Shown here: positions 1 to 64,000 of the stretch, piece by piece
Numbering within the stretch: position 1 is the first letter of the stretch
Layout: each line of letters starts with the position of its first letter
The notes under the pieces: model-generated
The model's input: the letters and a program-made list of their open reading frames with translations, nothing else
Told to the model about the DNA's origin: nothing
The model's database searches: none
Made by a program: the position numbers and the translations under genes
NCBI GenBank assembly: GCA_048270185.1
Contig: JBLWTJ010000003.1
Location: 224,001-288,000 of the forward strand
Length of the DNA stretch: 64,000 bases
Direction: 5' to 3'
Origin: Bacteriovoracaceae bacterium
Lineage (GTDB): Bacteria > Bdellovibrionota > Bacteriovoracia > Bacteriovoracales > Bacteriovoracaceae

Positions 1-807
1 AGCATTAACAAAGGTCATACTAAAACGTGAACCAATACCATCTGAATTATTATAGGCCTTAATATCACCCCCATAGAATTTGAGATATTTTTTTACAACG
101 GGAAGTCCAAAGCCCGAGCCTTCTTCGCCGTGAGTTCCTTCTCGATGTGTCTCATTCGTAAACGAAAACAACCCCTTGATCATACTCTCTGGAATTCCTA
201 TTCCTTGATCAATAATATCCACGTTAATGATAGATGATCGACTTGAAACTTTAATGAATATTTCAGATCCCTCTGGGGAGAATTTAGAAGCATTTGTAAT
301 GAGGTTTGTGAAGACACTATGACTAAGAGATGATGGCTCGGCCATAGCACGAAGATTCGCATAATCTCCTTCAACTCGAATATGTTGATTCTTCTTTTCA
401 AGGCGTTTACGAATTAATTGAATGGCACTTTCAATGCTGTCTTTGACTGAGACAGGCTCGAGCTTCATATTTGATTTACCTGATTCAATAGATTGAATCT
501 TTCGAATATGCTGGATCAGCTCACTCATATTTTCAATCACACCGTTGACGCGTCCTAAATTCTTTAGGATTCCATCCTTGTCCTTCATCTGTAAGATTGA
601 GGAATCACTTAGAAGTGATAAGAGGGTTGTTGAATTTGATAGATCGTGAAAGAGAACCGAGAGTAGGTGTTGTTTTTCTTCGAGCTTTCTTTTGAGGTCG
701 CGATTATCAACTTCTAGCTGCTTGTTTTGAATGACTTGATGGGTAATCAGTATCAAACTGCCTAAAAGCAATACTGTCAAAAAGCCTATTAGATAAATCA
801 CATGCAT
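1..807 (-). CDS. Sensor histidine kinase, runs off the left edge (not in ORF track)
   Basis: Manual translation from ATG 807: MHVIYLIGFLTVLLLGSLILIT (TM), H-box VLFHDLSN, G2 box GEEGSGFGL near the edge; same frame at both ends. Confidence 0.85.
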   Translation of the reverse strand, partial: MHVIYLIGFLTVLLLGSLILITHQVIQNKQLEVDNRDLKRKLEEKQHLLSVLFHDLSNSTTLLSLLSDSSILQMKDKDGILKNLGRVNGVIENMSELIQHIRKIQSIESGKSNMKLEPVSVKDSIESAIQLIRKRLEKKNQHIRVEGDYANLRAMAEPSSLSHSVFTNLITNASKFSPEGSEIFIKVSSRSSIINVDIIDQGIGIPESMIKGLFSFTNETHREGTHGEEGSGFGLPVVKKYLKFYGGDIKAYNNSDGIGSRFSMTFVNA

Positions 808-990
808 CCCTTCGAGTGGTGTAGTTTAGAACCAATTAATTTTGTAGGATTTTATCGATCTTTATCGACATAACCAAGGTAGGCAGAGTAATCTTAACTT
901 AAATTAAGAATGATTTTTGACAATCTCGCAGGGCCTAAAATAGCTGATATCAAATAGACTGATGCCCTCAAATCAAGTAGACTTGCCGTA

Positions 991-2646
991 ATGAAAAGCT
1001 ATCTTAATAAAAAGTTAACGTCCTTAATCGTGACGCAATTTATCCAGTATTGGTACTACTATATTGGTGCCTTTATCTGTCTCTATCTAACTCATAGTAT
1101 TCAAAGTGAGCTACCATTTTTGGCCAAGGATTTAGCAGATCAAATTTCAAAAGGTATCTCAATTCCTGTCGGCCACCTCTTCTTGCTTGCTCTTGGAATT
1201 ATTATTTTTAGAACCTCTTCGCGCTTACTCTTCTTCTACCCAGCAAGGGTTCTTCAAAAAGTTCTACGCTTTGATCTTATGAAGAAATTAGAAGCCGCAG
1301 GGCCTAGTCGCTACAAGGATTATCCTAAGGGACAAATCTTTCAAATAATAGGGGGAGACCTAGAGCACGTTAGGGCCCTCATTGGATTTGCTCTACTTCA
1401 GATTGCCAATATCATTATTGGAATGTCTGTCCTTGTGCCAAAACTTCTAAGTTTTAATAAGGGGATCTTCATTGCCATGTCGCCAATGTTTATTGCCTTC
1501 ATTATTTTTTCAGTAATTGTTTCAACAAATCGAAAGTTCTATCGACTGACACAAGACCTGCAAGGTGATGTGCAAAACTTTATTATTGAAACATATGCTG
1601 GAAAGAAAACAATTAAGAACTTCCATGCGGAAAAAGCATTTGTTCACTTATTCACTGAACGCTCAAAAGAAGAGTTAAAGAATTTCTTTGAAGCAGGAAA
1701 ACGAGTTTCGATTTCGATTCCACTCGTTCCCGCCGGTGTAGGTCTCTCTCTTGTATGGGGAGCCTATATTATTTTTAATGAACAATTAGGAGCTTCATCA
1801 CTTATCTTGTTTTCTGGATTTGTCTTCTTATTCTTAGAGCCAATTATGTTCCTTGCTTGGATTGGGGTGGTCTTTACTCGCTCTGCTGGAGCTTGGGCAA
1901 GAGTTCAAGAATTCGTTGCCGTTCTTGATAAGGAAAGTGAATTAGAAACACTTTTAAAAAGAGAGTACTCACTTAAGAAAAAAGGTGATGGTCTCGAATT
2001 ACAGCTTCCGTATTGGGAGAGTGATATTTTACTTCAAATAGAATTAGGTAAGAAGAATGCCATTGTTGGAAAAACAGGTTGTGGTAAATCTGAGCTACTT
2101 GTTAAGATTGCTCAGCTTTTAAAAGAAAATAAGATGAGTACAAGTTATGTTGCTCAGGATCCATATCTTTATAATGGAAGTATTTTAGAGAATATTACTC
2201 TTGGACAAGAACTCGATGAGGCGGGCCTTGTAAGAGCTTACGAGCTTCTGCAAATTTTTGGACTTGATTACTTAGCTAGAGATCGTGAGAGTTTATTTAA
2301 TCTTGTTGTTGGTGAAAATGGAAAGAGGCTCTCAGGTGGTCAAATTAAACGAGTAGCACTTATTAAGTCACTCCTTTTTGAGAGTGATTTCATTATATGG
2401 GATGATCCTTTCTCATCTGTGGACGTTGTTCTTGAAAGAGATATCTTAAAGAGATTAAATGAAATGAAAATGTTTGAAGGGAGGACTCTTATCCTTTCGA
2501 CACACAGATACACAACTGCACTTCAGTGTGACTTTATAAGCCTTACTTGCGAAAAGGGCGGGCTTCTAGAGACAATGACGGCAAAAAATATGAACGAAAC
2601 TAACGAAGGGGAGATCTATGAGCATTTTAAAAAGCAGCTCCTCTAA
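991..2646 (+). CDS. ABC exporter permease/ATPase, subunit 1 of a heterodimer (MdlA/YheI-like)
   Basis: N-terminal TM helices, Walker A GKTGCGKS, signature LSGGQ, degenerate Walker B IIWDD. Confidence 0.9.
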   Translation: MKSYLNKKLTSLIVTQFIQYWYYYIGAFICLYLTHSIQSELPFLAKDLADQISKGISIPVGHLFLLALGIIIFRTSSRLLFFYPARVLQKVLRFDLMKKLEAAGPSRYKDYPKGQIFQIIGGDLEHVRALIGFALLQIANIIIGMSVLVPKLLSFNKGIFIAMSPMFIAFIIFSVIVSTNRKFYRLTQDLQGDVQNFIIETYAGKKTIKNFHAEKAFVHLFTERSKEELKNFFEAGKRVSISIPLVPAGVGLSLVWGAYIIFNEQLGASSLILFSGFVFLFLEPIMFLAWIGVVFTRSAGAWARVQEFVAVLDKESELETLLKREYSLKKKGDGLELQLPYWESDILLQIELGKKNAIVGKTGCGKSELLVKIAQLLKENKMSTSYVAQDPYLYNGSILENITLGQELDEAGLVRAYELLQIFGLDYLARDRESLFNLVVGENGKRLSGGQIKRVALIKSLLFESDFIIWDDPFSSVDVVLERDILKRLNEMKMFEGRTLILSTHRYTTALQCDFISLTCEKGGLLETMTAKNMNETNEGEIYEHFKKQLL

Positions 2647-4378
2647 ATTCTTATTCTACGAAGGCTCAAGAAAGTATCTCATTGGGATGATTCTTTGTTT
2701 AATTATTTCAAGTGTTCTCGGTGGTGCACTTCCTCAATTTATTGTAAGACTTACTTCAAGTTACGAGAATGAGCCTGTTTATCGCCAGACGCTTTTAATT
2801 TTAACAGTTATCTTCCTCGGTGGTCTTGTTAACCGAGCAGTTTATAACTTAGTTATCAATCACTATGTTGTTGGACTTGTACAATTTGTTCGCACTCACT
2901 GTTATTCAAAGTGGCTCTTAAGTGTTGAAATTCAAACGTCGAAAGAAAATCGCAATGACCGCTACCCTCAAGGTGAAGTACTTGCTCGTATAATGAATGA
3001 TACAGAAAGCTTAAGAGAACTTGTCACTTCGGGAACATTTGGAATCATTATTGATATCTTCTTTGTTCTTGCTTCTTTGGTGAGCTTCTTTAGTTTTAAT
3101 ATTCTAGCGGGATCATACTTGGCCGTTCTTCAGATTGGGGCCTGTTTACTTCTTATCTGGTGCTCAAAGTATATGCGTGCTGTTTTCTTAAGTGTTAGAA
3201 ATTCACGAGCGAAGCTCTACCGTGTTGTCGCAGATCTCATTGGTGGAGTGAGAGAAAATTATTACAACCCAACTAGTCAGTATACTTCTAAGAAATCACT
3301 TGTGGTCTTTGATGAGTTCTTAAAGAAAATCCTTTCATCAAATGTTTGGGATGCATCTTATTATTCATTCGCTGAATCACTATTTCCGGTCTTTCTTGCA
3401 TGTGCAATCTTCATCATTCCAAATAGTGGGATTACACAGATTGCACTGATCTTTGCTTTCATTGATTTAATTCAACGCTCGATTGGGCCAATTAAAGATG
3501 TTTCATCTAAAGTTGCTAATATTCAAAGAGCGGCCACTGGGATTGGCCGTATTGACGAGTTCTTAACTGATCTTGATAAAGACCAAGCAACAGATGCTGA
3601 TGCAGTTAGAAGAAGTTATGATGTTAAGACGATTCATATTGATATTGAGAAGTTCACATATCCAGCAAAGAGTGAAAACTCAACACCATTTGTTCTTGAA
3701 GGAATCGATTTTGAATGTAAGCAAGGTGATCTCATTGGGATTGTAGGACTATCTGGAAGTGGAAAGTCGACGCTTCTTAATATCTTGGCCGCCAATATTA
3801 TTCCTGATGTTGGAAAGGTTAGTGTCGAAAATCACGACGGAGCTAAGAAAGAATATGATTTTAAATTCATCGAAGACTTTAATGAATACCGAGAGCTCAT
3901 TGGAATTGTTTCTCAAGATTCACATATCTTTTCTGAGTCTGTTGAATTCAATATAACATTAGGACAAGCTGGCTTTGGAAATTTTGAAAGTTTCTGGCAT
4001 GAAGTTTGTACAAAGATTCCATATCTCAATCGCTGGGGAATAGGTCCAGATACTGTACTTGATCAAAATGAAATTTCACTAGGGCAGAAGCAGTTAATCT
4101 CGGCCATTCGATCGTGCTACCTAAAAAAACCAATTGTTCTCTTTGATGAAATCTCTTCATCCCTTGATAGCGACCTTGAAGAGGCCCTTCGCAGCATGAT
4201 TCTCTTTGTGCAAAAACAGGCCTTAACAATGATTGTTGCTCATCGAGTTGAAACGATACTTGATGCTCAGCAGATCCTTGTTATGGAAGGTGGCCGTATT
4301 GTGGCCAAAGGAATTCATCAAGAGCTCATGGAGAAATCTAGTGAATATGAACTTTTTGTTAAACAATTATCGAATTGA
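2618..4378 (+). CDS. ABC exporter permease/ATPase, subunit 2 (MdlB/YheH-like)
   Basis: TM domain, GLSGSGKS, ISLGQKQ, VLFDE, AHR; overlaps the upstream ABC gene. Confidence 0.9.
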   Translation: MSILKSSSSKFLFYEGSRKYLIGMILCLIISSVLGGALPQFIVRLTSSYENEPVYRQTLLILTVIFLGGLVNRAVYNLVINHYVVGLVQFVRTHCYSKWLLSVEIQTSKENRNDRYPQGEVLARIMNDTESLRELVTSGTFGIIIDIFFVLASLVSFFSFNILAGSYLAVLQIGACLLLIWCSKYMRAVFLSVRNSRAKLYRVVADLIGGVRENYYNPTSQYTSKKSLVVFDEFLKKILSSNVWDASYYSFAESLFPVFLACAIFIIPNSGITQIALIFAFIDLIQRSIGPIKDVSSKVANIQRAATGIGRIDEFLTDLDKDQATDADAVRRSYDVKTIHIDIEKFTYPAKSENSTPFVLEGIDFECKQGDLIGIVGLSGSGKSTLLNILAANIIPDVGKVSVENHDGAKKEYDFKFIEDFNEYRELIGIVSQDSHIFSESVEFNITLGQAGFGNFESFWHEVCTKIPYLNRWGIGPDTVLDQNEISLGQKQLISAIRSCYLKKPIVLFDEISSSLDSDLEEALRSMILFVQKQALTMIVAHRVETILDAQQILVMEGGRIVAKGIHQELMEKSSEYELFVKQLSN

Positions 4379-4457
4379 CAAAAAAATGACGATTCACTTA
4401 ATGCATTATTTATTTTTTTTACATATAATTAGTTTAAATTGATGTAAGGAGAATATC

Positions 4458-5504
4458 ATGTTTAAGAAATCCAAGATTGCTCTTGGCCTTGTTGTTATTT
4501 CTGCAATGGGACTAATTGCATGTTCAAGCGATGTAAATTCAAAACCAAACTTTCTATTTAAGAAAGCACCAAATGCAACATCTGTAATTAAGTTTAATGG
4601 TAAAGAAGTAAGTTATGACGAACTTTATAAAGGTTCAGAAGCTGAGTTATATGAAGTACAAATGAAATTGTATGAACTAAAGCTTGGAAAGGTTAAGGCC
4701 TATATTCTTGAGCAGTTTAAAAATGAAGACCCGGCCCGCTCTTCAATGACAATGGAACAATTCATTGATGTTGTTATCGCTAAAGATATTAAAATCTCAG
4801 ATGCTGAAGTAGATGCTTTTGCAAAAGAGAGAAAGATTCCTGAGGTAAATCCTCAGTTAAAAGCAAGAATTATTGATTTCTTAAAGAATTCAAAGAAGCG
4901 TGATGCCATCGAAGCTTACCTTGCTAAGAAGACTAAGAATAATCCTGTTGAGATCTATTTAGAGAAGCCTGCGCGTCCAAGAATTGATATTCCTGTCACT
5001 GGTACTGAGCCAAGCTTTGGTGGTAAAGATGTTGCAGTAACAATTGTTGAATTCTCTGACTTTCAGTGTCCATACTGTGCAAAGGGTGTTGAAATTATGA
5101 ATCAGATCAAGAAAACTTACGGAAATAAAGTTAAGATCGTTTTCAAAAACTTCCCACTTAGTTTTCACAAAGACGCTGCTAAAGCTGCAGAAGCTGCACT
5201 TTGTGCAAATGAACAGAGTAGTGATAAATTTTGGAAACTTCACGATGCGATGTTTGCTGACCAATCTGGTCTGGCAATCGATGGGCTAAAAGCAAAAGCT
5301 GGAAAAGTTGGACTTGATCAGAAGAAATTTGATGAGTGTCTGGACTCAGGAAAAATGAAAGCTGCCGTTGATGGAACTGTTAAAGAAGGAATGGATGTGG
5401 GTGTAAAATCAACTCCAACTTTCTATGTTAATGGAATGCTAATTAATGGAGCTCAACCATTTGAAATCTTTAAAGAACTAATTGATTCTGAATTAGCGAA
5501 GTAA
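4458..5504 (+). CDS. DsbA-family thioredoxin-fold lipoprotein
   Basis: Lipobox LIAC, FSDFQCPYC, GVKSTPTFYVNG; SD AAGGAG. Confidence 0.9.
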   Translation: MFKKSKIALGLVVISAMGLIACSSDVNSKPNFLFKKAPNATSVIKFNGKEVSYDELYKGSEAELYEVQMKLYELKLGKVKAYILEQFKNEDPARSSMTMEQFIDVVIAKDIKISDAEVDAFAKERKIPEVNPQLKARIIDFLKNSKKRDAIEAYLAKKTKNNPVEIYLEKPARPRIDIPVTGTEPSFGGKDVAVTIVEFSDFQCPYCAKGVEIMNQIKKTYGNKVKIVFKNFPLSFHKDAAKAAEAALCANEQSSDKFWKLHDAMFADQSGLAIDGLKAKAGKVGLDQKKFDECLDSGKMKAAVDGTVKEGMDVGVKSTPTFYVNGMLINGAQPFEIFKELIDSELAK

Positions 5505-5537
5505 TTTAGTCATATATTTAAATTGACCATATAAACG

Positions 5538-5566
5538 AAGGCCGGGCATTTATTCCCGGCCTTTTT
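5538..5566 (+). terminator. Intrinsic terminator after DsbA gene
   Basis: AAGGCCGGG-loop-CCCGGCCTT followed by T tract. Confidence 0.85.
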
Positions 5567-5626
5567 AAATTCTGCATAATTGATAGAATAGAGGTGGTAT
5601 ATAACGCCTTGACGTGGAAGAATTAT

Positions 5627-7597
5627 ATGGAAATTAAAGATTATTCAAAGAGATTGGCAGATCATCGAAACAATTTTAACCGCATGGCCGAAGAGCAGCG
5701 TGAGAATTATAACCGTGAAATCGATGAACTAAAAGATACACAGGCCTATCGTTTAAATAAACAAAGAAAGTCATACGATAATTCCCTTAATAAATTAGAA
5801 GAAAAGCAAGATACATTTCGTGAAGTTGCAACACAAGATACAAAGAAGCGAGTGGAGTCTTTACAAAAAGACTTTATGAAGAAACTTGGAAGTAATAAGA
5901 GTGAGTTCGAGCGCGATCGAAAAGATTATCAAGACAAGTTCAACAATCGTTTTCAAGATATTCGTCAAGCTTATGAGGCCAAAGATCTGGCCAAAGAAAA
6001 TCAAATGAGTAATCGTATTGGTTCTCAGCAAAGACGCTATAGTGAAACTATTGATAAGATGAATGATCACTTCAATGACACGATTGATAAGGTCTATGCA
6101 AATTCACGTGAAACAGCTCACGATCATGAATTAAATACGAAGAATGATCGTCGCGCACTTATTGATCGCTATGAAAGTGAGATCCGTGACAATTTGAAAG
6201 AGTCAGGGGAGAAGCGTGCTAAAATCTATGAGCGCTTTAGCGAAGATGTAAATAATTTAAGAAATACTCATAAAGATCGTGAAAACTCATTAAAAGATTA
6301 TCAAAATGAGCGTATCAAAGATATGACGGCCCAAAAAGATGAGCAATTAGCACAGAATCAAAAGAGTTTTAAAAACTCAATTGATGATATCAATGATCGT
6401 AATTCAAGAAAGCAAATGGTCATTCAAAGGGATTCAAAGCAAATGGCCAAGGATCTCGAAAATCGTCATGCTAAAGAACTATATCGTGCTCGTCGCGAAA
6501 TGAATCAAAAGCTTTCGGGTGGAAGCCGTGAAGATATTTTCAATGATAAGCTTGAGCAAACAGAAAGAGGCTATGAGACGCGAATTAAAAATATTCGTGA
6601 TCAAATTGACTTAGACCGTTTCAATGCTGATGTTCAAGAGCGACGTCGAAATCAGTCAACTAAAGAAGCTCTACGACACCAAAAGCAAAGATCATCTGAG
6701 TATATTGCAGATCTTGAAAAAGATATGGCGCAATTTAAAAAAGATAAGCTTAGTGAAATCAATATTGAAGTTAACCGTGATGTTGAAGAGCTTCAGGATA
6801 ATTTTAAGCGACAAGTAAGAGAAAAAGAAGTTGAAGCATATAATGATAAGAATCACTCAAAGAATATTTTAGAAAAGCAGAGAAAGCAATTTGGTGAAAC
6901 TCTACAAAAAATGAGTGATAAGAACTCAGAAGCAGTTTCTCAAATGCAAGAAGACTTTGCTGATGAGTCAAAAGAGTTTATTCAAAAGACTCATTTAGAT
7001 CATTCAAAAGAGATGCAAGAAGCCAAAGAGCACTTCATTGAAAATAAAGCAAAACTTACTCAATCTTTAACGCAAAAGATTGAACTCTTAGAAGAGAATA
7101 ATGACAAGTTAATTTCTTCTTATGAAGCTAAGCTTAGTCGTTTAAAGAAGGCCAATGCAAAAGAGATTGAAAGAATTAGAATGAATCATCATATGCAATC
7201 TGAGCATTTGAAGGAAGAAACGAAGAATGTGATTGCCCTTAAAGATAGGGAAAACCAAAGTACTATTGCTCAACTGAGAGGAGATTTTGACAAGCGTCTA
7301 TCTCAAGTTAAACAAAGAGCAGACATTCAGGTAAAAAGAATGGTAGAGTACTATGAAGATAACTTAGCACGTGAGCGTGATGAGTCTCAAAGAAAGTATA
7401 TTAGTAAAGTGACAGAACTTGAAAATCAATACAATACTCTTTATGAGAACTCAAAGCTTGAGCGTTCGAACCTTATTAACCAATATGAGAATCGTATTGA
7501 AGAAGTTCGTGCTGCAAATGCTGAGGCGCTGGAAGAGAGAGCTCGTGATATCAAAACAGGAATGTTTAAAGAGCAACAAGATTCTCGAAAAGCTTAA
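5627..7597 (+). CDS. Long charged coiled-coil protein, paralog of 33184..35115
   Basis: K/E/R/Q/D-rich, no Pro/Cys, no TM; ATG 5627 (MEIKDY) preferred over GTG 5594 because it aligns with the paralog start. Confidence 0.8.
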   Translation: MEIKDYSKRLADHRNNFNRMAEEQRENYNREIDELKDTQAYRLNKQRKSYDNSLNKLEEKQDTFREVATQDTKKRVESLQKDFMKKLGSNKSEFERDRKDYQDKFNNRFQDIRQAYEAKDLAKENQMSNRIGSQQRRYSETIDKMNDHFNDTIDKVYANSRETAHDHELNTKNDRRALIDRYESEIRDNLKESGEKRAKIYERFSEDVNNLRNTHKDRENSLKDYQNERIKDMTAQKDEQLAQNQKSFKNSIDDINDRNSRKQMVIQRDSKQMAKDLENRHAKELYRARREMNQKLSGGSREDIFNDKLEQTERGYETRIKNIRDQIDLDRFNADVQERRRNQSTKEALRHQKQRSSEYIADLEKDMAQFKKDKLSEINIEVNRDVEELQDNFKRQVREKEVEAYNDKNHSKNILEKQRKQFGETLQKMSDKNSEAVSQMQEDFADESKEFIQKTHLDHSKEMQEAKEHFIENKAKLTQSLTQKIELLEENNDKLISSYEAKLSRLKKANAKEIERIRMNHHMQSEHLKEETKNVIALKDRENQSTIAQLRGDFDKRLSQVKQRADIQVKRMVEYYEDNLARERDESQRKYISKVTELENQYNTLYENSKLERSNLINQYENRIEEVRAANAEALEERARDIKTGMFKEQQDSRKA

Positions 7598-7640
7598 AGT
7601 ATAAAATAAATAAATTATTATATAAATTAAGGGAGAGTTA

Positions 7641-9344
7641 ATGGGAATGGGCAAAGTCCGTCGCGCTAAAATTGTTGCGACTTTAGGTCCGTCATCAAAC
7701 ACTGTTGAAATGATCGAGAAATTGATCTTAGCAGGTGTTAACGTGACTCGAGTTAATATGAGTCATGGTACTCATGAATCTCATGCACAATTAATTTCAA
7801 ATATTCGCCAAGCTTCTAAAAATCTTAAGAGAGAAGTGGCAATTCTAATTGACCTACAAGGTCCAAAAATTAGAACAGATAAATTACCAAATGGATTACA
7901 GCTTAAAAATGGAGATACATGGGTTATTGGCCCATCTTCTAAACAAGCAGATTACCCAGAGTATAAAGATTGTTATATCCCAACGATTTATGAGCAGTTA
8001 GTTGACGATTGTCACGATGGTGCTCGTATCCTCTTTGATGATGGAAAGCTAATTGCAAAAGCAATTGAAAGAGATCGTGATGTTTATAAAATCGAAGTTA
8101 TTGTTGGGGGAGAGCTAAAGTCTAATAAAGGAATCAATCTTCCTGATTGTGAAGTTTCAGCTCCAGCATTTACTGAAAAAGACGAAGCAGACTTAATGTT
8201 TGCTCTAAAGCACAATATTGATTATATCGCGCTATCTTTTGTTCGTAAGAAAGAAGATATCATGACGGTAAAAGCACTTCTTCATAAACTTAAAGTGCGT
8301 GTGCCAATTATTTCTAAAATTGAAAAACCTCAGGCCCTTGATAATATCGATGAAATACTCGATGTAACAGATGTTATTATGGTTGCTCGTGGTGATATGG
8401 GAGTTGAAGTGGGTAACCACCTGGTTCCTTCAATTCAAAAAGAACTGATCCAGAAATGTAATGACCGTATGATTCCTGTTATTACAGCAACGCAGATGCT
8501 TGAGAGTATGACTGATGCACCAACTCCTACAAGAGCTGAGGCCAGTGATGTGGCCAATGCTATTTGGGATGGAACAGATGCGGTAATGCTATCTGGAGAA
8601 TCAGCTTCAGGCTCTTTTCCTGTTGAAGCAGTACAGATGATGAGTGATATTATTTTTGAAGCAGAGAAGACGCCAAAAGAGCGTCCACTGCTAAGAAATA
8701 TCGACCTTTCATCTGTTAATTCTTCTGTTATGGTTGCGGCTTCAATGATTGCAGAAAAGATTGGAGCTAAGAGAATTCTTGCGGCCACAGAAGGCGGAAA
8801 CTCTTGTCGTAAGGTTTCGATGTTTAGACCTAATACTCCTGTTGCTGGAGTTACTCATAATATCAGAACAGCTCGTCGAATCTGTCTTTACTGGGGTGTT
8901 TATCCTTATTTAGTAGAAGAAGAAGTTAAAGATACTGGTTCGTACGTAAAGTATATTGTTAAGCATGCTAAAGATAAGATGGGCCTCTTTAATGGTGATA
9001 AGGTTGTTATCACTTTAGGTGATGGAAAGATCTTTTCGAAAGGATATTCAAACTCTGTTAAGGTGGAGATTGTAAAAGAAGCTCCTCATAAGGATGAAAC
9101 AACAGGTGAACTTGAAGATACTTTTGAAATAGCAGAAGATAAAAAAAAAAGAATCTTACTAGATCATAATGTCTGTGCGACTTGCCAAAATTGTGTTGCG
9201 ATTTGTCCTCACGAGATTTGGACGGCCGATGCAAAGACAAAGCTTACAAAGATCAATCACGAACAGATTTCTTTTTGTACTCTCGATTATGAGTGTGTAA
9301 GAGTTTGTCCTACTGGTGCGATTGAGATAATCGATAAGGCTTAA
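7641..9344 (+). CDS. pyk: Pyruvate kinase with C-terminal ferredoxin domain
   Basis: KIVATLGP, RVNMSHG, DLQGPKIR, MVARGDMG, ATQMLESM, DGTDAVMLSGES; C-terminal CATCQNCVAICP and CTLDYECVRVCP. Confidence 0.95.
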   Translation: MGMGKVRRAKIVATLGPSSNTVEMIEKLILAGVNVTRVNMSHGTHESHAQLISNIRQASKNLKREVAILIDLQGPKIRTDKLPNGLQLKNGDTWVIGPSSKQADYPEYKDCYIPTIYEQLVDDCHDGARILFDDGKLIAKAIERDRDVYKIEVIVGGELKSNKGINLPDCEVSAPAFTEKDEADLMFALKHNIDYIALSFVRKKEDIMTVKALLHKLKVRVPIISKIEKPQALDNIDEILDVTDVIMVARGDMGVEVGNHLVPSIQKELIQKCNDRMIPVITATQMLESMTDAPTPTRAEASDVANAIWDGTDAVMLSGESASGSFPVEAVQMMSDIIFEAEKTPKERPLLRNIDLSSVNSSVMVAASMIAEKIGAKRILAATEGGNSCRKVSMFRPNTPVAGVTHNIRTARRICLYWGVYPYLVEEEVKDTGSYVKYIVKHAKDKMGLFNGDKVVITLGDGKIFSKGYSNSVKVEIVKEAPHKDETTGELEDTFEIAEDKKKRILLDHNVCATCQNCVAICPHEIWTADAKTKLTKINHEQISFCTLDYECVRVCPTGAIEIIDKA

Positions 9345-9350
9345 TGGCCC

Positions 9351-10343
9351 ATGATTAGAAAAGACGATATTCAAAAAATTCTTAAAGGCCAGGGCCTTGA
9401 GGTTTGGGGTGTCGTCAAGGAATCCAAACCCAAATCAATTAGTAATTTTAAAGCATGGCTAAAAGACGGTCTCTATGGAGCTTTAGGCTATCTTGCGGAT
9501 GATCGTGCTGTTAAAAGAGAAGACTTAAAGAATTACTATCCTGATATCAAATCTACTTTAGTTATTGCATTTGATTATTCTCATATTGCTCGAAGTGCAA
9601 AGAAATTCTATGCCAGTGGTGAATCCAACGGCCTAAAGATTGCTAATTATGTCGTTGGTTTTAAGGGACGTGATTATCACTATGAAGTAAGAGATAAGTT
9701 GCAACGTATTGGGGAGGCCCTAAAAGAGTTAGACCCAAGCCTTGAGTTTAAATTCTCTCTTGATACGCAGCCTATTTTGGAGCGTGACTTTGCTTATCAG
9801 TCAGGCCTTGGTTGGTATGGCAAGAATTCCATGCTCATTAATCGCCACATTGGAAGCTACTTTATCATCGGGTCTTTGTTACTTAATAAAGAAATCCAAG
9901 CACCAAATGAAATATTTGAAACAGATCACTGCGGTCAATGTACTCGTTGCGCAGACGCTTGTCCGACTGATGCTATTGATTTAGAGAAACGAACAATTAT
10001 TGCAGATAAATGTATTTCTACTTTTACCATTGAACATTTTAAAGATATTGAGGCCCCTAAAGGTTTTGAAAAGGCAAATGGTGAAATCTTTGGTTGTGAT
10101 ATTTGCCAGGATGTTTGTCCCTGGAATGCAAGACTTGAGAGGAAGCTTGAAGCCGACGGCCTTGCTTTTAAAGAAAATGGAAAGCAATTTATCGACTTCT
10201 ATCTGATGCGGCCAATTGAAAAGATCATTAGTGATCTCGAAGAAATGAGTAATCGAGAGTATCGCCGAATTTTTAAAGGCACGCCACTTGAGCGAACAGG
10301 TCGTGTGGGAATGCTTAAAAATCTTAAAGCGACTTTAGAGTAA
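9351..10343 (+). CDS. queG: tRNA epoxyqueuosine(34) reductase
   Basis: GRDYH, GLGWYGKNSMLI, CGQCTRCADACPT, FGCDICQDVCPWN. Confidence 0.93.
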   Translation: MIRKDDIQKILKGQGLEVWGVVKESKPKSISNFKAWLKDGLYGALGYLADDRAVKREDLKNYYPDIKSTLVIAFDYSHIARSAKKFYASGESNGLKIANYVVGFKGRDYHYEVRDKLQRIGEALKELDPSLEFKFSLDTQPILERDFAYQSGLGWYGKNSMLINRHIGSYFIIGSLLLNKEIQAPNEIFETDHCGQCTRCADACPTDAIDLEKRTIIADKCISTFTIEHFKDIEAPKGFEKANGEIFGCDICQDVCPWNARLERKLEADGLAFKENGKQFIDFYLMRPIEKIISDLEEMSNREYRRIFKGTPLERTGRVGMLKNLKATLE

Positions 10344-11126
10344 GCCTATCTTTTTAGCGTATTTCTTTACAAAGCTTCCGGCCATATCGGGAAGGTGATG
10401 ACCTAGTTTTTTAGGCTTATCCATTGTGACTTCATTGCCAAGATCAACTAAGAGCTTTGTAAAATTCTCCATCCCTTCTTTTCCAACTACTACATCATCT
10501 TCACCTGAGATGAGGTGAATTGTTTTTCCACTAAGGCTTAGGTGGTATTTCTGGTCCTTAATCCATGGAAACATAATCTCTGGGGCCAGATGTTTTGAAA
10601 CCATTTCGGCGCGGGCCTTAACTGTTGCTTGATAAAATGGAGTATCAAAAACGTGTGTGACTCCTTGTGGAGGAACGCCAAATCCTACACCACAGTGATA
10701 GGCTTCATATCCATCAAAGATTCCATTTTGAAGGGCGAGAATTGATGTCAGGGCCCCAAGAGAGTGTCCTCCAATAAGGATACGCTTTTGTTGATTAGGG
10801 TAGATTTTCTTTAATTCAATTAGCGCTTGCTCAAAGAGAAGCGGGGCGTCGTTTTTGAAGTCTTCAAATGAAGCGACTTCGTGAAAAGATCCAGTGAAAT
10901 GACCTGGTTGGTCAAAAATTAAAGTCGGGATTCCATCGTCGCAAAGCTTTTGGGCCCATGAAAAAATACTGCCCTTATGAGATGTATAACCATGTGTGAA
11001 AATTGCGTAACCATTATCCTTAAGCTTTGATTGCGGTGGCCTAAAGAGGAGAGCATTAACTTTGGTTTCATTTACAGTTAAAATAATTTTATCGATACTT
11101 AAAAACTTTTCATTCATAGTAGTCAT
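10335..11126 (-). CDS. Alpha/beta hydrolase
   Basis: HGY oxyanion motif, GHSLG nucleophile elbow, GEDDVVV, C-terminal GHH. Confidence 0.85.
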   Translation of the reverse strand: MTTMNEKFLSIDKIILTVNETKVNALLFRPPQSKLKDNGYAIFTHGYTSHKGSIFSWAQKLCDDGIPTLIFDQPGHFTGSFHEVASFEDFKNDAPLLFEQALIELKKIYPNQQKRILIGGHSLGALTSILALQNGIFDGYEAYHCGVGFGVPPQGVTHVFDTPFYQATVKARAEMVSKHLAPEIMFPWIKDQKYHLSLSGKTIHLISGEDDVVVGKEGMENFTKLLVDLGNEVTMDKPKKLGHHLPDMAGSFVKKYAKKIGLL

Positions 11127-11176
11127 AATAATTAAAGATATCTCAAATTAAAATTAAAAAACTTTTTAATTTTCTA

Positions 11177-11205
11177 TTGACGAAGAAGGGATAAACCATT
11201 AATTT
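11177..11205 (+). promoter_or_regulatory. Probable sigma70 promoter of tRNA-Phe
   Basis: TTGACG-17 nt-TAATTT about 20 nt before the tRNA. Confidence 0.5.
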
Positions 11206-11225
11206 ACTTAAACCAAATCATTTAT

Positions 11226-11301
11226 GCCCTGATAGCTCAGTTGGTAGAGCAAAGGACTGAAAATCCTTGTGTCCGTGGTTCGAATCCGCGTCGGGGCACC
11301 A
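11226..11301 (+). tRNA. tRNA-Phe (GAA)
   Basis: 76 nt cloverleaf; D arm GCTCAGTTGGTAGAGC, anticodon stem AAGGA/TCCTT with loop CTGAAAA, T loop GGTTCGAATCC, encoded CCA. Confidence 0.97.
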
Positions 11302-11302
11302 T

Positions 11303-11334
11303 AAAAAGCCGAAGTTAACCCACTTCGGCTTTTT
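11303..11334 (+). terminator. Terminator after tRNA-Phe
   Basis: AAAAAGCCGAAGT-loop-ACTTCGGCTTTTT. Confidence 0.9.
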
Positions 11335-11439
11335 ATTGCCTAAATTCCAAATTCGAAAAATCTCCCACGACTTCACTATACAACTTTCAAATAAAATCAA
11401 CCTTCGCTATCAAACTCTATTATTCAATATGGAGCTGAG

Positions 11440-11952
11440 ATGGAAATTCAATTAGAACAAATTCAAAATATGATCTATGTGATTCGAGGACATAAAGTGA
11501 TGCTTGATAGTGACCTTGCAAAACTTTATGGAGTTGAAACCAAAAGACTAAATGAGCAAGTGAGAAGGAATTTGGATCGATTCCCTGAAGACTTTATGTT
11601 CCAGTTAAGTTCAGAAGAGTATGATTTTTTGAAGTCGCAAATTGCGACTTCAAAAGTAGGGAGGGGAGGAAAGCAGAAGAAACCTTTTGTTTTTACTGAA
11701 AATGGTGTCGCGATGCTTTCAAGTGTTTTAAAGAGTAAGCAAGCAGTTCAGGTTAATATCGCAATAATGAGGATTTTTACTAAGTTAAGGAGCTTTCTAC
11801 TTATGGAGCAGGAAAATAGTAAAAAGATTGACTCAATTGCGAAAGGTACTAATCAATTATTTAAAGTAGTTTTTGAAAGACTTGATAATTTAGAAGAAAG
11901 ATTACCTTCTCTCAATGATACCCGAAGAAAAATTGGACTAAATCAAAAATAA
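11440..11952 (+). CDS. ORF6N (KilA-N-like) DNA-binding domain protein
   Basis: IRGHKVMLDSDLAKLYGVETKRLNEQVRRNLDRFPEDFMFQL, FTENGVAMLSSVL, C-terminal RRKIG. Confidence 0.9.
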   Translation: MEIQLEQIQNMIYVIRGHKVMLDSDLAKLYGVETKRLNEQVRRNLDRFPEDFMFQLSSEEYDFLKSQIATSKVGRGGKQKKPFVFTENGVAMLSSVLKSKQAVQVNIAIMRIFTKLRSFLLMEQENSKKIDSIAKGTNQLFKVVFERLDNLEERLPSLNDTRRKIGLNQK

Positions 11953-11977
11953 TAACTCAGTTGTTTTTGATATATTC

Positions 11978-12020
11978 AAGGTGCTTTTCATTGACATAAA
12001 GGTAACGAAAAGCACCTTTT
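11978..12020. terminator. Hairpin between convergent genes
   Basis: AAGGTGCTTTTC...GAAAAGCACCTT plus T tract; long loop. Confidence 0.6.
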
Positions 12021-12027
12021 ATTAAAG

Positions 12028-13989
12028 CTACGCTAATACGATTTTTATTTTCTTCATTCGGCCTTCACCGATTGAGACTGTTTTAACTTCCTTGTGCTTA
12101 TCAAGGTGTTGATGAACAAGCCTGCGATCTGAAGCATTTAATGCTTTAAGTGTTACTGGCTCGCGAGTGTCTAGAACTTTGGCCGTTTCACGCTCAACCA
12201 TCTTAATAAGACTATCTTCCTGATTCTTTAAACCCTTACACTTAAAACTTAGTCTAACTTCTCGAGGAATATCAGCACTATTGTAAAGGTGAAGCCTTGT
12301 CAGGTGCTCGATAGCTTGGAGTAGTTCATTATTATCTCTTGTTAACAGCTTCTCATCTTTTCCAGAAAAGAAGATTTTTATATCTTTTCCATTAAATGAG
12401 AATTTAGCAAATAGACTTAAATTCGCCTTTTTTATTAGCTCAATTAAGAATGGCATCACAAGCTTCTTATACGTTGGCCTAAGACTAAAAGTGAACTTAG
12501 TAAGTCTCTTTCCAAATAAGAAGAACTTCTTACGTCCTTCTTGTGATTCATCAAGGCTTAGTTGAGAGTCATACTTTATCTTAAAGAATTCAAGAGCAGC
12601 TTTCTTCGCACTTTCTTGAGAGTCTGCTTGAATAGTAAAGGTCGGTGCACTTGATTTCTTTTCTATTTCTTTAACTGGTTTTTGTACCGTTTGACTACTG
12701 ATTGGCCTTTCAACTTTTTTACGAGTTTTTTTGCGTTGAGGCTTCTTGCGCTTGTCTTTTTCCTCTTGTGTAAGTGGCTTACCAGTTGTTCTATCGACGA
12801 CTTTAAAAGTTTTACGATCAATGAATGGCTTCTTTGATAGCTGCTTAGAAATATCTTCTGGGCCAACTTCAAATTTTGGAATTTTATCACCAATAAATTC
12901 TTGAATAGGGTCTAGGTATTCACAGTCATCAAATGAACAAAAGCTTATTGCTTCACCTTCTGAACCTGCACGACCTGTTCGACCGATGCGATGAACATAG
13001 TTTGCAGCATCTTGTGGAAGATCGTAATTGATAACAAGATTAACATCTTTAATGTCGAGTCCTCGTGCTGCAACATCTGTACAAACAAGGATTGTCGTTT
13101 CTTTCGATCTAAAATCTTTGATTAGCTTTGTTCTCTTACTTTGAGAGAGACCGCCTGAAATTGCCTTTGCTTTAAAATCCATTGCAATAAGCCATTCAGC
13201 AACTAAGTGTGTTTGAAATTTTGTATTACAGAAGACTAGGGCGTATGCATCTTCATGGTTACGGATGAGGTTAACAAGAAGGCCCATCTTTTCATTCTCA
13301 TTAATCATCGCTAACTTGTGATCGATGTGATCAACAACCATGTTGTCTTCATTTAGCTTGAGCTCAATTGGTGTTGAGTTGAACTTGTAGGCCGTGTTTA
13401 AAACGGCCATATTAGTCGTTGCCGAGACCATGATTAATTGCCTGTCATCTGGCATTTGACCAAGTGTATACTCAATATCCTTTTGGAAGCCCATATCAAA
13501 TAAGCGGTCAGCTTCATCAAAGACGATTCCGTATGAGCGATCAATGTAGACGGCCTTTTGCTTAAGTAGGTCGACTAAGCGGCCAGGGGTTGCAATAATG
13601 ATATGAACACCCTTATTGATTTCCTCTTTTTGCTTTTCGAGGCTTTCACCACCAATAACGCAAATGGTTTTAATTCCTGAATCACTACCTAGGTCTTTAA
13701 AGACCTTTGCCGTTTGTTGTGCTAATTCTCTGGTCGGAGATAGGACAACGTAGTGAACCTCATCTACTTTAACGAGGTCATCATGAATGATATGTTCGAT
13801 TATTGGGATGGCAAATGACGCAGTCTTTCCTGAACCTGTTTCAGCAAGAGCGAGGATGTCTTTACCTTCTAAGATTGGATCAATTGTTAGTTCTTGGATG
13901 GCGCTTGCTGTTTCGAAGCCACATTTTTTAATGGATTCAAGGAGGCCTGCGCTTAAATTAAAGTCTTCAAATGGTATATTATTTGTCAT
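12028..13989 (-). CDS. DEAD-box RNA helicase with C-terminal Jag_N-KH-R3H (KhpB/EloR-like) module
   Basis: Q motif GFETASAIQ, AETGSGKT, PTRELA, TPGRL, DEAD, SAT, ARGLD, HRIGRTGRAG; C-terminal R3H RRLVH...SIGEGRMK. Confidence 0.9.
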   Translation of the reverse strand: MTNNIPFEDFNLSAGLLESIKKCGFETASAIQELTIDPILEGKDILALAETGSGKTASFAIPIIEHIIHDDLVKVDEVHYVVLSPTRELAQQTAKVFKDLGSDSGIKTICVIGGESLEKQKEEINKGVHIIIATPGRLVDLLKQKAVYIDRSYGIVFDEADRLFDMGFQKDIEYTLGQMPDDRQLIMVSATTNMAVLNTAYKFNSTPIELKLNEDNMVVDHIDHKLAMINENEKMGLLVNLIRNHEDAYALVFCNTKFQTHLVAEWLIAMDFKAKAISGGLSQSKRTKLIKDFRSKETTILVCTDVAARGLDIKDVNLVINYDLPQDAANYVHRIGRTGRAGSEGEAISFCSFDDCEYLDPIQEFIGDKIPKFEVGPEDISKQLSKKPFIDRKTFKVVDRTTGKPLTQEEKDKRKKPQRKKTRKKVERPISSQTVQKPVKEIEKKSSAPTFTIQADSQESAKKAALEFFKIKYDSQLSLDESQEGRKKFFLFGKRLTKFTFSLRPTYKKLVMPFLIELIKKANLSLFAKFSFNGKDIKIFFSGKDEKLLTRDNNELLQAIEHLTRLHLYNSADIPREVRLSFKCKGLKNQEDSLIKMVERETAKVLDTREPVTLKALNASDRRLVHQHLDKHKEVKTVSIGEGRMKKIKIVLA

Positions 13990-14131
13990 AGCAATGAATA
14001 TACGTTAAACGACACACTTATCTAAGTAATTTCTTAATTTTAATTATATTAAATACATTTAAGTGCTTATTATTGAGAAAAACATGAACTTGACTCAAAA
14101 TTGAAAGAATATTTTTGTAAGTAGGTAGGTT

Positions 14132-15157
14132 ATGAGTAAGAAAGTAAAGATTTTTGTCGCAGAACAATATGATCCATATTTTAATCTCGCCACAGAGAAT
14201 TGGATTTTCAATGATATGGACACGGATTCTCACGTTCTCTTTCTTTGGCAAAATGACGAGACGGTCGTCATTGGTAAGCACCAGAACCCATGGACTGAAT
14301 GTATTACGAGTAAGATGGAAGAAGATGGGGTGAAGCTTGCCAGACGTCAAAGTGGTGGAGGGGCCGTTTTCCATGATCTTGGTAATACGAATTTTACATT
14401 TATGTCTTCAAAAGAGTCTTATGATAAAGACGCCAATAACAAGATCATTACAAATGCTTTGAAAGTATTTGGAGTGGACGCCTTTCCAAATGGACGAAAT
14501 GATATTGAAGTCAAAATTGCACAAGAAGAAGGTTCAAGAAAGATTTCTGGTTCGGCCTTTAAAGTGAAAAGAGATCGAAGCTTCCACCACGGAACCCTGC
14601 TTATCAATGCTGATTTAAGTAAACTTGCTAATTACTTAAATCCGAATAAGAAGAAATTAGAATCAAAAGGGATTAAGTCGGCACGTGCTCGAGTTGTTAA
14701 TCTTTGTGAGCTTAATTCAGAAATCAATCATGAAAGTCTCTCAAAAGCGATTATTGAAGAATTCTGTCGTTTCTATAATGCGAGCTCAGAAGTTGAAGTT
14801 CTAAACTACGACTTCTTAAAATCAGTTCCAAAAGTAAATGAGTACTATGAGGAATTAAAGGATTGGAATTGGCTTTACGGTAAAACACCAAAATTCAATC
14901 ATCAATTTGATGAGCGCTTTACTTGGGGTGGTGTTGAAGTTCATCTCAACTCTAATAAGGGTTTAATTGAGGAAGTAACAATCTTTAGTGATTGTTTGCA
15001 CCCGCCACTGATTGAATCATTTGCAGAAACATTAAAAGGTATTGCTTATAATGCGGATGCCGTAAAAGAATCCTTGATTAATCTTAAAAATGAGTTTCAA
15101 GATCATCATAGTGAAGTGGACGACTTTACGAAGTGGCTATTATCAAATATCCGATAA
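14132..15157 (+). CDS. lplA: Lipoate-protein ligase A
   Basis: FNLATE, VVIGKHQNPW, RRQSGGGAVFHD, KISGSA, HHGTLL. Confidence 0.95.
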   Translation: MSKKVKIFVAEQYDPYFNLATENWIFNDMDTDSHVLFLWQNDETVVIGKHQNPWTECITSKMEEDGVKLARRQSGGGAVFHDLGNTNFTFMSSKESYDKDANNKIITNALKVFGVDAFPNGRNDIEVKIAQEEGSRKISGSAFKVKRDRSFHHGTLLINADLSKLANYLNPNKKKLESKGIKSARARVVNLCELNSEINHESLSKAIIEEFCRFYNASSEVEVLNYDFLKSVPKVNEYYEELKDWNWLYGKTPKFNHQFDERFTWGGVEVHLNSNKGLIEEVTIFSDCLHPPLIESFAETLKGIAYNADAVKESLINLKNEFQDHHSEVDDFTKWLLSNIR

Positions 15158-16456
15158 GATTTTAGATAGTGCATCTTGGCAGCTAGAAGCAGGCCTTAGA
15201 AATTCTATGGCCTTTTCTAGAATTTCCTTTGTTCGATAGTTAATAAGTCCATAATCTCCCTTAAGCTTTTCAATATTTTTTGAGACTTCTTCTGATTCAG
15301 TTGTATTTGAAAGCAGTCTTTGCATATTGTCGGAGATAATATTAGAGATATCGTCTTCAAGCTCTTCATCAAGGCCAATTTCATTCATCTTTTTATAGAG
15401 AAGCATGAAGGTTTCAAGGTCATAGATATTAGAGACGACCTTTTCAGAGAATTGAGAAAAGTAATATGGTGAAAACTTACCGAGATTATTTAATAGTAAT
15501 TCCAATTCTTGCTCCTTAATCTTTCCGGCAGGAAATTTGGCAAGATGATTGGTAACAAAGTCTTTTTGTAACATGGTATAGAAAGACAACATATGCTTTG
15601 AGTTTATTTCTTTGTAAACCTCAAGAATTTCACGATGATCGACTAATTCACTTAATTTTAATTTTATTCTTTCAAGCTCAAGGTTATCGAGTCCTGTTTG
15701 TTTACTTCTTTCTTCAGAAATAACTTCATTCAATTCATTTAACAGATTACTTTCATACTCAGAGATATCGCGCTTACTATTTGTAAAGAAGTGAGGTGTA
15801 AAGAGAGTTGGAGAAGAGGGAAGCCTTGCTAGTTGATGGCCTTCTGACCAATCAAGTAAGAACCACTTCTGTTTTGTATTTGAATAAACAAGTTGTTCGA
15901 CATGAAAGTCACCAATGGATTGATAGATAGCACTTTGTCTTGCAAAGTCGATGAGTGAGCTTTCAATTTGAAGCTTTTGAATATCTGTAAAAGTCTCATG
16001 ATTATCTAAGAAGCCTTTTAAATCAAAGTCATTTTCTATGAGATCCACAAGAAGGTAGGAGCTTTCTTGATATGCGTGAATGGTTGGAATTGGAAGCTTA
16101 ATCTCTTCTAGTTCTCGGTAACCATTATAAGAATAGTTGATGAATTTCTTGCCATCAAAGATCGTATAGTTCTTTTCTTGATTACCATGAGGAAGCCTAA
16201 GGGCCACATCCTTTTCTAATTCATTATCGTACACTTTTAGAATGAGTGTGGTATTTCCACTTCCTAAAATCTCTTTATAAGTGACGCTCTTGTCTTTTAG
16301 GTGAATTTTCTCTCCTGCTTCTAAGTCTCCTGAGAAGATACTTTGGGAAAAGTTATCATTGAAGTTTTCCTGTGCATTATAGAGGTAGAGATCAGCAGAA
16401 CTGACCGAGAAATTTGCGAGGCAAAGGATGAATAGAGTAAAGAGAAATTTAATCAT
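15143..16456 (-). CDS. Secreted protein with protein-kinase-like domain
   Basis: ATG 16456 gives signal peptide MIKFLFTLFILCLANFSVSSA; LGSGNTT, VALR, GDFHVEQ, LLDW in kinase order. Confidence 0.65.
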   Translation of the reverse strand: MIKFLFTLFILCLANFSVSSADLYLYNAQENFNDNFSQSIFSGDLEAGEKIHLKDKSVTYKEILGSGNTTLILKVYDNELEKDVALRLPHGNQEKNYTIFDGKKFINYSYNGYRELEEIKLPIPTIHAYQESSYLLVDLIENDFDLKGFLDNHETFTDIQKLQIESSLIDFARQSAIYQSIGDFHVEQLVYSNTKQKWFLLDWSEGHQLARLPSSPTLFTPHFFTNSKRDISEYESNLLNELNEVISEERSKQTGLDNLELERIKLKLSELVDHREILEVYKEINSKHMLSFYTMLQKDFVTNHLAKFPAGKIKEQELELLLNNLGKFSPYYFSQFSEKVVSNIYDLETFMLLYKKMNEIGLDEELEDDISNIISDNMQRLLSNTTESEEVSKNIEKLKGDYGLINYRTKEILEKAIEFLRPASSCQDALSKILSDI

Positions 16457-16468
16457 TTCAGATATATA

Positions 16469-16484
16469 TGCATCTGTTATGCCA
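16469..16484 (-). promoter_or_regulatory. Putative sigma54 (-24/-12) promoter
   Basis: TGGCAT-AACAG-ATGCA with correct GG/GC spacing, just upstream of ATG 16456. Confidence 0.5.
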
Positions 16485-16743
16485 ATTCTCTCATGTGATT
16501 TCTTAACCTTAGAAGAGCTTTCGATGATAATTGTGACCATAGCTTAAACATATGTGAAGTATTAAATCACTACTCGTTCGATTATTTGATCAACGAATGT
16601 GAAAGGTGAAAGAGGGTTATTTGTGTATGAAATTGCATTAAAGATTTATGCTCTAAAGTTGAAATGAACCTCTTTCTTCATATGTCGCGCTGCTAAGCTA
16701 CTTTTTGGTAACTTTACTATTTTATGGTATATTGTCGCCCTCT

Positions 16744-17187
16744 ATGAGCAACTACGAATATAAAGAATATATTGAAATTACTGATGAAGTATTTGAAATC
16801 GTCTCTCAAACGAATTCACATATTTTCAGTACGCCTTATTGTAAGGATCGTATGTACGAGAAAACTCGTGGGTGTAAGAAATTTCTAGCTCAATTCTTCT
16901 TTGATGGAAGTCAGCCGATAGCTTTTAAAGTTGGTTATGACTGTGGTGATCACTTCTATAGTTGGGTCGGAGGCGTTATGCCATTTTACCGCGGGCAAGG
17001 CCTCGCTAAGAAGATGATGGATCGACAACATGAGTGGGTCAAAGAGCAAGGCTTTAGGCGAATTAGAACCCATACCGACGCGCGCTTTCCTGAGATGATT
17101 GATCTTAATAATAAATATGGATTTAAGCTCGTTGGAACGCGAATTAAAGCAGATTTAGAACAACTAATCTTAGAGAAATCTTTCTAA
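16744..17187 (+). CDS. GNAT N-acetyltransferase
   Basis: YSWVGGVMPFYRGQGLA, LNNKYGF; ATG 16744 preferred over TTG 16705. Confidence 0.85.
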   Translation: MSNYEYKEYIEITDEVFEIVSQTNSHIFSTPYCKDRMYEKTRGCKKFLAQFFFDGSQPIAFKVGYDCGDHFYSWVGGVMPFYRGQGLAKKMMDRQHEWVKEQGFRRIRTHTDARFPEMIDLNNKYGFKLVGTRIKADLEQLILEKSF

Positions 17188-17273
17188 TTCTTAAGTTTAC
17201 ATAAACCTAACAATACTTCGATTGACCCATACATGATTTCTAGGTGACAATATTCTTATACTAAGGAGTATCA

Positions 17274-17954
17274 ATGAAATCGATTACGATCATCTTAATG
17301 AGCTTACTAGCTCTATCATCTTTTGCTGATTCATCTCTTCAAGAAAGACTTGATAGCCGCAGAGATAGCGCTAATAAGAAAAGACCTGAAGAAGTAAAGA
17401 AAGTTATGGATGATGCTTTAAAAGAACTTCAACAATCTGGCATTGTACAAAAAAGTATTAAGCAAGGAACAAAGGTTCCAAGTTTTGAGCTTGATGGTAA
17501 GAATATCAGTGAATACTACAAAGATGGAAATATCATTATAAGTTTTTACCGCGGAAGTTGGTGTCCATACTGTATGATGCAGTTAAAAGAATTTGAAAAG
17601 TACTATAGTGATATACAAAAGAAAGGTGGTAAGCTTTTAGTTCTTGCTCCTGATACAAAGATGGAAATTGCAAAGACTAAGAGAAATCATAAATTATCAT
17701 TTCCGATTTTTTCAGATAAAGATAATCTGATTGCTAAGAAATTTGGGCTTGCTTTCAAATTAGGTGATGAGCTCAAAAAAGTTTATACAAAGTTTGGTAT
17801 TGATTTAGAGAAGAATCAAGGCAATGAGAGCTTTGAGATACCTCTTCCTGGAACATATGTTGTTAATAAGGAAGGTCAGATTATCTACGCTTTTGCTGAT
17901 GCAGATTATACAAAGAGAGCAGAACCAAAAGACTTAATTAAATACCTAGAATAG
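17274..17954 (+). CDS. Peroxiredoxin-like AhpC/TSA family protein, exported
   Basis: Signal peptide, FYRGSWCPYC, PLPGTYVV, DYTKRAEP. Confidence 0.88.
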   Translation: MKSITIILMSLLALSSFADSSLQERLDSRRDSANKKRPEEVKKVMDDALKELQQSGIVQKSIKQGTKVPSFELDGKNISEYYKDGNIIISFYRGSWCPYCMMQLKEFEKYYSDIQKKGGKLLVLAPDTKMEIAKTKRNHKLSFPIFSDKDNLIAKKFGLAFKLGDELKKVYTKFGIDLEKNQGNESFEIPLPGTYVVNKEGQIIYAFADADYTKRAEPKDLIKYLE

Positions 17955-17965
17955 AAGGAAGAACT

Positions 17966-18367
17966 ATGCATCAGGGCTCTTGTTTATGTGGAAGTGTTAA
18001 ATTTGAAATGGATGGTGAATTTGACCGCTTTTTCTTATGTCATTGTACATATTGCCAAAAAGATACAGGCTCATCGAATGCGGCCAATTTATTTGCTTCA
18101 AATACAAGGTTTGAATGGCTATCTGGATCTGAGAAAGTGAAGACCTATCGTCTTCCTGAAACAAGGCATTCAAAGAGCTTTTGCACTGAGTGTGGCTCAT
18201 CCCTTCCAACTGTTGTTAAGGATGGATCCCTCGTTGTTATTCCTGCTGGATGTCTTGATAGTGAAGTGACGATTGAACCTAGTGCTCATCTTTTTATGAA
18301 GAGTAAGGCCAACTGGGAAGAGGGACTTGAGTCAATTAAGAGCTTTGATGGTTTTCCTGATATATAA
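17966..18367 (+). CDS. GFA (CENP-V/GFA) family Zn protein
   Basis: GSCLCG, CHCTYCQK, FCTECGS. Confidence 0.9.
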   Translation: MHQGSCLCGSVKFEMDGEFDRFFLCHCTYCQKDTGSSNAANLFASNTRFEWLSGSEKVKTYRLPETRHSKSFCTECGSSLPTVVKDGSLVVIPAGCLDSEVTIEPSAHLFMKSKANWEEGLESIKSFDGFPDI

Positions 18368-18423
18368 ACTGAAAGAATGCAGTGCGACTATTTTTGCTTT
18401 AGAATATAGCGTATAAAATATCT

Positions 18424-18792
18424 ATGTTTAGATATTTAGTTATTACCTTATCAGTTATTTTATCGACGACAGCTTATGCTCAATCTGAATCTAAGCAAGA
18501 TCTAATATGTGCAATCAAGTCGGCAACCTATTATAAGAAAATTCTTGAGTCTCAGAGTCTTGAAGTCGATAAATTTAGGCATTGTAGTGTTTCATGTATT
18601 GTTGGCATTGAGTGTGGAGTTGGCCCTAGTGCTGTAATTGGCGTCGCAAAAGAAATTTATGATCTCTTCGGTGGAGGAACTCCAGAGCTTGCTGACCTCT
18701 TGGCCAATATTCGTGGAATAAAATTAGGGCAACAATCAGATATTCAAAACTTTGAAGAGTGTAAGACAGCTTGCCTCAAGATATATGAATAA
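18424..18792 (+). CDS. Secreted hypothetical protein with DKxxH...KE..D...DxxAN pattern
   Basis: Signal peptide (AYA); DKFRHC, AKEIYD, DLLAN. Confidence 0.7.
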   Translation: MFRYLVITLSVILSTTAYAQSESKQDLICAIKSATYYKKILESQSLEVDKFRHCSVSCIVGIECGVGPSAVIGVAKEIYDLFGGGTPELADLLANIRGIKLGQQSDIQNFEECKTACLKIYE

Positions 18793-19498
18793 ACTCCTTC
18801 TCATTCTTTTAATCACAGCTAATTTAAGTACTCATGCAAATGAATGTGGGGAATTACTATCTAATTTCACATCTCCTGTATGCACTGATGCTAAGTATAT
18901 TTTTTGGACAGGAACGGCCATTACGATAGGTTTTAAAATATTAAAAGATGAAAAAGGTGTGGATGAAATTCAAAAGCGTGCAGCTCAGAAAAATCACTTA
19001 AAAGGCCTTGGAGAGTTTGGTGGTGATATTGGATATGGCTTTCTAAATATAGGCTATATTGTTGGCCAATATTTCTGGGGTGGCAATACTGGAAAGCACA
19101 GAGCACAGCATATGTTTGAAGCTACTGCTTATACCCTCGGAACAACAATGGCCTTGAAATATAGCGTCGATGAAGCAAGGCCTGGCTTTCCTGACCAACA
19201 TGACTCATTTCCTTCTGGGCATTCATCGGCATCATTTGCTTTTGCCTCTGTTGTTACCGCTCAGCACGGTTGGAAGTGGGGGGCAGCTGCTCATCTTGCA
19301 GCAGTCTTTATAGCCTTTAGTCGTCTCAATGATGACTGGCACTATATGCATGATGTGACAGCAGGTATGACAATAGGAATGAGTTATGGTTGGGGAATAT
19401 TCTACAACCATATCGATTATAATAAGCCTTATTGGTTCACTATACTTCCAAGTGAGAATCTTGATGGAGTAAATATTGGATTATCTGCTTCTTTCTGA
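18785..19498 (+). CDS. PAP2-family phosphatase
   Basis: KxxxxxxRP (KYSVDEARP), SFPSGH, SRLNDDWHYMHD; ATG 18785 gives a signal peptide. Confidence 0.9.
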   Translation: MNKLLLILLITANLSTHANECGELLSNFTSPVCTDAKYIFWTGTAITIGFKILKDEKGVDEIQKRAAQKNHLKGLGEFGGDIGYGFLNIGYIVGQYFWGGNTGKHRAQHMFEATAYTLGTTMALKYSVDEARPGFPDQHDSFPSGHSSASFAFASVVTAQHGWKWGAAAHLAAVFIAFSRLNDDWHYMHDVTAGMTIGMSYGWGIFYNHIDYNKPYWFTILPSENLDGVNIGLSASF

Positions 19499-19557
19499 TT
19501 TACTTTTTTAATTTTAAATTAACTTAATTGGCATCTATTTAAAGTCGATGCGTTAGC

Positions 19558-21573
19558 ATGGTTGAAATGTCTAAGGTAAGTGGTCAATTAAATTTTTTTG
19601 GATTTCACTTATCGAAAATATCATTCACAATATTAGTTCTGGGATTGGCCTTCCTTTCACTATTATATTTTCAAAGAGAAGAAGTACTTAGAGAAAGTAT
19701 AAAAGAGAAGTTCATCAACGATGCAAATGAAATTACTGCAGGAATTACTTCAAATAAGAAAATACGCGAAGAGGCCCTCATTGGGATCGGCCAGTTCTTC
19801 AGTTCATCACTTAATGTAAATCAATGGGAGTTTAAAAACTATACTTCGATTATTATTGAGAATCTTGAAGTCTTGGCCATATGTTACTTTGGAGCTGATG
19901 GTAGAAATTATGAGAGTACAAGTTCTAAAGGAAAAATTTGCGGAAAGTTTGCTAATGATACTAGCTCAAGCTTTGATACAACAACTTCTGATCTAATTCT
20001 CCATGGAGATGTCCGTTCTGCTGATGGCACTGAAGGACACCTTATTATGGTTGTACCTTTTTCAACACTTTTGCCTAATGATAAGATTATAAAAGGGGAT
20101 TCAGAGTTTAGAGTAAACCTCGATGCTGGAAATAGAAATGTCTCGGAAGAATATTACTTTTTTCGTGATAAGAATGTCTTCGTAAAAGATGGTGAAACAA
20201 GTTTTTATATAACTGTTATGAATCCCATTCAAATATCAACACTATCATTTTCTTTTGATTATGTTTTAGTATTACTTTTGTACTCGGCTTTACTTGTTTT
20301 GTCTGTCTATACAGTTGAGACAGGATTGCGACGAGAGTATCTTATTTCGATGAAGGTACACCGACAAGAAATTGCGATAAAGAGACAATATGAAGAATTG
20401 GCCAAGCAAAAAATGATTGTTAGTCGAAATGAAAGACTTGCTTCTATTGGACTTCTCGCTGCTGGTATCGGTCATGAAATAAATAACCCGCTTACGATCA
20501 TTCTTGGTTATTTAAACTCTGTGAGAAAAGGACTCTTACAAAGAGATTACGCCGAAGTAAGCTCTAAAGTTTTAAAAATTGAAAGTGCTGCTTTTCGCAT
20601 TGAGAAGATTGTTTCAGGTCTTAGGAAGTTATCAAGACAGGAAAGACAAGAGCAGACTGAGAGATTTTATGTTAAGGATGTTTTTGATGAAACTATATCT
20701 ATGCTTAAAGATCTCTATGAAAAGAATGGAATTGAAATAACGATGAATCTTTCTTTGGATGATCGCGTGATTATAGAGGGAGATCGAGTAAAGTTTCAGC
20801 AAATTATTGTCAATCTCATTTCAAATGCAAAAGATGCAGTAGAAGGAAAGAAGCATGGCCTTATAAATATAGATGTTAGGCAATTTAAAGACTTTATAGA
20901 TGTTAGTGTAAAAGATAATGGTATCGGTATGACAAAAGAACAGAGTGAAAGTGTATTTGATTTATTCTACACAACCAAAGATGTCGGTAAGGGAACAGGT
21001 ATAGGATTGTCTTTAGTTTATGGATTTGTAAAAGATGAATTTAAAGGCAATATATTTGTTGAAAGTGTGAAAGACAAAGGGACAAGCTTCAAGTTAGTTC
21101 TTCCTGTTAAAGAAGGTGAAATTAATGAGACAGTCTCTGATAATGTTGTAAATCTCTACAAGGAGAAGCAGCTTCCTTGTCACGTTTTAATTGTCGATGA
21201 TGAAGAAGGAATTAGAGACCTCATGCGAGAAATGCTAGAGGATCAGGGAATTAGTGTTAGCCTTGCAAAAGATGGAAAGGAAGCAATGGAGTACTATTTA
21301 AATGATCCTGATTCAATTGATATTGTCATATCTGATTTAAAAATGCCTATCATGGATGGCCCTACTTTAGTTAGAAATATTAGAAAGCAAAACACTCTTA
21401 AACAACCAAAACTAATTCTTTCTACGGGTTGTGTAAATTTACAAACAGAAAGAGGTGGCAATATTGAATCATTGTTAGATGGTGTACTTTATAAGCCTTT
21501 TAGTGAAGAGCGTTTAATGGAATTAATTAGTAATGTCTTAAATGATATCGAAGATAAAAAATTGGTTGCATAG
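19558..21573 (+). CDS. Hybrid sensor histidine kinase/response regulator
   Basis: Two TMs around a periplasmic domain; GHEINNPL, NAKDA, DNGIG, GTGIGL; receiver VDDE, SDLKMP, KPF. Confidence 0.93.
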   Translation: MVEMSKVSGQLNFFGFHLSKISFTILVLGLAFLSLLYFQREEVLRESIKEKFINDANEITAGITSNKKIREEALIGIGQFFSSSLNVNQWEFKNYTSIIIENLEVLAICYFGADGRNYESTSSKGKICGKFANDTSSSFDTTTSDLILHGDVRSADGTEGHLIMVVPFSTLLPNDKIIKGDSEFRVNLDAGNRNVSEEYYFFRDKNVFVKDGETSFYITVMNPIQISTLSFSFDYVLVLLLYSALLVLSVYTVETGLRREYLISMKVHRQEIAIKRQYEELAKQKMIVSRNERLASIGLLAAGIGHEINNPLTIILGYLNSVRKGLLQRDYAEVSSKVLKIESAAFRIEKIVSGLRKLSRQERQEQTERFYVKDVFDETISMLKDLYEKNGIEITMNLSLDDRVIIEGDRVKFQQIIVNLISNAKDAVEGKKHGLINIDVRQFKDFIDVSVKDNGIGMTKEQSESVFDLFYTTKDVGKGTGIGLSLVYGFVKDEFKGNIFVESVKDKGTSFKLVLPVKEGEINETVSDNVVNLYKEKQLPCHVLIVDDEEGIRDLMREMLEDQGISVSLAKDGKEAMEYYLNDPDSIDIVISDLKMPIMDGPTLVRNIRKQNTLKQPKLILSTGCVNLQTERGGNIESLLDGVLYKPFSEERLMELISNVLNDIEDKKLVA

Positions 21574-21734
21574 TTTTTTATCTTTTAATTTCAATAGTTT
21601 GTTTGTTTCTTGTAAAGTTTGTCATTTCTTTTACAAGAACTTCCTTCTCCCTATCTATTACTGTCTTAATGAGTTAAAATATATTTATAAGAGGTTGGAG
21701 ATCATGCTGATCTTTAACAAACGTGGAGGACCTT

Positions 21735-21980
21735 ATGAAAAAATTATTATTAATTGTCCTTTTTCTCATTTCTAGTTTTTCTTTCGCTGGAAGCGCAGGA
21801 AACTCTAGCAGCTCTGCTCTTAATGAATACCAAGACCCAGCTTTAAATGTTGATAAAGGGTATAATGACGCTAAGTATTTGGATCAAAAAAAAGCTGAAG
21901 AAAAGCGTTTTCAAAAATCTGGCTTTAATCTACTACAAGATGTGAGTCAGATCTTTCAAGTTGAAAGAAATCATAACTAA
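21735..21980 (+). CDS. Small secreted hypothetical protein
   Basis: SD GGAGG, signal peptide MKKLLLIVLFLISSFSFA. Confidence 0.75.
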   Translation: MKKLLLIVLFLISSFSFAGSAGNSSSSALNEYQDPALNVDKGYNDAKYLDQKKAEEKRFQKSGFNLLQDVSQIFQVERNHN

Positions 21981-21989
21981 ATAAGAGAG

Positions 21990-22014
21990 GGCCACTTTAA
22001 TAGTGGCCTTTTTT
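21990..22014 (+). terminator. Intrinsic terminator
   Basis: GGCCACT-ttaat-AGTGGCC plus T6. Confidence 0.85.
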
Positions 22015-22145
22015 ATTGATTAAATTTCCTTTATTTAAAAACCTGATATTTATTACTTTTTTTTCTGATTCATGATTTGAATCATATATTATTATTCGCT
22101 AAGCGTTAATATGATATTCAACATATTAATACTTGGGGATATTTC

Positions 22146-22637
22146 GTGAATTCAATTACTAACATATTCAAAACGATCAATGAGCTTTCAAATTATCACG
22201 ATAAAATTCGTCAGGAATTCAAAGGATTAATTACGCTCGCAAATGAAGTTGAAACTAAGACATCGACTTTGGGAAACACACCAAAGAATATCACAAAATT
22301 TCTTCTTAGATTTTGGGTAACTGTTGAAGCCGATATGCAAAAAGAAGAGAGATCGATATTTCCACTGGTTATAGAAGGAAGTAGAGAAAAGCTTAGAGCA
22401 TACATGAAAGAGCTAATCTCTGAGCATATTGCACAAGAAATGGAGCTAGAGTATTTAATTTCTCTGGTTGAAGAATACCAAATCAAAGATGATTTAAGTG
22501 AAGAATGGAAGCATCTAATTTCTAGAATTCAAAAAACAGTTAGTGGCCTTAAGAATCATATGGCAATTGAAAATCAAATCTTAATGTATTATATCGGTGA
22601 AGAAATTACTGATATTGATATAAAAGAAGTTATTTAA
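22146..22637 (+). CDS. Hemerythrin-like (HHE) domain protein
   Basis: HDKIRQE, MQKEERSIFP, EHIAQE, HMAIENQIL; one expected His appears as Asp. Confidence 0.65.
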   Translation: MNSITNIFKTINELSNYHDKIRQEFKGLITLANEVETKTSTLGNTPKNITKFLLRFWVTVEADMQKEERSIFPLVIEGSREKLRAYMKELISEHIAQEMELEYLISLVEEYQIKDDLSEEWKHLISRIQKTVSGLKNHMAIENQILMYYIGEEITDIDIKEVI

Positions 22638-22638
22638 T

Positions 22639-23511
22639 TTAAAATACATCAAACTCCTTGAGAAATAATTTCACGGCAGGAGTTATTAATTTCCTTGAAG
22701 GAGTCAGTGCCCATATTGGAACTGGCTCTTCAGTATAGTTTTCAAGAATCGGAGTGAGAGATTTATTTCTAATATGTTCTTCTAGGTAAACACTTGGAAG
22801 CCTACATATACCAAGCCCTTGAATGGCCGCATTCATTGTGGCCCTTGCATTTGTACTCTTAAAATTTCCACTTATTCTTACTCTTTGTCTGCCTTCTGAA
22901 CTTTTAAAGCTCCAGGTTGGGTTACTACCGCTAAGACAATTATGCTGACTTAAATCCTTTGGTCTCTTTGGTGTTCCATATTTTTGAAGGTAGCTAGGAG
23001 ATGCAACAATATATTCTTTTCGATCAGCTATTTGAATAGCGTGCCCCTTTGTGGGCCTTTTATCTGTTACTCTAATTGCGAGGTCAAATTCTCCCGAAGT
23101 AATATCAATAATCTCGGTAGAAAAGACTAGCTCAGCTTCGATCTCTGGATGATTCATGAGAATTTTAGAAATAACTGGCGCGATAATATCTTCGCCATAA
23201 GCTCCTGCTAAAGTTATTCTAAATTTTTCCTTAGGAACTTCAATATTTTCTTTGGACTTCTTAGTAAAGCTTTCTATTTCTTCAATTTGATTTTCACAAA
23301 TATGAAAGTAATTTCGACCAAAGTCGGTGAAGTCAACATAGCGAGTATTTCTCTTAAATAGTGCTTGGCCCAGGTTTGTCTCTAATTCCTTAACCGCCTT
23401 ACTCAGTTGGGAGCGAGATATTCCTAGTTCATCGGCCGCTTTAGTAAATGACTTAAATTGTGCAACTTTAACAAAACTATAGACTAGTGTGAGATTCTTT
23501 ATTGTTTCCAT
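22639..23511 (-). CDS. LysR-family regulator divergent from frmA
   Basis: SFTKAADELGISRSQLSKAVKELE HTH, FDLAIR. Confidence 0.95.
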   Translation of the reverse strand: METIKNLTLVYSFVKVAQFKSFTKAADELGISRSQLSKAVKELETNLGQALFKRNTRYVDFTDFGRNYFHICENQIEEIESFTKKSKENIEVPKEKFRITLAGAYGEDIIAPVISKILMNHPEIEAELVFSTEIIDITSGEFDLAIRVTDKRPTKGHAIQIADRKEYIVASPSYLQKYGTPKRPKDLSQHNCLSGSNPTWSFKSSEGRQRVRISGNFKSTNARATMNAAIQGLGICRLPSVYLEEHIRNKSLTPILENYTEEPVPIWALTPSRKLITPAVKLFLKEFDVF

Positions 23512-23570
23512 ATGTAAACAATGTGTACTGTGAGGTCACAGTTGTCAACAATTTAAAGCGCGGATATAAT
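23501..23570 (+). promoter_or_regulatory. frmA promoter and probable LysR box
   Basis: TTGTCA(23542)-17-TATAAT(23565); palindrome ATTGTTT-N8-AAACAAT at 23501..23522, about -65 and overlapping the lysR start, the usual LysR geometry. Confidence 0.75.
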
Positions 23571-23593
23571 ATCTCATCACAATAATCTAATAA

Positions 23594-24718
<1,125 letters not shown>

Positions 24719-24726
24719 GATTGATA

Positions 24727-25557
24727 ATGAATATTACAGAAATAAAATCAGTTAAAACTTTTGAAGGTCACACTAAGTATTTTGAACATGACTCTCGTAT
24801 GACTAAGACTAAGATGAAGTTTTCAACATTCATTCCTAAGTCAGAAAAGATTGATTCGGCAATTATTTGGCTTTCGGGTCTTACTTGTACGGAAGAGAAT
24901 TTTATTACAAAGGCAGGAGCACAGAACTATCTTAAAGATACAAATACAATGATTATTTGTCCTGATACTTCTCCTCGTGGCCTTGATCTTCCTGGCGAAC
25001 ATGAAAGTTATGACTTTGGTTCTGGTGCAGGTTTTTATGTTAATGCTACATCAGAAGGTTATAAAGATCATTATCGAATGTATGACTATGTAACGATTGA
25101 GTTAGTTGAAGTACTAAAGGATTTCTTCAAGGTTTCTAACCTTGCTATCATGGGACACTCAATGGGTGGCCATGGTGCACTTGTTCTGGGACTTAGAAAT
25201 GAAAATCTTTTTAAAAGTGTTTCGGCTTTTTCTCCAATAGTAAATCCACTAGAGTGTCCTTGGGGACAAAAGGCCCTAAAGGGTTATCTAGGGGAGAGTC
25301 TTGAAGGTGCGTCTGACTATGATGCCACAAAACTCGTTGCTTCTGGTGTTAAGAGAGCAGATACAATTTTAATCGATCAAGGTCTTGCTGATGAGTTCTA
25401 CCCTGATCAGCTCTTAACTAGTAATCTTGAAAAAGTTGCAAGTGAAGCTGGTCAAAAGTTAGAAGTGAAATATAGAGAAGGCTATGATCATAGCTACTTT
25501 TATATTTCGACTTTTATCGGTGAGCATATTAAATTTCACCTACAAAATTTAAAATAA
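24727..25557 (+). CDS. fghA: S-formylglutathione hydrolase
   Basis: WLSGLTCT, PDTSPRG, GAGFYVNAT, GHSMGG, GYDHSYF. Confidence 0.95.
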   Translation: MNITEIKSVKTFEGHTKYFEHDSRMTKTKMKFSTFIPKSEKIDSAIIWLSGLTCTEENFITKAGAQNYLKDTNTMIICPDTSPRGLDLPGEHESYDFGSGAGFYVNATSEGYKDHYRMYDYVTIELVEVLKDFFKVSNLAIMGHSMGGHGALVLGLRNENLFKSVSAFSPIVNPLECPWGQKALKGYLGESLEGASDYDATKLVASGVKRADTILIDQGLADEFYPDQLLTSNLEKVASEAGQKLEVKYREGYDHSYFYISTFIGEHIKFHLQNLK

Positions 25558-25559
25558 AA

Positions 25560-25590
25560 TATAAGCCTACTGGAAACAGTAGGCTTATAT
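25560..25590. terminator. Bidirectional terminator
   Basis: TATAAGCCTACT-loop-AGTAGGCTTATA between convergent genes. Confidence 0.8.
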
Positions 25591-25596
25591 TTCTAA

Positions 25597-25896
25597 TTAA
25601 AGAATGAAAACGTCGAATTCAACGATGTCACATCTCTCATCAAGAGTTGCATTCATTTCATAAACACCGTAGTAAGTATTAAATAGGCCCCAGTAAATTT
25701 CGTTACCTTTATCGTCTTGTCCTTTTGAAGTAAGAGTAATTTGCCATTGGTTCAGTGCATCTTCATATGTTTCACCAAGCTGTTGAGCAGCGGCATCCAC
25801 TAGTTGAATTTCTGCTTCTTCACCACAAGATTGCATTGCTTGTGCAGAAGTTAGAGAAAGCATAGAAAGTAGGATTACATTTAAGATAAATTTCAT
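25597..25896 (-). CDS. Small secreted hypothetical protein (two Cys)
   Basis: SD AGGAG before ATG 25896; signal peptide ending AQA. Confidence 0.75.
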   Translation of the reverse strand: MKFILNVILLSMLSLTSAQAMQSCGEEAEIQLVDAAAQQLGETYEDALNQWQITLTSKGQDDKGNEIYWGLFNTYYGVYEMNATLDERCDIVEFDVFIL

Positions 25897-25999
25897 GGAA
25901 GCTCCTTTAAGTTTGATTAAGGAGCTTATACAAAGACCAAGATTGTCGGTCAATTTAGTTTGAAAATATTAATCTAATCTTGTTGAGCTGTTATTTATT

Positions 26000-26335
26000 T
26001 TAGTTATCTGACATCACATCTTTGACTTGTTTTTGAATATCTTTAAACTGCTTCGAATCAAAGTCGATATTCTTGGCCGCACTATCAACATCGAGGGATA
26101 CATTTCCATTTTTTACCTGTTGAGCAGCAATCTTTCGACCTAAGTCTTTAAGTTCTCCCCACTGTTGGTCTGGCATGGCCTGAAGCTTGTACTTGGCCCT
26201 ATCGGCTTCTTCTTTGCTAATAATACCTTTGGCCACCATTTTATCAATCATGGATACAGTTGTGTTTCGATCTATTCCAATTGCTACTGTGTTAAGACTA
26301 AATAAGATAAAACTAGTTAATAAAATAGCTTTCAT
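26000..26335 (-). CDS. Small secreted hypothetical protein
   Basis: SD GAGG; signal peptide MKAILLTSFILFSLNTVA. Confidence 0.75.
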   Translation of the reverse strand: MKAILLTSFILFSLNTVAIGIDRNTTVSMIDKMVAKGIISKEEADRAKYKLQAMPDQQWGELKDLGRKIAAQQVKNGNVSLDVDSAAKNIDFDSKQFKDIQKQVKDVMSDN

Positions 26336-26380
26336 CAGGCCCTCTCTTTTTATCAATAAAGTATTATAGTTAGATTTTAT

Positions 26381-26407
26381 TAATCGGCTAAACTTAATGA
26401 AATATTA
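26381..26407 (-). promoter_or_regulatory. Possible sigma28 (FliA) promoter
   Basis: TAATATTT-N11-GCCGATTA versus consensus TAAAGTTT-N11-GCCGATAA. Confidence 0.4.
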
Positions 26408-26480
26408 ATAGTTTAGAACATTGATCTATTTATTTTTAGCGTTTATAGTGGCAATAATTAGTGGATGAAAGGAGGTTGAA

Positions 26481-26939
26481 ATGAAGTTTCTCCATACAAT
26501 GGTTAGAGTTGAAAACCTTGAAGAAAGCTTAGACTTTTACTGTAATAAACTAGGGCTTGTTGAGGCCCATCGCTATGAAAGTGAAGAGGGGCGCTTCTCA
26601 CTTATTTATCTTTGTGCATCTGAAGATTTAAATCGCGCGATGGAAGACAAGGCGCCTCTTTTAGAACTTACTTATAATTGGCCAGATAAAGATGGTAATT
26701 TTGAAAGAATGCCAAAGAGTAGCCGAAATTGGGGACACCTTGCATTTGAAGTTGAAGATATCTATGAGACTTGTCAAAAATTAATGGATCAAGGTGTTGT
26801 TATAAACCGTCCACCACGTGATGGTTATATGGCCTTTTTAAAATCACCAGATGATATTTCAATTGAGCTACTTCAAAAAGGTGAGAAGCTTGAGCCAGCT
26901 TCCCCTTGGAAAGAAATGGAAAACACTGGGACTTGGTAA
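26481..26939 (+). CDS. gloA: Lactoylglutathione lyase (glyoxalase I, VOC family)
   Basis: LHTMVRV, ELTYNW, GHLAF, PDDISIEL; SD GGAGG. Confidence 0.88.
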   Translation: MKFLHTMVRVENLEESLDFYCNKLGLVEAHRYESEEGRFSLIYLCASEDLNRAMEDKAPLLELTYNWPDKDGNFERMPKSSRNWGHLAFEVEDIYETCQKLMDQGVVINRPPRDGYMAFLKSPDDISIELLQKGEKLEPASPWKEMENTGTW

Positions 26940-26981
26940 TATATATTGGACGTGGCCATGTTTCTCTCTTAGAATTGAAAC

Positions 26982-28208
26982 ATGGCAGCTTTCGAAAATC
27001 CCAGTGAAGAAAAATTAGAACGAAATTTAAAATACTATCTCAGCTTTGTGGCCCTTGGTGTTCTTACTGGCCTTGCCTCATCAATTTTTCTCTATCTTTT
27101 AAAACTAGTTACAACTCTTAGATTTAAGTACTCATGGTTAATCTATCTTCTTCCTTTTGCCATGGTAGCTGTGAATTTTGCATATAAGAAGCTTTCACCA
27201 TTAAGTGAAAAGGGAAATAATTTAATTATTGATGAAATTCATCATCCTAAAAAGGATATCCCTTTAGTGATGATACCTCTTATTCTTTTTTCAACTCTAA
27301 TCTCACATCTTTTTGGCGCCAGTGTTGGGCGAGAGGGAAGTGCTGTTCAAATGGGAGGAGCAATTGGAAACTATCTCTCAAAACTCTTTAAGCACAGCTC
27401 TAGAAAGCGCGCAGTCTTACTTATGGCCGGCTGTGGGGCCGGTTTTGGAACGGCAATTGGTGCACCTCTTGCTGGTGCTATTTTTGGAATTGAGGCCATC
27501 TACCTAAATGCAAAGATAAAGGCATCCACATTTATTGAATGCTTAATTGCTTCGTATGTTGGTTATTATACAACTCATTTACTTCATGCACCTCACTCAA
27601 CTTACTTAAAGTTTTCTGTGATTCAATTTCATTGGGACTGGGTTTTCTATTCTCTTATTGCGGGCCTTGCTTTTGGTTTAGTGGCGCGCTCTTTTGTCTT
27701 AGTTGTCGATTACTCTAAGAATTCATTAAATAAATTAAAGAGACCGCTAACGATGACATTTATCGGAAGTACCATTCTCATAATTGCCTACTACTTTTTG
27801 AATGACATTAGTAACCAACGCTATACAGGTCTTGGTATTGAAGTCATTCAACAAGGCTTAAATGAAATTCTGTCTTTTAAAGATTCAATTCTTAAATTTA
27901 TCCTAACAGTAATTTCACTTGTGGCAGGCATTAAAGGGGGAGAGTTCACTCCGCTTGTCTATATCGGAACGACTCTTGGATCTTCTCTTTCATCAGTCAT
28001 TGGAATAGATCCACATTTACTTGCGGCCGTTGGATTTTGCGCAGTTTTTGCAGCAGCTTCAAATACTCCACTTGCTTGTATCGTTATGGGAGTCGAAATT
28101 TTCGGCCTTGAATTACTACCTTACTTAACTGTTGCAATTATTGTTGCCCAGTTTGTTTCTGGTAGAGAAACGATTTACTCATCTCAGATTATTGAAAAGT
28201 TTAAATAG
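26982..28208 (+). CDS. CLC-family anion transporter, fluoride-type (CLC-F) signature
   Basis: GNNLI, GREGS, GGEFTP; about 11 TM helices. Confidence 0.85.
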   Translation: MAAFENPSEEKLERNLKYYLSFVALGVLTGLASSIFLYLLKLVTTLRFKYSWLIYLLPFAMVAVNFAYKKLSPLSEKGNNLIIDEIHHPKKDIPLVMIPLILFSTLISHLFGASVGREGSAVQMGGAIGNYLSKLFKHSSRKRAVLLMAGCGAGFGTAIGAPLAGAIFGIEAIYLNAKIKASTFIECLIASYVGYYTTHLLHAPHSTYLKFSVIQFHWDWVFYSLIAGLAFGLVARSFVLVVDYSKNSLNKLKRPLTMTFIGSTILIIAYYFLNDISNQRYTGLGIEVIQQGLNEILSFKDSILKFILTVISLVAGIKGGEFTPLVYIGTTLGSSLSSVIGIDPHLLAAVGFCAVFAAASNTPLACIVMGVEIFGLELLPYLTVAIIVAQFVSGRETIYSSQIIEKFK

Positions 28209-28325
28209 TTGACTAAAATGCTTTCTGACTTATTCTGGCAAGTTAATTTTTTTTCTTCACAATCAGTTTTTTAATTTTCTATAATAACTTGTTTATTTAA
28301 AAAAATACTTTTCAGGGAGGAAAGG

Positions 28326-29195
28326 ATGAGAAAATCAACGCTAATGATTGCTCTTATTGCTGCAATCTTTTCTATTCAATCTTACTCATGCGATATACAT
28401 GGGAAAACAGGAATCATGCCAGAAAACGATTTATACAGAGGAGTTGATGCTCTTACTGGTAATGGTATGACAGAAGAACTATTCAACATCATCATTGATC
28501 GTGCAAACGAAGTTTATGCGCCAGTTGTTGAAACTGAAGGTGCTAACCTTAAATTTCACCGTAAATGGGAAGATGGAACTGTAAACGCTTATGCAAACCA
28601 ACAAGGTTCAACTTGGAATGTTCACATGTTTGGTGGTCTAGCACGTCACGAGCTAGTATCTCCAGATGGATTTGCTCTTGTAGTATGTCACGAACTTGGT
28701 CACCACCTTGCAGGTGCTCCAAAAATCAAAAGATTTTGGATTCCTTCATGGGCATCAAACGAAGGTCAATCTGACTACTGGGCATCACTTAAGTGTTTCA
28801 GAAGAATTTTCCAAGACGATAACAACGCTGGTATCGTAGCTAAAATGGAAATTGATCCAGAAGTTGAAAAGAAGTGTAACGCAATCTGGTCTGATGAAAA
28901 TGAAAATGCTCTTTGTAAGAGAATGGCACAGGCTTCAAAAGGTCTAGCAACTCTTCTTAACTCAGGACGCTCTGTATCTTTCACAACTCCAGATTCATCT
29001 ATTGTATCTAAGACTGATGACAAGCACCCAGCTGGTCAATGTCGTCTAGATACTTACTTCCAAGGAGCTCTTTGTAATAAAGACCTAAACGAAGACGTAT
29101 CAAAAACTGATGCAACTGTTGGTACTTGTAATAGAGTAGATAATTACGAAACTGGTATTAGACCACTATGTTGGTATAAGCCAAGCAGAATCTAA
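28326..29195 (+). CDS. Secreted Cys-rich putative zinc metalloprotease
   Basis: Signal peptide; VNAYA, HELGH, downstream NEGQSD third-ligand-like motif. Confidence 0.65.
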   Translation: MRKSTLMIALIAAIFSIQSYSCDIHGKTGIMPENDLYRGVDALTGNGMTEELFNIIIDRANEVYAPVVETEGANLKFHRKWEDGTVNAYANQQGSTWNVHMFGGLARHELVSPDGFALVVCHELGHHLAGAPKIKRFWIPSWASNEGQSDYWASLKCFRRIFQDDNNAGIVAKMEIDPEVEKKCNAIWSDENENALCKRMAQASKGLATLLNSGRSVSFTTPDSSIVSKTDDKHPAGQCRLDTYFQGALCNKDLNEDVSKTDATVGTCNRVDNYETGIRPLCWYKPSRI

Positions 29196-29221
29196 TTATA
29201 ATTACAAAAAGAAATAAAGTG

Positions 29222-29249
29222 AAAGGCAGGTCATTGACCTGCCTTTTTT
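29222..29249. terminator. Bidirectional terminator
   Basis: AAAGGCAGGTCA/TGACCTGCCTTT plus T tract. Confidence 0.85.
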
Positions 29250-29260
29250 ATTTTCATTCT

Positions 29261-30565
29261 CTATAAGTTGATTACTTCTTTAATTTTTTCGATATCCCCG
29301 TCAATAGTATATTGATTATCAAGACCTAGAAGCCTCAATAAGAGTGGGAAGATGTGGATATTTGATTTTGATTCAGCAATAAAGTTTTTCTTAAAGTCTG
29401 GACCTTGCGCATAGAAAATTCCATGCATACTCATATCTGAAAACTGGTCCCACCCGTGTGTCGCCTTAGGAAATTTAAAGTCAGTTGCCGCAATCCAATA
29501 ACCAGACTTTGCAATACAAGCAATATCACCAACTCTTGGGTTCGAGTTGAAGTTTAATTGCGTCGGCGTTTCACTTTTTGAGTAACACTTAAAGTTTTGG
29601 GCCTTGCTATTGATGGCGACAATATCAGCTTTAATATTTCGGCCCTTCTGTTTTAGATAGAATTGAACAATTGGGCCTGCACCGTATATACGATAATCTT
29701 CTTTTATCTCGTGTAGTTTACTTGTCTTTAGGATGAGCTCTTTCTTATTTTCATCAACATCTTTCATTCCGTGATCTGAGACGATGATAATATTAATATT
29801 TGGAATTATCCCTCTTACTTTTGTCACTAGTTCTTCAAGAGAGCGATCAACTTTAATAATGGCATCTTTTACTTCTTGAGATTCAACACCGTGGTGATGT
29901 CCAGCTGAGTCCACATCTGGAAAATAGAGAGTTGTAAATGATGGCCTTCTTTCAATTGGAAGTTTCATCCATTCAACAATTTGTGCAATACGATCTTGGT
30001 GAGGCATTGAGTGAATATACTCGTACCAATATGTCGGTCTCTTTCCTGAAATTTCTGCTTCTGAGCCTGGCCAAAATAGTGTTGCGGTTCTTAGTCCTTG
30101 CTCTTCTGCTGCTGTCCAAATTGGAGTTGCCAGATAGAAGTCTGAGTTACCAACGGCCTTGCGATCTTTAAGAGAATAGCTAAGCTTAAGCTCTGGAGCA
30201 TAGAACGAGTTAGCAACAATTCCATGATTCATTGGATAGCGTCCCGTTACAATGGAGAGGTGATTCGGGAAAGTCTTTGTAGGATAGGAAGAGATTAGAC
30301 TTTTTAGTTGGGCCCCTTCTTTTGCAAATTGTGAAATAAACTTTGGCCGATACTTTGCTGTGTAGTCAAATCGGTATCCATCAAGAGAAATCAATAGGAC
30401 TGGATTGATCTGCTGAAGTTCTTCCTTTGAAATACTTGATACCTTAGAGCTCTTTGCTTGCTCTTCAAAGTTATCATTTTCAATGTGATAGCTATTCTTG
30501 TAAGTTGATTTCTTCGGGCTACAAGCTATTAGAAGAACAAGTAAGGCCCATTTCATTTTAAACAT
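29261..30565 (-). CDS. Nucleotide pyrophosphatase/phosphodiesterase (alkaline phosphatase superfamily) lipoprotein
   Basis: Lipobox LIAC; ISLDGYR, PTKTFPNH, DSAGH, SDHGM. Confidence 0.92.
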   Translation of the reverse strand: MFKMKWALLVLLIACSPKKSTYKNSYHIENDNFEEQAKSSKVSSISKEELQQINPVLLISLDGYRFDYTAKYRPKFISQFAKEGAQLKSLISSYPTKTFPNHLSIVTGRYPMNHGIVANSFYAPELKLSYSLKDRKAVGNSDFYLATPIWTAAEEQGLRTATLFWPGSEAEISGKRPTYWYEYIHSMPHQDRIAQIVEWMKLPIERRPSFTTLYFPDVDSAGHHHGVESQEVKDAIIKVDRSLEELVTKVRGIIPNINIIIVSDHGMKDVDENKKELILKTSKLHEIKEDYRIYGAGPIVQFYLKQKGRNIKADIVAINSKAQNFKCYSKSETPTQLNFNSNPRVGDIACIAKSGYWIAATDFKFPKATHGWDQFSDMSMHGIFYAQGPDFKKNFIAESKSNIHIFPLLLRLLGLDNQYTIDGDIEKIKEVINL

Positions 30566-30629
30566 TTAAAATCCCTTGTTATGAATAATCATATTTTAAG
30601 GGATGAACCGAACTTTTGTATATTAGGAA

Positions 30630-30791
30630 TTAATAACAGTTATAATCATCGAAATCGATATCAGTGTGCTTAAGTTTTAGCTCTCTAATATGGTCTAGAG
30701 GAATATCAAATTCTTGACGAAAAGCTCCATCAATATCTTTTGTGAAAATAATTCCGTCAATAACTCGGTACTCAATTGTCTCAATAGTCAT
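30630..30791 (-). CDS. Small 53-aa acidic protein (below ORF-track cutoff)
   Basis: Manual translation MTIETIEYRVIDGIIFTKDIDGAFRQEFDIPLDHIRELKLKHTDIDFDDYNCY*; AGGAG/GGA upstream. Confidence 0.55.
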   Translation of the reverse strand: MTIETIEYRVIDGIIFTKDIDGAFRQEFDIPLDHIRELKLKHTDIDFDDYNCY

Positions 30792-30905
30792 AATTCCAAT
30801 CTCCTGCATGGGGAAATTCTAATCATATGCTTAAGACTGAACAAGTTAAGTTTTCTTAAGAAATTAAGATAAATTAATAAATCTTTAGACTAACTTAAGG
30901 GAAAT

Positions 30906-31895
30906 CTATCTCTTAAAAAAAGGATGGACTCCTACACCAGTGTAATCACTTGTAATATAGAAAACCACTACAATGAAGGCAGTAACGATAATACTCGAGA
31001 TGAGAAGGGTATACTTATCACTAACTCCTTTGCGCTCAAGCCATGTCACAAGACGACTTTGGGCCAAAATGCCAATTATAATGGTAAAGGCAAAGAGTAG
31101 AGCAGTTGAGATAAGTGTTAAAGAAATATTTGAAAAGTTTGAGTAGTCCTTCTTACTGTCGTATTTAGGACTTTGCTCTTTTTTTTTGTAATTTTCTGGA
31201 AGAATTAGCTCGCCACCAGTGGTCTTGGTGTCGAGCTCAACTTCTCTTTGTACTGAATTTGTTGGAAGGTAGAATCTTGAAAAAGCAGGTTTATCATTTG
31301 ACTCATAGGCTTCGATAACGAAGTTAATTTCAACTTCTTCTCCCACGACGAGTCCTGCATCAAATTTCTTGCTCCAATTAATTCCAAAATCAAAACGATT
31401 GATTTTGAAACTTCCTTGATAATAACTACCATCTTTATTTGTCCAAGGGTCTTTGCGCTCTCCAAGATACTTAATCATTACTGGAACGATCTTTTTCTTA
31501 TCTTTGATAATTAATTCAATCTTGGCCTGAGCTTCTTTTGAGTTTAAATCAATAGGCCCAGTCGCTTTAAACTTGATGAGAGGATAGTTCTTTAAATCAA
31601 AGAAATCTTTCTTCTTAAGGTGTTGGTCGCGCTTCTTATCAAATGTATTGATGCTCTTAACGTCAATTTCTCCTTGTAGAGAAGTGATCTTTTGATCCTT
31701 CTTTTCAAAGAAAATTTTATAATCATCAAATTGTCCCTCAACATCAGTTAAGGCCATATATTTTACTTTAAATTTTAGTTTAGAGTGTTCCTTATTAACA
31801 AGGTAAGTTGAAGCTTGTAGTTGGAAAGAGAATAGTAGGGCAAAAAAAAAGTGCCACTTAAGGCACCCTTTAAAATTATTTAACGTAAGCGTCAT
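30906..31895 (-). CDS. YceI-family lipid/polyisoprenoid-binding protein with two C-terminal TM helices (start uncertain: 31895 or 31907)
   Basis: HSKLKFKV, SINT..KRDQHL...FF, INRFDFGI; hydrophobic C-terminus. Confidence 0.85.
   Translation of the reverse strand: MTLTLNNFKGCLKWHFFFALLFSFQLQASTYLVNKEHSKLKFKVKYMALTDVEGQFDDYKIFFEKKDQKITSLQGEIDVKSINTFDKKRDQHLKKKDFFDLKNYPLIKFKATGPIDLNSKEAQAKIELIIKDKKKIVPVMIKYLGERKDPWTNKDGSYYQGSFKINRFDFGINWSKKFDAGLVVGEEVEINFVIEAYESNDKPAFSRFYLPTNSVQREVELDTKTTGGELILPENYKKKEQSPKYDSKKDYSNFSNISLTLISTALLFAFTIIIGILAQSRLVTWLERKGVSDKYTLLISSIIVTAFIVVVFYITSDYTGVGVHPFFKR
31842..31866 (-). terminator. ppa terminator lying inside the 5' end of the YceI gene
   Basis: Minus strand GTGCC-TTAAGT-GGCAC plus T9. 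Confidence 0.65.
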
Positions 31896-32532
31896 TATAG
31901 TCCTCAATTCCTAAGTCGATTACTTTCATCGCAGTTTCGGCACCGTATGTATCAGTGATTTCAACTTTAGCATTCCCGTCTGTAACAGGGATTTCTTTGT
32001 AAGTTAGGAAGTAGTGTTTAAGTTCTGCAATAACTGCTGCTGGAACTTGATCAATATCAGTCATATGTCCAAACATTGCATCGTCTTTTAAAACAGCAAT
32101 GATCTTATCATCTATTTCGCCACCATCTAGCATTCTGAACCCACCAATTGGCACACAATTTACTAGAATATCGCCTTGCTTGATATTTTTTTCAGTAAGA
32201 ACACAAATATCGATTGGATCAAGGTCACCAACAATTCCTGTGCGCTTAGTTTCATCTTCAGCAAATTTCGCTGATTTCTTATCTGAATATGTTCTTGGAA
32301 TTAACCCGTAAAGCTGTGGAATAATATTTGAGAATTTCTGTGGACGATCAACCATTAGGTATCCACTTTCTTTGTGTACTTCATACTTAACACGATCGTT
32401 TGGAGTAATTTCGATATAAGCGTTTAGAACTTTCTTGTCTTGATCGTCCCAAGTCTTAATTCCGTGCCAAGGATTTGGCCTAAACATCTTTCCATATTTT
32501 TCTAAAAAATCATTTAGCTCTGCGTTAGTCAT
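31876..32532 (-). CDS. ppa: Inorganic pyrophosphatase, family I
   Basis: PWH, KYE, YGLIPRT, GDLDPID, DGGEIDDK. Confidence 0.93.
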   Translation of the reverse strand: MTNAELNDFLEKYGKMFRPNPWHGIKTWDDQDKKVLNAYIEITPNDRVKYEVHKESGYLMVDRPQKFSNIIPQLYGLIPRTYSDKKSAKFAEDETKRTGIVGDLDPIDICVLTEKNIKQGDILVNCVPIGGFRMLDGGEIDDKIIAVLKDDAMFGHMTDIDQVPAAVIAELKHYFLTYKEIPVTDGNAKVEITDTYGAETAMKVIDLGIEDYNDAYVK

Positions 32533-32613
32533 GGTAATTCCTTTTGATAATTATTTTGAAAATAACTTAGCACAAAGAGAATTTAGTGCCAATGACTAAC
32601 AGTCTCTGGCCGA

Positions 32614-33069
32614 CTACTTCGTAAAGAATTTAATGATTTCAGCAAAGGCAGACTTTCGACTTGTATCCTGAGAGCGTTCGTTGAAATTTCTGATTGATTC
32701 GGCGCTATGTGTTGTCGCGTTAAGAATTCCAATTTTGGACTCAATCTCACCTAAGATTTTCTTTAAATAAGCTTCTTCCTTAGGGTCGAGGTCATCTGAG
32801 CGAAAGAGAATATTGGCCAAGTGGTGGAGTTGTGAGAGGTGGGCCGGAAAGTTTACTTTATCGAGGAATTCATCTGGACGATGGCGGCCCTCGAGATCAT
32901 CATAAAGAGTTTGTCGATCTTCATCTGTGAGCTTGGCCTTTTCGATAAACTCAAGAATAAGCTCTCTTTCTTGTTTCGTCACCACATTGTCGAGGTGTGA
33001 AACTGAGATTAGTGTTCGCCACATATTAAAAAAACTTTCATATTTCTTTTCGTCAGATAAGTTGTTCAT
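32614..33069 (-). CDS. TerB-like helical protein
   Basis: Repeated D-x-x-x-x-x-E motifs (DNVVTKQE, DDLDPKE). Confidence 0.55.
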   Translation of the reverse strand: MNNLSDEKKYESFFNMWRTLISVSHLDNVVTKQERELILEFIEKAKLTDEDRQTLYDDLEGRHRPDEFLDKVNFPAHLSQLHHLANILFRSDDLDPKEEAYLKKILGEIESKIGILNATTHSAESIRNFNERSQDTSRKSAFAEIIKFFTK

Positions 33070-33183
33070 AAATATACTTTAGCATACTTGAGATTTCAGT
33101 TACTTAGATAGGTCATACTTTGCCTAGTAAAAGAGGAACTATAAAGAAGGTATAATTTAGATAAGGGGCGGTAGTATTTATCT

Positions 33184-35115
33184 ATGAAAGTCGACGATTA
33201 TGGTAAGAAAATTACGCAAATGAATGTGGAGCAGCGAAAGCAGCTTGATCGCATTCGTGAAGGCTACCAGTCCACACTCAAGAATATTCAAGATCAAAGT
33301 GATCAAAAAATTAAAACAATTAAGCACGAGCACGCTAAGAAGCAACAAGCTGCTATCGTTGAGAACCAAGAAAATATTTTAGAAGCATCTAAAAAGGCCA
33401 AAGAAGCCTTAGAAAAGTCCAAAGAAATGTTTCGTGAAAAGAATCAGTCGATTAAAGAAGATTTTCGCCAAACTTCAAAAGAACAAAAGGCTAATTTTGA
33501 TGAAAAGCTTGCCACAATAAAGCAAGCTTACGCCGATACTGTTGAGCAAAAAGATGTTGCTCATTCTAAAAGAATTGAGTCTCAAAAAGCACGCTCTCAA
33601 GAGCGTATCGCTTTAAATCGTGACCGCTTTCAAGATCAAATAAAGAGCTTAAATAAGCATAGTGAAGAATCAACAAAGAAGTTAAATTCAGATTTTAGTA
33701 AGCGTGAGAGTGCGCAAGTTAGGGATGCACGTGAAAAACTTAGTGATCTCAAGGCCGAGTTCTCAATTGAAAATCGCGATCTAAAGAATGAAGCCGATAA
33801 GAGCCTTCGTAAAGTTGTGGATGAAGGAAAGAGACGTGAAGACTTTCTTGTTGAAACGAAGAAGCAAGCTTTAGAAGAGGCCAATACTGGATACCGTCGT
33901 CAAATTGAGGCCAAGCAAGAAGGTATTGATCATATTGCACGTGAACTTCATTTAAAGACACAAAAGAGTCTACAAGATCAGCGTCTTGATCATCAAAAAG
34001 AAGTAGCAGGTCTTATCAGAGATCAAAAGAGTATAAGAGAAGATATCAAAGGGGATCATAAGCTTGATATTGCTCGCTTTAAAAGTTCTGGAGTTATGAA
34101 AGAAGTTGAGCAAAAAGGGATTAAGGATACTTATGAACTAAAGCTTGATCGTTTAAAAGACTTGAATGCGGCCACAATCAAGGACTTCGAAGATAAATTG
34201 CGTGATAAAGATATTGCAGTGACAAAGAGAGTTAAGGATCAGTCTCGAGATCAACAAGTTCGTTTCAATGAATTCAAAGATGAAATGAGAAATAACATGG
34301 ATGAGATCCAACTACGTTCTCAAAAACAACATGAGATAAAAGAAGCTCAGTATAATCGTAATATCACTAATGAAAAGAAAGTGGCCGAAGATAATAGTGT
34401 GCAAAAAGAAAACCAATATCGTGAGCTACTCGATAGTCAACGTGAGCACTTCAGAAATAACCTAGTTCGAACAGAAGAGAAGAATATAGAGACGGTAAAG
34501 TCACTTCAAGATTCTTTTAGAGAAGAAAAAGTCGAAATTAATGCCCGAAATCATGATATGTACGCTGATACTTTAAAGAGTCATCGTGAAGAGATGGATA
34601 AGAAGATCACAGATATTCAATCTTCTTATGAGAACAAATTTAAACTTCAAAGTGAACAATTAAAGAAGTCCATTGATGAGGCCCAAGAAAAACTTTATAT
34701 GCTTAGCTCCTCATCAAAGAATAAATTAAGAGCTGAAAGTAAGTTCTTTCAAGAGCAGTCACGCATGCAAAGAGCTGAGATGAAAGAGAACGTTGATCAT
34801 ATAAAGGATCAATATGAGAAGAAGTTCCAAACTCTTCGAGATGATTTCACAAGCCGCTTAAAAATGGTTAAAAGAGAAAATGATGTGAAGCTTTCACGTA
34901 TGACCCATAATCATAATATGGAAAAACAGAAAATGACTGCTGATTATAATACTGACATGAGAAGAAAGCTTAATATGGCCCAGAAGAAATTAGAGAGACA
35001 AATGAGTGACTCTAAAAGGCTAAGAGATTCTCTTGTGGCAAGTTACGAAGAGAAGATTAAAAACTTAAAGAAACAATACGAATTAAAACAAATTAAAGAA
35101 TATAAAAACGTCTAA
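33184..35115 (+). CDS. Long charged coiled-coil protein, paralog of 5627..7597
   Basis: K/E/Q/D/R-rich with no Pro; stop overlaps the dtd start (TAATG). Confidence 0.8.
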   Translation: MKVDDYGKKITQMNVEQRKQLDRIREGYQSTLKNIQDQSDQKIKTIKHEHAKKQQAAIVENQENILEASKKAKEALEKSKEMFREKNQSIKEDFRQTSKEQKANFDEKLATIKQAYADTVEQKDVAHSKRIESQKARSQERIALNRDRFQDQIKSLNKHSEESTKKLNSDFSKRESAQVRDAREKLSDLKAEFSIENRDLKNEADKSLRKVVDEGKRREDFLVETKKQALEEANTGYRRQIEAKQEGIDHIARELHLKTQKSLQDQRLDHQKEVAGLIRDQKSIREDIKGDHKLDIARFKSSGVMKEVEQKGIKDTYELKLDRLKDLNAATIKDFEDKLRDKDIAVTKRVKDQSRDQQVRFNEFKDEMRNNMDEIQLRSQKQHEIKEAQYNRNITNEKKVAEDNSVQKENQYRELLDSQREHFRNNLVRTEEKNIETVKSLQDSFREEKVEINARNHDMYADTLKSHREEMDKKITDIQSSYENKFKLQSEQLKKSIDEAQEKLYMLSSSSKNKLRAESKFFQEQSRMQRAEMKENVDHIKDQYEKKFQTLRDDFTSRLKMVKRENDVKLSRMTHNHNMEKQKMTADYNTDMRRKLNMAQKKLERQMSDSKRLRDSLVASYEEKIKNLKKQYELKQIKEYKNV

Positions 35116-35549
35116 TGAAAATCGTCGTCCAAAGAGTATCTAGCTCGCAAGTAAAAGTTCATGGTGAAATTGTAGGAAGCATAGGGAAGGGTTTAAACCT
35201 TCTTGTCTGTATTGAACATCAAGATAATCAAGAAACTATTAAGAAGGCCTGTGAGAAGATTATCGCCCTTAGAATCTTCTCTGATGAAGCGGGGCGAATG
35301 AATAAATCCATTGTTGATATTCAAGGAAGTATTCTGGCAATTTCCCAATTCACTCTTTCGTGGAATGGAAAGAAAGGCAATCGACCAAGTTTTGATGGAA
35401 GTGCAAAACCTGAAGTGGCCAATAAGTTATTTAATGAATTTGTTCAGATACTAAGAAATACTGTCCCAGTTGAGACGGGAGTCTTTGGTGAAAGTATGGC
35501 CGTCGAAATAACTAACGACGGCCCAGTTACTTTTCATATTGAATTTTAA
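35115..35549 (+). CDS. dtd: D-aminoacyl-tRNA deacylase
   Basis: VVQRV, SQFTL, GNRPSF, NDGPVT. Confidence 0.96.
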   Translation: MKIVVQRVSSSQVKVHGEIVGSIGKGLNLLVCIEHQDNQETIKKACEKIIALRIFSDEAGRMNKSIVDIQGSILAISQFTLSWNGKKGNRPSFDGSAKPEVANKLFNEFVQILRNTVPVETGVFGESMAVEITNDGPVTFHIEF

Positions 35550-35550
35550 A

Positions 35551-35784
35551 TTAAGCTGTAACTTTTGATTTTGATCCTTGCTTTTCTCTTCTTTCAAGCG
35601 CAACAGCAGCCTTCCAGATACCAGCAAAGATGAATGCGAATACAATAAAGAATGTCGCAATGTGTAGAACCTCAATCGTTAGTGATGAAGCAACAAATTT
35701 TGCTTCTCTAACTGGCTCAAGCATTTCGCCTTTTGGAACAATTGACGATACAAATACCTTAGCTTTTTCCATTTTGGTCTCCAT
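35551..35784 (-). CDS. Small single-TM membrane protein
   Basis: Hydrophobic stretch IATFFIVFAFIFAGIW followed by a basic tail. Confidence 0.6.
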   Translation of the reverse strand: METKMEKAKVFVSSIVPKGEMLEPVREAKFVASSLTIEVLHIATFFIVFAFIFAGIWKAAVALERREKQGSKSKVTA

Positions 35785-36010
35785 TTAAGTAAGTGATTTT
35801 TCGATTATATTAAATAAATTTAAACCGAAGTCTAGCATAAATTTACCCTAAAAACTACTTTGGAAGTATGACCTAGGTCATCTTTTACAAGATTGTAATT
35901 TTCTATATAAATTTCATATCTAATATGCAAGTATAGACATCTAGATTCAGGTGTTTTAAATACATATTGTTTAAAATGATGATGTTTCAAATATATTCTT
36001 AGGGGGAATT

Positions 36011-36580
36011 ATGAAGCTTTTAAAAATGGCCCTATTAGCAGGCCTTTTAGTTAGTTGTACAGAATTTAAAGGAAATCTTTCAGTTAACTCTGAAATCACT
36101 CTTAAATCAAAAGATAAGACTCTTACTCTTGCAGAGGGAACTTATCGTGCAAAAATTAAATTTCTATCAAAAAAGAAAATGAAGATTGAAGTTGGTGATA
36201 AAAAACTAAAAGTTAAATTTGATGATAAATTTAGACTTCCTTCAAATGGTGAATTCTTCTTATCTAAAGACGATACTTCACTTAATTACGATTTAGCTGG
36301 AACTGTCGAAACAGAAGTAGAAAGAGGTGAAGTACGTTTTCACACTGAATTCTGTGATGTAATGATTCCTGTAACAAGATGTAATCGTCGTGTATGCCAC
36401 ACTGACTACCATAGAGTTCCTGGTTTCAGAAATATTGAATACAGAGATGATATCGTAAGCAAAGTATTCAAAATTGACTTCGCTGATGCTGGACAAACAA
36501 CTTCGACATTTGACGCTACTTCGGTTGATCGCAATAGAGTATACCTATACCAAGGTGCTTGTTTAACTCGTCGTTACTAA
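36011..36580 (+). CDS. Hypothetical lipoprotein
   Basis: SD GGGGG; lipobox LVSC; beta-rich, Cys-containing insert. Confidence 0.8.
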   Translation: MKLLKMALLAGLLVSCTEFKGNLSVNSEITLKSKDKTLTLAEGTYRAKIKFLSKKKMKIEVGDKKLKVKFDDKFRLPSNGEFFLSKDDTSLNYDLAGTVETEVERGEVRFHTEFCDVMIPVTRCNRRVCHTDYHRVPGFRNIEYRDDIVSKVFKIDFADAGQTTSTFDATSVDRNRVYLYQGACLTRRY

Positions 36581-36613
36581 GAAAAAATCAATTGATATAA
36601 AAAAGAAGGCCTC

Positions 36614-37039
36614 TTAATAGAGGCCTTCTTTATTGATTTCATCGATTTGTTCGTTGAGGGTCCAGAAGTCGTAGAGAATACCAAAGAGAAAAAAGCCACC
36701 TGTTAGTAGGTAGACAATCCCCATAATGATTTTTCCTTGATAGAATTTGTGAATCCCAAAAATACCCAGAAAAGTTAGTAGTACCCAAGCGATATTATAA
36801 TCAAGAACTCCTTGAACATATTTAACATCACAATCCTCATCCATTCCTGGAATTAAGAAGAGGTCAACGATCCAACCTATTCCAAATAGCCCAAAAGTGA
36901 ACATCCAGATTGTTCCTGAAACTGGCTTTCCAAAGTAGAAACGGTGAGAGCCCATAAAACCGAAGAGCCACAGAAGGTAGCCCATAACAGCGCTATGAGA
37001 GTCATTTCTAAATGGACTTAGACTTTTCGTTTCGCTCAT
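36614..37039 (-). CDS. Tandem TM2-domain membrane protein
   Basis: GSHRFYFG and GIHKFYQG repeats with G-rich TMs. Confidence 0.9.
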   Translation of the reverse strand: MSETKSLSPFRNDSHSAVMGYLLWLFGFMGSHRFYFGKPVSGTIWMFTFGLFGIGWIVDLFLIPGMDEDCDVKYVQGVLDYNIAWVLLTFLGIFGIHKFYQGKIIMGIVYLLTGGFFLFGILYDFWTLNEQIDEINKEGLY

Positions 37040-37383
37040 TACTTATACTCCTTTAAGGCCCATGGAGGGGCGAGTCGCTCAGACAGAAGAAGATCAAAAC
37101 AATCTTCAATTTTCTCAAAGACTTCCTTAGCTTCAAAGAAATCCTCAAGCTCTTCCATTTGCTCTTCATGTTCGGTTGAGAGGGGGATTCCTGTTATAAT
37201 AAAGTTTAACTCTTCACCTTCAAATTTTGCATTGATATGTAGGTTATGAAATTTCATTTCATTTTTCTTGTACTTTGTTAACTTCTCGTCAGAGAGAAAG
37301 AGAAAGTATTTATCACTGGTATCTGGTCCAATTTCAGTTGAAAAGAAGTATTCAATTTCATTAAATTCACAAGAGAACTTCAT
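37039..37383 (-). CDS. Acidic hypothetical protein
   Basis: ORF coupled to the TM2 gene (TAATG overlap). Confidence 0.65.
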   Translation of the reverse strand: MKFSCEFNEIEYFFSTEIGPDTSDKYFLFLSDEKLTKYKKNEMKFHNLHINAKFEGEELNFIITGIPLSTEHEEQMEELEDFFEAKEVFEKIEDCFDLLLSERLAPPWALKEYK

Positions 37384-37491
37384 ATTTTGCTCACTACTGT
37401 CGCGGTTTATATTTTGAGTTACACTAGTATTATACTAGACTTGGAGATATATGTGAAAGTTGATTATTTAAAAGACTTAGACGGGGAAGAT

Positions 37492-37755
37492 ATGAACGAA
37501 AATGACAACGTGAAGGAAAGAAAAGAGCCGCGTCGTATTCTTGTGGGAAGTGATAAGAAGACTCTTAACCTTACTGATAAGGATATACTCATTGTTGCTT
37601 CTAAACTAAAGAAGTATATCAAAGATAAGCATGGCCTAAATACTTCCGCAAATGTCATGGACATTTTATCTGACATTGTCCGTGTAAAGTGCGATGCTGC
37701 AGCTCAAAGAGCAAAGCAGAGAGGCCGTAAGACTTTGCAGGATAAAGATTTTTAG
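37492..37755 (+). CDS. Bacterial histone-fold protein (Bd0055/HBb-like) with N-terminal extension
   Basis: SD GGGGA before ATG 37492; ILIVASKLKKYIKDKHGLNTSANVMDILS...RAKQRGRKTLQDKDF with the histone RKTxxxxD motif. Confidence 0.85.
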   Translation: MNENDNVKERKEPRRILVGSDKKTLNLTDKDILIVASKLKKYIKDKHGLNTSANVMDILSDIVRVKCDAAAQRAKQRGRKTLQDKDF

Positions 37756-37758
37756 AGA

Positions 37759-38313
37759 ATGAATAAATTAGAAGAAATTGCCCGTGGTGTTGAGCTTGTC
37801 TCTAGCGCCACTAAATCATCAGTGACCTTATTTGGGGGGAGCTTCCATCCATTTCATGAAGGTCACCTCGAATGCCTTAACCAATGCCTTGAATTTGAAG
37901 ATAATATCATTATCGTTTTAGATTACAGTCCATGGAAGTCTAATGAGCAAGAAGATCCTTATGGTGAGTATCTAAAGATAAAAGAGGCGACGGATGGCCG
38001 CTTTCCTATCTATACAGGATTTTGGGCAAAGAAGCTAAGACGTCCAACCTATGAGTGGTTACAAGAAATTGAATACCCTGAAATCAATTGGCTTATGGGA
38101 GATGATACCTTTGGATCATTTCTAAAATGGTTTGAAGTTGAAAAGGTATGCCAAAGACTTTCTAAAATCTATGTTGTTCCTCGTGAAGAGAAGATGGATG
38201 AATATAGAGAAGTTGAAAAGAAGATTAGAGAGTTTAATTCAAAGCTTGAGGTTGTCTATCTTAAGCCTCATGCGTTTCAGGAATTAAGTTCGACGCAAAT
38301 AAGATCAAAGTAG
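37759..38313 (+). CDS. nadD: Nicotinate-nucleotide adenylyltransferase-like (NadD family)
   Basis: FGGSFHPFHEGH (HxGH), LMGDD..F.KW, LSSTQIR. Confidence 0.75.
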   Translation: MNKLEEIARGVELVSSATKSSVTLFGGSFHPFHEGHLECLNQCLEFEDNIIIVLDYSPWKSNEQEDPYGEYLKIKEATDGRFPIYTGFWAKKLRRPTYEWLQEIEYPEINWLMGDDTFGSFLKWFEVEKVCQRLSKIYVVPREEKMDEYREVEKKIREFNSKLEVVYLKPHAFQELSSTQIRSK

Positions 38314-38332
38314 AAATAGGAAAGGCTAAGAG

Positions 38333-38433
38333 TAAATGGCTAAGAATAAGAGTTTAAAAATAAATGGCTAAGAATAAGAGTCTAAAAATAAATGGCTAAG
38401 AATAAGAGTCTAAAAATAAATGGCTAAGAATAA
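38333..38433. repeat. 28-bp tandem repeat, about 3.6 copies
   Basis: TAAATGGCTAAGAATAAGAGT(T/C)TAAAAA at 38333, 38361, 38389 and partial at 38417. Confidence 0.95.
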
Positions 38434-38461
38434 AAAAGCTCCTTAATAAGGAGCTTTTTTT
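38432..38461. terminator. Bidirectional terminator
   Basis: AAAAAAGCTCCTT-loop-AAGGAGCTTTTTT. Confidence 0.85.
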
Positions 38462-38490
38462 ATTCTGTCGCTTGGTCTTTCCCATAGCTC

Positions 38491-38527
38491 CAGAAACAAC
38501 AAAGCCGGGCTTGAACCCGGCTTGTTG
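38491..38527 (-). terminator. Probable rpsD terminator
   Basis: Minus strand AAGCCGGG-loop-CCCGGCTT followed by TGTTGTTT. Confidence 0.65.
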
Positions 38528-38606
38528 AATAAATAATTTGCCCTCTTCGAGGGGAGCTAGCATCGCGTCCAATAGGTTGCCTTTGGGCAACCAATGCCGC
38601 GAGTGC

Positions 38607-39239
38607 TTACTTAACCTTCCAGTAGTACTCAATAACTAGCTGAGAGTTGAATTCAAATGGAACATCTGATTCAAGTGGTGCAGCAACCATTGAAGCTTTC
38701 TTCTTATCAGAACCTTCAACATTGTAACAAGCTGGAACAGCTGCGAAACGTGGAGTTTCTTGAGTTTGCTTGTAAAGTTGGTTGTTGTAACCTTTCTCAG
38801 TTAGAGAAACAACGTCACCTGTTTTTACGATGAAAGATGAACGGTCAACTTTCTTCCCGTTAACAAGTACTTGTCCGTGAGAAACCATTTGAGATGCAGC
38901 AAGCATTGATGGTGCAAATCCAAGTCTGAAAACAACGTTGTTCAGTCTTGACTCAAGGTTAGTTAGAAGTACTTCCATCCAAGGTTTACCAGCAGTATTC
39001 TTCTTAGCTTGCTTAACGTAAGTAACAAGTTGCTTTTCTCTTAGACCGTAGTGAAATACTAGTTTTTGTTTTTCTTTTAGACGAACGGCATAGTCAGAGA
39101 TTTTCTTTCTTTTGTTACCGTGAACACCTGGACCGTATGGACGACGAGCTAGTGCTCCAGCTTTACCAAGACCTGGAAGTTCAACACCTAGTGCTCTTTG
39201 GATTTTAAAGCGTGATCTCGCTGTAGTACTCTTTGCCAT
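38607..39239 (-). CDS. rpsD: 30S ribosomal protein S4, stand-alone
   Basis: PGVHG, SDYAVRLKEKQK, YGLREKQ, LESRLNNVVFRLGFA, VIEYY; SD AAGGAG before ATG 39239. Confidence 0.96.
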   Translation of the reverse strand: MAKSTTARSRFKIQRALGVELPGLGKAGALARRPYGPGVHGNKRKKISDYAVRLKEKQKLVFHYGLREKQLVTYVKQAKKNTAGKPWMEVLLTNLESRLNNVVFRLGFAPSMLAASQMVSHGQVLVNGKKVDRSSFIVKTGDVVSLTEKGYNNQLYKQTQETPRFAAVPACYNVEGSDKKKASMVAAPLESDVPFEFNSQLVIEYYWKVK

Positions 39240-39357
39240 TTGAGGCTCCTTTTGAATATAAAGACATCGGGGACAAGGTATTGCTGCATCACATCTCAAA
39301 GGCTAGAAGCCTTAGGCCCGTCAATCTTAACTTAATAATTTCGGATGCAACTGAAGC

Positions 39358-39386
39358 TTTTTAGCTTTTATGGGGCCTATTGTCAA
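39358..39386 (-). promoter_or_regulatory. Probable rpsD promoter
   Basis: TTGACA-17-TAAAAA, implying a leader of about 110 nt. Confidence 0.5.
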
Positions 39387-39410
39387 CGCTAAATATTAGA
39401 AATTATAGAA

Positions 39411-40271
39411 CTATGAAAATTGCTTTCTAAAGATATCAAGCACTTGGAGAGTTTTGACTCCAGGTTTACCATTTCCGATGCTAGAATGATCAACTTTCAC
39501 AATCGGTACCAGGTACTTTGTTGATGATGTTAGAAAACACTCATCAGCATCTTTCAATTCACTGCCTGAGATATTAGCTTCCTCAAAAGGAATTTTGTGG
39601 GCCGCCAGAATCTTAATGACATTCTCTCGCGTAATACCTTTTAAAAGTCCGGCAGCAATTGGGGGAGTTTTAAATACACCATCTTTAACGATCCAGATAT
39701 TGCTCGTTGTACACTCAGTGACGTTGCCATCTTGGTTTAACATGACAGCATCAAAGTAGCCTGCCTCGCGAGCTTCGTTATAGGCCAAAATATTATTGAG
39801 ATAATTTCCTGATTTAATATTTGGGTCCATGGACTTAACTGGATTTCGAAGCGTTGAAGAAATAATAACTTCAACACCATCGTCGTACCAAGACGTTGGA
39901 TTTTCTGCTAACTCTTTTCCAATGATAATGACATTTTGTTTTTGGGCCGCCTTTGGATCAAGAGTGATTTCTCCTTCACCACGAGTGACGATAACTCGAA
40001 TGTAGCAGCGCTCGTGACCAGCTTCATGAAGCTTTGTCGAAACTTCTTTAATTAGGTCCTCAAATTCTTTGTGAGTATTTTGAAGGATCATATGCATCTT
40101 AAGGGCCGAGTTCTCAAGCCTGGCAAGATGTTCTTTTAAGAATCCGATTTTCCCATTTCGAACTTCTGTTACTTCATAGACTGAATCGCCATAAAGGAAG
40201 CCGCGATCAAAGACTGAAACTTTGGCATCTTCTTGGGAACAAATTTGGCCATTAATACTGATAACTTTCAT
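39411..40271 (-). CDS. Class IV PLP aminotransferase (IlvE/Dat/PabC family)
   Basis: DRGFLYGDSVYE, HLARL, KSGNY, ECTTSN, LKGITR. Confidence 0.92.
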   Translation of the reverse strand: MKVISINGQICSQEDAKVSVFDRGFLYGDSVYEVTEVRNGKIGFLKEHLARLENSALKMHMILQNTHKEFEDLIKEVSTKLHEAGHERCYIRVIVTRGEGEITLDPKAAQKQNVIIIGKELAENPTSWYDDGVEVIISSTLRNPVKSMDPNIKSGNYLNNILAYNEAREAGYFDAVMLNQDGNVTECTTSNIWIVKDGVFKTPPIAAGLLKGITRENVIKILAAHKIPFEEANISGSELKDADECFLTSSTKYLVPIVKVDHSSIGNGKPGVKTLQVLDIFRKQFS

Positions 40272-40777
40272 GGAAGAATAGCTTTATAACCTTCTGGGAT
40301 AATATTCCAGGCATCGTTAACGAAACGAATTTCTTTTGCTTCACTATCAATTTTATAAATTTTCTCTCCACACTGAAGCCAGTTAAGTATTCCGCCAAAG
40401 AGATTTTTAAATTCAGTATCAGGGTTTGATTTTGTTAGCTCTAAAATTGCCTTTGTGGATCTTGTTCCAATTGTTGAGTAGATGATAACTTCTTTACCTG
40501 CAAGCATTGGTTCTAAGTCGTGAAGTTTTGAAAGTGGGATAGCTCTTTCAAGGTGACTTACTTCAAATTGAAAAAAGTCTCGAGCATCAACGACTACGAG
40601 ACGGTTATCTTTTTGACGATAGCGGCTCTTTAAATAGTCACATTCAATACTTTCAACATTTGGATATTTCTTTGCCAAAGCAGAGGCCATACTTTTAATA
40701 ACTTTGCTCTGATCTTTAATTCCTTCTGTGTTAATACAAGAAGTTAGAAGTATTAGTGATAAGAGGATATATTTCAT
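40268..40777 (-). CDS. Rhodanese-like lipoprotein, catalytic Cys replaced by Ser
   Basis: Lipobox LTSC; VDAR..F..SHL..AI, IIYSTIGTRS, NLFGGILNW. Confidence 0.8.
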   Translation of the reverse strand: MKYILLSLILLTSCINTEGIKDQSKVIKSMASALAKKYPNVESIECDYLKSRYRQKDNRLVVVDARDFFQFEVSHLERAIPLSKLHDLEPMLAGKEVIIYSTIGTRSTKAILELTKSNPDTEFKNLFGGILNWLQCGEKIYKIDSEAKEIRFVNDAWNIIPEGYKAILP

Positions 40778-40873
40778 TTTTCATCCATTTTTTATTGTGA
40801 TTTAGCAGACTTAGTCATTTTGCCAAATCTTTAATTATTTGACCATGAATAAAACTTCTTAGATAATTTAAAT

Positions 40874-42154
40874 ATGCAAAAACTCTTGAAATTTCTATTC
40901 TTATTAAATATTTCCCTGCTAAATTCATATGCAGCAAGCCTCGAACTTACAGAGACATCTGATCCTGTTATCAAACTAATGTCTGATAGTACGACTGAGA
41001 TAAATAATCTATTTGTTACTTCATCTGGAGATGCCAGAACTCTTGATGCAGCTCCTAAAATTTATGCACCAATTGGCTTGTCTTCAGGTACTCCATCTTC
41101 AAATTACTTCATTAGTGGCGTGACCCTTCCAAAAGCAACTGGGACATCTGGCGGTATACAGCTTACGGATGTGAGTGTAACTGGAGTAGGAAGTACAGAG
41201 AAGATCTATACTGCTATTTTAAATAATGATGATTCGACACCAACTTATCGTATTATTGGAGAGGTTACGAATCAGATAAATCCGTTTGTACCATATACTG
41301 CTTTATGTTTAACTGACTCAGTTGTATGCGAAGGATTTAGTGACTCAACTGCTTCGATCAAGCCAAATCTTGAGCTTGTTATTTTCGTTGCTTCGTCTGA
41401 TGCTGACTACTCAAATAATGATGATGTTAATGTTGATGATATCCCAGATGCCGTGGGGCAAGCTCTCTTTTTTAAGCTTATAATGAGTTCTTCAACTATA
41501 ATAAGTAGCCAAACACCTTTGATTACAGCAGATTATGATGGTGATTCAATGGGAGTCATTGAATACACTGGTGATTTTGGGTCAAACTCAAAGTATATTT
41601 CTCGTATTGTTTCTTATACTGATACTTCAAGTGGTACATTAAAGGGCGCAAGTCTAAGAGAGGTTAACGAAGGTGTTGGTGAAGAGGGAAGTATTACAGT
41701 TAGAAACCTTGCCAATAATCAAACCTACTTCTCGAGTATCGCTTATGTCGACCACTTTGGTTTCACTTCACAACTAAGTTCTGAAGTAACTCTTACTCCA
41801 AGACCAATTGAGGCCTTATTGGCCGCTAATCAATGCTACTTTGTGACGGCCGGGTTTCAACGCAATCACTATGTCCTAAATTACTTCCGCTATATTAGGG
41901 ATGAATTTCTACTAAAGTCGACAGTCGGAAAGGCATTTGTTGACTTTTATTATAGCAGTGCGCCACAATATGTCGGCTATATTCTAAATAACAAGTCCAT
42001 CGCTCATCGTGTAAAATCATATAGTTTCTCAACTTATTTTGTTTTACAAAATATGGCCTCTATAATAGGATGCATGTTACTACTTGCTGTATTTAACTAT
42101 TTTAGAAGACAAAGAAGAGAGCAATTTTATGCCTTACAAAGTTCTAATTGTTGA
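40874..42154 (+). CDS. Secreted Ser/Thr-rich protein with CFI-box-CTERM domain
   Basis: Signal peptide; CYFVTA...RYIRDEFL...GKAFVDFYYSSAP, then TM and basic tail. Confidence 0.75.
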   Translation: MQKLLKFLFLLNISLLNSYAASLELTETSDPVIKLMSDSTTEINNLFVTSSGDARTLDAAPKIYAPIGLSSGTPSSNYFISGVTLPKATGTSGGIQLTDVSVTGVGSTEKIYTAILNNDDSTPTYRIIGEVTNQINPFVPYTALCLTDSVVCEGFSDSTASIKPNLELVIFVASSDADYSNNDDVNVDDIPDAVGQALFFKLIMSSSTIISSQTPLITADYDGDSMGVIEYTGDFGSNSKYISRIVSYTDTSSGTLKGASLREVNEGVGEEGSITVRNLANNQTYFSSIAYVDHFGFTSQLSSEVTLTPRPIEALLAANQCYFVTAGFQRNHYVLNYFRYIRDEFLLKSTVGKAFVDFYYSSAPQYVGYILNNKSIAHRVKSYSFSTYFVLQNMASIIGCMLLLAVFNYFRRQRREQFYALQSSNC

Positions 42155-42500
42155 TGACGAACCAGATATTCTCGAGCTTTTAGCTGAAGAGCTAGAGTTT
42201 GAAGGATACGAGATTGAATGTGCCTATTCAGGGAATTCAGCTGTTAAGCTCATCGATAACGGTCATACTTTCGACGCTATTATCTCAGATTATAAAATGC
42301 CTGACGGTAATGGGAAGGTTGTGCTCGATTATTCGAATGGCCACAAAGATCAGAAAGAAAAAGTTTTCTACTTTGTTTCTGGCCAGGCCGATATTTCACT
42401 CAAAGAGGCCATGAAAGAGGGTGTTACACGCTTTTTCTATAAGCCATTTGATCTGGATGAATTACTTACTAGTTTAAAGAGCGACCTCGGACAGTCTTAG
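42129..42500 (+). CDS. Single-domain response regulator
   Basis: VLIVDDE, ISDYKMP, KPF; start at MPYK 42129. Confidence 0.92.
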   Translation: MPYKVLIVDDEPDILELLAEELEFEGYEIECAYSGNSAVKLIDNGHTFDAIISDYKMPDGNGKVVLDYSNGHKDQKEKVFYFVSGQADISLKEAMKEGVTRFFYKPFDLDELLTSLKSDLGQS

Positions 42501-43510
42501 TTTAAGACTGTCGAGTGATTGCCACGTACATAGCGATTCTTTCCAACATGATCTTCTTTATTTTCTTCCATTAGAAGATCCCAAAATCCATCCATTTCAT
42601 CATACTTTGCAATTAGCTCATATGTACGCCCAAGACCTTGCCTCGAGAATGCACTTCTTTGGAATTCAACATTAGTTCTAAGACTATCAAACTCACCTCT
42701 AAGAGTTGCAACTGTTTCATCTGTAAGGTCAGCGAACTCTTCTTGCATAAGATCTAAGATACGGTTTGCAAGTCTCTTAGGTCCAAAGTAACTTGAAATA
42801 AATTTAACAAATACTGTCGCATTGATCTTTCTAAGAATAGGGTTGGCCTTATCGTAGAATGCACTCAGGAAGCATTCATCAATCTGCTGGTGTCTAACTT
42901 CATCAAGCATATGATAGTAGTGACATTGCCAGAAGTTCCAGTCCACATCATTCTTCTTTAGGGCCTTATTATATTTTTTCGAAATATCCAGGGTTCTTTC
43001 TTCAAAGAAGAGAGCAATCCAAATCCACCATAGAAAGATCTGTGGAAACATTGTTACGATCTTCATAATGATATTTTGAGTACGAGTTAATTTAAAAATT
43101 CTTAGTGGATTCTCTTTTGAATAATTATGCGGCTCGGCCTTCATTAACATTCTTAAGAAGATCTCACCGTGTTTGTCCTCTTCTTCCATAAAGTGATCAA
43201 TGGCCTCTGCCATTTGATCATTTAATTTATAGATTCGCTTACAGCTTCTTAGAGCTGGATTTAGAAGTACATTTTCAAACCAAATAAATTGCTCACAAAT
43301 TGATAGACCAATTAATTGGTTGAAGCGAAGTTTTTGAGCATCAGTTAAGAGGTCATAGCTTGGAAGATAAGAGAGAGTAATCATCTCATCTGGAGTCCAT
43401 TTTAAGCTATGATCAATAGGCTTAGTCCAATCTAGGGCCTCAACAGTGAAGGCGCGATCAATAGATTGCTTATTTAGCCTTTCTAATTTTTCAACTAGTC
43501 TTGTTTCCAT
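42497..43510 (-). CDS. AurF-like ferritin-fold diiron oxygenase
   Basis: FE..., EEEDKH, FFEE, HMLDEVRH carboxylate/His ligand pattern. Confidence 0.8.
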   Translation of the reverse strand: METRLVEKLERLNKQSIDRAFTVEALDWTKPIDHSLKWTPDEMITLSYLPSYDLLTDAQKLRFNQLIGLSICEQFIWFENVLLNPALRSCKRIYKLNDQMAEAIDHFMEEEDKHGEIFLRMLMKAEPHNYSKENPLRIFKLTRTQNIIMKIVTMFPQIFLWWIWIALFFEERTLDISKKYNKALKKNDVDWNFWQCHYYHMLDEVRHQQIDECFLSAFYDKANPILRKINATVFVKFISSYFGPKRLANRILDLMQEEFADLTDETVATLRGEFDSLRTNVEFQRSAFSRQGLGRTYELIAKYDEMDGFWDLLMEENKEDHVGKNRYVRGNHSTVLN

Positions 43511-43758
43511 ATTGCCCTCAATTCTTCTTTATGATTATTTTCTAGGTAATTAATTAAGTCCTGTGTTGTCTGACACTGGAGGAAGATCGTAACAGGTAGC
43601 TCATCAAAGTCTTCCTTAAGCCTTGCAATGAACGACATAGCGTCATATGAGTCAAGGCCAAGTGTTGCAAACTTTGTCTCAAGATTGAGTTCGATATTCT
43701 TTTCTTCAGCAACTTCTGCAATCGCTTCATTTAAATATTTTAGAACCTCTTGAGTCAT
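43495..43758 (-). CDS. Acyl carrier protein
   Basis: 87 aa, acidic, LGLDSYD phosphopantetheine Ser. Confidence 0.9.
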   Translation of the reverse strand: MTQEVLKYLNEAIAEVAEEKNIELNLETKFATLGLDSYDAMSFIARLKEDFDELPVTIFLQCQTTQDLINYLENNHKEELRAIWKQD

Positions 43759-43772
43759 ATTTAATTCCCGCT

Positions 43773-45389
43773 TTATCTACCTATATTTTCTCTTAATAAG
43801 AAATTGAATTTAAATTTATTTTTAATAAAAGATGCTTTTAGGAGTTCAAATCGATAACGATTCTCTCTCGAAGTTAGCTCGCCACTTAAGAAGCGCTTCT
43901 TAGCATCCTGTCTCTTTACTTTACCACTTGTTGTCTTCTTCAGGGTAAGCTCTGGAAGAATTACTATGTGGTGTTTAGAAATAGACACTTTTTTGCTCAC
44001 GACCTCAGCGATTTGAGACTTGATTTTATCTCGACAAGTAGCTGATTTTTCGTTGATTTCTGCCACAATATAGGCCGTCTCACTCTTTTCATCACTAACA
44101 GAGAAGGCAACGACACGTCCGAGCTTAACTTCAGGAACTTGGGCCGCTAAGAACTCAATATCATTGGCAAAGATATTGACTCCATTACAGATGATGAGAT
44201 CCTTACTTCTTCCTGTTACATAGAGGTTATTGTCTTTAAGAAAACCTAGATCTCCCGTATTAAGCCAGCCGTCTTCTAAGTGAGACTCACGTCCGTAGTA
44301 GTGAGTTGAAATCGATGGTCCTTTGATATAGATTTCACCTATACCATTGTCACTATTTCTAATCTCAATCTGAGTTGGAGCAAGTACCTTTCCACATGAG
44401 ATATATTCTTCACCATCACGATTTGTTGACTCATACTTTGTTTCAACTTCGTGAAAAGTAACAGCAAGAGTTGCTTCAGCAAGCCCGTATACTGGCATAA
44501 TTGCATTGGCATTAAAGCCATACTTTGCAAATCTCTTAGAAAATGCATCAAGGACATTTCTCTTAATGGGCTCAGCTCCGCATTGAGCAAAGCGGATATG
44601 ACTTAAGTCTAATCCTTCAAGCTTACTTTCTGGAATCTTTGTCGCACACACATAGTAGGCCGAGTTTGGAATACAAAGTGCAGAGCACTTTGTTTCAGAC
44701 ACAAGCTTAAGCCACTTATGAGGGGCGAGCATATAGTCTTGAGTTCGAACAATATGACATGGAAGATTCTTTAAAAGAGCAGTCAGTAAACTTCCTATCA
44801 GTCCCATATCATGGTGTAGGGGAAGCCACGTGCAGATTGAATCGTTCTCATTGAGTTTTATTCCAGTATTGATTTGTTCATTATTTGCTAAGAGATTTCT
44901 TTGGCTGACTACGACACCTTTAGGGGCAGAAGTTGATCCAGATGAAAATTGAATAAAGCAAGTATCGTCTAATGTTGGGTTATAGAAGCTAGTGTCCAAT
45001 GGTGAATTTTCTAATTGCGCTATATTTGTAAAATTAGCAGGTGTAGACTTTGAGGCGATATACTTAGTTTTTGCACTTGTAGCAAATTGCATAAGTAGTG
45101 TTTCAAAATCATCTTTTAGCATAAGAGCGTTGGATGCCATTGGAACTGGTGTATTCTTAGAAAGAAGAATACCAAAGAAATATGTCACAAAACTTTCTTC
45201 GTTTTCAAATGAGAGAATAATATTCTCATTCTCAATTGCTTGTGCCTTAATATTTGAAGCAATTTGCTTTGCCTTGAGCATCAGTTCATCAATTGATAGT
45301 GAACTTACTAGCTTAAAGTTCTTGTAAAAGAATAGAACTTCTTTGTCTTTATTTGTGTTGCTATTAAGTAGTTCTAGAATATTATTCAT
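43773..45389 (-). CDS. Fatty acyl-AMP ligase (FAAL)
   Basis: QFSSGSTSAPKG, WLPLHHDMGLIG, YGLAEATL, TGDLG, GRSKDLII, KTTSGK. Confidence 0.9.
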   Translation of the reverse strand: MNNILELLNSNTNKDKEVLFFYKNFKLVSSLSIDELMLKAKQIASNIKAQAIENENIILSFENEESFVTYFFGILLSKNTPVPMASNALMLKDDFETLLMQFATSAKTKYIASKSTPANFTNIAQLENSPLDTSFYNPTLDDTCFIQFSSGSTSAPKGVVVSQRNLLANNEQINTGIKLNENDSICTWLPLHHDMGLIGSLLTALLKNLPCHIVRTQDYMLAPHKWLKLVSETKCSALCIPNSAYYVCATKIPESKLEGLDLSHIRFAQCGAEPIKRNVLDAFSKRFAKYGFNANAIMPVYGLAEATLAVTFHEVETKYESTNRDGEEYISCGKVLAPTQIEIRNSDNGIGEIYIKGPSISTHYYGRESHLEDGWLNTGDLGFLKDNNLYVTGRSKDLIICNGVNIFANDIEFLAAQVPEVKLGRVVAFSVSDEKSETAYIVAEINEKSATCRDKIKSQIAEVVSKKVSISKHHIVILPELTLKKTTSGKVKRQDAKKRFLSGELTSRENRYRFELLKASFIKNKFKFNFLLRENIGR

Positions 45390-47739
45390 TCAGAGCTCCT
45401 TCGAGGTAGCTTATAATCTCCATCGTACGATTAAAAACAACAGGCATGAATTCATATTCAGAAACACTGTGTCCCACATAGTAGAAGAGCACTCGATTTA
45501 ATAAATATTCATTTGCACAGGCAAGCATATTAGTTAGCTTCTCCTTGCGCGCTAGTTCTAATGAATCTTGAGCAAGATAATAATCAATATCGGCTTCAAT
45601 CTCAGTTACAGGTGTTGTAAAACTCATAAACTCAACAAGGTCGCGATATGGAGAGTTATATCTCGATAACTCCCAATCATAGAAACATGGACGGCCATTC
45701 TTAAAGCAGATATTTCTTGGATTAAAATCATTATGAGTCAGAGTTTTTGGGCCCTGATCGATAATTTTCATCCACGAGGAGCTTTCTTTAACTATTGATT
45801 CAAGCTTAGCTTCCGTCTCTTTACTGATATAATTTTGCGCTCTGATATAAGTAATAATCGAATCACATAGGTCGGTATCAATACTTGTCTTACCTGTATT
45901 TAGAGAAGATTCTCTAATTAAATCACTCTCGCTAAAATGAGTGTGAACTTTTGAGATGGCATTATAAATGAGCTCTCTAGTGGACTTCGTCCAGAGATCA
46001 AGTTGGCCTTGAGTATTCATTAGCTCAATTTGAGTGTCATTTAAGTTCTCTAAAAGTAGTAAATAAGCTTCTTTTTGCGTGTTGATATACGTTCCATGTA
46101 GTTTTGGAAGATATCTTTCAAATTCTTGAGATACGAATTCATATGCTTCAATTTCTCGAATATGACATTTTGTAAACTCGTTATCTGATTTTGTCTTTAA
46201 GAACTTGCGTCTAATATCACTGTCGGCAAAACCAGCAATGGCCGCAAGACCTGCGATAACGTCACTATCCATAGGCTTTGATTTAAGGATGATTTTGTCC
46301 TTACCATCTACTGTAAGGGCCGTAAAACCAAGGGCCTTGTTAACAACACGTGATGTGGCCTCTGTAATGATTCCGTTTTCAATATTAATTTTTACATCAT
46401 GTTCAATACTTTCAGCATTCTTAATAATATCACTTTGAACCTTAAAGTTTTCAGTGATGAATTCCTTTGTAATATCTTTTGTCTTAATTTGATCTTTTGG
46501 ATTATTGCGTCCTAGTTTGTCGTGAGCGTAAGCAAATTGGCCTCCACAGATGGCCGACATTGTTGAAAGCTCAAGAGAGAGGGCAGCACCAGCAATGATT
46601 TTGGCAAGTCTTTCAACTTTTCCAGCACCAGAGCATCCAATTGATTGAAGACAGTTCTTATAATGTCCAAGCCCTGTTCCACCACCAACTGTTCCAATAA
46701 CAAGAGAAGGTAGTGTTAAGCTTACATAGAGTCCTTTTTCATGTTTCTCAAAGTTTAAAACGGCCGTCGAAGACTCGTGAATACAAGCAAGGTCTTGCCC
46801 TGTTGAAGCAAAGATTGCAGCAACAGCGTTTGCAACGTTTACGTTATATCCTGTCATTCCCTCTAGGCGAGTGATAGGAAGTGACCTTAAGTATAGATTA
46901 ATAAGATCTGTTGAAGTTGTTTTTAGAACTCTTTGTAGAACTTTTTCTGTGATAACACATTCTGCTGTGACATATGTACCACGTGTTTGCATTGCTGAAC
47001 CAACTGAAACTTTTTTATCGCTTGATCCATTTCCTTCTAAGAAGAATTCAATCATCTTAATCTTAGAAGTTAGCATTTCTTCTTTAATCCAAAGACATGC
47101 CTGCCAAGTACAAACAGTTGTCATATTTTGACCAGAAGCATCCCCTGACTCATAAATGAATTTTGCGTGTACGTTACGTCCAATAAGAACGGGTTTAATT
47201 TTTATAAGATTTGCAAAGTTTGAATATTTCTTAGTGATACTTTTAATTGTATTAAAATTTTCTTCCAGCCAATTAATAAAATCATCAGCGTGATCGATAT
47301 TTTCAAATGTAAATACTGGTGCGCGATACATGCGCTTTCTTGTTACACGAGAGCGAAAACCACCACAAAGTGAAATAGCAAAAGCACCACGAGTAATTGA
47401 AGAAACAAGAGCTCCTTCAGAAGTTGCAATAGGAATATAAATATCTTCTTTTTCTTGATCTTTACCAATCATCTTAAGTGGCCCACAAATACCAAGTGGA
47501 ATTGAGACGCTCCCAGCATAGGACTCAATATTTCCCTTTAGATTAAAACCATCAAGATCAGTGTTGATTAAAGACTCAAGACTTTCTCCGCATTGTTCTT
47601 CAAGAATTGAAATACGCTTAAGGCGTGCGGCCTCAGAATAGTCAAAACGCGAAGGAGCCGATGCCTTTCTTGTCGGTTGTTCATTTGGGATTGTCACCTG
47701 TGAGGAAGCACTATTTGTTGCTGAGATTTCTATTTTCAT
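45382..47739 (-). CDS. Class I HMG-CoA reductase-like domain fused to an APH/choline-kinase-like phosphotransferase
   Basis: PIATSEGALV, GDASGQNM, GNGSSDKK, TGQDLA, GTVGGGT, AHDKLGR; C-terminal THNDFNPRN and YDWE. Confidence 0.85.
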   Translation of the reverse strand: MKIEISATNSASSQVTIPNEQPTRKASAPSRFDYSEAARLKRISILEEQCGESLESLINTDLDGFNLKGNIESYAGSVSIPLGICGPLKMIGKDQEKEDIYIPIATSEGALVSSITRGAFAISLCGGFRSRVTRKRMYRAPVFTFENIDHADDFINWLEENFNTIKSITKKYSNFANLIKIKPVLIGRNVHAKFIYESGDASGQNMTTVCTWQACLWIKEEMLTSKIKMIEFFLEGNGSSDKKVSVGSAMQTRGTYVTAECVITEKVLQRVLKTTSTDLINLYLRSLPITRLEGMTGYNVNVANAVAAIFASTGQDLACIHESSTAVLNFEKHEKGLYVSLTLPSLVIGTVGGGTGLGHYKNCLQSIGCSGAGKVERLAKIIAGAALSLELSTMSAICGGQFAYAHDKLGRNNPKDQIKTKDITKEFITENFKVQSDIIKNAESIEHDVKINIENGIITEATSRVVNKALGFTALTVDGKDKIILKSKPMDSDVIAGLAAIAGFADSDIRRKFLKTKSDNEFTKCHIREIEAYEFVSQEFERYLPKLHGTYINTQKEAYLLLLENLNDTQIELMNTQGQLDLWTKSTRELIYNAISKVHTHFSESDLIRESSLNTGKTSIDTDLCDSIITYIRAQNYISKETEAKLESIVKESSSWMKIIDQGPKTLTHNDFNPRNICFKNGRPCFYDWELSRYNSPYRDLVEFMSFTTPVTEIEADIDYYLAQDSLELARKEKLTNMLACANEYLLNRVLFYYVGHSVSEYEFMPVVFNRTMEIISYLEGALNE

Positions 47740-47843
47740 TCTTCAAATATAGCTTAAACAGGGATTGTTAAGTGGCTTTATGAAAATAGTATAGTGGCCG
47801 TCTGTTAAGTAGACAGAAAGTGTATCCCTATAAAATCAGTGAC

Positions 47844-48770
47844 TTATAGGCTGAATAACGTGTACCTTCGATCTCTTTGTGAAATATCCTTGGCAAAGAG
47901 TGAAGGAAGATTTCCATCTCTCATAAGACACAGGTAGGCCTGCTCATACTTGTCTCTAATGGCCGGGATAATAGACTTTAGTAAATAGATAAAGGTTAGT
48001 CCCATATGGCGATGATCTGGGTGAACTCCCATGGTCTTAATAAGTAGTCGTTTGGCGCTTGGATCTGTGACGTCAATGAAGTTTAAGATGATCCCAATGA
48101 TCTCGTTAGATCCTTTTTCAATAAGACAACACGATGTATGCGGGCAGATAATGGCCGCCATTTGTCGCCCATATTTTTGTTTGAAGGTATCAAGTGTGAC
48201 ACTTGAGTAGGCGAGATTATCACCAAAGACTTCTTCGGCACTTGCATAGAATTTATCAATATTTGAAAGCCAGTAATCGGCATCAATCATTTGAAGTTCA
48301 TAAGCAGATTCAATTGTATTTTGGTCAATACCATCAAATTGTTCGGACCACTTAAGAAGTTTTTCAAAATCATTAATTTCATAAGTTAGATATTTTTCAA
48401 ATACTTCACCATGTTGACTTAAAAAATTATAGAAGTTCATGTCACAAGGAGGCTCCATCAGATAAGTCGGCCTATAATCTTCATCACAAAGACGGTAAGT
48501 GTTATATGTTGAAAAATTTAGGGGACCAACAATCTTTTCACACTTATTCTTTGTCTTGTAGGCAATGGCAGCTTCCTTGAAAGCGTCAAATTCGATCTGT
48601 GTGAAGTTACCATGACAAAAACCAAAATAAGCACAGTCTGCTATTTTAAAGAAAATCGAATGACTACTTCCAGAAGTAAATTGTTCGATATTTAATAATT
48701 CCGGTCCATTCTTAAATAGTTCATATTCAATCTGTTGTTCTGGTGAAAGTAATTCGATATTAATTGACAT
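47844..48770 (-). CDS. GNAT-fold protein (YghO-like two-domain)
   Basis: VGPLNFST; C-terminal KTMGVHPDHRHMGL acyl-CoA loop. Confidence 0.65.
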   Translation of the reverse strand: MSINIELLSPEQQIEYELFKNGPELLNIEQFTSGSSHSIFFKIADCAYFGFCHGNFTQIEFDAFKEAAIAYKTKNKCEKIVGPLNFSTYNTYRLCDEDYRPTYLMEPPCDMNFYNFLSQHGEVFEKYLTYEINDFEKLLKWSEQFDGIDQNTIESAYELQMIDADYWLSNIDKFYASAEEVFGDNLAYSSVTLDTFKQKYGRQMAAIICPHTSCCLIEKGSNEIIGIILNFIDVTDPSAKRLLIKTMGVHPDHRHMGLTFIYLLKSIIPAIRDKYEQAYLCLMRDGNLPSLFAKDISQRDRRYTLFSL

Positions 48771-49695
48771 AAATACCTACAATAATTGCAATATAGAGTA
48801 GAAGGGCATAGAGGCCAAAACTTGCTTCATTTTTCTTGCGACCTTTTAGACTTGGTTCTTTGACAAATTTTACAAGAGTAATCTGAGCAAAGACAAATCC
48901 AATTGTTGCCATAGCTATTGTTATGACCTTGTAATTTGGCATAATCGTTGTAAAGAAAAGAAAGCAACCAAGAGTGATAATATTCATAAGAGAGATAATC
49001 ATCACTGTTCCATTAATACCGTAAATCTTTGTGTACGAATCAAGTGTTTCAGTTTCTTCTTCTGGCCCACGACATTTTCTTGTGAACTCATAAGAGAAAC
49101 CGGAAGCAAGACTCATGGCCAGTACAATATAAGTATAGAGTTCAAATTGTGGCATATTCCACTTTGACGACATAATCCAAATAATTATAAGAGGTGAGAC
49201 GAGCATATGAGAAAAAGAGTAGAGTGTTAGTCTCTTCTCAAGCCAACTACCAATAAAGAACTCTTTGGCCATAAGGGTCGACCAAAGATAGACAATACCG
49301 TAACAAATAAGTGTTAGATAATTATTTTCAATAAGAAGACTAAAAGCGATGGCGATAGCTGTAAATAGCACCGCAATGGTATCGAGGTGAGCAAGTTTAA
49401 TTAATCCCCTTTGAAGGGCCCTTTTAGGGTGATTAATGCAATCGATCTCATAATCTTTGTGCTCATCAAAAACTCTAAGTATAAAATAGTGGCCAACAAC
49501 AGCTAGTGCCCCAAGAATATCAAGTAATTTAAACTCTAAATTTTGATCAGTAAGATAGAGTGCAACTCGGCTCATGACAATATAAGTAATAATTCCTGAA
49601 ATAACATTGGCCATTGGAAATCGCTCTTGTGACCAAGCAAAGTATCTCTTATAAAATGGATCTTCTATCGTTATATGACTTATATCCTTACTCAT
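48760..49695 (-). CDS. UbiA-superfamily prenyltransferase
   Basis: Multi-TM; RVFDEHKDYEIDCINHPKRALQRG; second acidic motif YEFTRK..GPEEE...DSY. Confidence 0.8.
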   Translation of the reverse strand: MSKDISHITIEDPFYKRYFAWSQERFPMANVISGIITYIVMSRVALYLTDQNLEFKLLDILGALAVVGHYFILRVFDEHKDYEIDCINHPKRALQRGLIKLAHLDTIAVLFTAIAIAFSLLIENNYLTLICYGIVYLWSTLMAKEFFIGSWLEKRLTLYSFSHMLVSPLIIIWIMSSKWNMPQFELYTYIVLAMSLASGFSYEFTRKCRGPEEETETLDSYTKIYGINGTVMIISLMNIITLGCFLFFTTIMPNYKVITIAMATIGFVFAQITLVKFVKEPSLKGRKKNEASFGLYALLLYIAIIVGIYVN

Positions 49696-49764
49696 GTATA
49701 AGGCCCCCTTAAAGTATTTATTTCCTTGATTACATTATATAATGAAAACAACTATAATTGGGAT

Positions 49765-50799
49765 ATGGCAAAATATTTTACTGAAAAACTAAATTACTCC
49801 CTTGCAAACGAGGATATCTCTTTTGAGGCAAATCTTTGTAAAAAGTTAAACCCTAAGACAATAGGCTCAATCTGTGGTGCTGGGCCACGTGGCCTATACT
49901 TAGCGACAAATGATTCAAGTCTCGACTTATTTGATGTTTCAGGACTTCAGGTAGAATGGGCAAGAGCTTATGAAAAGGCGATTACAGGACTTGATGAAGT
50001 AAGCTTTTTAAGGGCATATCATGATGATTCTGCAATATTAAAAAGTATTGATGTGAATCATGGGCTAAATCAGATCATTGATGAAAATGAATTAGCTGCT
50101 CTTGCGGGAAGTTGGGAGAAAACATTTATCAAATTTTCCAAAATTGCGTCAAAGATACTAGGGAAGAAGCTAATCAATGCATTCAAGCATTGTAAGACGA
50201 TGGAAGATCAAGACTTAATCTTGAATTCAACATCCTTTAAGATTCGTTGGACTGTCGTTTTATCTATAGTTGGAAATAAGGCCCTAATGAATTCACTTCT
50301 TTATCGTGGTGACTTCATTAAGAAGAATATTCCAGAGAGTTATGTGCGCTTTTATCGAAAACGTTTTGCTCACTTATTCTCACTATCGCTTGTAAAGGAT
50401 AATTTCTTCTTAAGTCTTTGTCTTTTTGGTGAAGTATCTTTAACAAATACACCTCTTCGTTATCGTGATTTTGAAGAACTTAAGAATGCCGTAACAACTT
50501 CAAATATTAAGTATCATATTGGAGATGTTGTTACGAAGCTTAAAGAAGGTAGTCAACAATATGAGTACTTTTCTTACTCCGATGTACCAAGCTACTTTGA
50601 TGACGAATTAGGAAGGAACTTTGTTCAAATGGCCAAACCTTCCATAAAAATTGGCGGAATCATTTGTGTTCGTTACTATCTAAGAATTCATAAACCAGAT
50701 CTTAATGGCTTTGAAGAAGTTACTTCTGAATACGCGGATGAGATTGGAAGAGAGAGAGTTGGTGTCTATGACATCAGATTATATAAGCGAGTAGCCTAG
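49765..50799 (+). CDS. DUF3419/BtaA-like SAM-dependent transferase
   Basis: LNYSLANED, ICGAG..L, GSWE..F, SDVPSY; ATG 49765 preferred over TTG 49726. Confidence 0.7.
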   Translation: MAKYFTEKLNYSLANEDISFEANLCKKLNPKTIGSICGAGPRGLYLATNDSSLDLFDVSGLQVEWARAYEKAITGLDEVSFLRAYHDDSAILKSIDVNHGLNQIIDENELAALAGSWEKTFIKFSKIASKILGKKLINAFKHCKTMEDQDLILNSTSFKIRWTVVLSIVGNKALMNSLLYRGDFIKKNIPESYVRFYRKRFAHLFSLSLVKDNFFLSLCLFGEVSLTNTPLRYRDFEELKNAVTTSNIKYHIGDVVTKLKEGSQQYEYFSYSDVPSYFDDELGRNFVQMAKPSIKIGGIICVRYYLRIHKPDLNGFEEVTSEYADEIGRERVGVYDIRLYKRVA

Positions 50800-50800
50800 G

Positions 50801-53461
50801 CTACTCGACTTTTATAATTCCTTTATCACAATCCATTTCAATCATTTGACCATTCTCTAATACTTTCGTGATATTTGGAACACCAACAATTGTTGGGATC
50901 TTTAATTCTCGGGCGATGACGGCCGAGTGAGAAAGAGTAGAACCTTTTTCTACGAGAAGCCCTTTTATTGAAGGAAATAGCGGTGCCCAACCTGGATCAG
51001 TTCTTACCGTACAAAGAATTTTGTCATTAACATCAATACCTTCGTCTGGTTTAAAGAGAAGGGCAACTTCACCTTTAATATGACCAGGGTAGCAACCAAT
51101 ACCTTTAAGTGCACCATCTGGGTCAAACTCAGTATTGCCATCATATTCAAAGCTATTGGCCACGTGAACGAAACCATGAGTTGTAAAGTGGTGTCCAGGC
51201 TCATTCATTTCATATGACTGATACTCTTCTTTTCTTAACTCAATTAAAGCCTTAAGATTTCTTTGAACAATACGCCCATCTTTAAACTCTTCAAGTTCAT
51301 TTAAAGTTAAGTAATAAATATCTTCTGGAGCATTAATTATCTCAAAAGCAGCAAGTTGTTTTCCCATTTCACTATAGATCTGTCTTGAGATACCAAATGA
51401 CTTTGTTCTTAGAAGGCGAGTGTTTTCACGGTATCGAATGGCCTTTCTAAGTTTTGACAGATCTTTATAAAATTTAGAACGACTAAAAATTGAAAGCCTT
51501 TCTTTAACGATAGGAGCTATCTTGGCCTCTTCAGAATCTCGAAGTTCCATTTCATTGGCGATAAATCCTTCGTAATTTAAATCTTCTTTTTGAACGTAAT
51601 TCTTTAAGATATTTATGAGAAAGCTAGGATCTTCTCTAAGAGATAAACTCTCAAGCTTAAGCTCTCCAATGGTACGATCACCATAGTTTTCAATATATTC
51701 AAGACACATATTATAGACTCGAATATTATTGATATAGAGATAATCTAGAACTTTATGATTTTCCATATTAAGAAATGTCTTAATACTTTCAGCATCCCAC
51801 TTCTTTATTTGATCACTAATTTTTAAGAGTTCTTTTGTCGGTTGAGTACTGGCAATATCGTGTTCACCTGATAGTAGATTTCCAAGAGTGATATCAGGGT
51901 TTTCAACCTTTAGCTTATCCATCCAGCGATACATCTTCCCATTCATCATCATAACGTAGAAGTCATTGATGAGGGGAGCATGCCACTTATCTGTAATTTT
52001 CTTATCTAGTTCTTCCGTTAACTCAAAAAGCTCTGTTAGGCTTAGACGATTAAGTTTTGAATAGTCGATGGTATGATAGACTTTATAGAAATCGGTCATG
52101 AAATTTTCAACAACTTTATCGATTTTTGAGAAATACCACAGAAGACTTCCAAAACATCGAATCATATTTGGGAGCATGGCCAGTTTTTCTCTAAAGCTTA
52201 GTTGCTTGTCTTCGATAAAGTCGACTGGGTCAGTAATCCCCATCATTTTTTCCATATCTTCTTTTGATTGATTAAAAGAAGGAAGAAGCAGAAGTCCCTT
52301 ATACCAAGATTGAATATTATAAAATACACGGCCTTCAATTAGGGCAATCATATTTTTATGGCGTTTCTCATGTTTCTTTAGCTCTTCTTCACTCAGTCCT
52401 GAAAGTCCAAGTAGTTGGTGATAGACTTTGTAGTACATCTTTGAAGCGTATGAAAATGTAAGAGGTGTCGTGACGCCATTAAAAGACTCTTGAATATTTG
52501 AGTTATCAAAAACATTCTCAAATTTCGATCTCTTATCTTTAGGAAGGGAAGTGATATCTCTTGTTTGCACAATATAGATTTCTCCCTCTCTAATACAGAA
52601 CTCAATATCTTGTGGCTTCTTCTTTATTGTTAGGATATTTAAAGCAAGCTCTCTTAGTTCTCTAATTTCAGAGTCCGTTAAAACATGAGATAATTTCTGT
52701 GATTCTTCAATATTCACTTTCTTTGTCGTTTTTAAGTCGTAGTCGGCGATAATTTTGAAGTCTTTTTCTCGAATTTCGTATTTAATTTCCTCATTATCAT
52801 CGATGGTGTACTCATCTGTATTACATTCACCACTAACAACTCCTTCTCCTTGACCAAAGTTAGCTGAAAGAAGCATTTGATCGCGGCGTCCATTAATTGG
52901 GTTTGCTGTGAACATAACACCTGATTTCTCTGGATCAATCATTTCTTGAATAATGACGGCCATCTTTGGTGTTGTTTGGTGAATTCCATTCTTAAAGCGA
53001 TATGTAAGTGCGGTTAAGGAGAAGTTACTCTTAAAGCAATCTTTAATGGCCTTTGCAATCTTATCTTCCCCTTGAACATAGAGAAATGATTCAAGTTGCC
53101 CTGCAAATGAGAAGTGAGCACCATCTTCATCGGCAGCGGAGCTTCGTACAGCATAGTGCATATCTCTTTCTAGATGAGTAGCTACTTTATCGATGATATC
53201 AATTTCACAAAGGTCAATTTGATCATGAATATTTTTTATGAGCTCTTTTAGTCCATCAATGGATTCAAGATTTGTGTACTCTTCAATAAGAGCATTTAAC
53301 CTGTCATTTTTGTCCACTATCGTTTGAAAGTAGTCACTCGTGATACAAAACCAGTCCGGAGTTGAAACCTTACACTTTTCAAGTTTAGCAAGATTATAGG
53401 CCTTGCCCCCAACTTGCGACTTGTGTGCAAGTAATGATTCAAATTTGTTTAAAAGATACAT
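50801..53461 (-). CDS. PEP-utilising ATP-grasp/His-swivel enzyme (RPH/PigC-type domain order)
   Basis: VGGKA, AVRSSAADED..FSFAGQ, SGVMFT, DIEF, QTRDIT; C-terminal TDPGW and LSHSAVIARE. Confidence 0.9.
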   Translation of the reverse strand: MYLLNKFESLLAHKSQVGGKAYNLAKLEKCKVSTPDWFCITSDYFQTIVDKNDRLNALIEEYTNLESIDGLKELIKNIHDQIDLCEIDIIDKVATHLERDMHYAVRSSAADEDGAHFSFAGQLESFLYVQGEDKIAKAIKDCFKSNFSLTALTYRFKNGIHQTTPKMAVIIQEMIDPEKSGVMFTANPINGRRDQMLLSANFGQGEGVVSGECNTDEYTIDDNEEIKYEIREKDFKIIADYDLKTTKKVNIEESQKLSHVLTDSEIRELRELALNILTIKKKPQDIEFCIREGEIYIVQTRDITSLPKDKRSKFENVFDNSNIQESFNGVTTPLTFSYASKMYYKVYHQLLGLSGLSEEELKKHEKRHKNMIALIEGRVFYNIQSWYKGLLLLPSFNQSKEDMEKMMGITDPVDFIEDKQLSFREKLAMLPNMIRCFGSLLWYFSKIDKVVENFMTDFYKVYHTIDYSKLNRLSLTELFELTEELDKKITDKWHAPLINDFYVMMMNGKMYRWMDKLKVENPDITLGNLLSGEHDIASTQPTKELLKISDQIKKWDAESIKTFLNMENHKVLDYLYINNIRVYNMCLEYIENYGDRTIGELKLESLSLREDPSFLINILKNYVQKEDLNYEGFIANEMELRDSEEAKIAPIVKERLSIFSRSKFYKDLSKLRKAIRYRENTRLLRTKSFGISRQIYSEMGKQLAAFEIINAPEDIYYLTLNELEEFKDGRIVQRNLKALIELRKEEYQSYEMNEPGHHFTTHGFVHVANSFEYDGNTEFDPDGALKGIGCYPGHIKGEVALLFKPDEGIDVNDKILCTVRTDPGWAPLFPSIKGLLVEKGSTLSHSAVIARELKIPTIVGVPNITKVLENGQMIEMDCDKGIIKVE

Positions 53462-53504
53462 TTGCTACCTAACATTTTATATTAATTTAATTTAATATTA
53501 TCAC

Positions 53505-55070
53505 ATGAGAAAAATTGAAGATATAAGGAAAACTCTGGGTTATTTGGACAATCAAGAAACACCAATAAATGGTTGCCACTACCTCGATGCTCACTTTAGA
53601 AATCAACTTAATAAGCGCTGTCTTGTTTACGAAGATCAAGATCAAAACTTTGGTGACTTCATGGCCGAGGTCGGTGCCTGGATAAATACTTTAACCGATC
53701 AGGGAATTGGGCGAGGGGATCGAGTGATTATTCTTCTTCCATTAAGGTTAGAGCTCTATCAATTAATGTGTGCCTTGTTCTATATTGGTGCTGTTGTCGT
53801 CTCTGTTGACTCCACAATGCCAAAGGATAAGCTAAAACTTGCAATTGAAGATGCAAAGGCCAGTGCCATCTTCTCTGTTTCGGCCCTTCTAAAATGGACT
53901 CCTCTTTTGCCGTCCCTTTGGAAGTTAAAGCGCTATACATTTGAAGAGTCATGCTTCTTTGCAAAAGACCTAGCTATACTTCGTGCTGATAATACACTTG
54001 ATTTTAAACAAGTTGATATTGGTGAGAATGGCCCGGTTCTTATTTCTTTTACTTCTGGCTCAACTGGAAGGCCAAAAGCCGCCAATCGAAGTCTTGAAAT
54101 CTTTCTTGCACAAAAAATTGTTTCTGAATTTTTCTGGCTTCACAGTGAAGATGAGATTGATATGCCATTTTTTCCAACTCTTGTTTTACAAAATCTTGGT
54201 CTTGGGATTACGACAATCTTCCCTGATTTAGACTTTAGAAAGATTAGAGATTTTGACCCATCAAGAGTTATAAAGCAGATGAATGATTATGGTGTCACTC
54301 GTTTTAGTGCAACCCCTATGATCATTAAAAAACTTGCAAAGTACATTGCTGTAAAAGGGATATCAATTCCTACTCTTCGCTCTGTTATTATTGGTGGTGC
54401 AGAGATCACAACACAGGCCGCTACGACTGTTCTTGCTGCCTTGAAGCTAGCTAACCCAAATGTTGAAGTACATATTATCTACGGTTCAACAGAAGTTGAG
54501 CCTATAAGCTTTACTCCTATTGAGGATTATATTGAAAATCAAAGTATTGGTTTGAAACTGGGAAAAGTTATTGACGTCTTAGATATTAAAATAAATCCAG
54601 TTACTGATATTTTTGATTTCAATGAAGGACTAGAGTGGGGCGAGATCTGTTTAAGTGGCCCTCATGTAATTAAAGAATATATTGATAATCATCCGGCCAA
54701 TAAGACAACTAAGATTAGAGATGAAGATGGACATCTGTGGCATTTAACTGGTGATGTTGGTTATGTAAAGGATGGTCTAGTCTATCTTCTTGGACGTCTA
54801 AAAGACTGTCTTATTATCGATGGGTTAAAGTATCCGACCTTTCACTTTGAAAATGCTTTGGCCAAAATTGAGGGAGTGCAAAGAGCTGCCCTAATTCAAA
54901 AAGATAGTCGAGTAATTTGCTATATCGAGGGGGCGCAGACTTCGAGAGAAGTTGTTAAGAGTTATCTTGATAATTATTTTAGAAATTGTTTTGAAATTAT
55001 TTATCGTGAGATCCCAGTTGACTCAAGACATTTCTCTCGAGTCAACCGTAATGAATTAAGAAGTTATTAA
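53505..55070 (+). CDS. AMP-binding adenylating enzyme (OleC-like)
   Basis: FTSGSTGRPK, YGSTEVEP, WHLTGDVG, GR. Confidence 0.85.
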   Translation: MRKIEDIRKTLGYLDNQETPINGCHYLDAHFRNQLNKRCLVYEDQDQNFGDFMAEVGAWINTLTDQGIGRGDRVIILLPLRLELYQLMCALFYIGAVVVSVDSTMPKDKLKLAIEDAKASAIFSVSALLKWTPLLPSLWKLKRYTFEESCFFAKDLAILRADNTLDFKQVDIGENGPVLISFTSGSTGRPKAANRSLEIFLAQKIVSEFFWLHSEDEIDMPFFPTLVLQNLGLGITTIFPDLDFRKIRDFDPSRVIKQMNDYGVTRFSATPMIIKKLAKYIAVKGISIPTLRSVIIGGAEITTQAATTVLAALKLANPNVEVHIIYGSTEVEPISFTPIEDYIENQSIGLKLGKVIDVLDIKINPVTDIFDFNEGLEWGEICLSGPHVIKEYIDNHPANKTTKIRDEDGHLWHLTGDVGYVKDGLVYLLGRLKDCLIIDGLKYPTFHFENALAKIEGVQRAALIQKDSRVICYIEGAQTSREVVKSYLDNYFRNCFEIIYREIPVDSRHFSRVNRNELRSY

Positions 55071-55864
55071 TTTGTCGGCATGAGACAAAGCTTCTTAATT
55101 TTCTTTGTAAGCTTAGACGGCAGTGTTGATCTAATCATGGCCCAGAAGCTTAGTCTGTGTCCGTAACAAGATTGCCACTCTGGAGTGTACATCATACCCT
55201 CATCTTCTAAGTCTTTTTCGTCTAAATAGTCTTGAAGGTGAAGATCAAGAAGTCTCTCAGAATCAGACTTATGAAGAAGTCTTGATTGATAAAGTGAGTC
55301 TGCGATTTCAAACGGTGTAATAAAGCTTTTTTGACCGCTGTAGAGCTTATTATCAGCATTGAAGTTATAAGCTGCACGAATGAAAATATAGAATTTAATT
55401 CCAGGGTATTCCTCACTTACATCATGATAGAAAGTATGGTCATGTTCTCCATTATCACCAACAAGGATAACTTGATCTGGTTTTTCTCGTTCAATGAGCT
55501 CGCGAAGTTTTTGTGCCTTAAATACTTTTGTTGAAACTTTAATTGGCCTAATGAGTAGATTTTCTTGTTGAGGAAAATCTCCTGCATACAGAAGAGTTGA
55601 ATGAGACCACTTCATGACTTCGGCCGGAGCATTTGTTAGATAGTAAATATCCGCATCAAGTCTGCGCTCAATAATCTTATAAAGATCGGCCATCCCTAGA
55701 AAGATATTTGTCACTCGGTAAGCATTCTTTACTGCAGCGATTTTATTGCGAACATGGGCAACCTTAACCGTATCATCAATATCTGAGACGAGGATGGTCT
55801 TTGCTGCATGGGCGCTAAGGTTTAATGTCAGGAGAATTATCAGTATTATTTTTAAATTTTTCAT
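55067..55864 (-). CDS. App1-like phosphatidate phosphatase (HAD fold), exported
   Basis: Signal peptide (AHA); VSDIDDTVK, LVGDNGEHD. Confidence 0.8.
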   Translation of the reverse strand: MKNLKIILIILLTLNLSAHAAKTILVSDIDDTVKVAHVRNKIAAVKNAYRVTNIFLGMADLYKIIERRLDADIYYLTNAPAEVMKWSHSTLLYAGDFPQQENLLIRPIKVSTKVFKAQKLRELIEREKPDQVILVGDNGEHDHTFYHDVSEEYPGIKFYIFIRAAYNFNADNKLYSGQKSFITPFEIADSLYQSRLLHKSDSERLLDLHLQDYLDEKDLEDEGMMYTPEWQSCYGHRLSFWAMIRSTLPSKLTKKIKKLCLMPTN

Positions 55865-55922
55865 AAAGAAATGTTATGAATGATGTGATGATTGTTCACG
55901 ACTTTGCGCATTAATATGAACA

Positions 55923-56408
55923 TTATACAGAGATTTCGTTAAAATTACTTAGCCAAGTATTGTATTGCTTACAGCCTTTGACCTCATTAATCTTTAAAAG
56001 ATAGAGTCTCTTGTAAGTATTAAAAGTTAGGATATCGCCACGGGCCTTGATGGAGTTAAGTTGATCGATCTCTCTAAAATGTTCGATATTGCGATAGTCA
56101 CACGTTCCAATCGTTTCAGTCTCGATCTTCATTTTTGCCTTAACCTCTAAGTCAAGCTTCTCAAGTAGGGCCAGCTGCTCTGGGCGTAGTTGAGACTTTG
56201 CTTGCTTTAAGGCGTCGATGTATTTTATTGATTCTTTAAGGCTACTTTGGGCCAGTGTTCCTAATCCTCTTGTACTGTAACTAGTGAACTCCTCTAATTT
56301 GGCCTGACTGCGAAATAGGTATTGGTCAAGCTCATGAAGGCGTAGGGCCGCATTTGAATTTAATGCGTAAACGCCAAGTAGAATGAGGAAATAGTATTGC
56401 AATTTCAT
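55923..56408 (-). CDS. Secreted hypothetical protein
   Basis: Signal peptide MKLQYYFLILLGVYALNSNA; helical. Confidence 0.75.
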   Translation of the reverse strand: MKLQYYFLILLGVYALNSNAALRLHELDQYLFRSQAKLEEFTSYSTRGLGTLAQSSLKESIKYIDALKQAKSQLRPEQLALLEKLDLEVKAKMKIETETIGTCDYRNIEHFREIDQLNSIKARGDILTFNTYKRLYLLKINEVKGCKQYNTWLSNFNEISV

Positions 56409-56419
56409 AACAATTTAGA

Positions 56420-56435
56420 TGCAACTAAAGTGCCA
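56420..56435 (-). promoter_or_regulatory. Sigma54 (-24/-12) promoter
   Basis: Exact consensus TGGCAC-TTTAG-TTGCA just upstream of ATG 56408. Confidence 0.75.
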
Positions 56436-56552
56436 AAAAATTGGACCCTCTTCATCGTCTTTTCTAGTATTTATGGTGTATATGAAGTGGACAGTGTCTA
56501 AAAATATCGTTATTTAAGGTACTTACTTTTTAATTCATGTTATAAGGCAATT

Positions 56553-57650
56553 ATGTATTATTTTGACCACGCGGCCTCAACAAAACTCTATCCAGAAGTG
56601 ATTGAGCTGCTTGCACTAAGCTATCATTTAGACTTCCCAAATCCCGCGGCCAAGCACGCAGCAGGAAAGGCCTGTGCGAAGAAAATTGAAGAAGCTAGGT
56701 CACAAATTTTGGCCTGTCTTGAAACTAAGACCGGCAATTATGAAGTTATTTTTACTTCATCAGCAACAGAAGCAAATAATCAAATCATTCGAAGTATTGA
56801 AGAGGGAATTGTTTTTCTAAGTGGAGATCATCCTTCTGTGACGAAGGTTATTGATAATGGGCTAGGTCTTATTACAAAGGGCGAAGTTATTGAGGCCATC
56901 ACTGAGGAAACGAAACTAGCTTGTTTAAGTCTAGTTAATTCTCAATCAGGAGAAATTTCTGATGTGGAAGAAATGGCAAGAGCGATTAAAGATAAGAATC
57001 GCAACTGTTTAGTTCTTGTTGATGCCACTCAAGGTTTTGGCAAAGTTCCCCTTAGCTTAAAGAATTCTGAGATTGATTTTATTTCACTAGGGGCCCATAA
57101 AATGGGTGGACCTCGTGGAATAGGTGGACTGATTTATAAGTCATCAAAGGCCGATAGAATTAAGCGCTACCTTCGCGGTGGTGCACATGAGATGGGGCTT
57201 CGCGCTTCAACTCCTGCTACATCTTTAATTCTAGCTCTTGCAAAAGCAACATCTCTTGCTTTTAAAGATCTTGAAGATAGTTTTAATCAGGCAAATTTAT
57301 TGAAAGAAGAAATTAAAGCTGAGCTTTTAAAAGTTCACCAAGGGATTTCGTTCCCATTTGAAGATCGTAAGACTTCACCATATATTTTGTGTGTTCAATT
57401 TGCAGGTATTGCTAGTGATATCCTTATGAGACACCTTGAGATGAAAGATATTATGATTTCATCTTCAACGGCCTGTTCTTCAAAAATTAAGGGAAAGAAT
57501 CCTTTATTTGTAGGTCTTGGCATTGAAGAAAAATATCATAAGAATATTCTGCGCATCTCACTAGGTAAAACAACGACGAAAGAAGAAGTTGAAGCACTAA
57601 TTAAAGGCTTCAAAGAAGTCGTTCAAGAAATCGGATTTTTAATAAAGTAG
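56553..57650 (+). CDS. Cysteine desulfurase (NifS/IscS type, NifZ-like partner of ThiI)
   Basis: YFDHAAST, FTSSATEANN, DATQ, HKMGGPRG, STACSS, RISLG. Confidence 0.88.
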   Translation: MYYFDHAASTKLYPEVIELLALSYHLDFPNPAAKHAAGKACAKKIEEARSQILACLETKTGNYEVIFTSSATEANNQIIRSIEEGIVFLSGDHPSVTKVIDNGLGLITKGEVIEAITEETKLACLSLVNSQSGEISDVEEMARAIKDKNRNCLVLVDATQGFGKVPLSLKNSEIDFISLGAHKMGGPRGIGGLIYKSSKADRIKRYLRGGAHEMGLRASTPATSLILALAKATSLAFKDLEDSFNQANLLKEEIKAELLKVHQGISFPFEDRKTSPYILCVQFAGIASDILMRHLEMKDIMISSSTACSSKIKGKNPLFVGLGIEEKYHKNILRISLGKTTTKEEVEALIKGFKEVVQEIGFLIK

Positions 57651-57660
57651 GAAGTAGATA

Positions 57661-58848
57661 ATGTATAAGAGTTTAATTTTAACTGTTGATGAACTTTGGC
57701 TTAAAGGAAAGAATCGTAAGACTTACTATAAGAAGTTACAAACAACCCTAAGTCGTCTTTTTAGTGCTTATCATCATACTTCATGGAAGTTAAAAAACAA
57801 CCAACAAAGACTTGTTGCTGAAAGTGAAGAAGCATTTAGTGATGAGTTGATTGAAAGATTAACTTGGGTGGCAGGACTAAGCTCTATTAGTCCTATGAGA
57901 AGCTGTCCTCTTGATCTTGATATTGTGAGTGAACTGGCCACAAAAGAGCTTGCTGCTTTAACAAATGCTAGAACATTTAAAGTACAAACAAAGAGGGCCT
58001 TTAAGCAATTTCCAAAAAATAGTGATGAGATTAATCGCTACATTGCTACTGCTGTCCTTAAAAATACTGAACTTAAGGTCGATGTAAAAAAACCAGATAT
58101 CATGCTTGAAGTAAAAGTTATGAATGAAGAGATCTATCTATCATGGGAGAAAATCCCTTGTATTGGTGGACTTCCTGTTGGAACAAGTGGCCATGGTGTT
58201 ACCCTGCTTTCAGGTGGTATCGATTCTCCTGTTGCAAGTTATTTAATGGCCCGTCGTGGGATGCGCCAAACTTTTGCTTTCTTTTGGGCCTATCCATATG
58301 TTGGAGAAGAGGTAAAAGAGAAAATCTTAGAATTAGGAAAGCTTCTTTCACGTTTTCAAGATGGTTTCAATCTCTATGTTCTTCCATACGGCGATATTCA
58401 AAACTATATTGCAAAACATTGTAAAGAAGACTACAGAACACTTTTCTTTAGAAAGTATATGATGGATACGGCCGCGTATCTTTCTCGAAGAGCTAAGGCC
58501 GGCGCCCTTATTATGGGGGACGCTCTTGCCCAAGTTTCAAGTCAAACACTTCAGAATATGAGCGTACTTGATCGTTCTTGTCCATCTTTGGTTCTAAGGC
58601 CATTAGTTGGAATGAATAAACTTGATATTATTGGTGAAGCAAAGAAAATTAAAACTTTTGAAACTTCGATTATTCCCCACGATGATGCTTGTTCAATGTT
58701 TGCTCCAAAGCATCCTGTCATCAAAGCGGACCCTCAATATTTTAGAGAGTTTTGTGAAGAACACGATATCAAGGATCTGATAAGAGAGTGCGTGGATAAT
58801 GCTGAAGTGTATCGCTATGATATTAAGGGCGTCTACCAACTTAAGTAA
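57661..58848 (+). CDS. thiI: tRNA 4-thiouridine synthase (short form, no rhodanese domain)
   Basis: ELWLKGKNR, THUMP domain, GGLPVG, SGGIDSPVA, QVSSQTL, RPL, DDAC. Confidence 0.93.
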   Translation: MYKSLILTVDELWLKGKNRKTYYKKLQTTLSRLFSAYHHTSWKLKNNQQRLVAESEEAFSDELIERLTWVAGLSSISPMRSCPLDLDIVSELATKELAALTNARTFKVQTKRAFKQFPKNSDEINRYIATAVLKNTELKVDVKKPDIMLEVKVMNEEIYLSWEKIPCIGGLPVGTSGHGVTLLSGGIDSPVASYLMARRGMRQTFAFFWAYPYVGEEVKEKILELGKLLSRFQDGFNLYVLPYGDIQNYIAKHCKEDYRTLFFRKYMMDTAAYLSRRAKAGALIMGDALAQVSSQTLQNMSVLDRSCPSLVLRPLVGMNKLDIIGEAKKIKTFETSIIPHDDACSMFAPKHPVIKADPQYFREFCEEHDIKDLIRECVDNAEVYRYDIKGVYQLK

Positions 58849-58940
58849 ATTCTTCCCGATATATATGTCTTTCATAAATTCTTAAGAAGCTTTAAAATAC
58901 TAGCTAGGAAATACCTAATATTATTAGAATCGGAGCTTCA

Positions 58941-61133
58941 ATGCACAAGAAAGTACAAAAGTATGCGGGCCTATTTCTTGGTCTCATCTTGTTATCAACG
59001 CCACTTGCACTACACGCAGAAAATGGCCTATTTAGTATTAATAAAGATCAAGTTCTTGGGAATCTTTTAATCGATGTTCTTGAGAAACTTCACTATAAGA
59101 AATTAAAAGTAAATGATGATCTATCTAAGAATGCATTCAAAGAATATATTGAAAAAGTAGATTACTCAAAGCAATTCCTTTATCAATCAGACATTAAAAG
59201 TTTAGAAAAGTACAAGACTCTAATGGATGATGAAATGAGATCTGGGGATTATAAATTAGTTCTTGATACGATGAAAATTAGAAAGAAGAGAATTGAAGAA
59301 GCAGAAGCTCTACGAGTAAAGCTTTTTAAAGATAATTTTAATTTTCACACAAACGAAGTGATTGAACTCGATCCTGAAAAGAGAAGCTATCCTAAGGATC
59401 AAGCAGACTTTGAAAAGAAGTGGAGACAAACTTTTAAACAATCTGTAATGGCCCGCTATATATCAATCAAAGAAGATCAAGACTCTCTAAAAAATCCTAA
59501 AAAAGATAAGAAAGAGAAGAAAGAAAAGAAGAATAAAAAATCTGCTAGTGAAAAAATCTTAACGGAAAAAGAAATTGTCGCTAAAGCACATGAGGCCATC
59601 GCTAAGAAATACAAAATTTATTTTGAGAGATTACTTAAGGATACACGTGAAGATTATATGGAGAAATTCTATAATTCAATTGGTGGTGTTTTTGATCCTC
59701 ATACTGCTTACCTTGCACCAAAGAGAAAAGAAGACTTTGATATTGATATGTCTGGTCAACTTGAAGGGATTGGAGCGGTACTTTCAGAAGATGAAGGTTA
59801 TATCAAAGTTGTTGAAATCGTACCTGGTGGAGCAGCTTGGCGTCAGAAGGAACTTGAAGTCGATGATTTAATTCTAGCAGTTAGTGAAGGTGACTCAAAG
59901 AAAGAGCCTGTTGATCTTGTTGGTATGAGAGTAGACGATGCTGTCCGCTATATACGTGGTAAGAAGGGGACAGTTGTTAAGCTTTATGTAAAGAAAGCAG
60001 ACGGTACTCGTAAAACAATTGGTATTACTCGTGATGTTGTAAAGATTGGTGCTTCTTTTGCTAAGTCTTCAGTTCTAGAGCTTAAAGGAGTTAAGGGGAA
60101 GTTTGGTTATATCAATGTACCGAAGTTTTACCGCGAATTTAATGGATCAATTAACTGTACAGACGATGTAAGGGCAGAACTAAAAAGACTGAAAAAACAA
60201 AAAGTTAATGGAGTTATTCTAGACCTTAGAAATAATGGCGGAGGAGCACTAACTGATGCTCAACTTATGTCTGGGCTTTTCATTAAAAAAGGTCCAATCG
60301 TACAAACTAGAAACTATATGAATCAAGTTGAAACTCTTGCAGATGAAGATGGTGACGTTGAATATAATGGGCCTCTTATTGTAATGGTTAATCGCTACTC
60401 AGCATCGGCTTCTGAAATTCTTGCGGCAGCAATGCAAGACTATAAGAGAGCAGTTATCGTTGGTGGAGCTGTAACCCACGGAAAGGGGACTGTTCAGGTT
60501 GTTTATAATCTTGATCAAGGTCTAAACAAAATGCTTGGAGAACAATTTGGTGCTCTAAAGCTTACGATTCAGAAATTCTATCGTATCAATGGTGGTTCAA
60601 CTCAATACAAAGGTGTAACACCAGATATCGTAATTCCTGATCCAATGTCATATGCTGAAAATCGTGAAAAGGATTTAACTTACTCACTTAAATGGGATCA
60701 TATTAAGCCTAAGAAATTTGAAACATGGACAGAACATAAATATGATATGGATAAACTTTTAAAGAACTCTAAGAAGCGTGTTGCTAAAGATGACAGACTT
60801 CAAAAAGTTCAAGAGTCTGTTGATTACCTAATTAAGCGCCGTAAGGATACAAAGCTTTCTCTCAATATCGATAAGTGGATGAAAGAGGAAGAAGCAAATA
60901 AGAAGAAGTTAGAAGAATTAAAACTCGATCAAGAAAATAAAAACCTTATTGTTTCTCACTTTGAGGAGTCACTAAAGTCTCATGAGACAGTGAAGAAAGG
61001 TGAAGACAAGCAGTGGAAAGAGGACTTCAAACAACGTAAGGAAGATTGGGTATCGAAACTTAGAAAAGATGCTGGACTAGAGGAGGCAATTTATATTATG
61101 AATGATATGATTGCTCAAACTAAGAAAAAGTAG
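58941..61133 (+). CDS. prc: Carboxy-terminal processing protease (Prc/Tsp)
   Basis: DPHTAY, PDZ LEGIGA, LDLRNNGGG, SASASEI, GKGTVQ, STQYKGVTPD. Confidence 0.93.
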   Translation: MHKKVQKYAGLFLGLILLSTPLALHAENGLFSINKDQVLGNLLIDVLEKLHYKKLKVNDDLSKNAFKEYIEKVDYSKQFLYQSDIKSLEKYKTLMDDEMRSGDYKLVLDTMKIRKKRIEEAEALRVKLFKDNFNFHTNEVIELDPEKRSYPKDQADFEKKWRQTFKQSVMARYISIKEDQDSLKNPKKDKKEKKEKKNKKSASEKILTEKEIVAKAHEAIAKKYKIYFERLLKDTREDYMEKFYNSIGGVFDPHTAYLAPKRKEDFDIDMSGQLEGIGAVLSEDEGYIKVVEIVPGGAAWRQKELEVDDLILAVSEGDSKKEPVDLVGMRVDDAVRYIRGKKGTVVKLYVKKADGTRKTIGITRDVVKIGASFAKSSVLELKGVKGKFGYINVPKFYREFNGSINCTDDVRAELKRLKKQKVNGVILDLRNNGGGALTDAQLMSGLFIKKGPIVQTRNYMNQVETLADEDGDVEYNGPLIVMVNRYSASASEILAAAMQDYKRAVIVGGAVTHGKGTVQVVYNLDQGLNKMLGEQFGALKLTIQKFYRINGGSTQYKGVTPDIVIPDPMSYAENREKDLTYSLKWDHIKPKKFETWTEHKYDMDKLLKNSKKRVAKDDRLQKVQESVDYLIKRRKDTKLSLNIDKWMKEEEANKKKLEELKLDQENKNLIVSHFEESLKSHETVKKGEDKQWKEDFKQRKEDWVSKLRKDAGLEEAIYIMNDMIAQTKKK

Positions 61134-61138
61134 GTTTT

Positions 61139-61384
61139 ATGAATTTTGATAAGTTATTAGATACATCAGATATGGACCGTGTCATGGAAGTTCTTGAGAA
61201 CTTAGATGATGAAGAACTCTCAGTTGAATTATTAAAGAAGTTTAATGATTCAACCAGGAAACTTGGAGAATTATTAATGAATAAAGATCCAAGTCTAAAT
61301 CATGCTCATTGGAAAGTTCAATGCGATGATGCAAGAGTGGCGGTTGAGAAAGTTGTATCTGAGATTCTTTCACATCAGAAATAG
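61139..61384 (+). CDS. Small hypothetical protein following prc
   Basis: 81-aa ORF 5 nt after the prc stop, followed by a terminator. Confidence 0.7.
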   Translation: MNFDKLLDTSDMDRVMEVLENLDDEELSVELLKKFNDSTRKLGELLMNKDPSLNHAHWKVQCDDARVAVEKVVSEILSHQK

Positions 61385-61442
61385 TTTTTAAGGTAAATAA
61401 AGCTAAATCTTTGAGTTCATTTGTAAATTTAAAATTATATAG

Positions 61443-61469
61443 GGCCAAGTTTCGACAACTTGGCCTTTT
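61443..61469 (+). terminator. Terminator of the prc unit
   Basis: GGCCAAGTT-tcgac-AACTTGGCC plus TTTT. Confidence 0.8.
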
Positions 61470-61549
61470 ACTTTTTATTGTCACAAATTTTGCACACTTA
61501 TAAATACGAGAAAATTGACGAATAATACTTATATGTAAGTCTTTTCTTA

Positions 61550-61624
61550 CTATCCTCACATCAAGTTAGTCTGATGGTTACGTTAGACGGATTGGCCCTG
61601 GCCCCCACCGGGGCCTTTCTTTTT
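61550..61624 (+). ncRNA. Candidate small RNA (5' end uncertain)
   Basis: Hairpin 61569..61588, then GC-rich terminator 61594..61624 with a plus-strand U tract and no ORF upstream. Confidence 0.35.
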
Positions 61625-61638
61625 GCAAAGGCAACAGC

Positions 61639-62742
61639 TTACTTTGTCATCATAAGATTTCTCATAAAGTCACCTGCACTTCGAACTTCTTTGGCCGCAT
61701 CATCTTCAGTGATATAGCCCCTTTCAAGAAGGTTTACTATGGCCTGATCGAAGCTTTGGCATGCAACACTCTCTGCATTAGTACCACCGTTTTCGATGAT
61801 TGGAATTATTCTCTCAAGTGGTTCATCACCACGAATGCATTCTTTCACACCTGGACCTGTTACCATAATTTCTTGAGCAACTCGTATTCCATTCTTTGAC
61901 TTCTTCGACTTAATTAGGCGTTGTGATATTGTTGCATAGAGTGAATCAGCAAGTCGCTTTCTAACTTCTTTTTGCTCATCTGGTGTAAACATTGAGATGA
62001 TTCGACTGATAGTTGAAATCGCATCAGTTGTGTGGACAGTGGCCAGCACAAGGTGTCCAGTTTCTGCTGCTTTGAGTGCAATCTCTACTGATTTTTGATC
62101 TCTTAATTCTCCAAGTAGAATAATGTCAGGGTCTTGTCTTAGTGCAAATTTAAGTGCATCTTCAAAACTACCTGTATCAATTCCAATCTCTCTTTGGGTT
62201 ACTCTTGATTTCTTCTGTGTGTGGATGAACTCAATAGGATCTTCTAGAGTTATGATATGCTTGGCCTTACGGTCATTAATATAGTCAATCATACTTGCTA
62301 GAGTTGTCGACTTACCTGATCCTGTAGCACCTGTTACAAGAATTAATCCACGCTTAGCTCGAATAATTTGTTTTAGTGCGCTACTGATTCCTAGATCTTT
62401 AAATGAAGGAACTTCTTTTTTTATAATTCTTAGAACAATTCCATTCTTATTACTGAATTTAAAGTAATTATAGCGTAGTCGACAAGTGTCTTCAAAGTCC
62501 ATGGCCCCATCGAGATCTCTAATATCTTCGATCGTTTCATTCACTTCATTTTCACCAATTAACAGTCTCAAAATATCGTGAACACTATCTTTTGTTAAAA
62601 TTTTATTTGATTTAACTGCAACCATCTCCCCATTAATGCGAAAGCATGGTGTTTCATCGGCCCTGATATGTATATCACTTGCATTATTGTCGATAGCAAC
62701 TTGTACTAGTGACTTGAAGTGGGAGAATTCAAATGTCATCAT
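61639..62742 (-). CDS. pilT: PilT/PilU-family type IV pilus retraction ATPase
   Basis: ASDIH, GATGSGKST, TLEDPIE, ALRQDPD, GELRD, AETGHLV..TVHT. Confidence 0.88.
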   Translation of the reverse strand: MMTFEFSHFKSLVQVAIDNNASDIHIRADETPCFRINGEMVAVKSNKILTKDSVHDILRLLIGENEVNETIEDIRDLDGAMDFEDTCRLRYNYFKFSNKNGIVLRIIKKEVPSFKDLGISSALKQIIRAKRGLILVTGATGSGKSTTLASMIDYINDRKAKHIITLEDPIEFIHTQKKSRVTQREIGIDTGSFEDALKFALRQDPDIILLGELRDQKSVEIALKAAETGHLVLATVHTTDAISTISRIISMFTPDEQKEVRKRLADSLYATISQRLIKSKKSKNGIRVAQEIMVTGPGVKECIRGDEPLERIIPIIENGGTNAESVACQSFDQAIVNLLERGYITEDDAAKEVRSAGDFMRNLMMTK

Positions 62743-62812
62743 CTATCCTTAAGTATTTAATCAACTGTTCGGATACACGGGTGAAAAAGTTTAGTATTTT
62801 ACTAATTTCTCA

Positions 62813-64000
62813 CTACTTACAAGCAAATTCCTTTCTCATTTCCCAAAGTAGGTTACTAATATATGGACGTCTTGCTTCCTTTGTCGTGAGCATGAGCAGC
62901 TTAGTAATTTTTAAATTCTTTGGGTCTGAGTAGAGAAGAATTAGCATTTCTCTGATGAAATTTGTTGATAGGGTAATATAATTGTCCGTTCCAACACCTA
63001 GCTTGACTCCTTTTTTCTCCCACCATGAGAATGGATGGTCTTTAAAGTCTGGAAATACTCCTGTTAGCTTTAGGTTTGAAGATGGTAGGGCCACAAGAGA
63101 GACACTTTTTTGAATGATACGATTTAAGATATCGTGTTGATAGTGTTCAACTTCTCTTGCGTTGTGAAATTTTGATTTTAGAAAGAGAATGCGCTCTTTT
63201 TCTTTTAAAGGTTCACCTTTTAATAATTTCGTTTTAATCTTCTGGGCATCTTGCTCCCATTCCATTTCTTCGATTTCGTAACCCTCTGTCGATTTACTAT
63301 CAATCTTTTGATGTTTCGAATTCATATCTAAAATTCTTTGAAATAATCGATGATAATAATAATTAGGGTTGATACCTAGACTTAATCCATGCTCAAGGGT
63401 ATCGATATGCCAAATATTCATCGCATTATCGACTGATTGAATACCTTTTTTTAGGGTAAGCCATGTTTCACCGTGGTGAGAGCGAATTCGTAGTCCTCGG
63501 TATTGAAGTTTCCTTAGACCGCTCTTTAGTTCCTTAAAATGTGCCTTACGATAAAGGGCCTTCTCATCTCCAACTGTATCAACTTCAACAAGATTCTCTT
63601 TTAGGTACGGGTACTTTTCTAGTATCGCTAGGAGAGCATCAACTTGGTGCTCGAAGTGATCTTTCTTTGTTTTAAAATTATGATCATCAAAGAAGTTAAG
63701 CTCCTTCCTAAAAGAAGGAGAGAGGATAAATTTAAAACACGGAACTTCTTTTTGAAATTTCTTGAACCCTTCATAAAGTCCAAGAACAACATCTTCTTCT
63801 GTTACATCACCAATGCCTGGAATTTGTTCGGCATCCATTTTTGAAGCACGAGATAGGGTAAACTTTAATCTAATACTTCCGACATTATAATTCTCATATA
63901 ATTCTTTTGCCATGTGATAAGCAGCATCAACATGTGCCTTCTTTGAGTTGAGAATTAGTTTAGCGAGAAAGAGGATTCTAAGATAAGTTGAAAATTGCTC
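62813..64000 (-). CDS. Adenosine/AMP deaminase-like amidohydrolase, 5' end beyond the right edge
   Basis: VGDE, SHHGE, EHG, LPSSN, GTDN; the frame is open from 63913 to 64000 (EQFSTYLRIL...). Confidence 0.7.
   Translation of the reverse strand, partial: EQFSTYLRILFLAKLILNSKKAHVDAAYHMAKELYENYNVGSIRLKFTLSRASKMDAEQIPGIGDVTEEDVVLGLYEGFKKFQKEVPCFKFILSPSFRKELNFFDDHNFKTKKDHFEHQVDALLAILEKYPYLKENLVEVDTVGDEKALYRKAHFKELKSGLRKLQYRGLRIRSHHGETWLTLKKGIQSVDNAMNIWHIDTLEHGLSLGINPNYYYHRLFQRILDMNSKHQKIDSKSTEGYEIEEMEWEQDAQKIKTKLLKGEPLKEKERILFLKSKFHNAREVEHYQHDILNRIIQKSVSLVALPSSNLKLTGVFPDFKDHPFSWWEKKGVKLGVGTDNYITLSTNFIREMLILLYSDPKNLKITKLLMLTTKEARRPYISNLLWEMRKEFACK

Follow-up and report, generated by a model that had tools for sequence, protein, structure and literature searches.

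The locus and its reading frame

The locus holds a histone gene whose stop codon is followed almost at once by a gene for a NadD-like nucleotidyltransferase, with a third gene, for a small acidic protein, diverging from the first (Table 1). We refer to the whole stretch of DNA that was analysed, 64,000 nucleotides from a Bacteriovoracaceae bacterium (GCA_048270185.1 JBLWTJ010000003.1:224001-288000), as the window, and count all positions from its first letter. The open reading frame described in an earlier note on this DNA, 37492-37755 on the plus strand, translates exactly as it was quoted there and ends with a TAG stop codon at 37753-37755; the 30-residue peptide that precedes the fold in this frame is free of Cys in the translation, as that note had said. 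The histone gene and the NadD-like gene are probably co-transcribed, which the earlier note had also proposed, since only 3 nt separate them, no terminator-like site lies between them and a terminator-like hairpin lies beyond the second gene. Nothing within 37300-38700 reached the gathering score of an Rfam family, and no tRNA was found within 38200-38800. Sequencing runs matching 36900-38500 were metagenome DNA contig runs, with a share of at most 0.40, and included no RNA run.

Table 1. Features of the histone locus, with positions counted in the window
Feature	Coordinates	Strand	Remarks
Histone gene, 100 aa plus stop	37453..37755	+	start corrected to GTG 37453 (very probable); the earlier start, ATG 37492, is codon 14
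Shine-Dalgarno sequence GGAG	37443..37446	+	6 nt 5' of GTG 37453
Sigma-70-like promoter candidate (TTTATA, 16 nt spacer, TATTAT)	37406..37433	+	consensus scan, 9/12 matches
N-terminal extension, residues 1-43, predicted disordered polyampholyte	37453..37581	+	pLDDT, charge, conservation
PRRILV motif, residues 26-31, common to the linker of ZZ histones	37528..37545	+	
α3-type histone fold, residues 44-100 (α1, L1, α2, L2 with RKT, one-turn α3)	37582..37752	+	
NadD-like nucleotidyltransferase, 184 aa	37759..38313	+	begins 3 nt after histone stop
Terminator-like hairpin and T run, end of two-gene unit	38432..38460	+	
Divergent 114-aa acidic protein, conserved neighbour	37039..37383	-	no Pfam family above cut-off

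Translation of the histone very probably starts at GTG 37453 and not at ATG 37492. The gene-caller product for this protein is 100 aa long (P0003), and public gene calls for the protein and its relatives give 98-105 aa with the N-terminus MKVDYLK, which corresponds to GTG 37453 in the window. Twenty-four relatives of 55-84% identity retain the peptide MKV[DS]Y[LVI]K. At all nine loci of the same type a purine run resembling a Shine-Dalgarno sequence lies 5-9 nt 5' of the MKV start codon, which is ATG in six cases and GTG in three, and at two loci (L042 and L044) the codon directly 5' of it is a stop. Met14, encoded by ATG 37492, is replaced by Val (GTG) in the nearest relatives. Because GTG 37453 lies 13 codons upstream of ATG 37492, the extension in front of the fold comes to 44 aa; the N-terminal tail claimed in the earlier note thus survives as a conserved and most likely real extension, at a length other than the ~30 aa that it was given.

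The candidate promoter of the histone gene overlaps a stronger promoter-like site on the minus strand (37457-37429, 11/12 matches), which would belong to the divergent gene. The final ~45 nt 5' of the GTG are near-identical in relatives whose proteins share 83% identity and, because of this overlap, conservation of the upstream nucleotides may serve either the histone gene or the divergent gene.

The extension is most likely genuine, conserved and translated. That it is not made at all, with translation starting near the boundary of the fold and the upstream frame open by chance or as a leader, we regard as extremely unlikely. Such a start would agree with an older public annotation of the orthologue from H. 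vibrionivorans, a protein of only 63 aa (P0114) that begins at a Leu codon 6 residues before the fold, and with the existence of tail-less relatives such as L019 and L030. A start codon matching that of P0114 is absent at the position in question in this genome, however, and no in-frame ATG, GTG or TTG lies between the GTG of codon 31 and the fold, so that even the shortest conceivable product would carry at least 13 extra residues. Moreover, across codons 14-44 the nearest relatives differ by 12 synonymous and 6 non-synonymous changes, mostly at third positions, and three islands of the extension are conserved at the protein level in 24 sequences. The earlier note had itself raised a start at the fold boundary as fatal to its reading; with the extension conserved and the purine run found at 9/9 loci, the result came out against such a start.

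The histone fold and its predicted contacts

Judged from its sequence, the fold is real and is that of a bacterial HBb/Bd0055-like α3 histone. Residues 31-86 of the frame that opens at 37492 match HBb/Bd0055 (8fvx/8cmp) with E 3.2e-9 and ~44% identity over 56 residues in a phmmer search of PDB sequences, which bears out the Bd0055/HBb pattern that the earlier note had recognised in the C-terminal part, here the last ~56 residues; HLp (9qt0) is matched in the same way with E 4e-6. The Pfam family CBFD_NFYB_HMF remains sub-threshold (14.6 bits vs a cut-off of 21.4), and none of the NCBIfam models scored above threshold against the histone. An AlphaFold2 model computed from an alignment of 71 relatives predicts a histone fold with helices at residues 42-60, 66-89 and 97-99, the blocks of the fold having pLDDT 86-92. 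The comparison with the structure of Bd0055 that the earlier note had suggested puts HBb at the head of two rankings, both led by HBb, HLp and HTkC: Foldseek, with TMt 0.75-0.84 and rmsd 1.7-2.0, and re-alignment with VIA, with Z 6.0-6.6 over 56-59 residues and rmsd up to 2.2. A Z score this low is normal for a domain of 57 residues, and so it is the sequence E-value that carries the claim of a histone fold.

Histones of the α3 family have a truncated α3 of 3-4 residues and an RxTxxxxD motif. Here the model has a 3-residue helix (97-99) after L2, and R92, K93, T94 and D99 do not vary among the 71 aligned sequences. The HBb-like category is defined through sequence clustering; the protein is related to HBb, although the ZZ histones discussed below are nearer to it. 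According to Hu 2024 (PMC11317129), the residues of HBb that contact DNA are T8, S9, K10, K12, K16, N22, T23, S24, A25, K52, T53 and R57, all contacts are to the DNA backbone, and R51 and D58 form a clamp. Ten of these 12 contact residues are identical in the phmmer alignment (S50, K51, K53, K57, N63, T64, S65, A66, K93 and T94), the other two being changed from R57 to K98 and from T8 to A49, and the clamp is kept as R92-D99. We infer from these conserved residues that residues 44-100 would pair as a homodimer whose α1 and L1/L2 loops bind the DNA backbone irrespective of sequence, bending or coating DNA as HBb does.

In HBb-like histones the dimer is the largest confident oligomer. A homodimer is predicted here with ipSAE 0.71 (best control 0.00), above a mark that 20 of the 30 proteins with structures solved as pairs reach, as does 1 of the 23 with single-chain structures; since HBb dimers have already been solved, this score may reflect likeness and is not independent proof. 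Contacts agreed between the runs to at least 94%, the partner pLDDT was at least 67, and the predicted interface is confined to residues 44-100. HBb (8fvx, 8cmp, 9ezz and 9f0e) thus shares with our protein the one-turn α3, the RKT loop, the RD clamp and, by prediction, the dimer. It differs in that it has 64 aa and is essentially devoid of an extension, whereas the 100-aa histone has one of 44 aa, and in that HBb is an abundant and probably essential nucleoid protein, whereas the 100-aa histone belongs to another, less studied lineage.

The N-terminal extension and the ZZ histones

The extension is made up of the MKVDYLK island, a variable acidic stretch and a basic segment that runs from PRRILV to KKT. 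In the AlphaFold2 model pLDDT is <50 at residues 1-22 and neither helix nor strand is present in residues 1-41; residues 1-44 contain no Cys or His, and by eye we see no hydrophobic stretch of the kind that would mark a secretion signal. Among 24 sequences three islands are conserved, MKVxY (1-5), P26-R-R-I-L-V31 and K-T37, within which K2 and Y5 reach at least 90% conservation and P26, R28 and T37 are invariant, while the acidic stretch after MKVxY varies in both sequence and length. R28 is at least 90% conserved even across 71 sequences that include ZZ forms. The PRRILV motif is disordered in the AlphaFold2 models of this protein and of the ZZ relative P0037, and it lies outside the confident interface of the predicted homodimer. 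A search with the 44 aa of the extension alone against 1.84 billion representatives gave two matches, P0122 and P0123 (7 matched stretches), and revealed the extension in no other domain context; P0122, a long tandem-repeat protein, was rejected as a homologue, its match being compositional or inflated by repeats.

The earlier note read the extension as a charged tail with modifiable Lys and Arg. Eukaryotic histone tails are modified, and the ten Lys and Arg residues of the extension, together with its predicted disorder, would suit a tail of eukaryote- or Asgard-like kind that serves as a platform for post-translational modification. Tails of this kind are both disordered and positively charged, however, and the extension has the disorder, in the model, but not the positive charge. 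Charged it certainly is (10 K/R and 11 D/E in 43 residues), but its net charge is -1, with a range of -4 to +3 in the 24 relatives; the segment before PRRILV is acidic in 23 of these 24 (+1 in the remaining one), and the segment after PRRILV is basic. Being close to neutral overall, the extension is no H3-like basic tail. The conserved parts, moreover, are short motifs and include no basic tract, the variable part is acidic, and the truly basic tail in this genome is found in a different gene. We therefore think it very unlikely that the extension is a modification platform, and what had been taken for a tail in the eukaryotic sense is better described as a polyampholyte of neutral net charge in which PRRILV separates an acidic first part from a basic second part.

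The gene with the truly basic tail is the only further paralog that emerged when the histones of the genome were counted, as the earlier note had advised: three different queries found two histone-fold genes in all. The second histone, encoded on contig C1, has 86 aa with a Lys/Ala-rich tail of 29 aa and net charge +13, is 33% identical to the 100-aa histone and has HLp as its best PDB match (E 6e-12); by sequence it is of the FtF type. According to Schwab 2024 (PMC11390915), most bacterial FtF histones have H3-like positively charged tails, and the supplement to that paper gives E1WYC3 from Halobacteriovorax marinus SJ as Face-to-face; it is the only one found among the E1W/E1X accessions in three of the supplement files. 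With basic FtF tails in print and the C1 gene present here, the tailed bacterial histone is a known type and, in this organism, a different gene. FtF histones (HLp of Leptospira, 9qt0, and E1WYC3) resemble the 100-aa histone in having an α3-family fold and N-terminal tails, but their tails are strongly basic whereas its extension has net -1. Histone doublets are a further type: tandem histone matches are found in many genomes of our family sample, and the queries used gave no doublet here. In the published descriptions (Marinov 2025, PMC11789641; PMC13147790), the doublets of Bacteriovorax and Peredibacter come from the same bacterial class and have HBb-like folds, but with two folds per chain where the 100-aa histone has one.

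The best relatives beyond the 100-aa clade are proteins of 143-153 aa with an N-terminal Cys-rich domain of the pattern W-R-K-C-x2-C ... C-S-V-x-C-W-x2-H ... H-K-S-A-W-A-E-E, followed in order by an acidic stretch, PRRI[LI]V, a Ser/Thr-rich spacer and the same fold. They fit the ZZ histones of Schwab 2024. Bdellovibrio bacteriovorus has one ZZ histone, which unlike HBb is expressed at a low level (Schwab 2024, PMC11390915) and which, from that paper and Hocher 2023 (PMC10627809) taken together, is presumably Bd3044. Identity between the ZZ relatives and our protein is 44-54% over the whole length (alignment A1) and 48-67% over BLAST local alignments, compared with ~44% for HBb. In the model of one ZZ relative, P0037, residues 1-66 form a confident N-terminal domain whose non-histone matches, to the ZZ domains of p62, are weak (E ~0.1, TMt ~0.53), and the PRRIIV segment falls in a stretch with pLDDT <50.

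ZZ histones combine an N-terminal zinc finger, with C4 and C2H2 sites, and a C-terminal bacterial-dimer-like histone domain. Our protein has this histone domain and lacks the finger: it is nearest to the ZZ histones (Bd3044 class) in sequence, both having the bacterial-dimer-like α3 fold, but they are ~145-155 aa long whereas it has 100 aa and an MKVxY N-terminus in place of the finger. The two also share the linker (acidic stretch, PRRI[LI]V and a Ser/Thr- or Ser/Thr/Asn-rich spacer, at an equal distance from the fold), a mark of kinship that was set in this analysis and is not taken from the literature. With MAFFT and the A1 profile, MKVDYLK aligns under HKSAWAE (profile position 50), where the ZZ domain has its last zinc ligand and its final strand; the match of MKVDY to HKSAW consists of just one Lys and one aromatic residue. 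A separate ZZ protein was not found in the 95.9%-complete genome when the ZZ part of P0037 was used as the one query, and we discarded on this result the idea of a split gene with its ZZ protein encoded elsewhere.

A histone match was present in 54 of 61 genomes of the family sample, and its best 30 loci comprise 24 that are Cys-rich, four that lack the ZZ domain and carry an extension (L004, L005, L006 and L015) and two that are tail-less. Among 75 loci from species-representative genomes, where a locus was scored as ZZ when its upstream open frame contained at least 5 Cys, 47 are ZZ, eight are of the MKVDY type, four are of a second ZZ-less type (MNDE..K[KR]IxV) and 16 are short. The order of Cys-rich domain, PRRI[LIV]V and fold is thus found at 24/30 family loci and 47/75 genome loci. 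In a tree built on 59 fold columns (L106 and L109, which do not match the fold pattern, were left out), 39 of 71 inner branches are unresolved, the query sits in no starred branch and the root is placed on one very long outgroup branch. The ZZ-less rows emerge in a polytomy within a 47-row clade that contains 31 ZZ rows (SH-aLRT 82). The deeper branches, including those of Myxococcota and Pseudobdellovibrionaceae, belong to ZZ forms, with two tail-less rows (L099 and L112) as the exceptions.

With the ZZ-less rows nested among ZZ rows, loss of the zinc finger rather than its gain is the parsimonious reading, without being demonstrated. Events could have run the other way, an HBb-like singlet having gained the PRRILV linker and the finger having been added later elsewhere, which would make the form found here ancestral. 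The limited resolution of the tree and its uncertain root leave room for such a history, as does the occurrence of ZZ-less forms that contain PRRI with several N-terminal types. Against it are the nested position of the ZZ-less rows, the ZZ character of the deepest branches bar the two tail-less rows, the low share of ZZ-less forms among extension-bearing loci of the family sample (only 4/28) and the alignment of the N-terminus to the end of the ZZ domain, and we consider this reverse direction distinctly unlikely.

Taken as a whole, our preferred reading, which we hold to be probable, is that this is a 100-aa HBb-like histone from a marine, Halobacteriovorax-like predatory bacterium and a ZZ-less descendant of the ZZ-histone lineage. 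Its 43-44 N-terminal residues would be homologous to the linker that joins the ZZ finger and the fold in the Bd3044 class. The retention of P-R-R-I-L-V, the loss of the finger and a new N-terminus, MKVDYLK, at the position of the last ZZ-domain strand point to such a descendant and not to a eukaryote-like tailed histone. The extension would most likely tune DNA binding: its first half, being acidic, could mask the basic face that binds DNA or compete with DNA for it, and a further contact, with DNA, with a groove or with a partner, could come from the basic PRRILV-KK segment.

The NadD-like partner and the meaning of the lineage

The protein encoded downstream, which the earlier note correctly placed 3 nt after the histone stop, is cytidylyltransferase-like and matches the nucleotidyltransferase superfamily PF01467 with E 2e-8 (34.9 bits vs a cut-off of 21). 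Its match to TIGR00482 (E 2e-13) extends over the full length, residues 24-183 against profile positions 1-168 of 194, and at 50.8 bits remains below the cut-off of 112.45; none of the NadD cut-offs is reached. It contains FHEGH and SSTQIR, which we take to be motifs of the HxGH and SxxxxR types. No PDB sequence matched it at E 1e-3. The 184-aa protein is the best NadD-like match in the whole genome; the second match is, at a guess from its size, CoaD.

The earlier note had also proposed examining synteny with nadD. Counting as paired any NadD-like open reading frame that starts -58 to +15 nt from the histone stop, we find pairing at 15 of the 75 loci: 7/8 of the MKVDY type, 4/4 of the MNDE type and 4/47 ZZ loci, so that some ZZ histones likewise have a NadD-like gene directly downstream, with none among the short forms. 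At L045 the NadD-like frame lies 2.1 kb downstream, and three loci in the count (L062, L086 and L097) have <500 nt of downstream flank. Pairing is seen at 8/30 loci of the family sample; the two samples may share genomes, and the counts are therefore not to be added. The partner gene is a fusion of NUDIX and nucleotidyltransferase domains at L015, L020, L022, L026 and L052, its product has an N-terminal extension of ~80-120 aa at L017, L031, L040-L044 and L048 and of ~50 aa at L064, and it is cut down to 184-186 aa only in this genus. At the other ZZ loci the neighbours are unrelated. A homologue of the divergent 114-aa protein is adjacent at 8/8 MKVDY-type loci, at L005 and L006 and at the ZZ loci L017 and L051; the best atlas score for this protein, 0.84 (DUF6575), is a lead only.

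NadR and NrtR couple a DNA-binding module to NMN adenylyltransferase or Nudix modules. By analogy, the histone might be no general chromatin protein and might instead be dedicated to the NAD-salvage gene that it precedes, as its local regulator or its partner. The pairing counts in both samples, and the several partners that are NUDIX and nucleotidyltransferase fusions, speak for this, and the low expression of the B. bacteriovorus ZZ histone (Schwab 2024) would agree with it. On the other hand, 43/47 ZZ loci and all tail-less loci are unpaired, with unrelated neighbours elsewhere, no conserved operator came to light, a neighbouring position by itself is weak evidence, and folds of the HBb type, according to Hu 2024, touch the DNA backbone only and so offer no basis for operator recognition. 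We consider a role as local regulator unlikely. A bolder version, to which we give little weight, is that the histone and the (Nudix-)NMN/NaMN adenylyltransferase form a functional unit in which the Bd3044-class histone would be the DNA-binding arm of a module for NAD salvage and would either control the operon or react to NAD or ADP-ribose metabolites, with PRRILV and MKVxY as contact sites. If this were true, it would be a histone-based analogue of NadR/NrtR and the first function for the ZZ-histone lineage.

Bacterial histones as such, the ZZ class, FtF histones with basic tails and doublets have all been published. In the passages of the literature that were searched, we found nothing on a branch of the ZZ lineage that lacks the finger, on PRRILV as a linker motif or on an association with NadD-like or Nudix-NMNAT genes. 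The idea of a eukaryote-like tail finds no support and needs correcting: the histone with a basic tail in this organism is another protein, of an already described type.

Characterisation of bacterial histones dates back only to 2023, and we know of no function for the ZZ/Bd3044 lineage. The ZZ lineage, on our reading, has zinc-finger-less members that keep the conserved linker motif PRRILV; as the motif is kept here without a ZZ domain in cis, and none was found elsewhere in the genome with the one query used, it would work without a ZZ domain in cis. Since standard domain models miss these histones, catalogues based on such models may undercount them. For the field of bacterial chromatin we judge the relevance of these findings to be moderate, and the recurrent pairing with NadD-like and Nudix-NMNAT genes offers a testable lead to function.

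Genes flanking the histone gene

A gene transcribed divergently from the histone gene encodes an acidic protein of 114 aa that matches no known family, and the promoter-like site of that gene (11/12 matches) overlaps the histone start. This protein adjoins the histone in all eight of the loci that carry the same ZZ-less histone type (MKVDY loci), as well as in several other loci, and it could be a partner of the histone or the product of a co-regulated gene. On the other side of the unit, a tandem repeat (3.9 copies of a 28-bp unit, 95% matches) lies between the stop of the NadD-like gene and a terminator-like hairpin; an Rfam search of window 37300-38700, which includes the repeat, returned no family at threshold, and no tRNA was found near the repeat (window 38200-38800).

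We find that at five loci of other genera (L015, L020, L022, L026 and L052) the gene that follows the histone, whether ZZ or ZZ-less, encodes an N-terminal NUDIX domain fused to a C-terminal NadD-like nucleotidyltransferase, and that in the genus of the window this gene is reduced to the 184-aa transferase only. The known NadM-Nudix enzymes have the opposite domain order.

We also note a 643-aa ORF of extreme Lys, Glu, Asp and Gln content that, judged from its sequence, looks like a coiled coil; the ORF directly downstream of it, recognised by eye, we take to be D-aminoacyl-tRNA deacylase-like.

Coordinates of the features discussed (L, loci; G, genomes)
Feature	Location	Strand
NUDIX-NadD-like fusion gene	L015:1740-2807	
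NUDIX-NadD-like fusion gene	L020:1758-2780	
NUDIX-NadD-like fusion gene	L052:3237-4301	
NUDIX-NadD-like fusion gene	L022:473-1495	-
NUDIX-NadD-like fusion gene	L026:520-1497	-
114-aa acidic protein	window 37039-37383	-
28-bp repeat	window 38326-38433	
Terminator-like hairpin	window 38432-38460	
643-aa ORF	window 33184-35115	+
Paired HBb-like matches (example)	G010:C24:32411-32785	
Paired HBb-like matches (example)	G040:C173:3101-3472	
Paired HBb-like matches (example)	G031:C1:374833-375207	
Second histone-fold gene, 86 aa, outside the window	G000:C1:871953-872210 = L002:1489-1749	-

Annotation and distribution of related histones

Public annotations of the H. vibrionivorans orthologue conflict, with 63 aa in one record (P0114), whose annotated start is the fold boundary, versus 104 aa in another (P0008); comparative evidence favours the long form. 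Histones of the family also occur on MAG contigs labelled Nitrosopumilus, Nitrospinota, Krumholzibacteriia and Nitrospira (L065, L075, L076, L083, L110 and L111), which could reflect either a broader distribution or mis-binned contigs.

Histone doublets and a second histone gene

In many genomes of the family, matches resembling the Bdellovibrio histone HBb are paired ~200 nt apart within one open frame of ~137-160 aa; such pairs probably represent the doublet histones already known from Bacteriovorax and Peredibacter (PMC11789641, PMC13147790). No doublet was found in the organism's own genome with the histone queries used. The genome does contain a second histone-fold gene. Among solved structures, its product is most closely related to HLp, a tetrameric histone of Leptospira (9qt0, E 6e-12), and it is probably of the Face-to-face type, like E1WYC3 of H. 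marinus. With a Lys/Ala-rich N-terminal tail of 29 aa (net +13), this second protein is the organism's truly basic-tailed histone.

Follow-up and report, generated by a model that had tools for sequence, protein, structure and literature searches.

A reductase-kinase fusion anchors a conserved gene set, possibly for an accessory envelope lipid, in a Bacteriovoracaceae bacterium

Introduction

What could ten tightly packed enzyme genes in the genome of a predatory, marine, Halobacteriovorax-like bacterium be making together? The genes lie within a window of 64,000 nt, the whole stretch of DNA analysed here, and an initial annotation had described them as a coherent, uncharacterised cluster of lipid type. 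In line with that description, the cluster is not described in any paper found by our literature search. It is proposed here, with a probability of about 0.4, that the cluster encodes an accessory envelope-lipid pathway centred on a bifunctional reductase-kinase.

The Locus

All ten ORFs were found where they had first been placed (42497..55864; Table 1). Spacings from g01 to g10 are -16, 14, -8, 104, -11, 30, 1, 43 and -4 nt, matching the initial description of tight packing, in which genes overlap or lie 1 to about 105 nt apart. Genes g01 to g06 share a single strand, with overlaps of 11, 8 (g03/g04) and 16 nt, and the region is spanned by DNA contigs from two public runs. At E <= 0.01, nine of the ten proteins have a Pfam match, the exception being g05. 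KS, NRPS condensation and terpene cyclase domains were absent from Pfam scans of the window, as had been noted before. The domains named initially were also recovered, although "PEP-utilising" g08 proved to be an RPH/PigC-type dikinase and "HMG-CoA reductase" g04 to carry the signature of the reductase FcrA.

Table 1. Genes of the cluster, with positions in the window.
Gene	Position	Strand	Assignment
g01	42497..43510	-	AurF/CmlI-like diiron oxygenase; Pfam AurF
g02	43495..43758	-	Acyl carrier protein (ACP); Pfam PP-binding, 48.4 bits
g03	43773..45389	-	FAAL-like adenylating enzyme; Pfam AMP-binding
g04	45382..47739	-	FcrA-type acyl thioester reductase + APH/EcKL-type kinase fusion; cluster anchor
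g05	47844..48770	-	Tandem-repeat GNAT-fold acyl or aminoacyl transferase, by fold
g06	48760..49695	-	Divergent UbiA-superfamily membrane transferase (putative)
g07	49726..50799	+	BtaA-like (DUF3419) putative SAM-dependent transferase
g08	50801..53461	-	RPH/PigC-type ATP-dependent dikinase
g09	53505..55070	+	Acyl-CoA synthetase-like adenylating enzyme; Pfam AMP-binding
g10	55067..55864	-	APP1-like phosphatase; Pfam APP1_cat, 76.8 bits; N-terminal signal peptide

The Reductase-Kinase Fusion

The g04 protein (785 aa) matches both HMG-CoA_red (344.6 bits) and APH/EcKL in Pfam, with a class-I-HMGR-fold reductase at residues ~30-415 and an APH/EcKL-type kinase at ~450-785; its best PDB match is 6hr7 (258 bits). 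Catalytic residues E72, K242, D316 and H406 are invariant in 79/79 fusion proteins, while the kinase motifs HNDFNPRN and DWE of g04 are intact in all those complete at the respective positions (76-77 of 79).

PMC11948995 distinguishes FcrA from HMGR by three substitutions, namely Ser684 to Glu, a missing HMG-binding Lys and a bulky residue where HMGR has Leu862, and reports that in assays FcrA reduced fatty acyl-CoA but left HMG-CoA unchanged. Among the 79 fusion proteins, position 235 (equivalent to Ser684) is Glu in 65 and Asp in 14, and F402, replacing Leu862, is found in every one; in g04 the HMG-binding Lys is absent at 284/285. These residues give the reductase domain of g04 the published signature of FcrA, a fatty acyl-CoA reductase with an HMGR fold. 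The earlier idea that an HMGR fold here reduces a thioester to an alcohol has thereby gained a biochemical precedent in FcrA (PMC11948995). The three residues also occur in stand-alone Bacteroidota proteins annotated as HMGR, so the signature alone may not be fully diagnostic; N301 and T393 (each 79/79) separate the fusion clade from these relatives.

Distribution and Conserved Core

Relatives of the fusion gave 450 matched stretches among 185,579 species genomes. The best-scoring 78 of the 450, loci that are not independent of one another, were compared across six phyla, 40 of them being full loci of at least 20 kb. The cross-phylum core is g04-g09, comprising the fusion, dikinase, UbiA-like protein, tandem GNAT, acyl-CoA ligase and one or more head-group genes. 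Six of the ten genes recur beside the fusion in other phyla, an arrangement that exceeds chance. Co-occurrence, which the initial annotation had wished to see checked, therefore holds for g04-g09, and its view of all ten genes as one unit does not: the FAAL-ACP-AurF genes are lineage-specific and the APP1-like gene is independent.

In full loci the gene most often found near the fusion is the dikinase (32/40), and a CarS-like gene comes second (25/40), followed by the CoA ligase (19/40), the UbiA-like gene (16/40) and GNAT (14/40; the g05 family is in 22/78 loci). Exporter-type neighbours, MMPL (10/40) and LolA-like (5/40), suggest envelope export, and PlsC-like proteins and fatty-acid desaturases are also found beside the fusion across phyla.

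Enzymes around the Fusion

In the g08 dikinase, an ATP-grasp domain is followed by a middle domain and, at the C-terminus, by a swivelling His domain (Pfam PPDK_N, residues 15-314; PEP-utilizers, 813-881); a His is found in the motif LSHSAV. PEP synthase was considered and rejected, since the closest structures, 5fbs/5hv1 (278 bits), are of rifampin-phosphotransferase/PigC type. Scores fall under all curated NCBIfam cut-offs (RPH, 356 against 999; PigC, 294.8 against 1300).

The putative UbiA-like g06 scores 23.7 bits against Pfam UbiA, under the 34.2 cut-off, which homologues in loci L060 (43.9) and L003 (39.2) exceed. It has about 8 hydrophobic segments and conserved D77, D81 and D85, with the second acidic motif altered (E203..R206 K207..E214), and its best PDB match is DGGGP synthase at an E-value of only 0.16. 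All 16 full loci with a UbiA-like gene also have the dikinase, so that the two phosphoryl-transfer enzymes and UbiA first grouped on annotation do co-occur. A further 16 full loci have the dikinase and no recognised UbiA-like gene; six of these hold a short 240-aa form, a UbiA-like-family homologue seen in Flavobacteriia loci (hhalign 88%, E 3.2e-6).

Assignment of g05 is by fold (AF2 pLDDT 81): the best Foldseek match is 7q3a (E 1.7e-8), with the MprF C-domain, MshD and FemX also among the matches, and its atlas feature score to GNAT clusters is 0.97. The ligase g09 reaches 293 bits against NF006754, under the 478 cut-off, and 73 bits against its best PDB match, FadD5.

The head-group slot of the core is filled either by a BtaA-like (DUF3419) gene or by a CarS-like/CDP-alcohol-transferase pair. 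DUF3419 occurs in 9/78 loci and never together with CarS or CDP-OH transferase; in the 40 full loci, the 6 with DUF3419 and the 25 with a CarS-like gene do not overlap. This mutual exclusion fits a phosphorus-free head group, and the failure to find a CarS-like gene in the host genome fits the BtaA-like alternative. A BtaA-type function for g07 is putative, with family membership as its basis: the DUF3419 match (52.3 bits) is partial, covering residues 128-316 of 357, and homologues in L003 and L057 give fuller matches (E 1.9e-28 and E 1.3e-60, respectively). The order ACS-DUF3419-MMPL is kept in Myxococcota and Acidobacteriota loci.

The FAAL-ACP-AurF module (g01-g03) is a lineage-specific add-on of Bacteriovoracaceae/Oligoflexia. 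An AurF-like gene lies near the fusion only in L001-L004 among the loci compared, a g02-type ACP was found by tblastn in 3/78 loci, and FAAL-ACP is present in 3/40 full loci. The g01 protein exceeds the Pfam AurF cut-off (52.3 against 29.6 bits), and 14 sequences show its seven-ligand site (E79, E111, H114, E170/171, H200, E204, H207) without variation. Its model (AF2 pLDDT 89) is closest in Foldseek to CmlI (5hyh, E 6e-5) and AurF, both arylamine N-oxygenases. The g02 translation has the GLDS serine motif, and g03 best matches FAALs, both in NCBIfam (NF006624, 369.5 bits, under the 600 cut-off) and in the PDB (3pbk, 241.7 bits; 3kxw, 220.2 bits). Because the reductase's conserved partner is the CoA ligase and not FAAL-ACP, the reductive release from ACP proposed earlier is possible and yet not the general rule.

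Finally, g10 has a DIDDT motif and a hydrophobic N-terminus. Among the loci compared, an APP1-like gene lies near the fusion in L001 and L002 only, and homologues occur in four genomes (G009, G050, G095, G138) that gave no fusion match. Given this occurrence and its signal peptide, g10 is probably a neighbour outside the pathway, and the doubt voiced initially over its membership was justified.

A Proposed Pathway and Its Alternatives

From the observed domain identities, conserved catalytic motifs and gene co-occurrence, a best model can be tentatively drawn: an acyl thioester would become alcohol, alkyl phosphate and alkyl diphosphate, followed by UbiA-type alkyl transfer and addition of a phosphorus-free head group. 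A fatty acid would be activated by the CoA ligase g09 and, in this lineage, also loaded by FAAL g03 onto ACP g02, where g01, the diiron oxygenase, may alter the chain. The FcrA-type domain of g04 would then carry out the four-electron reduction to a fatty alcohol, its fused kinase would form the alkyl phosphate, and g08 would add the second phosphate. Transfer of the chain by g06 from diphosphate to a hydroxyl acceptor would give an ether-linked lipid, to which g05 could add an acyl or aminoacyl group and g07 a SAM-derived head group; in other phyla, the CarS-like/CDP-alcohol-transferase pair would make a phospho head group instead. The steps from the alkyl phosphate on are inferred by us, as are the acceptor and the product. 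UbiA enzymes normally ionise allylic diphosphates, and a saturated alkyl donor for g06 would require chemistry other than the usual. Further points against the model are the altered second acidic motif and the sub-cut-off Pfam score of g06, and the loci in which the dikinase has no recognised UbiA-like gene beside it. If the model is true, phosphorylated fatty alcohols would enter an envelope lipid of unusual kind, perhaps through a new ether-lipid route, encoded by a gene set that is conserved yet unstudied.

It is also conceivable, though doubtful, that no alkyl transfer takes place and that an alkyl or hydroxy-alkyl phosphate is itself the lipid anchor, CDP-activated in a Kennedy-like route or, in this host, dephosphorylated so that the BtaA-like enzyme can decorate it. 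The dikinase would then act on a different hydroxyl, and the UbiA-like protein would use a prenyl diphosphate on the lipid or head group. The frequency of CarS-like genes speaks for such a route, as do minimal loci L006, L030 and L046, which hold only the fusion, CarS-like, CDP-OH transferase and desaturase genes; where the CDP-type genes occur without UbiA, as in L006, direct CDP-activation of the alkyl phosphate fits equally well. Known RPH-family enzymes phosphorylate hydroxyl groups, and a mevalonate operon in the host can supply prenyl diphosphate. Against it stand the unfailing company of UbiA-like gene and dikinase, the lack of a CarS-like gene in the host, and the fact that a single-chain alkyl phosphate offers BtaA a usable hydroxyl only after dephosphorylation, for which g10, the sole phosphatase nearby, carries a signal peptide and is unlinked to the cluster. 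Less likely again is a diffusible or specialised metabolite (signal, surfactant or antibiotic), such as an N-oxygenated or N-acylated fatty amine or amino-alcohol derivative made by FAAL-ACP-AurF and GNAT. The N-oxygenases closest to g01, stand-alone reductase relatives in Streptomyces, Pseudomonas and Burkholderia, and a patchy, accessory distribution (8/201 Bdellovibrionota genomes with a match and one same-genus genome without) would suit it. Yet the cross-phylum partners are of lipid type (UbiA-like, CarS-like, CDP-OH transferase, PlsC-like, desaturases) and include MMPL/LolA-like exporters, and Pfam scans found no KS, no NRPS condensation domain and no antibiotic-type tailoring set.

A prenylated product from mevalonate, the initial alternative, now appears very improbable; here g04 would be a genuine HMG-CoA reductase, with mevalonate as substrate of the kinases and an acceptor prenylated by UbiA. 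The Pfam score, the retained catalytic residues and the usual preference of UbiA enzymes for prenyl diphosphates favour it, but the FcrA-type substitutions fall on HMG-binding positions, the cluster has neither decarboxylase nor prenyl-chain synthase, and the host's mevalonate operon lies apart, with class II HMGR, mevalonate diphosphate decarboxylase (MVD) and GHMP kinase. This class II enzyme speaks against the g04 domain being the housekeeping HMGR. Two Flavobacteriaceae genomes likewise have MVD and a class II HMGR 56-57% identical to the host's, while in Hahella and Pseudomonas genomes the fusion is the sole HMGR-type enzyme and MVD was not found. Just as improbable is a supply of fatty alcohol only, with neighbours unrelated in function, although PMC11948995 gives FcrA the role of making alcohols for wax esters and suggests that some bacteria make ether lipids by a route linked to AGPS or PlsC. 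The conserved, intact kinase and the cross-phylum synteny with dikinase, UbiA-like, GNAT and ligase genes argue otherwise; the host genome gave no WS/DGAT match in a search whose control was silent too.

Comparison with Known Systems

The proposed envelope-lipid pathway shares features with several known systems. With rifampin phosphotransferase, PigC/RedH and flavonoid phosphate synthetase-type dikinases, g08 shares the three-part architecture and swivelling C-terminal His domain, while scoring below the curated cut-offs. BtaA/BtaB betaine-lipid (DGTS) synthesis shares the BtaA family with g07, whose match is partial and whose proposed acceptor is not ordinary diacylglycerol. The archaeal ether-lipid pathway (GGGPS, DGGGP synthase, CarS, CDP-alcohol transferases) likewise has a UbiA-family membrane transferase and moves a chain from diphosphate to hydroxyl, and in other phyla CarS-like and CDP-alcohol phosphatidyltransferase genes accompany the UbiA-like gene. 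Here, however, the proposed donor is a fatty alkyl diphosphate made from fatty acid rather than a prenyl diphosphate, PcrB/GGGPS, like CarS, was not found in the host genome, and g06 departs from the usual second acidic motif. Bacterial ether-lipid routes include myxobacterial ElbD/AGPS and the PlsA/PlsR plasmalogen synthase, in which a fatty acid is similarly activated, reduced to an alcohol and put into lipid. To our knowledge these lack an alcohol kinase, a dikinase and a UbiA-type transferase, and the cluster in turn lacks a FAR-type (FarA) reductase domain.

The counterpart of the g04 reductase is FcrA of Natronomonas pharaonis and Ca. Promineifilum breve (PMC11948995), with which g04 shares the class-I-HMGR fold, four catalytic residues and the three altered pocket positions (Glu or Asp in place of Ser684, Lys absent, a bulky residue in place of Leu862), and which in some loci likewise has an acyl-CoA ligase nearby. 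Fusions described there for FcrA are to Lad and ACP, and the words "kinase", "phosphotransferase" and "UbiA" are absent from the main text of that paper. By comparison, g04 is fused to an APH/EcKL-type kinase and keeps neighbours other than WS/DGAT or AGPS.

Composition and boundaries of the cluster

All ten open reading frames of the cluster proposed by the initial annotation were recovered where it had placed them (see table). The genes are tightly packed, with neighbours overlapping by 16, 8, 11 and 4 nt or separated by gaps of 14, 104, 30, 1 and 43 nt. The UbiA-like (g06), tandem GNAT (g05), reductase-kinase fusion (g04, hereafter the fusion), FAAL-like (g03), ACP (g02) and AurF-like (g01) genes run head to tail on the minus strand, the BtaA-like (g07) and CoA ligase (g09) genes lie on the plus strand, and the dikinase (g08) and APP1-like (g10) genes on the minus strand. 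Pfam scans confirmed AurF, PP-binding, two AMP-binding, DUF3419, PPDK_N with PEP-utilizers, and APP1_cat domains, as well as HMG-CoA_red and APH/EcKL domains within one 785-residue protein. As had been claimed, no KS, NRPS condensation domain or terpene cyclase was detected in the whole window. None of the twelve proteins scanned reached the curated cut-off of an NCBIfam model, and full-text literature searches found no description of this cluster. The words "kinase", "phosphotransferase" and "UbiA" are absent from the main text of the FcrA paper discussed below (PMC11948995).

The window belongs to a genome assembled into 30 contigs (3.35 Mb in total, 95.9% complete), and the cluster is flanked by housekeeping genes (rpsD, a class IV aminotransferase, ThiI and a tail-specific protease). 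DNA contigs from two public runs, which may include the source sample, span the cluster. One RNA library contributed short contigs that partly cover g01, g04 and the spacer between g10 and its neighbour g11; these were not counted as expression because DNA carry-over is possible, and the uncovered parts carry no meaning. Several other features of the window were recorded along the way. The CFI-box-CTERM protein and the receiver ORF at the cluster's edge are syntenic in the Halobacteriovorax loci L001 and L002, and g11, which had no Pfam or NCBIfam match, is kept only in these same two loci. Farther away, the apparent fusion of pyruvate kinase to a ferredoxin-type domain would, if real, be unusual, and an ORF6N domain, often found in regulators of phages and mobile elements, is also encoded.

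Coordinates of the cluster and associated features (window positions unless a locus, L, or a contig of the same assembly, C, is named)
Feature	Position	Strand	Remarks
Ten-gene set, g01 to g10	42497-55864	both	
Pyruvate kinase (barrel and C domains)	7641-9344	+	Weak C-terminal 4Fe-4S ferredoxin-type matches, residues 512-562
ORF6N-domain protein	11440-11952	+	121.8 bits; amid housekeeping genes
CFI-box-CTERM-domain protein	40874-42154	+	426 aa; NF041770, 40.7 bits; abuts cluster
Stand-alone response-regulator receiver domain	42084-42500	+	ORF end 4 nt inside g01
g11	55923-56408	-	161 aa; signal-peptide-like N-terminus; adjoins APP1-like gene
Record from public DNA runs	44802-53011		8,210 bases
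Mevalonate operon	C1:441000-459000 (L079)		
Best match to MMPL of L003 cluster	C3:190187-192439		30% identity, 364 bits; about 80 kb from cluster, same contig
240-aa polytopic protein	L008:15288-16016		
240-aa polytopic protein	L005:15258-15980		
Fusion neighbourhood, Bacteroidales	L023:13436-18737		Fusion near dikinase, NTP_transf_5 nucleotidyltransferase and two thymidylate-kinase-like proteins

One genome from each of 185,579 species was scanned with an alignment of the fusion. The scan matched 466 stretches, 450 of which encode a relative, and the best-scoring 78 distinct loci of these 450 were analysed. They span Bacteroidota, Bdellovibrionota, Gammaproteobacteria, Myxococcota, Spirochaetota and Acidobacteriota. 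The nearest named relatives of the fusion are from Bacteriovorax sp. BAL6_X (81%) and Halobacteriovorax vibrionivorans (78%), and the two best loci, both from Halobacteriovorax genomes, have the same gene order as the window. Within Bdellovibrionota the fusion is accessory, occurring in eight of 201 sampled genomes (own genome included) and in two of three other genomes of the same genus. In G123, a same-genus genome with no fusion match, the flanking genes (51-55% identity) lie on different contigs, and the boundaries of the cluster can therefore not be drawn by empty-site comparison.

Co-occurrence divides the ten genes, which had been proposed as a single unit. Outside the family, g04 to g09 recur together, whereas FAAL, ACP and AurF genes are lineage-limited: across the 78 loci they lie beside the fusion only in Bacteriovoracaceae/Oligoflexia, with all three present at L001-L003 and AurF accompanied by a ligase at L004. 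The APP1-like protein has a sound domain (APP1_cat 76.8 bits, DIDDT motif) and a signal-peptide-like N-terminus. The initial doubt about its membership proved justified, since an APP1 gene is near the fusion at just two of 78 loci, both Halobacteriovorax; of 41 genomes of the family, the own one included, 12 have homologues, and four of these 12 (G009, G050, G095 and G138) gave no fusion match. A role for this phosphatase in feeding the BtaA-like enzyme was considered and rejected, given the signal peptide and the independent distribution. The cluster is an uncharacterised variant of lipid biosynthesis with a defined six-gene core.

The reductase domain and the mevalonate pathway

The N-terminal half of the fusion resembles class I HMGR (best PDB match 6hr7, 258 bits), scoring 288.8 with TIGR00533, under the cut-off of 441.8. 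Residues of the window protein and 78 relatives were mapped through alignments to 6hr7 and 8ecg, together with the numbering given in PMC11948995. Class I HMGR has a catalytic Glu, Lys, Asp and His, and all four (E72, K242, D316 and H406) are kept in 79 of 79 fusion proteins. The carboxylate-binding Ser (in SGNxCxDKKP) and Lys (in K-N-L-x-G-S) of canonical class I enzymes, present in both aligned canonical structures, are absent from the window protein, which reads LEGNGSSDKKV and LYLRSLP instead. Among the 79 fusion proteins, the position of the cis-loop Ser (Ser684) is occupied by Glu (65 proteins) or Asp (14), and the position of human Leu862 is Phe (F402) throughout. At positions 284/285 the most frequent residues do not include Lys, and the K-N-L-x-G-S lysine is not kept.

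These residues carry a published meaning. According to PMC11948995, FcrA, an HMGR-fold fatty acyl-CoA reductase, differs from HMGR by exactly three changes: Ser684 to Glu, loss of the HMG-binding Lys (printed there as Lys795, which is taken here as that lysine), and Leu862 to a bulky residue. The fusion carries all three signature substitutions. With FcrA as a characterised relative in support, the domain may be assigned the reduction of fatty acyl thioesters, by four electrons, to fatty alcohols. The same signature residues are also found in stand-alone Bacteroidota proteins annotated as HMGR, and for that reason the Ser684 change and the Lys loss were dropped as independent proof of a new substrate. 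Other stand-alone relatives of the reductase domain (P0121-P0168; 395-429 aa, without kinase) share the N301/T393 pair of the fusion clade, and such relatives occur in Streptomyces, Pseudomonas, Burkholderia, Microbulbifer and Pseudobdellovibrionaceae.

The initial annotation had offered a prenylated product derived from mevalonate as its alternative, and the genomic distribution of HMGR bears on this reading. A second PF00368 gene of the own genome lies within a mevalonate operon encoding an IDI2-like protein, HMGR, diphosphomevalonate decarboxylase (MVD) and a GHMP kinase; its HMGR is class II (best PDB match 7n7s, 469 bits), and the reductase domain of the fusion is not the cell's HMGR. Two Flavobacteriaceae genomes with the fusion also carry MVD and a class II enzyme (56-57% identical to that of the own genome). 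Since their mevalonate-linked HMGRs are class II, there is no need to regard the class-I-like stand-alone Bacteroidota proteins as true HMGRs. In a Hahella and a Pseudomonas genome only the fusion is present and no MVD was found, and in a Myxococcales genome (L088) the ORF extracted for a second copy matched neither HMGR class. A search of the own genome with PF01154 (HMG-CoA synthase N) gave no match and hence no candidate source of HMG-CoA.

Kinase, dikinase and further enzymes

The C-terminal half of the fusion bears the kinase motifs HNDFNPRN and DWE, kept in every fusion protein complete at those positions (76-77 of 79); PDB sequence searches with this half, with g01 and with g06 returned nothing significant. 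The dikinase consists of PPDK_N (residues 15-314) and PEP-utilizers (813-881) with no other Pfam domain, its swivelling His domain being C-terminal, with the His in LSHSAV. Enzymes of this family transfer the β-phosphate of ATP via a phospho-histidine, and in PPDK the γ-phosphate goes to phosphate. The "PEP-utilising" label first given to g08 did not survive as an indication of a PEP synthase: the protein has the RPH/PigC-type architecture, its best PDB matches are rifampin phosphotransferases (5fbs/5hv1, 278 bits), and it lacks the PEP/pyruvate TIM-barrel domain, all of which argues for a small-molecule dikinase.

The UbiA-like protein g06 scores 23.7 bits with Pfam UbiA, under the gathering cut-off of 34.2, while homologues at L060 (43.9), L003 (39.2) and L059 (37.0) exceed it. 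It is a polytopic membrane protein of about eight hydrophobic segments in which the first acidic motif (D77/D81/D85) is conserved and the second is altered (E203..R206 K207..E214, not Asp-rich). The BtaA-like protein matches DUF3419 at 52.3 bits (cut-off 28.2) over residues 128-316 only, and its orthologue at L003 at 100.2 bits over residues 3-320. The GNAT has no Pfam match and is predicted to adopt a tandem GNAT fold (pLDDT 81; atlas feature score 0.97), with Foldseek matches including MAB_4324, MshD, the MprF C-domain and FemX. The CoA ligase is a generic acyl-CoA-synthetase-type enzyme.

Of the lineage-limited proteins, the AurF-like enzyme has just 15 relatives in a large protein collection. 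Its 3-His/4-carboxylate diiron site (seven ligands) is invariant in 14 sequences, and it is structurally closest to CmlI (Foldseek E 6e-5, TMt 0.68) and AurF (TMt 0.56-0.67); the cluster holds no aryl-amine-forming gene. The best PDB matches of g03 are FAALs; g03 itself scores 369.5 with the NCBIfam FAAL model NF006624, under the cut-off of 600, and the ACP gene lies 14 nt downstream.

Partners of the fusion across phyla

The 78 loci were scanned by tblastn, 14 were annotated with Pfam, and all were then searched with profile HMMs derived from the neighbours thus annotated. Neighbours scoring at least 100 bits were counted at the 40 loci that span 20 kb or more; because close relatives are among the 78 loci, which are the top-scoring ones of the 450, these counts describe the sample and not independent events. 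Most frequent were the dikinase (32 of 40), a CarS-like gene (25), the CoA ligase (19), the UbiA-like gene (16), GNAT (14), a CDP-alcohol transferase (13), a fatty-acid desaturase (12) and MMPL (10), followed by PlsC-like and methyltransferase genes (eight each), DUF3419 and a short 240-aa membrane protein (six each), LolA-like (five), AurF (four), FAAL (three) and APP1 (two). The main partners are all missing at three of the 40 (L004, L026 and L032).

DUF3419 and CarS-like genes never occur together, being found at six and 25 of the 40 loci, respectively, with nine having neither, and at nine and 41 of all 78 with no overlap; the own genome has no CarS-like gene. DUF3419 on the one hand and the CarS-like/CDP-alcohol-transferase pair on the other are read as probable alternative head-group modules. 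Loci from Myxococcota and Acidobacteriota share the gene order ligase-DUF3419-MMPL; the nearest own-genome counterpart of the L003 MMPL is listed in the table. The 240-aa polytopic protein, which has no Pfam match, is encoded at L008, L005 and six more loci of Flavobacteriia/Bacteroidota; hhalign relates it, as a short homologue, to the UbiA-like family (88%, E 3.2e-6), with which it shares the motif RxxD[DE]...D...HPxR. Its operon comprises PlsC-like, reductase-kinase, CarS-like, dikinase, 240-aa protein, methyltransferase and desaturase genes. The Bacteroidales neighbourhood at L023 has no UbiA-like, CarS-like or DUF3419 gene.

A possible route to ether lipids

Of the pathway drawn by the initial annotation, the reduction step is now biochemically anchored through FcrA, and the remaining steps can be sketched around it. 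The fused kinase would phosphorylate the fatty alcohol, the dikinase may add a second phosphate to give a fatty alkyl diphosphate, and the UbiA-like enzyme would take this diphosphate as an alkyl donor, after which the GNAT could acylate and the BtaA-like protein could add a SAM-derived head group. As to supply, PMC11948995 reports FcrA proteins fused to ACP, and it is therefore conceivable that the FAAL-ACP pair delivers acyl-ACP to the reductase as first suggested; elsewhere, however, the conserved partner is the CoA ligase.

UbiA enzymes use allylic diphosphates, and this need for an allylic donor is the main chemical objection to alkyl transfer by the UbiA-like enzyme. Speculatively, a 2-enoyl thioester or desaturation would give an allylic alcohol. 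In the strongest rival explanation, CDP activation or decoration takes place on the alkyl phosphate itself, and the dikinase and UbiA-like enzyme act elsewhere. Among the 40 loci, the UbiA-like gene is accompanied by the dikinase in 16 of 16. A search of the own genome for WS/DGAT was uninformative, giving no match with a control that was silent everywhere.

Should the route through an alkyl diphosphate hold, the fusion would represent a hitherto undescribed activity, in which a kinase for fatty alcohols is joined to its reductase. RPH-type dikinases and UbiA-type transferases would gain a new class of substrate, and bacterial alkyl or ether lipids a new origin in which the head group can switch between phospho and phosphorus-free forms. 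The fusion is widespread, with more than 1,000 protein clusters in metagenomes besides the 450 genomic places, and the lipid could thus matter for envelope biology, the phosphorus economy of marine bacteria and lipid biomarkers. Non-isoprenoid alkyl glycerol ethers occur in environments, and we know of no assigned makers or enzymes for them; as the cluster is found in six groups, from Bacteroidota to Bdellovibrionota, the proposed route, if true, could explain some of these ethers. Even with the ether step wrong, the cluster is a defined, testable context for many FcrA genes without a wax-ester link.

Taken as a whole, a third bacterial ether-lipid route, in which FcrA-type reduction and two phosphorylations are followed by UbiA-type alkyl transfer and by CarS/CDP-alcohol-transferase or BtaA-like head groups, is a tentative reading to which we would give a probability of roughly 0.3. 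Its logic would be that of archaeal ether lipids, which it resembles in having the chain transferred by a UbiA-type enzyme and from which it differs in that the chains of the proposed route are fatty.

Follow-up and report, generated by a model that had tools for sequence, protein, structure and literature searches.

Acids are activated, tethered and reduced by adenylation-carrier-reductase chains with a 'male sterility' NAD_binding_4 domain, examples of which are carboxylic acid reductases, fatty acyl reductases and myxobacterial ElbD. We know of no precedent for the HMG-CoA reductase (HMGR) fold as terminal thioester reductase, and a literature search for such a role found none. In ACAD10/ACAD11 a kinase phosphorylates the 4-hydroxyl of a 4-hydroxyacyl-CoA, preparing elimination. 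Among lipid pathway enzymes, those of the CarS type act on lipid phosphates and those of the UbiA type use allylic diphosphates. In class I HMGR the HMG carboxylate is bound by Lys735 through a salt bridge, and Ser684 adds a polar contact (PMC9500038). Here we describe an HMGR-kinase fusion that is widespread in bacteria yet unstudied; no paper on it was found. Its domain architecture, conserved catalytic residues, altered pocket, independence of mevalonate genes and conserved partners and fusions are direct observations. The protein is probably a two-step, non-mevalonate enzyme that would turn an acyl thioester into a primary alcohol and then an alcohol phosphate for an unusual membrane lipid.

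In the window, the whole 64,000-nucleotide stretch of Bacteriovoracaceae DNA that was analysed, a sequence-only reading had placed an HMGR fused to an APH/choline-kinase-like domain. The frame is real and has exactly the ends first noted: it translates to 785 aa plus stop, and Pfam finds both domains. The matches in the kinase half are APH, residues 662–712, with 36.0 bits (cut-off 23.2), and EcKL, residues 524–724, with 33.6 bits (cut-off 22). The motifs that had been read from it are all present in the translation: the intact class I positions in TSEG (E108), DKK (D241-K242-K243), GQD (D316) and AHDK (H406), the change of DAMGMN to DASGQN (200–205), and, further on, HxDxxxxN as HNDFNPRN (669–676) and DWE (688–690). 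The overlap with the start of the FAAL-like gene, noticed earlier as well, comprises 8 nt shared with the stop of the fusion gene (ATGAATAA).

Table 1. Position of the fusion gene, its two domains and the neighbouring genes in the window.
Feature	Position	Strand	Evidence and remarks
Whole fusion gene, HMGR-like + kinase	45382..47739	-	ORF translation, 785 aa
HMGR-fold reductase domain, residues 41-411	46507..47619	-	Pfam PF00368 HMG-CoA_red, E 8.9e-103
Kinase domain, choline-kinase/APH fold, residues about 413-785	45385..46503	-	Pfam APH/EcKL
FAAL-like adenylating enzyme, 538 aa	43773..45389	-	Pfam AMP-binding, E 1.3e-44
Acyl carrier protein (ACP), 87 aa	43495..43758	-	Pfam PP-binding, E 1.1e-12
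AurF-like di-iron oxygenase/desaturase-type protein, 337 aa	42497..43510	-	Pfam PF11583, E 6.2e-14; last minus-strand operon gene
GNAT-like acyltransferase, 308 aa	47844..48770	-	Directly upstream of fusion; Pfam Acetyltransf_1 weak, E 0.01
UbiA-superfamily membrane transferase, 311 aa	48760..49695	-	First operon gene; NCBIfam NF004617 'prenyltransferase', E 2.7e-29
DUF3419 protein, 357 aa	49726..50799	+	Pfam PF11899, E 6.4e-14
PEP-synthase/rifampin-phosphotransferase-like ATP dikinase, 886 aa	50801..53461	-	Pfam PPDK_N + PEP-utilizers

The FAAL-like protein scores 369.5 bits with NCBIfam NF006624 (fatty acyl-AMP ligase), under the cut-off of 600. The UbiA-like protein is also under the cut-offs, with 102 bits for NF004617 (cut-off 239) and 23.7 bits for Pfam UbiA; its homologue L069 in cluster 8 passes NF004617 with 276 bits. 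For the GNAT-like protein the protein atlas pointed to GNAT clusters (lead 0.97), and it is homologous (E 5e-15) to the GNAT-like gene of another operon, L085, which also holds a DUF3419 copy (E 2.7e-60) beside a dikinase. We take DUF3419 to be the Pfam family of BtaA. Best solved relatives of the dikinase are 5fbs and 5hv1 (E 2e-81); none was found for the AurF-like protein. Dikinase orthologues of 78–80% identity adjoin the fusion in 5 genomes of the genus. Fusion, GNAT-like gene and dikinase orthologue co-occur in the same 5 of the 12 other genomes of the genus, and the GNAT-like gene is present in exactly these 5 other fusion carriers. These genes are passed on together as one cluster.

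The HMGR-fold domain keeps its catalytic residues E108, K242, D316 and H406, and its contacts to the HMG carboxylate are altered (E235, R285, N301, T393 and DASGQN). Across 116 fused homologues the Ser684 position is occupied by Glu (67) or Asp (49) and the Lys735 position by His (51), Gln (25), Lys (10), Arg (9) or others; His752 is replaced by Asn and Leu853 by Thr in 116/116, and DAMGMN reads DA[S/A]GQN in all of them. Fungal HMGRs carry Ser, Lys, His and Leu at the four positions in 16/16 cases, as do the human, Arabidopsis and Methanothermococcus chains. With the equivalog TIGR00533 of NCBIfam the fusion reaches 288.8 bits, under the cut-off of 441.8. The best solved relative of the domain is 6hr7. 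A wider clade of unfused proteins (390–430 aa) carries the DA[S/A]GQN + Glu signature in 118 of the 120 best matches. Five polar contacts to the thioester/3-hydroxyl end of HMG, R139, D241, K242, K243 and N304, are still invariant (116/116); because all of them are retained, the enzyme could take a small polar substrate in place of a long chain, which is a point against the explanation preferred here.

In the kinase domain K488, E529, H669, D671, N676, D688 and E690 are invariant. Its catalytic residues are unchanged in 62/62 homologues and those of both domains in 116/116, as are the named motifs with the exception of S202 (S in 107, A in 9). The AF2 model has a pLDDT of 94.4 and a pTM of 0.92, and Foldseek matched it to choline kinases and to APH(2'')/APH(9), with E values of about 1e-7. 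The enzymes behind these nearest solved structures act as kinases on small amino alcohols and aminoglycosides, and the TM is only 0.44–0.51, which also speaks against the preferred explanation. Some fusion homologues match Pfam Choline_kinase, and in some a P-loop NMP-kinase-like domain is fused to the N-terminus.

Homologues of the fusion account for 1049 database matches, with both Pfam domains in 119 of the 120 best, and relatives occupy 360 genomic places among reference species genomes. Assembly error, which the sequence-only reading had allowed for, was ruled out as the source of the fusion by the more than 1000 database proteins of the same architecture. One unbroken open frame encodes the protein, the fusion is present in complete chromosomes (e.g. 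L060, L071), and single metagenome contigs cover the entire gene (X3 record 11, 8210 nt, from a sample that may be the window's own source). The architecture is far beyond chance or artefact, and the probability of an assembly or gene-calling error is negligible.

Two homologues, P0332 (1454 aa) and P0397 (1498 aa), unite AMP-binding, PP-binding, HMG-CoA_red and kinase domains in a single chain, both with the altered pocket signature. They are the sole HMGR-like chains of four domains, each on one short metagenomic contig of 11–13 kb; this small number, too, counts against the preferred explanation. The FAAL-like protein of the window is 29% identical to the adenylation part of P0332 (E 7e-63). 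In P0316 (1486 aa) the same kinase subfamily follows AMP-binding, PP-binding (weakly matched) and NAD_binding_4 domains; the cluster of P0316 comprises 8 proteins encoded on contigs up to 7.3 Mb, including four full-length 1486-aa copies on contigs up to 1.37 Mb, and the reductase-kinase junction recurs in P0343 and P0360. With either reductase fold the kinase is always C-terminal to the reductase and ends the adenylation-carrier-reductase chains, the order expected for action on a released alcohol.

We compared the gene neighbourhoods across bacteria. The dikinase is the commonest neighbour of the fusion across phyla, being found in 31 of the 41 loci whose flanks extend 8 kb or more in both directions. 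One or more genes for a dikinase, a CarS-like or UbiA-like protein, a CDP-alcohol transferase or a P-loop kinase/nucleotidyltransferase are present in 38 of these 41. UbiA-like genes occur in 19/41, where one of the two groups so counted is an atlas lead only. The co-directional gene directly downstream of the fusion is CarS-like in 32, a dikinase in 9 and a FAAL in 4 of 75 loci; directly upstream a PlsC-like acyltransferase lies in 12/75. Several loci contain a minimal set of fusion, CarS-like gene and CDP-alcohol transferase, and in Pseudomonadota the GNAT-like gene adjoins the FAAL. In most Bacteroidota operons FAAL and ACP are absent beside the fusion, a further point against the preferred explanation. 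Taken together, the neighbours (FAAL, ACP, GNAT-/PlsC-like, UbiA-like, CarS-like, CDP-alcohol transferase and dikinase genes) are of lipid type. The window's genome contains no CarS-like gene (best E 0.055), so the downstream route is least clear in this organism.

Judging from sequence and gene context, the fusion most likely acts on an acid bound to a carrier and yields a phosphorylated alcohol, not mevalonate. The HMGR-fold domain would use NAD(P)H and its Glu/Lys/Asp/His machinery for a four-electron reduction of an acyl thioester to the primary alcohol, the acyl group presumably being one other than HMG. In the window organism the most likely substrate is a carboxylic acid, fatty or other, activated and loaded onto the adjoining ACP by the adjoining FAAL; operons that lack both probably draw acyl-CoA or acyl-ACP from general metabolism. 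The choline-kinase/APH-fold domain would then phosphorylate the alcohol with ATP. To judge from the neighbours, the alcohol phosphate may be built into an unusual membrane lipid. Elsewhere among bacteria a CarS-like gene comes immediately after the fusion, and in some cases a CDP-alcohol phosphatidyltransferase gene comes next, which suggests CDP activation and attachment of a head group; here and in Pseudomonadota the putative partners are UbiA-like, GNAT-like and DUF3419 proteins and the dikinase, the last possibly for a second phosphorylation. The earlier proposal of a reduce-then-phosphorylate enzyme gains support from the catalytic residues, intact in both domains of every homologue, from the same kinase subfamily behind the unrelated NAD_binding_4 reductase and from the two FAAL-ACP-HMGR-like-kinase proteins.

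Of the two functions then offered, the repurposed acyl-ACP/CoA reductase is favoured and the non-GHMP mevalonate kinase disfavoured. A genuine HMGR fused to a non-GHMP mevalonate 5-kinase, which might supply the UbiA-like enzyme with private isoprenoids, would agree with the close overall resemblance to class I HMGR (E 1e-103; TM 0.86 to 6hr7), the intact catalytic tetrad and equivalents of R590, D690, K692 and N755, the UbiA-family gene in the operon and the front-fused P-loop domain, which could mimic a phosphomevalonate kinase. However, the carboxylate contacts are altered in every member, TIGR00533 stays under its cut-off, and FAAL-ACP fusions would be senseless for HMG-CoA. A search for a second HMGR and a mevalonate kinase, as the sequence-only reading had advised, found class II HMGR, GHMP kinases and decarboxylase in one full mevalonate operon elsewhere in the genome: the GHMP-kinase and second-HMGR matches lie on contigs C1 and C2, the window on C3, and the lack of other mevalonate genes noticed for the window holds for all of C3. 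Furthermore, 8 of the 11 fusion-carrying genomes tested possess the MEP enzyme Dxr and have no mevalonate-diphosphate decarboxylase over the cut-off; 7 of these 8 have no HMGR-family match other than the fusion. Polyprenyl synthase and HMG-CoA synthase are not among the named recurrent neighbours. The fusion is not the housekeeping HMGR, a role that had been considered, and we regard a mevalonate kinase as very unlikely.

A minor but real possibility is that the chemistry is the same and the substrate a small polar 3-hydroxy or amino acyl thioester, giving a glycerol-3-phosphate-like backbone or head-group precursor. PlsC- or GNAT-like enzymes would acylate this product from a FAAL- and ACP-supplied donor, the CarS-like enzyme would add CDP and the CDP-alcohol transferase would couple the head group. 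This fits the conserved R139, D241, K243 and N304, the acidic residue that always replaces Ser684, the nearness of the kinase to choline kinases and the Choline_kinase matches, the acyltransferase directly upstream (PlsC-like in the 12/75 loci, GNAT-like in the window), the GNAT-FAAL adjacency in Pseudomonadota and the loci with the minimal set. Yet a reductase directly behind the carrier in the four-domain chains implies that the FAAL-loaded acid itself is reduced, the parallel chains employ a fatty-acyl-reductase-type domain, and lipid phosphates are the substrates of CarS-type enzymes. An improbable variant has a short branched or 2-enoyl acid, e.g. isovalerate-derived 3-methylcrotonyl-ACP, pass through the allylic alcohol phosphate to a diphosphate (by dikinase or P-loop kinase) as alkyl donor of the UbiA-like enzyme. 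The substrate preference of UbiA-type enzymes, the di-iron AurF-like enzyme behind FAAL and ACP and the recurrent extra kinases, one of them fused to the fusion protein, would suit it, but UbiA-like genes occupy just the 19/41 loci given above, with the same reservation about the atlas lead. Finally, the domains might not act in sequence, the kinase phosphorylating a hydroxyacyl thioester before reduction or being regulatory. ACAD10/ACAD11, in which kinase domains of the same superfamily are joined to an enzyme that processes acyl-CoA in the catabolism of 4-hydroxy acids (PMC12440821), offer a model, and the fusion profile weakly matches the ACAD11 chain 8v3v (E 0.0011). The invariable place of the kinase at the C-terminal end speaks against this arrangement, to which we give little credence.

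Set against described systems, the reductase shares its fold with class I HMGR of Methanothermococcus thermolithotrophicus (6HR7; Foldseek E 5e-30, TM 0.86 by target, 36% identity), as well as the catalytic Glu/Lys/Asp/His and GTVGGGT (e.g. 6HR7, human 1DQA) and the R590, D690, K692 and N755 equivalents. It differs in all 116 fused members at Ser684, Lys735, His752, Leu853 and DAMGMN, in having no link to mevalonate genes, in scoring under the equivalog cut-off, and in the added kinase and, in two proteins, the preceding adenylation and carrier domains. With choline/ethanolamine kinases and APHs (1NW1, LicA 4R77, APH(2'')-Ia 5IQC, APH(9) 3I1A) the kinase has in common the bilobal fold, the HxDxxxxN loop, the Mg-binding Asp in D-W-E and the Lys/Glu pair, but identity is only 10–14% at TM 0.44–0.51 and the fusion kinase is nearly always joined to a thioester reductase. 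The activate-tether-reduce logic is that of the NAD_binding_4 enzymes, P0316 being such a chain plus kinase; the window's reductase has the HMGR and not the SDR fold, a kinase is added, and the modules are encoded separately, as fusion gene, FAAL and ACP. The recurrent neighbours parallel the kinase, cytidylyl-transfer and CDP-alcohol phosphatidyltransfer steps of Kennedy-type CDP-alcohol and archaeal CarS/DGGGP-synthase pathways, and UbiA-family membrane transferases are among them too. The match of the CarS-like neighbour, however, is weak (Pfam E 1e-4; NCBIfam 36.5 bits, cut-off 148), the window's UbiA-like gene reaches only E 0.16 against DGGGP synthase, and glycerol-1-phosphate or GGGP synthase genes are not among the named recurrent neighbours. 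Whereas the kinase of ACAD10/ACAD11 acts on the 4-hydroxyl, that of the fusion most likely acts on the reduced C1 alcohol.

The fusion ORF of the window encodes a protein of 785 aa. The sequence-only reading had described it as an HMG-CoA reductase (HMGR) fused to an APH-type domain, and the Pfam search bears this out: HMG-CoA_red (PF00368) matched residues 41–411 (E 8.9e-103, 344.6 bits), whereas both APH (36.0 bits, cut-off 23.2) and EcKL (33.6 bits, cut-off 22) matched the C-terminal half. All motifs named in that reading (TSEG, DKK, GQD, AHDK, DASGQN, HNDFNPRN and DWE) are found in the translation, and the overlap with the start of the neighboring fatty acyl-AMP ligase-like (FAAL-like) gene is real, the stop of the fusion gene extending 8 nt into it (ATGAATAA). 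The coordinates of all features are collected in the table.

Coordinates of the fusion gene, its neighbors in the window and related features in other genomes
Feature	Coordinates	Strand	Context	Remarks
426-aa protein	40874-42154	+	window	
AurF-like di-iron protein	42497-43510	-	window operon	
ACP	43495-43758	-	window operon	
FAAL-like	43773-45389	-	window operon	
Fusion	45382..47739	-	window operon	
GNAT-like	47844-48770	-	window operon	
UbiA-like	48760-49695	-	window operon	
DUF3419 protein	49726-50799	+	upstream of operon	
Dikinase	50801-53461		upstream of operon	886 aa; best solved relatives 5fbs and 5hv1, E 2e-81
Second AMP-binding ligase	53505-55070	+	window	weakly similar to olefin beta-lactone synthetase
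APP1-type protein	55067-55864	-	window	APP1-type phosphatidate phosphatase domain
Unfused operon L085	G005:C1:1167000-1186999		alphaproteobacterial MAG	
Membrane protein	L034:9849-10589		Bacteroidota operon	246 aa; cluster 5, 18 loci
Free-standing P-loop kinase-like gene	L031:13433-14230		fusion neighbor	
About 930-aa homologue	L060:9620-12448			
Class II HMGR	L083:3814-5547		Polaribacter	577 aa
Dxr	G050:C22:109103-110227		Prolixibacteraceae MAG	

In a search of 5.8 billion clustered proteins, at least 1049 of the 7999 candidates scored matched the fusion protein. Both Pfam domains were present in 119 of the best 120 of these 1049 matches, which are mostly 755–812 aa long, with seven longer ones of 926–1043 aa. 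Among the matches listed, the closest (78–85% identity) bear the names Halobacteriovorax or Bacteriovorax and the remainder are about 40% identical; homologues carry database names such as “phosphotransferase” or “hydroxymethylglutaryl-CoA reductase (NADPH)”. Homologues of about 930 aa from Hahella, Marinobacteraceae, Oleiphilaceae and Desulfobacterales (such as the one at locus L060 and protein P0059) have in common an N-terminal extension of ~150 aa before the HMGR-like domain. Searching one genome per species we found 360 places encoding a relative of the fusion, 80 of which were kept (by record title 55 Bacteroidota, 12 Pseudomonadota, 5 Bdellovibrionota/Oligoflexia-type, 3 Spirochaetota, 2 Myxococcota, 1 Acidobacteriota and 2 unclassified); complete chromosomes are among them. 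The whole fusion gene is also spanned by single metagenome contigs, from a sample that may be the window’s own source. Since the gene occurs in 5 of 12 other species of the genus, whereas searches of 12 more genera of the family and 16 additional genomes from the phylum gave no match, we regard it as an accessory gene with a patchy distribution. In the RNA-library run X6, five small contigs map to the fusion gene and two to the AurF-like gene; such libraries can contain DNA and contigs give no expression level, so that these are at most a hint of expression, and stretches of the region lacking contigs carry no information. Promoter and terminator scans of positions 42000–54000 gave numbers in line with chance: 34 promoter-like sites where 37.2 are expected, and 11 sites resembling terminators where 7.2 are expected.

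By structure comparison (Foldseek) the reductase domain resembles the solved HMGRs 6hr7 and 1dqa with a TM-score by target of 0.83–0.86. We mapped its residues by profile alignments to the solved human, Arabidopsis and Methanothermococcus HMGRs and assigned human residue numbers to them. The numbering of the catalytic residues is consistent with PMC9500038. E108, K242, D316 and H406, the equivalents of Glu559, Lys691, Asp767 and His866, are invariant in 116 of 116 fused homologues, and so are the equivalents of Arg590, Asp690, Lys692 and Asn755. In contrast, the contacts by which HMGR binds the HMG carboxylate, a salt bridge to Lys735 and an interaction with Ser684 (PMC9500038), are not kept in the fusion. 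In 16 fungal class I HMGRs used for comparison, Ser684, Lys735, His752, Leu853 and the nucleotide-binding motif DAMGMN are present throughout. The 116 fused homologues instead have Glu (67) or Asp (49) at the Ser684 position. The Lys735 position is occupied by His (51), Gln (25), Lys (10), Arg (9), Asn (8) or others, so that a Lys or Arg is found in only 19 of 116. His752 is replaced by Asn and Leu853 by Thr in all 116, and the nucleotide-binding motif reads DASGQN in 107, as in the window, and DAAGQN in 9. Because the catalytic chemistry is kept while the part of the pocket recognising the HMG carboxylate is replaced, we infer that HMG-CoA is not the substrate of the fusion, with the caveat that Glu at the Ser684 position also occurs in one unfused sequence with DAMGMN.

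The altered pocket extends beyond the fused proteins. We found 846 proteins of up to 430 aa that match the reductase domain, some of which may be fragments. Among the best 120 of these, the motif DA[S/A]GQN is present in 118 and Glu or Asp occupies the Ser684 position in 119. In a FastTree phylogeny of 113 fused and 118 unfused reductase domains, rooted on two DAMG[M/T]N sequences, an unfused “His/Ile” clade (70 sequences, support 0.99) is set apart from an “Asn/Thr” clade comprising all fused forms and 46 unfused ones. An alphaproteobacterial MAG whose genome also carries the fusion has an unfused “His/Ile” HMGR-like gene in the operon L085 (order: HAD hydrolase, dikinase, DUF3419, membrane protein, GNAT-like, AMP-binding, HMGR-like, UbiA-like); the window has this set of genes as well. 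A kinase of the fused type is absent from this operon. We considered a 367-aa ORF following the UbiA-like gene as a split kinase, but it is unrelated to the kinase (hhalign probability 0.08).

K488, E529, H669, D671, N676, D688 and E690 of the kinase domain do not vary in any of 62 domain sequences or of 116 full-length sequences. The HxDxxxxN loop, the metal-binding Asp and the Lys/Glu pair by which APH/choline-kinase-like proteins (PF01636 clan) are recognised are kept, with K488 probably located on strand 3 and E529 on helix C of the model. The AF2 model of the domain is of high confidence (pLDDT 94.4, pTM 0.92). It gave 307 PDB matches in Foldseek at E ≤ 0.001, and among the matches listed choline kinases and aminoglycoside phosphotransferases rank at the top: the choline kinases 1nw1, 3zm9 and LicA 4r77, then APH(2'')-Ia and APH(9), all with E about 1e-7, TM-scores of 0.44–0.51 and 10–14% identity. 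The domain is thus a divergent, putatively active member of the choline-kinase/APH fold. In the full-length model (pLDDT 86.8, pTM 0.60) confidence is low at about residues 401–420, around the domain junction.

The sequence-only reading had proposed an enzyme that reduces and then phosphorylates, either a non-GHMP mevalonate kinase or a repurposed acyl-ACP/CoA reductase. The kinase part does not have the GHMP fold of mevalonate kinases, as it matches only APH, EcKL and CotS-type families and no GHMP family. We also ran the two genome checks proposed there, for a second HMGR and for a mevalonate kinase. One HMGR-family gene was found on another contig; it is of class II type and passes the class II model TIGR00532 with 297 bits (cut-off 260). 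Its operon contains a type-2 IPP isomerase-like gene, a GYDIA-family GHMP kinase (365 bits, cut-off 225), a diphosphomevalonate decarboxylase (174.0 bits, cut-off 171.35) and a mevalonate-kinase-like gene (79.7 bits, below its cut-off). The GHMP_kinases_N matches of the genome are all located on contigs other than that of the window, and Dxr was not found in this genome. Against TIGR00533, the equivalog model of NADPH-dependent HMGR, the fusion scored 288.8 bits, under the cut-off of 441.8.

Ten other carrier genomes were tested for Dxr, decarboxylase and HMGR-family genes. Eight of the 10 (8 of 11 with the window’s genome) have Dxr and yield no decarboxylase above its cut-off: a Hahella, a Marinobacteraceae, an alphaproteobacterial MAG, and one genome each of Crocinitomicaceae, Pelobium, Chitinophagaceae, Chitinophagales and Prolixibacteraceae. 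The fusion is the sole HMGR-family match in seven of these eight. The Dxr of the Prolixibacteraceae MAG matched in three pieces with one in-frame TGA, which could be due to a frameshift, an assembly error or a pseudogene. Two Flavobacteriaceae carriers have a separate HMGR and a decarboxylase match (one over the cut-off, one just under); in Polaribacter, the one examined, this HMGR is of class II type. The Polaribacter ORF lies beside a GHMP kinase and extends about 150 aa beyond the reductase domain. A search for the C-domain of HMG-CoA synthase (PF08540) was uninformative, giving no match in 5 of 5 genomes including clear mevalonate-pathway genomes. Judged by sequence and genome content, the fusion is most probably not the mevalonate enzyme.

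On the minus strand the operon reads UbiA-like, GNAT-like, fusion, FAAL-like, ACP and AurF-like, with overlaps or short gaps between the genes. The FAAL and ACP genes adjoin the fusion, and FAAL is predicted to be translationally coupled to it. No significant solved relative was found for the UbiA-like protein (best 6m31, E 0.16) or for the AurF-like protein. The dikinase, a PEP-synthase/rifampin-phosphotransferase-like ATP enzyme, is closest among solved proteins to the Listeria rifampin phosphotransferase, with PEP synthase entries far behind (8a8e, E 2e-50; 2ols, E 6e-35). The DUF3419 protein belongs to the Pfam family of BtaA. Together with the second AMP-binding ligase and the APP1-type protein it may be part of the same lipid locus; the latter two recur beside the fusion only in close Halobacteriovorax relatives. 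On the other side of the operon, the 426-aa protein is without a Pfam match and just passed NCBIfam CFI-box-CTERM (40.7 bits, cut-off 40). Within the genus, the five genomes with the fusion also have the GNAT-like gene and a dikinase orthologue (78–80% identity) next to it; neither has an orthologue in the other seven genus genomes, four of which are less than 90% complete.

The ORFs of the window and the 80 loci were grouped into BLASTP clusters, and each partner takes its name from the Pfam/NCBIfam match of one cluster representative. A full fusion ORF is present in 75 loci; flanks of 8 kb or more on either side are available in 41. In these 41 the most frequent partner is the dikinase (31), followed by a CarS-like membrane protein of 171 aa (19), UbiA-like proteins (19; two clusters, one solely an atlas lead), FAAL/AMP-binding (15), fatty-acid-desaturase family (14), CDP-alcohol phosphatidyltransferase (12), SAM methyltransferase (11), PlsC-like acyltransferase (10), GNAT-like (8), P-loop (thymidylate-kinase-like) kinases (6), NTP_transf_5 (6) and MMPL transporter (5). 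Of the 41, 38 hold a dikinase, CarS-like, UbiA-like, CDP-alcohol transferase or P-loop kinase/nucleotidyltransferase gene, or several of these. Across the 75 loci the directly downstream co-directional gene is CarS-like in 32, dikinase in 9 and FAAL in 4 cases, and the directly upstream gene is PlsC-like in 12 and UbiA-like in 6. A CarS-like gene was not found in the window’s genome. The 246-aa membrane protein of the Bacteroidota operon L034 has no Pfam match; atlas features (0.91) and structure comparison (TM 0.53–0.66) suggest a divergent UbiA-type transferase, as a lead only.

A profile of the kinase domain retrieved 414 proteins at E ≤ 1e-30 from 1.84 billion representatives. From the best 150 of these we chose 32 of unusual length for a Pfam scan: HMG-CoA_red was present in 17 (many of them N-terminally truncated), NAD_binding_4, the “male sterility” thioester reductase, in 3, and the kinase stood alone or without further domain in 12. 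P0332 (1454 aa) combines AMP-binding, PP-binding (E 4e-11), HMG-CoA_red and kinase in one chain, and a search for longer homologues found a second chain of this kind (P0397, 1498 aa). Both have the altered pocket, and each is known from one contig of 11–13 kb only. P0316 (1486 aa) consists of AMP-binding, a weak PP-binding match (E 0.004) and NAD_binding_4 (E 3e-56), followed by the same kinase; its 90% cluster has eight members, four of them full-length, on contigs as long as 1.37 Mb. Since one kinase subfamily thus terminates activate-tether-reduce chains built with either of two unrelated thioester reductases, the HMGR-like domain would reduce a carrier-bound acyl group and the kinase would act on the resulting alcohol. 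These architectures are the strongest evidence for such an order of reactions. In P0027 a P-loop kinase-like domain precedes the HMGR-like and kinase domains, its N-terminus being 43% identical to the free-standing neighbor gene at locus L031. P0027, P0245 and P0252 (about 1035–1045 aa) are listed as three-domain P-loop (thymidylate-kinase-like) forms, an architecture demonstrated for P0027 only.

We consider it fairly probable that the fusion acts in a five-step route from an acid over ACP, an alcohol and a phosphate ester to a lipid, each step being predicted. An acid would be adenylated by FAAL and loaded on ACP, and the tethered acyl group would perhaps be modified by the AurF-like enzyme. 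The HMGR-fold domain would then convert the thioester to a primary alcohol and the kinase domain would make the phosphate ester, which would be passed on to a lipid pathway. In carriers with CarS-like and CDP-alcohol transferase genes this would proceed by CDP activation; alternatively, in those with dikinase, P-loop kinase and UbiA-like genes, it could involve a second phosphorylation and UbiA-type transfer. The substrate might also be small and polar, to become a backbone or head group: polar pocket residues are retained, an acidic residue is invariant at the Ser684 position and the kinase has a choline-kinase-like fold. We regard this as unlikely and favour a lipid tail, a choice backed by the FAAL-type adenylation domains and by the parallel to fatty-acyl-reductase-type systems.

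HMG-CoA reductase is among the best-studied enzymes, and to our knowledge its fold is regarded as dedicated to mevalonate. In open-access papers and preprints we found no study of the fusion or the operon, of an HMGR-like thioester reductase with a kinase, or of a biosynthetic fatty-alcohol kinase. The sole related mention found, in PMC12419801, concerns ordinary HMGR and GHMP-kinase neighborhoods. The folds of both domains are known already; undescribed are the altered pocket, the dedicated kinase, the operon and the proposed role of the HMGR fold in terminal thioester reduction. There appears to be a large, phylogenetically scattered clade (at least 1049 fused and 846 unfused proteins) with a changed substrate. 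The data point to a range including Bacteroidota, Bdellovibrionota-type predators, Pseudomonadota, Myxococcota, Spirochaetota and Acidobacteriota, and to members that would work with an adenylating enzyme and a carrier protein, most of them having gained a dedicated kinase. If this is true, genes of this clade are being mislabelled by annotation pipelines as HMGR of the mevalonate pathway, biocatalysis would gain a new kind of terminal thioester reductase that takes an acid to the alcohol phosphate in one protein, and a conserved lipid operon becomes directly testable. More doubtful, though conceivable, is a new membrane-lipid route in which carrier-bound acids are reduced by the HMGR fold, phosphorylated to alkyl phosphates and CDP-activated by the CarS-like protein to give glycerol-free alkyl-phospho lipids. 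Alternatively the dikinase or a P-loop kinase would turn the alkyl phosphates into diphosphates for transfer by the UbiA-like protein, a bacterial ether-lipid route whose alkyl diphosphate donors would compare with the prenyl diphosphates of archaea.
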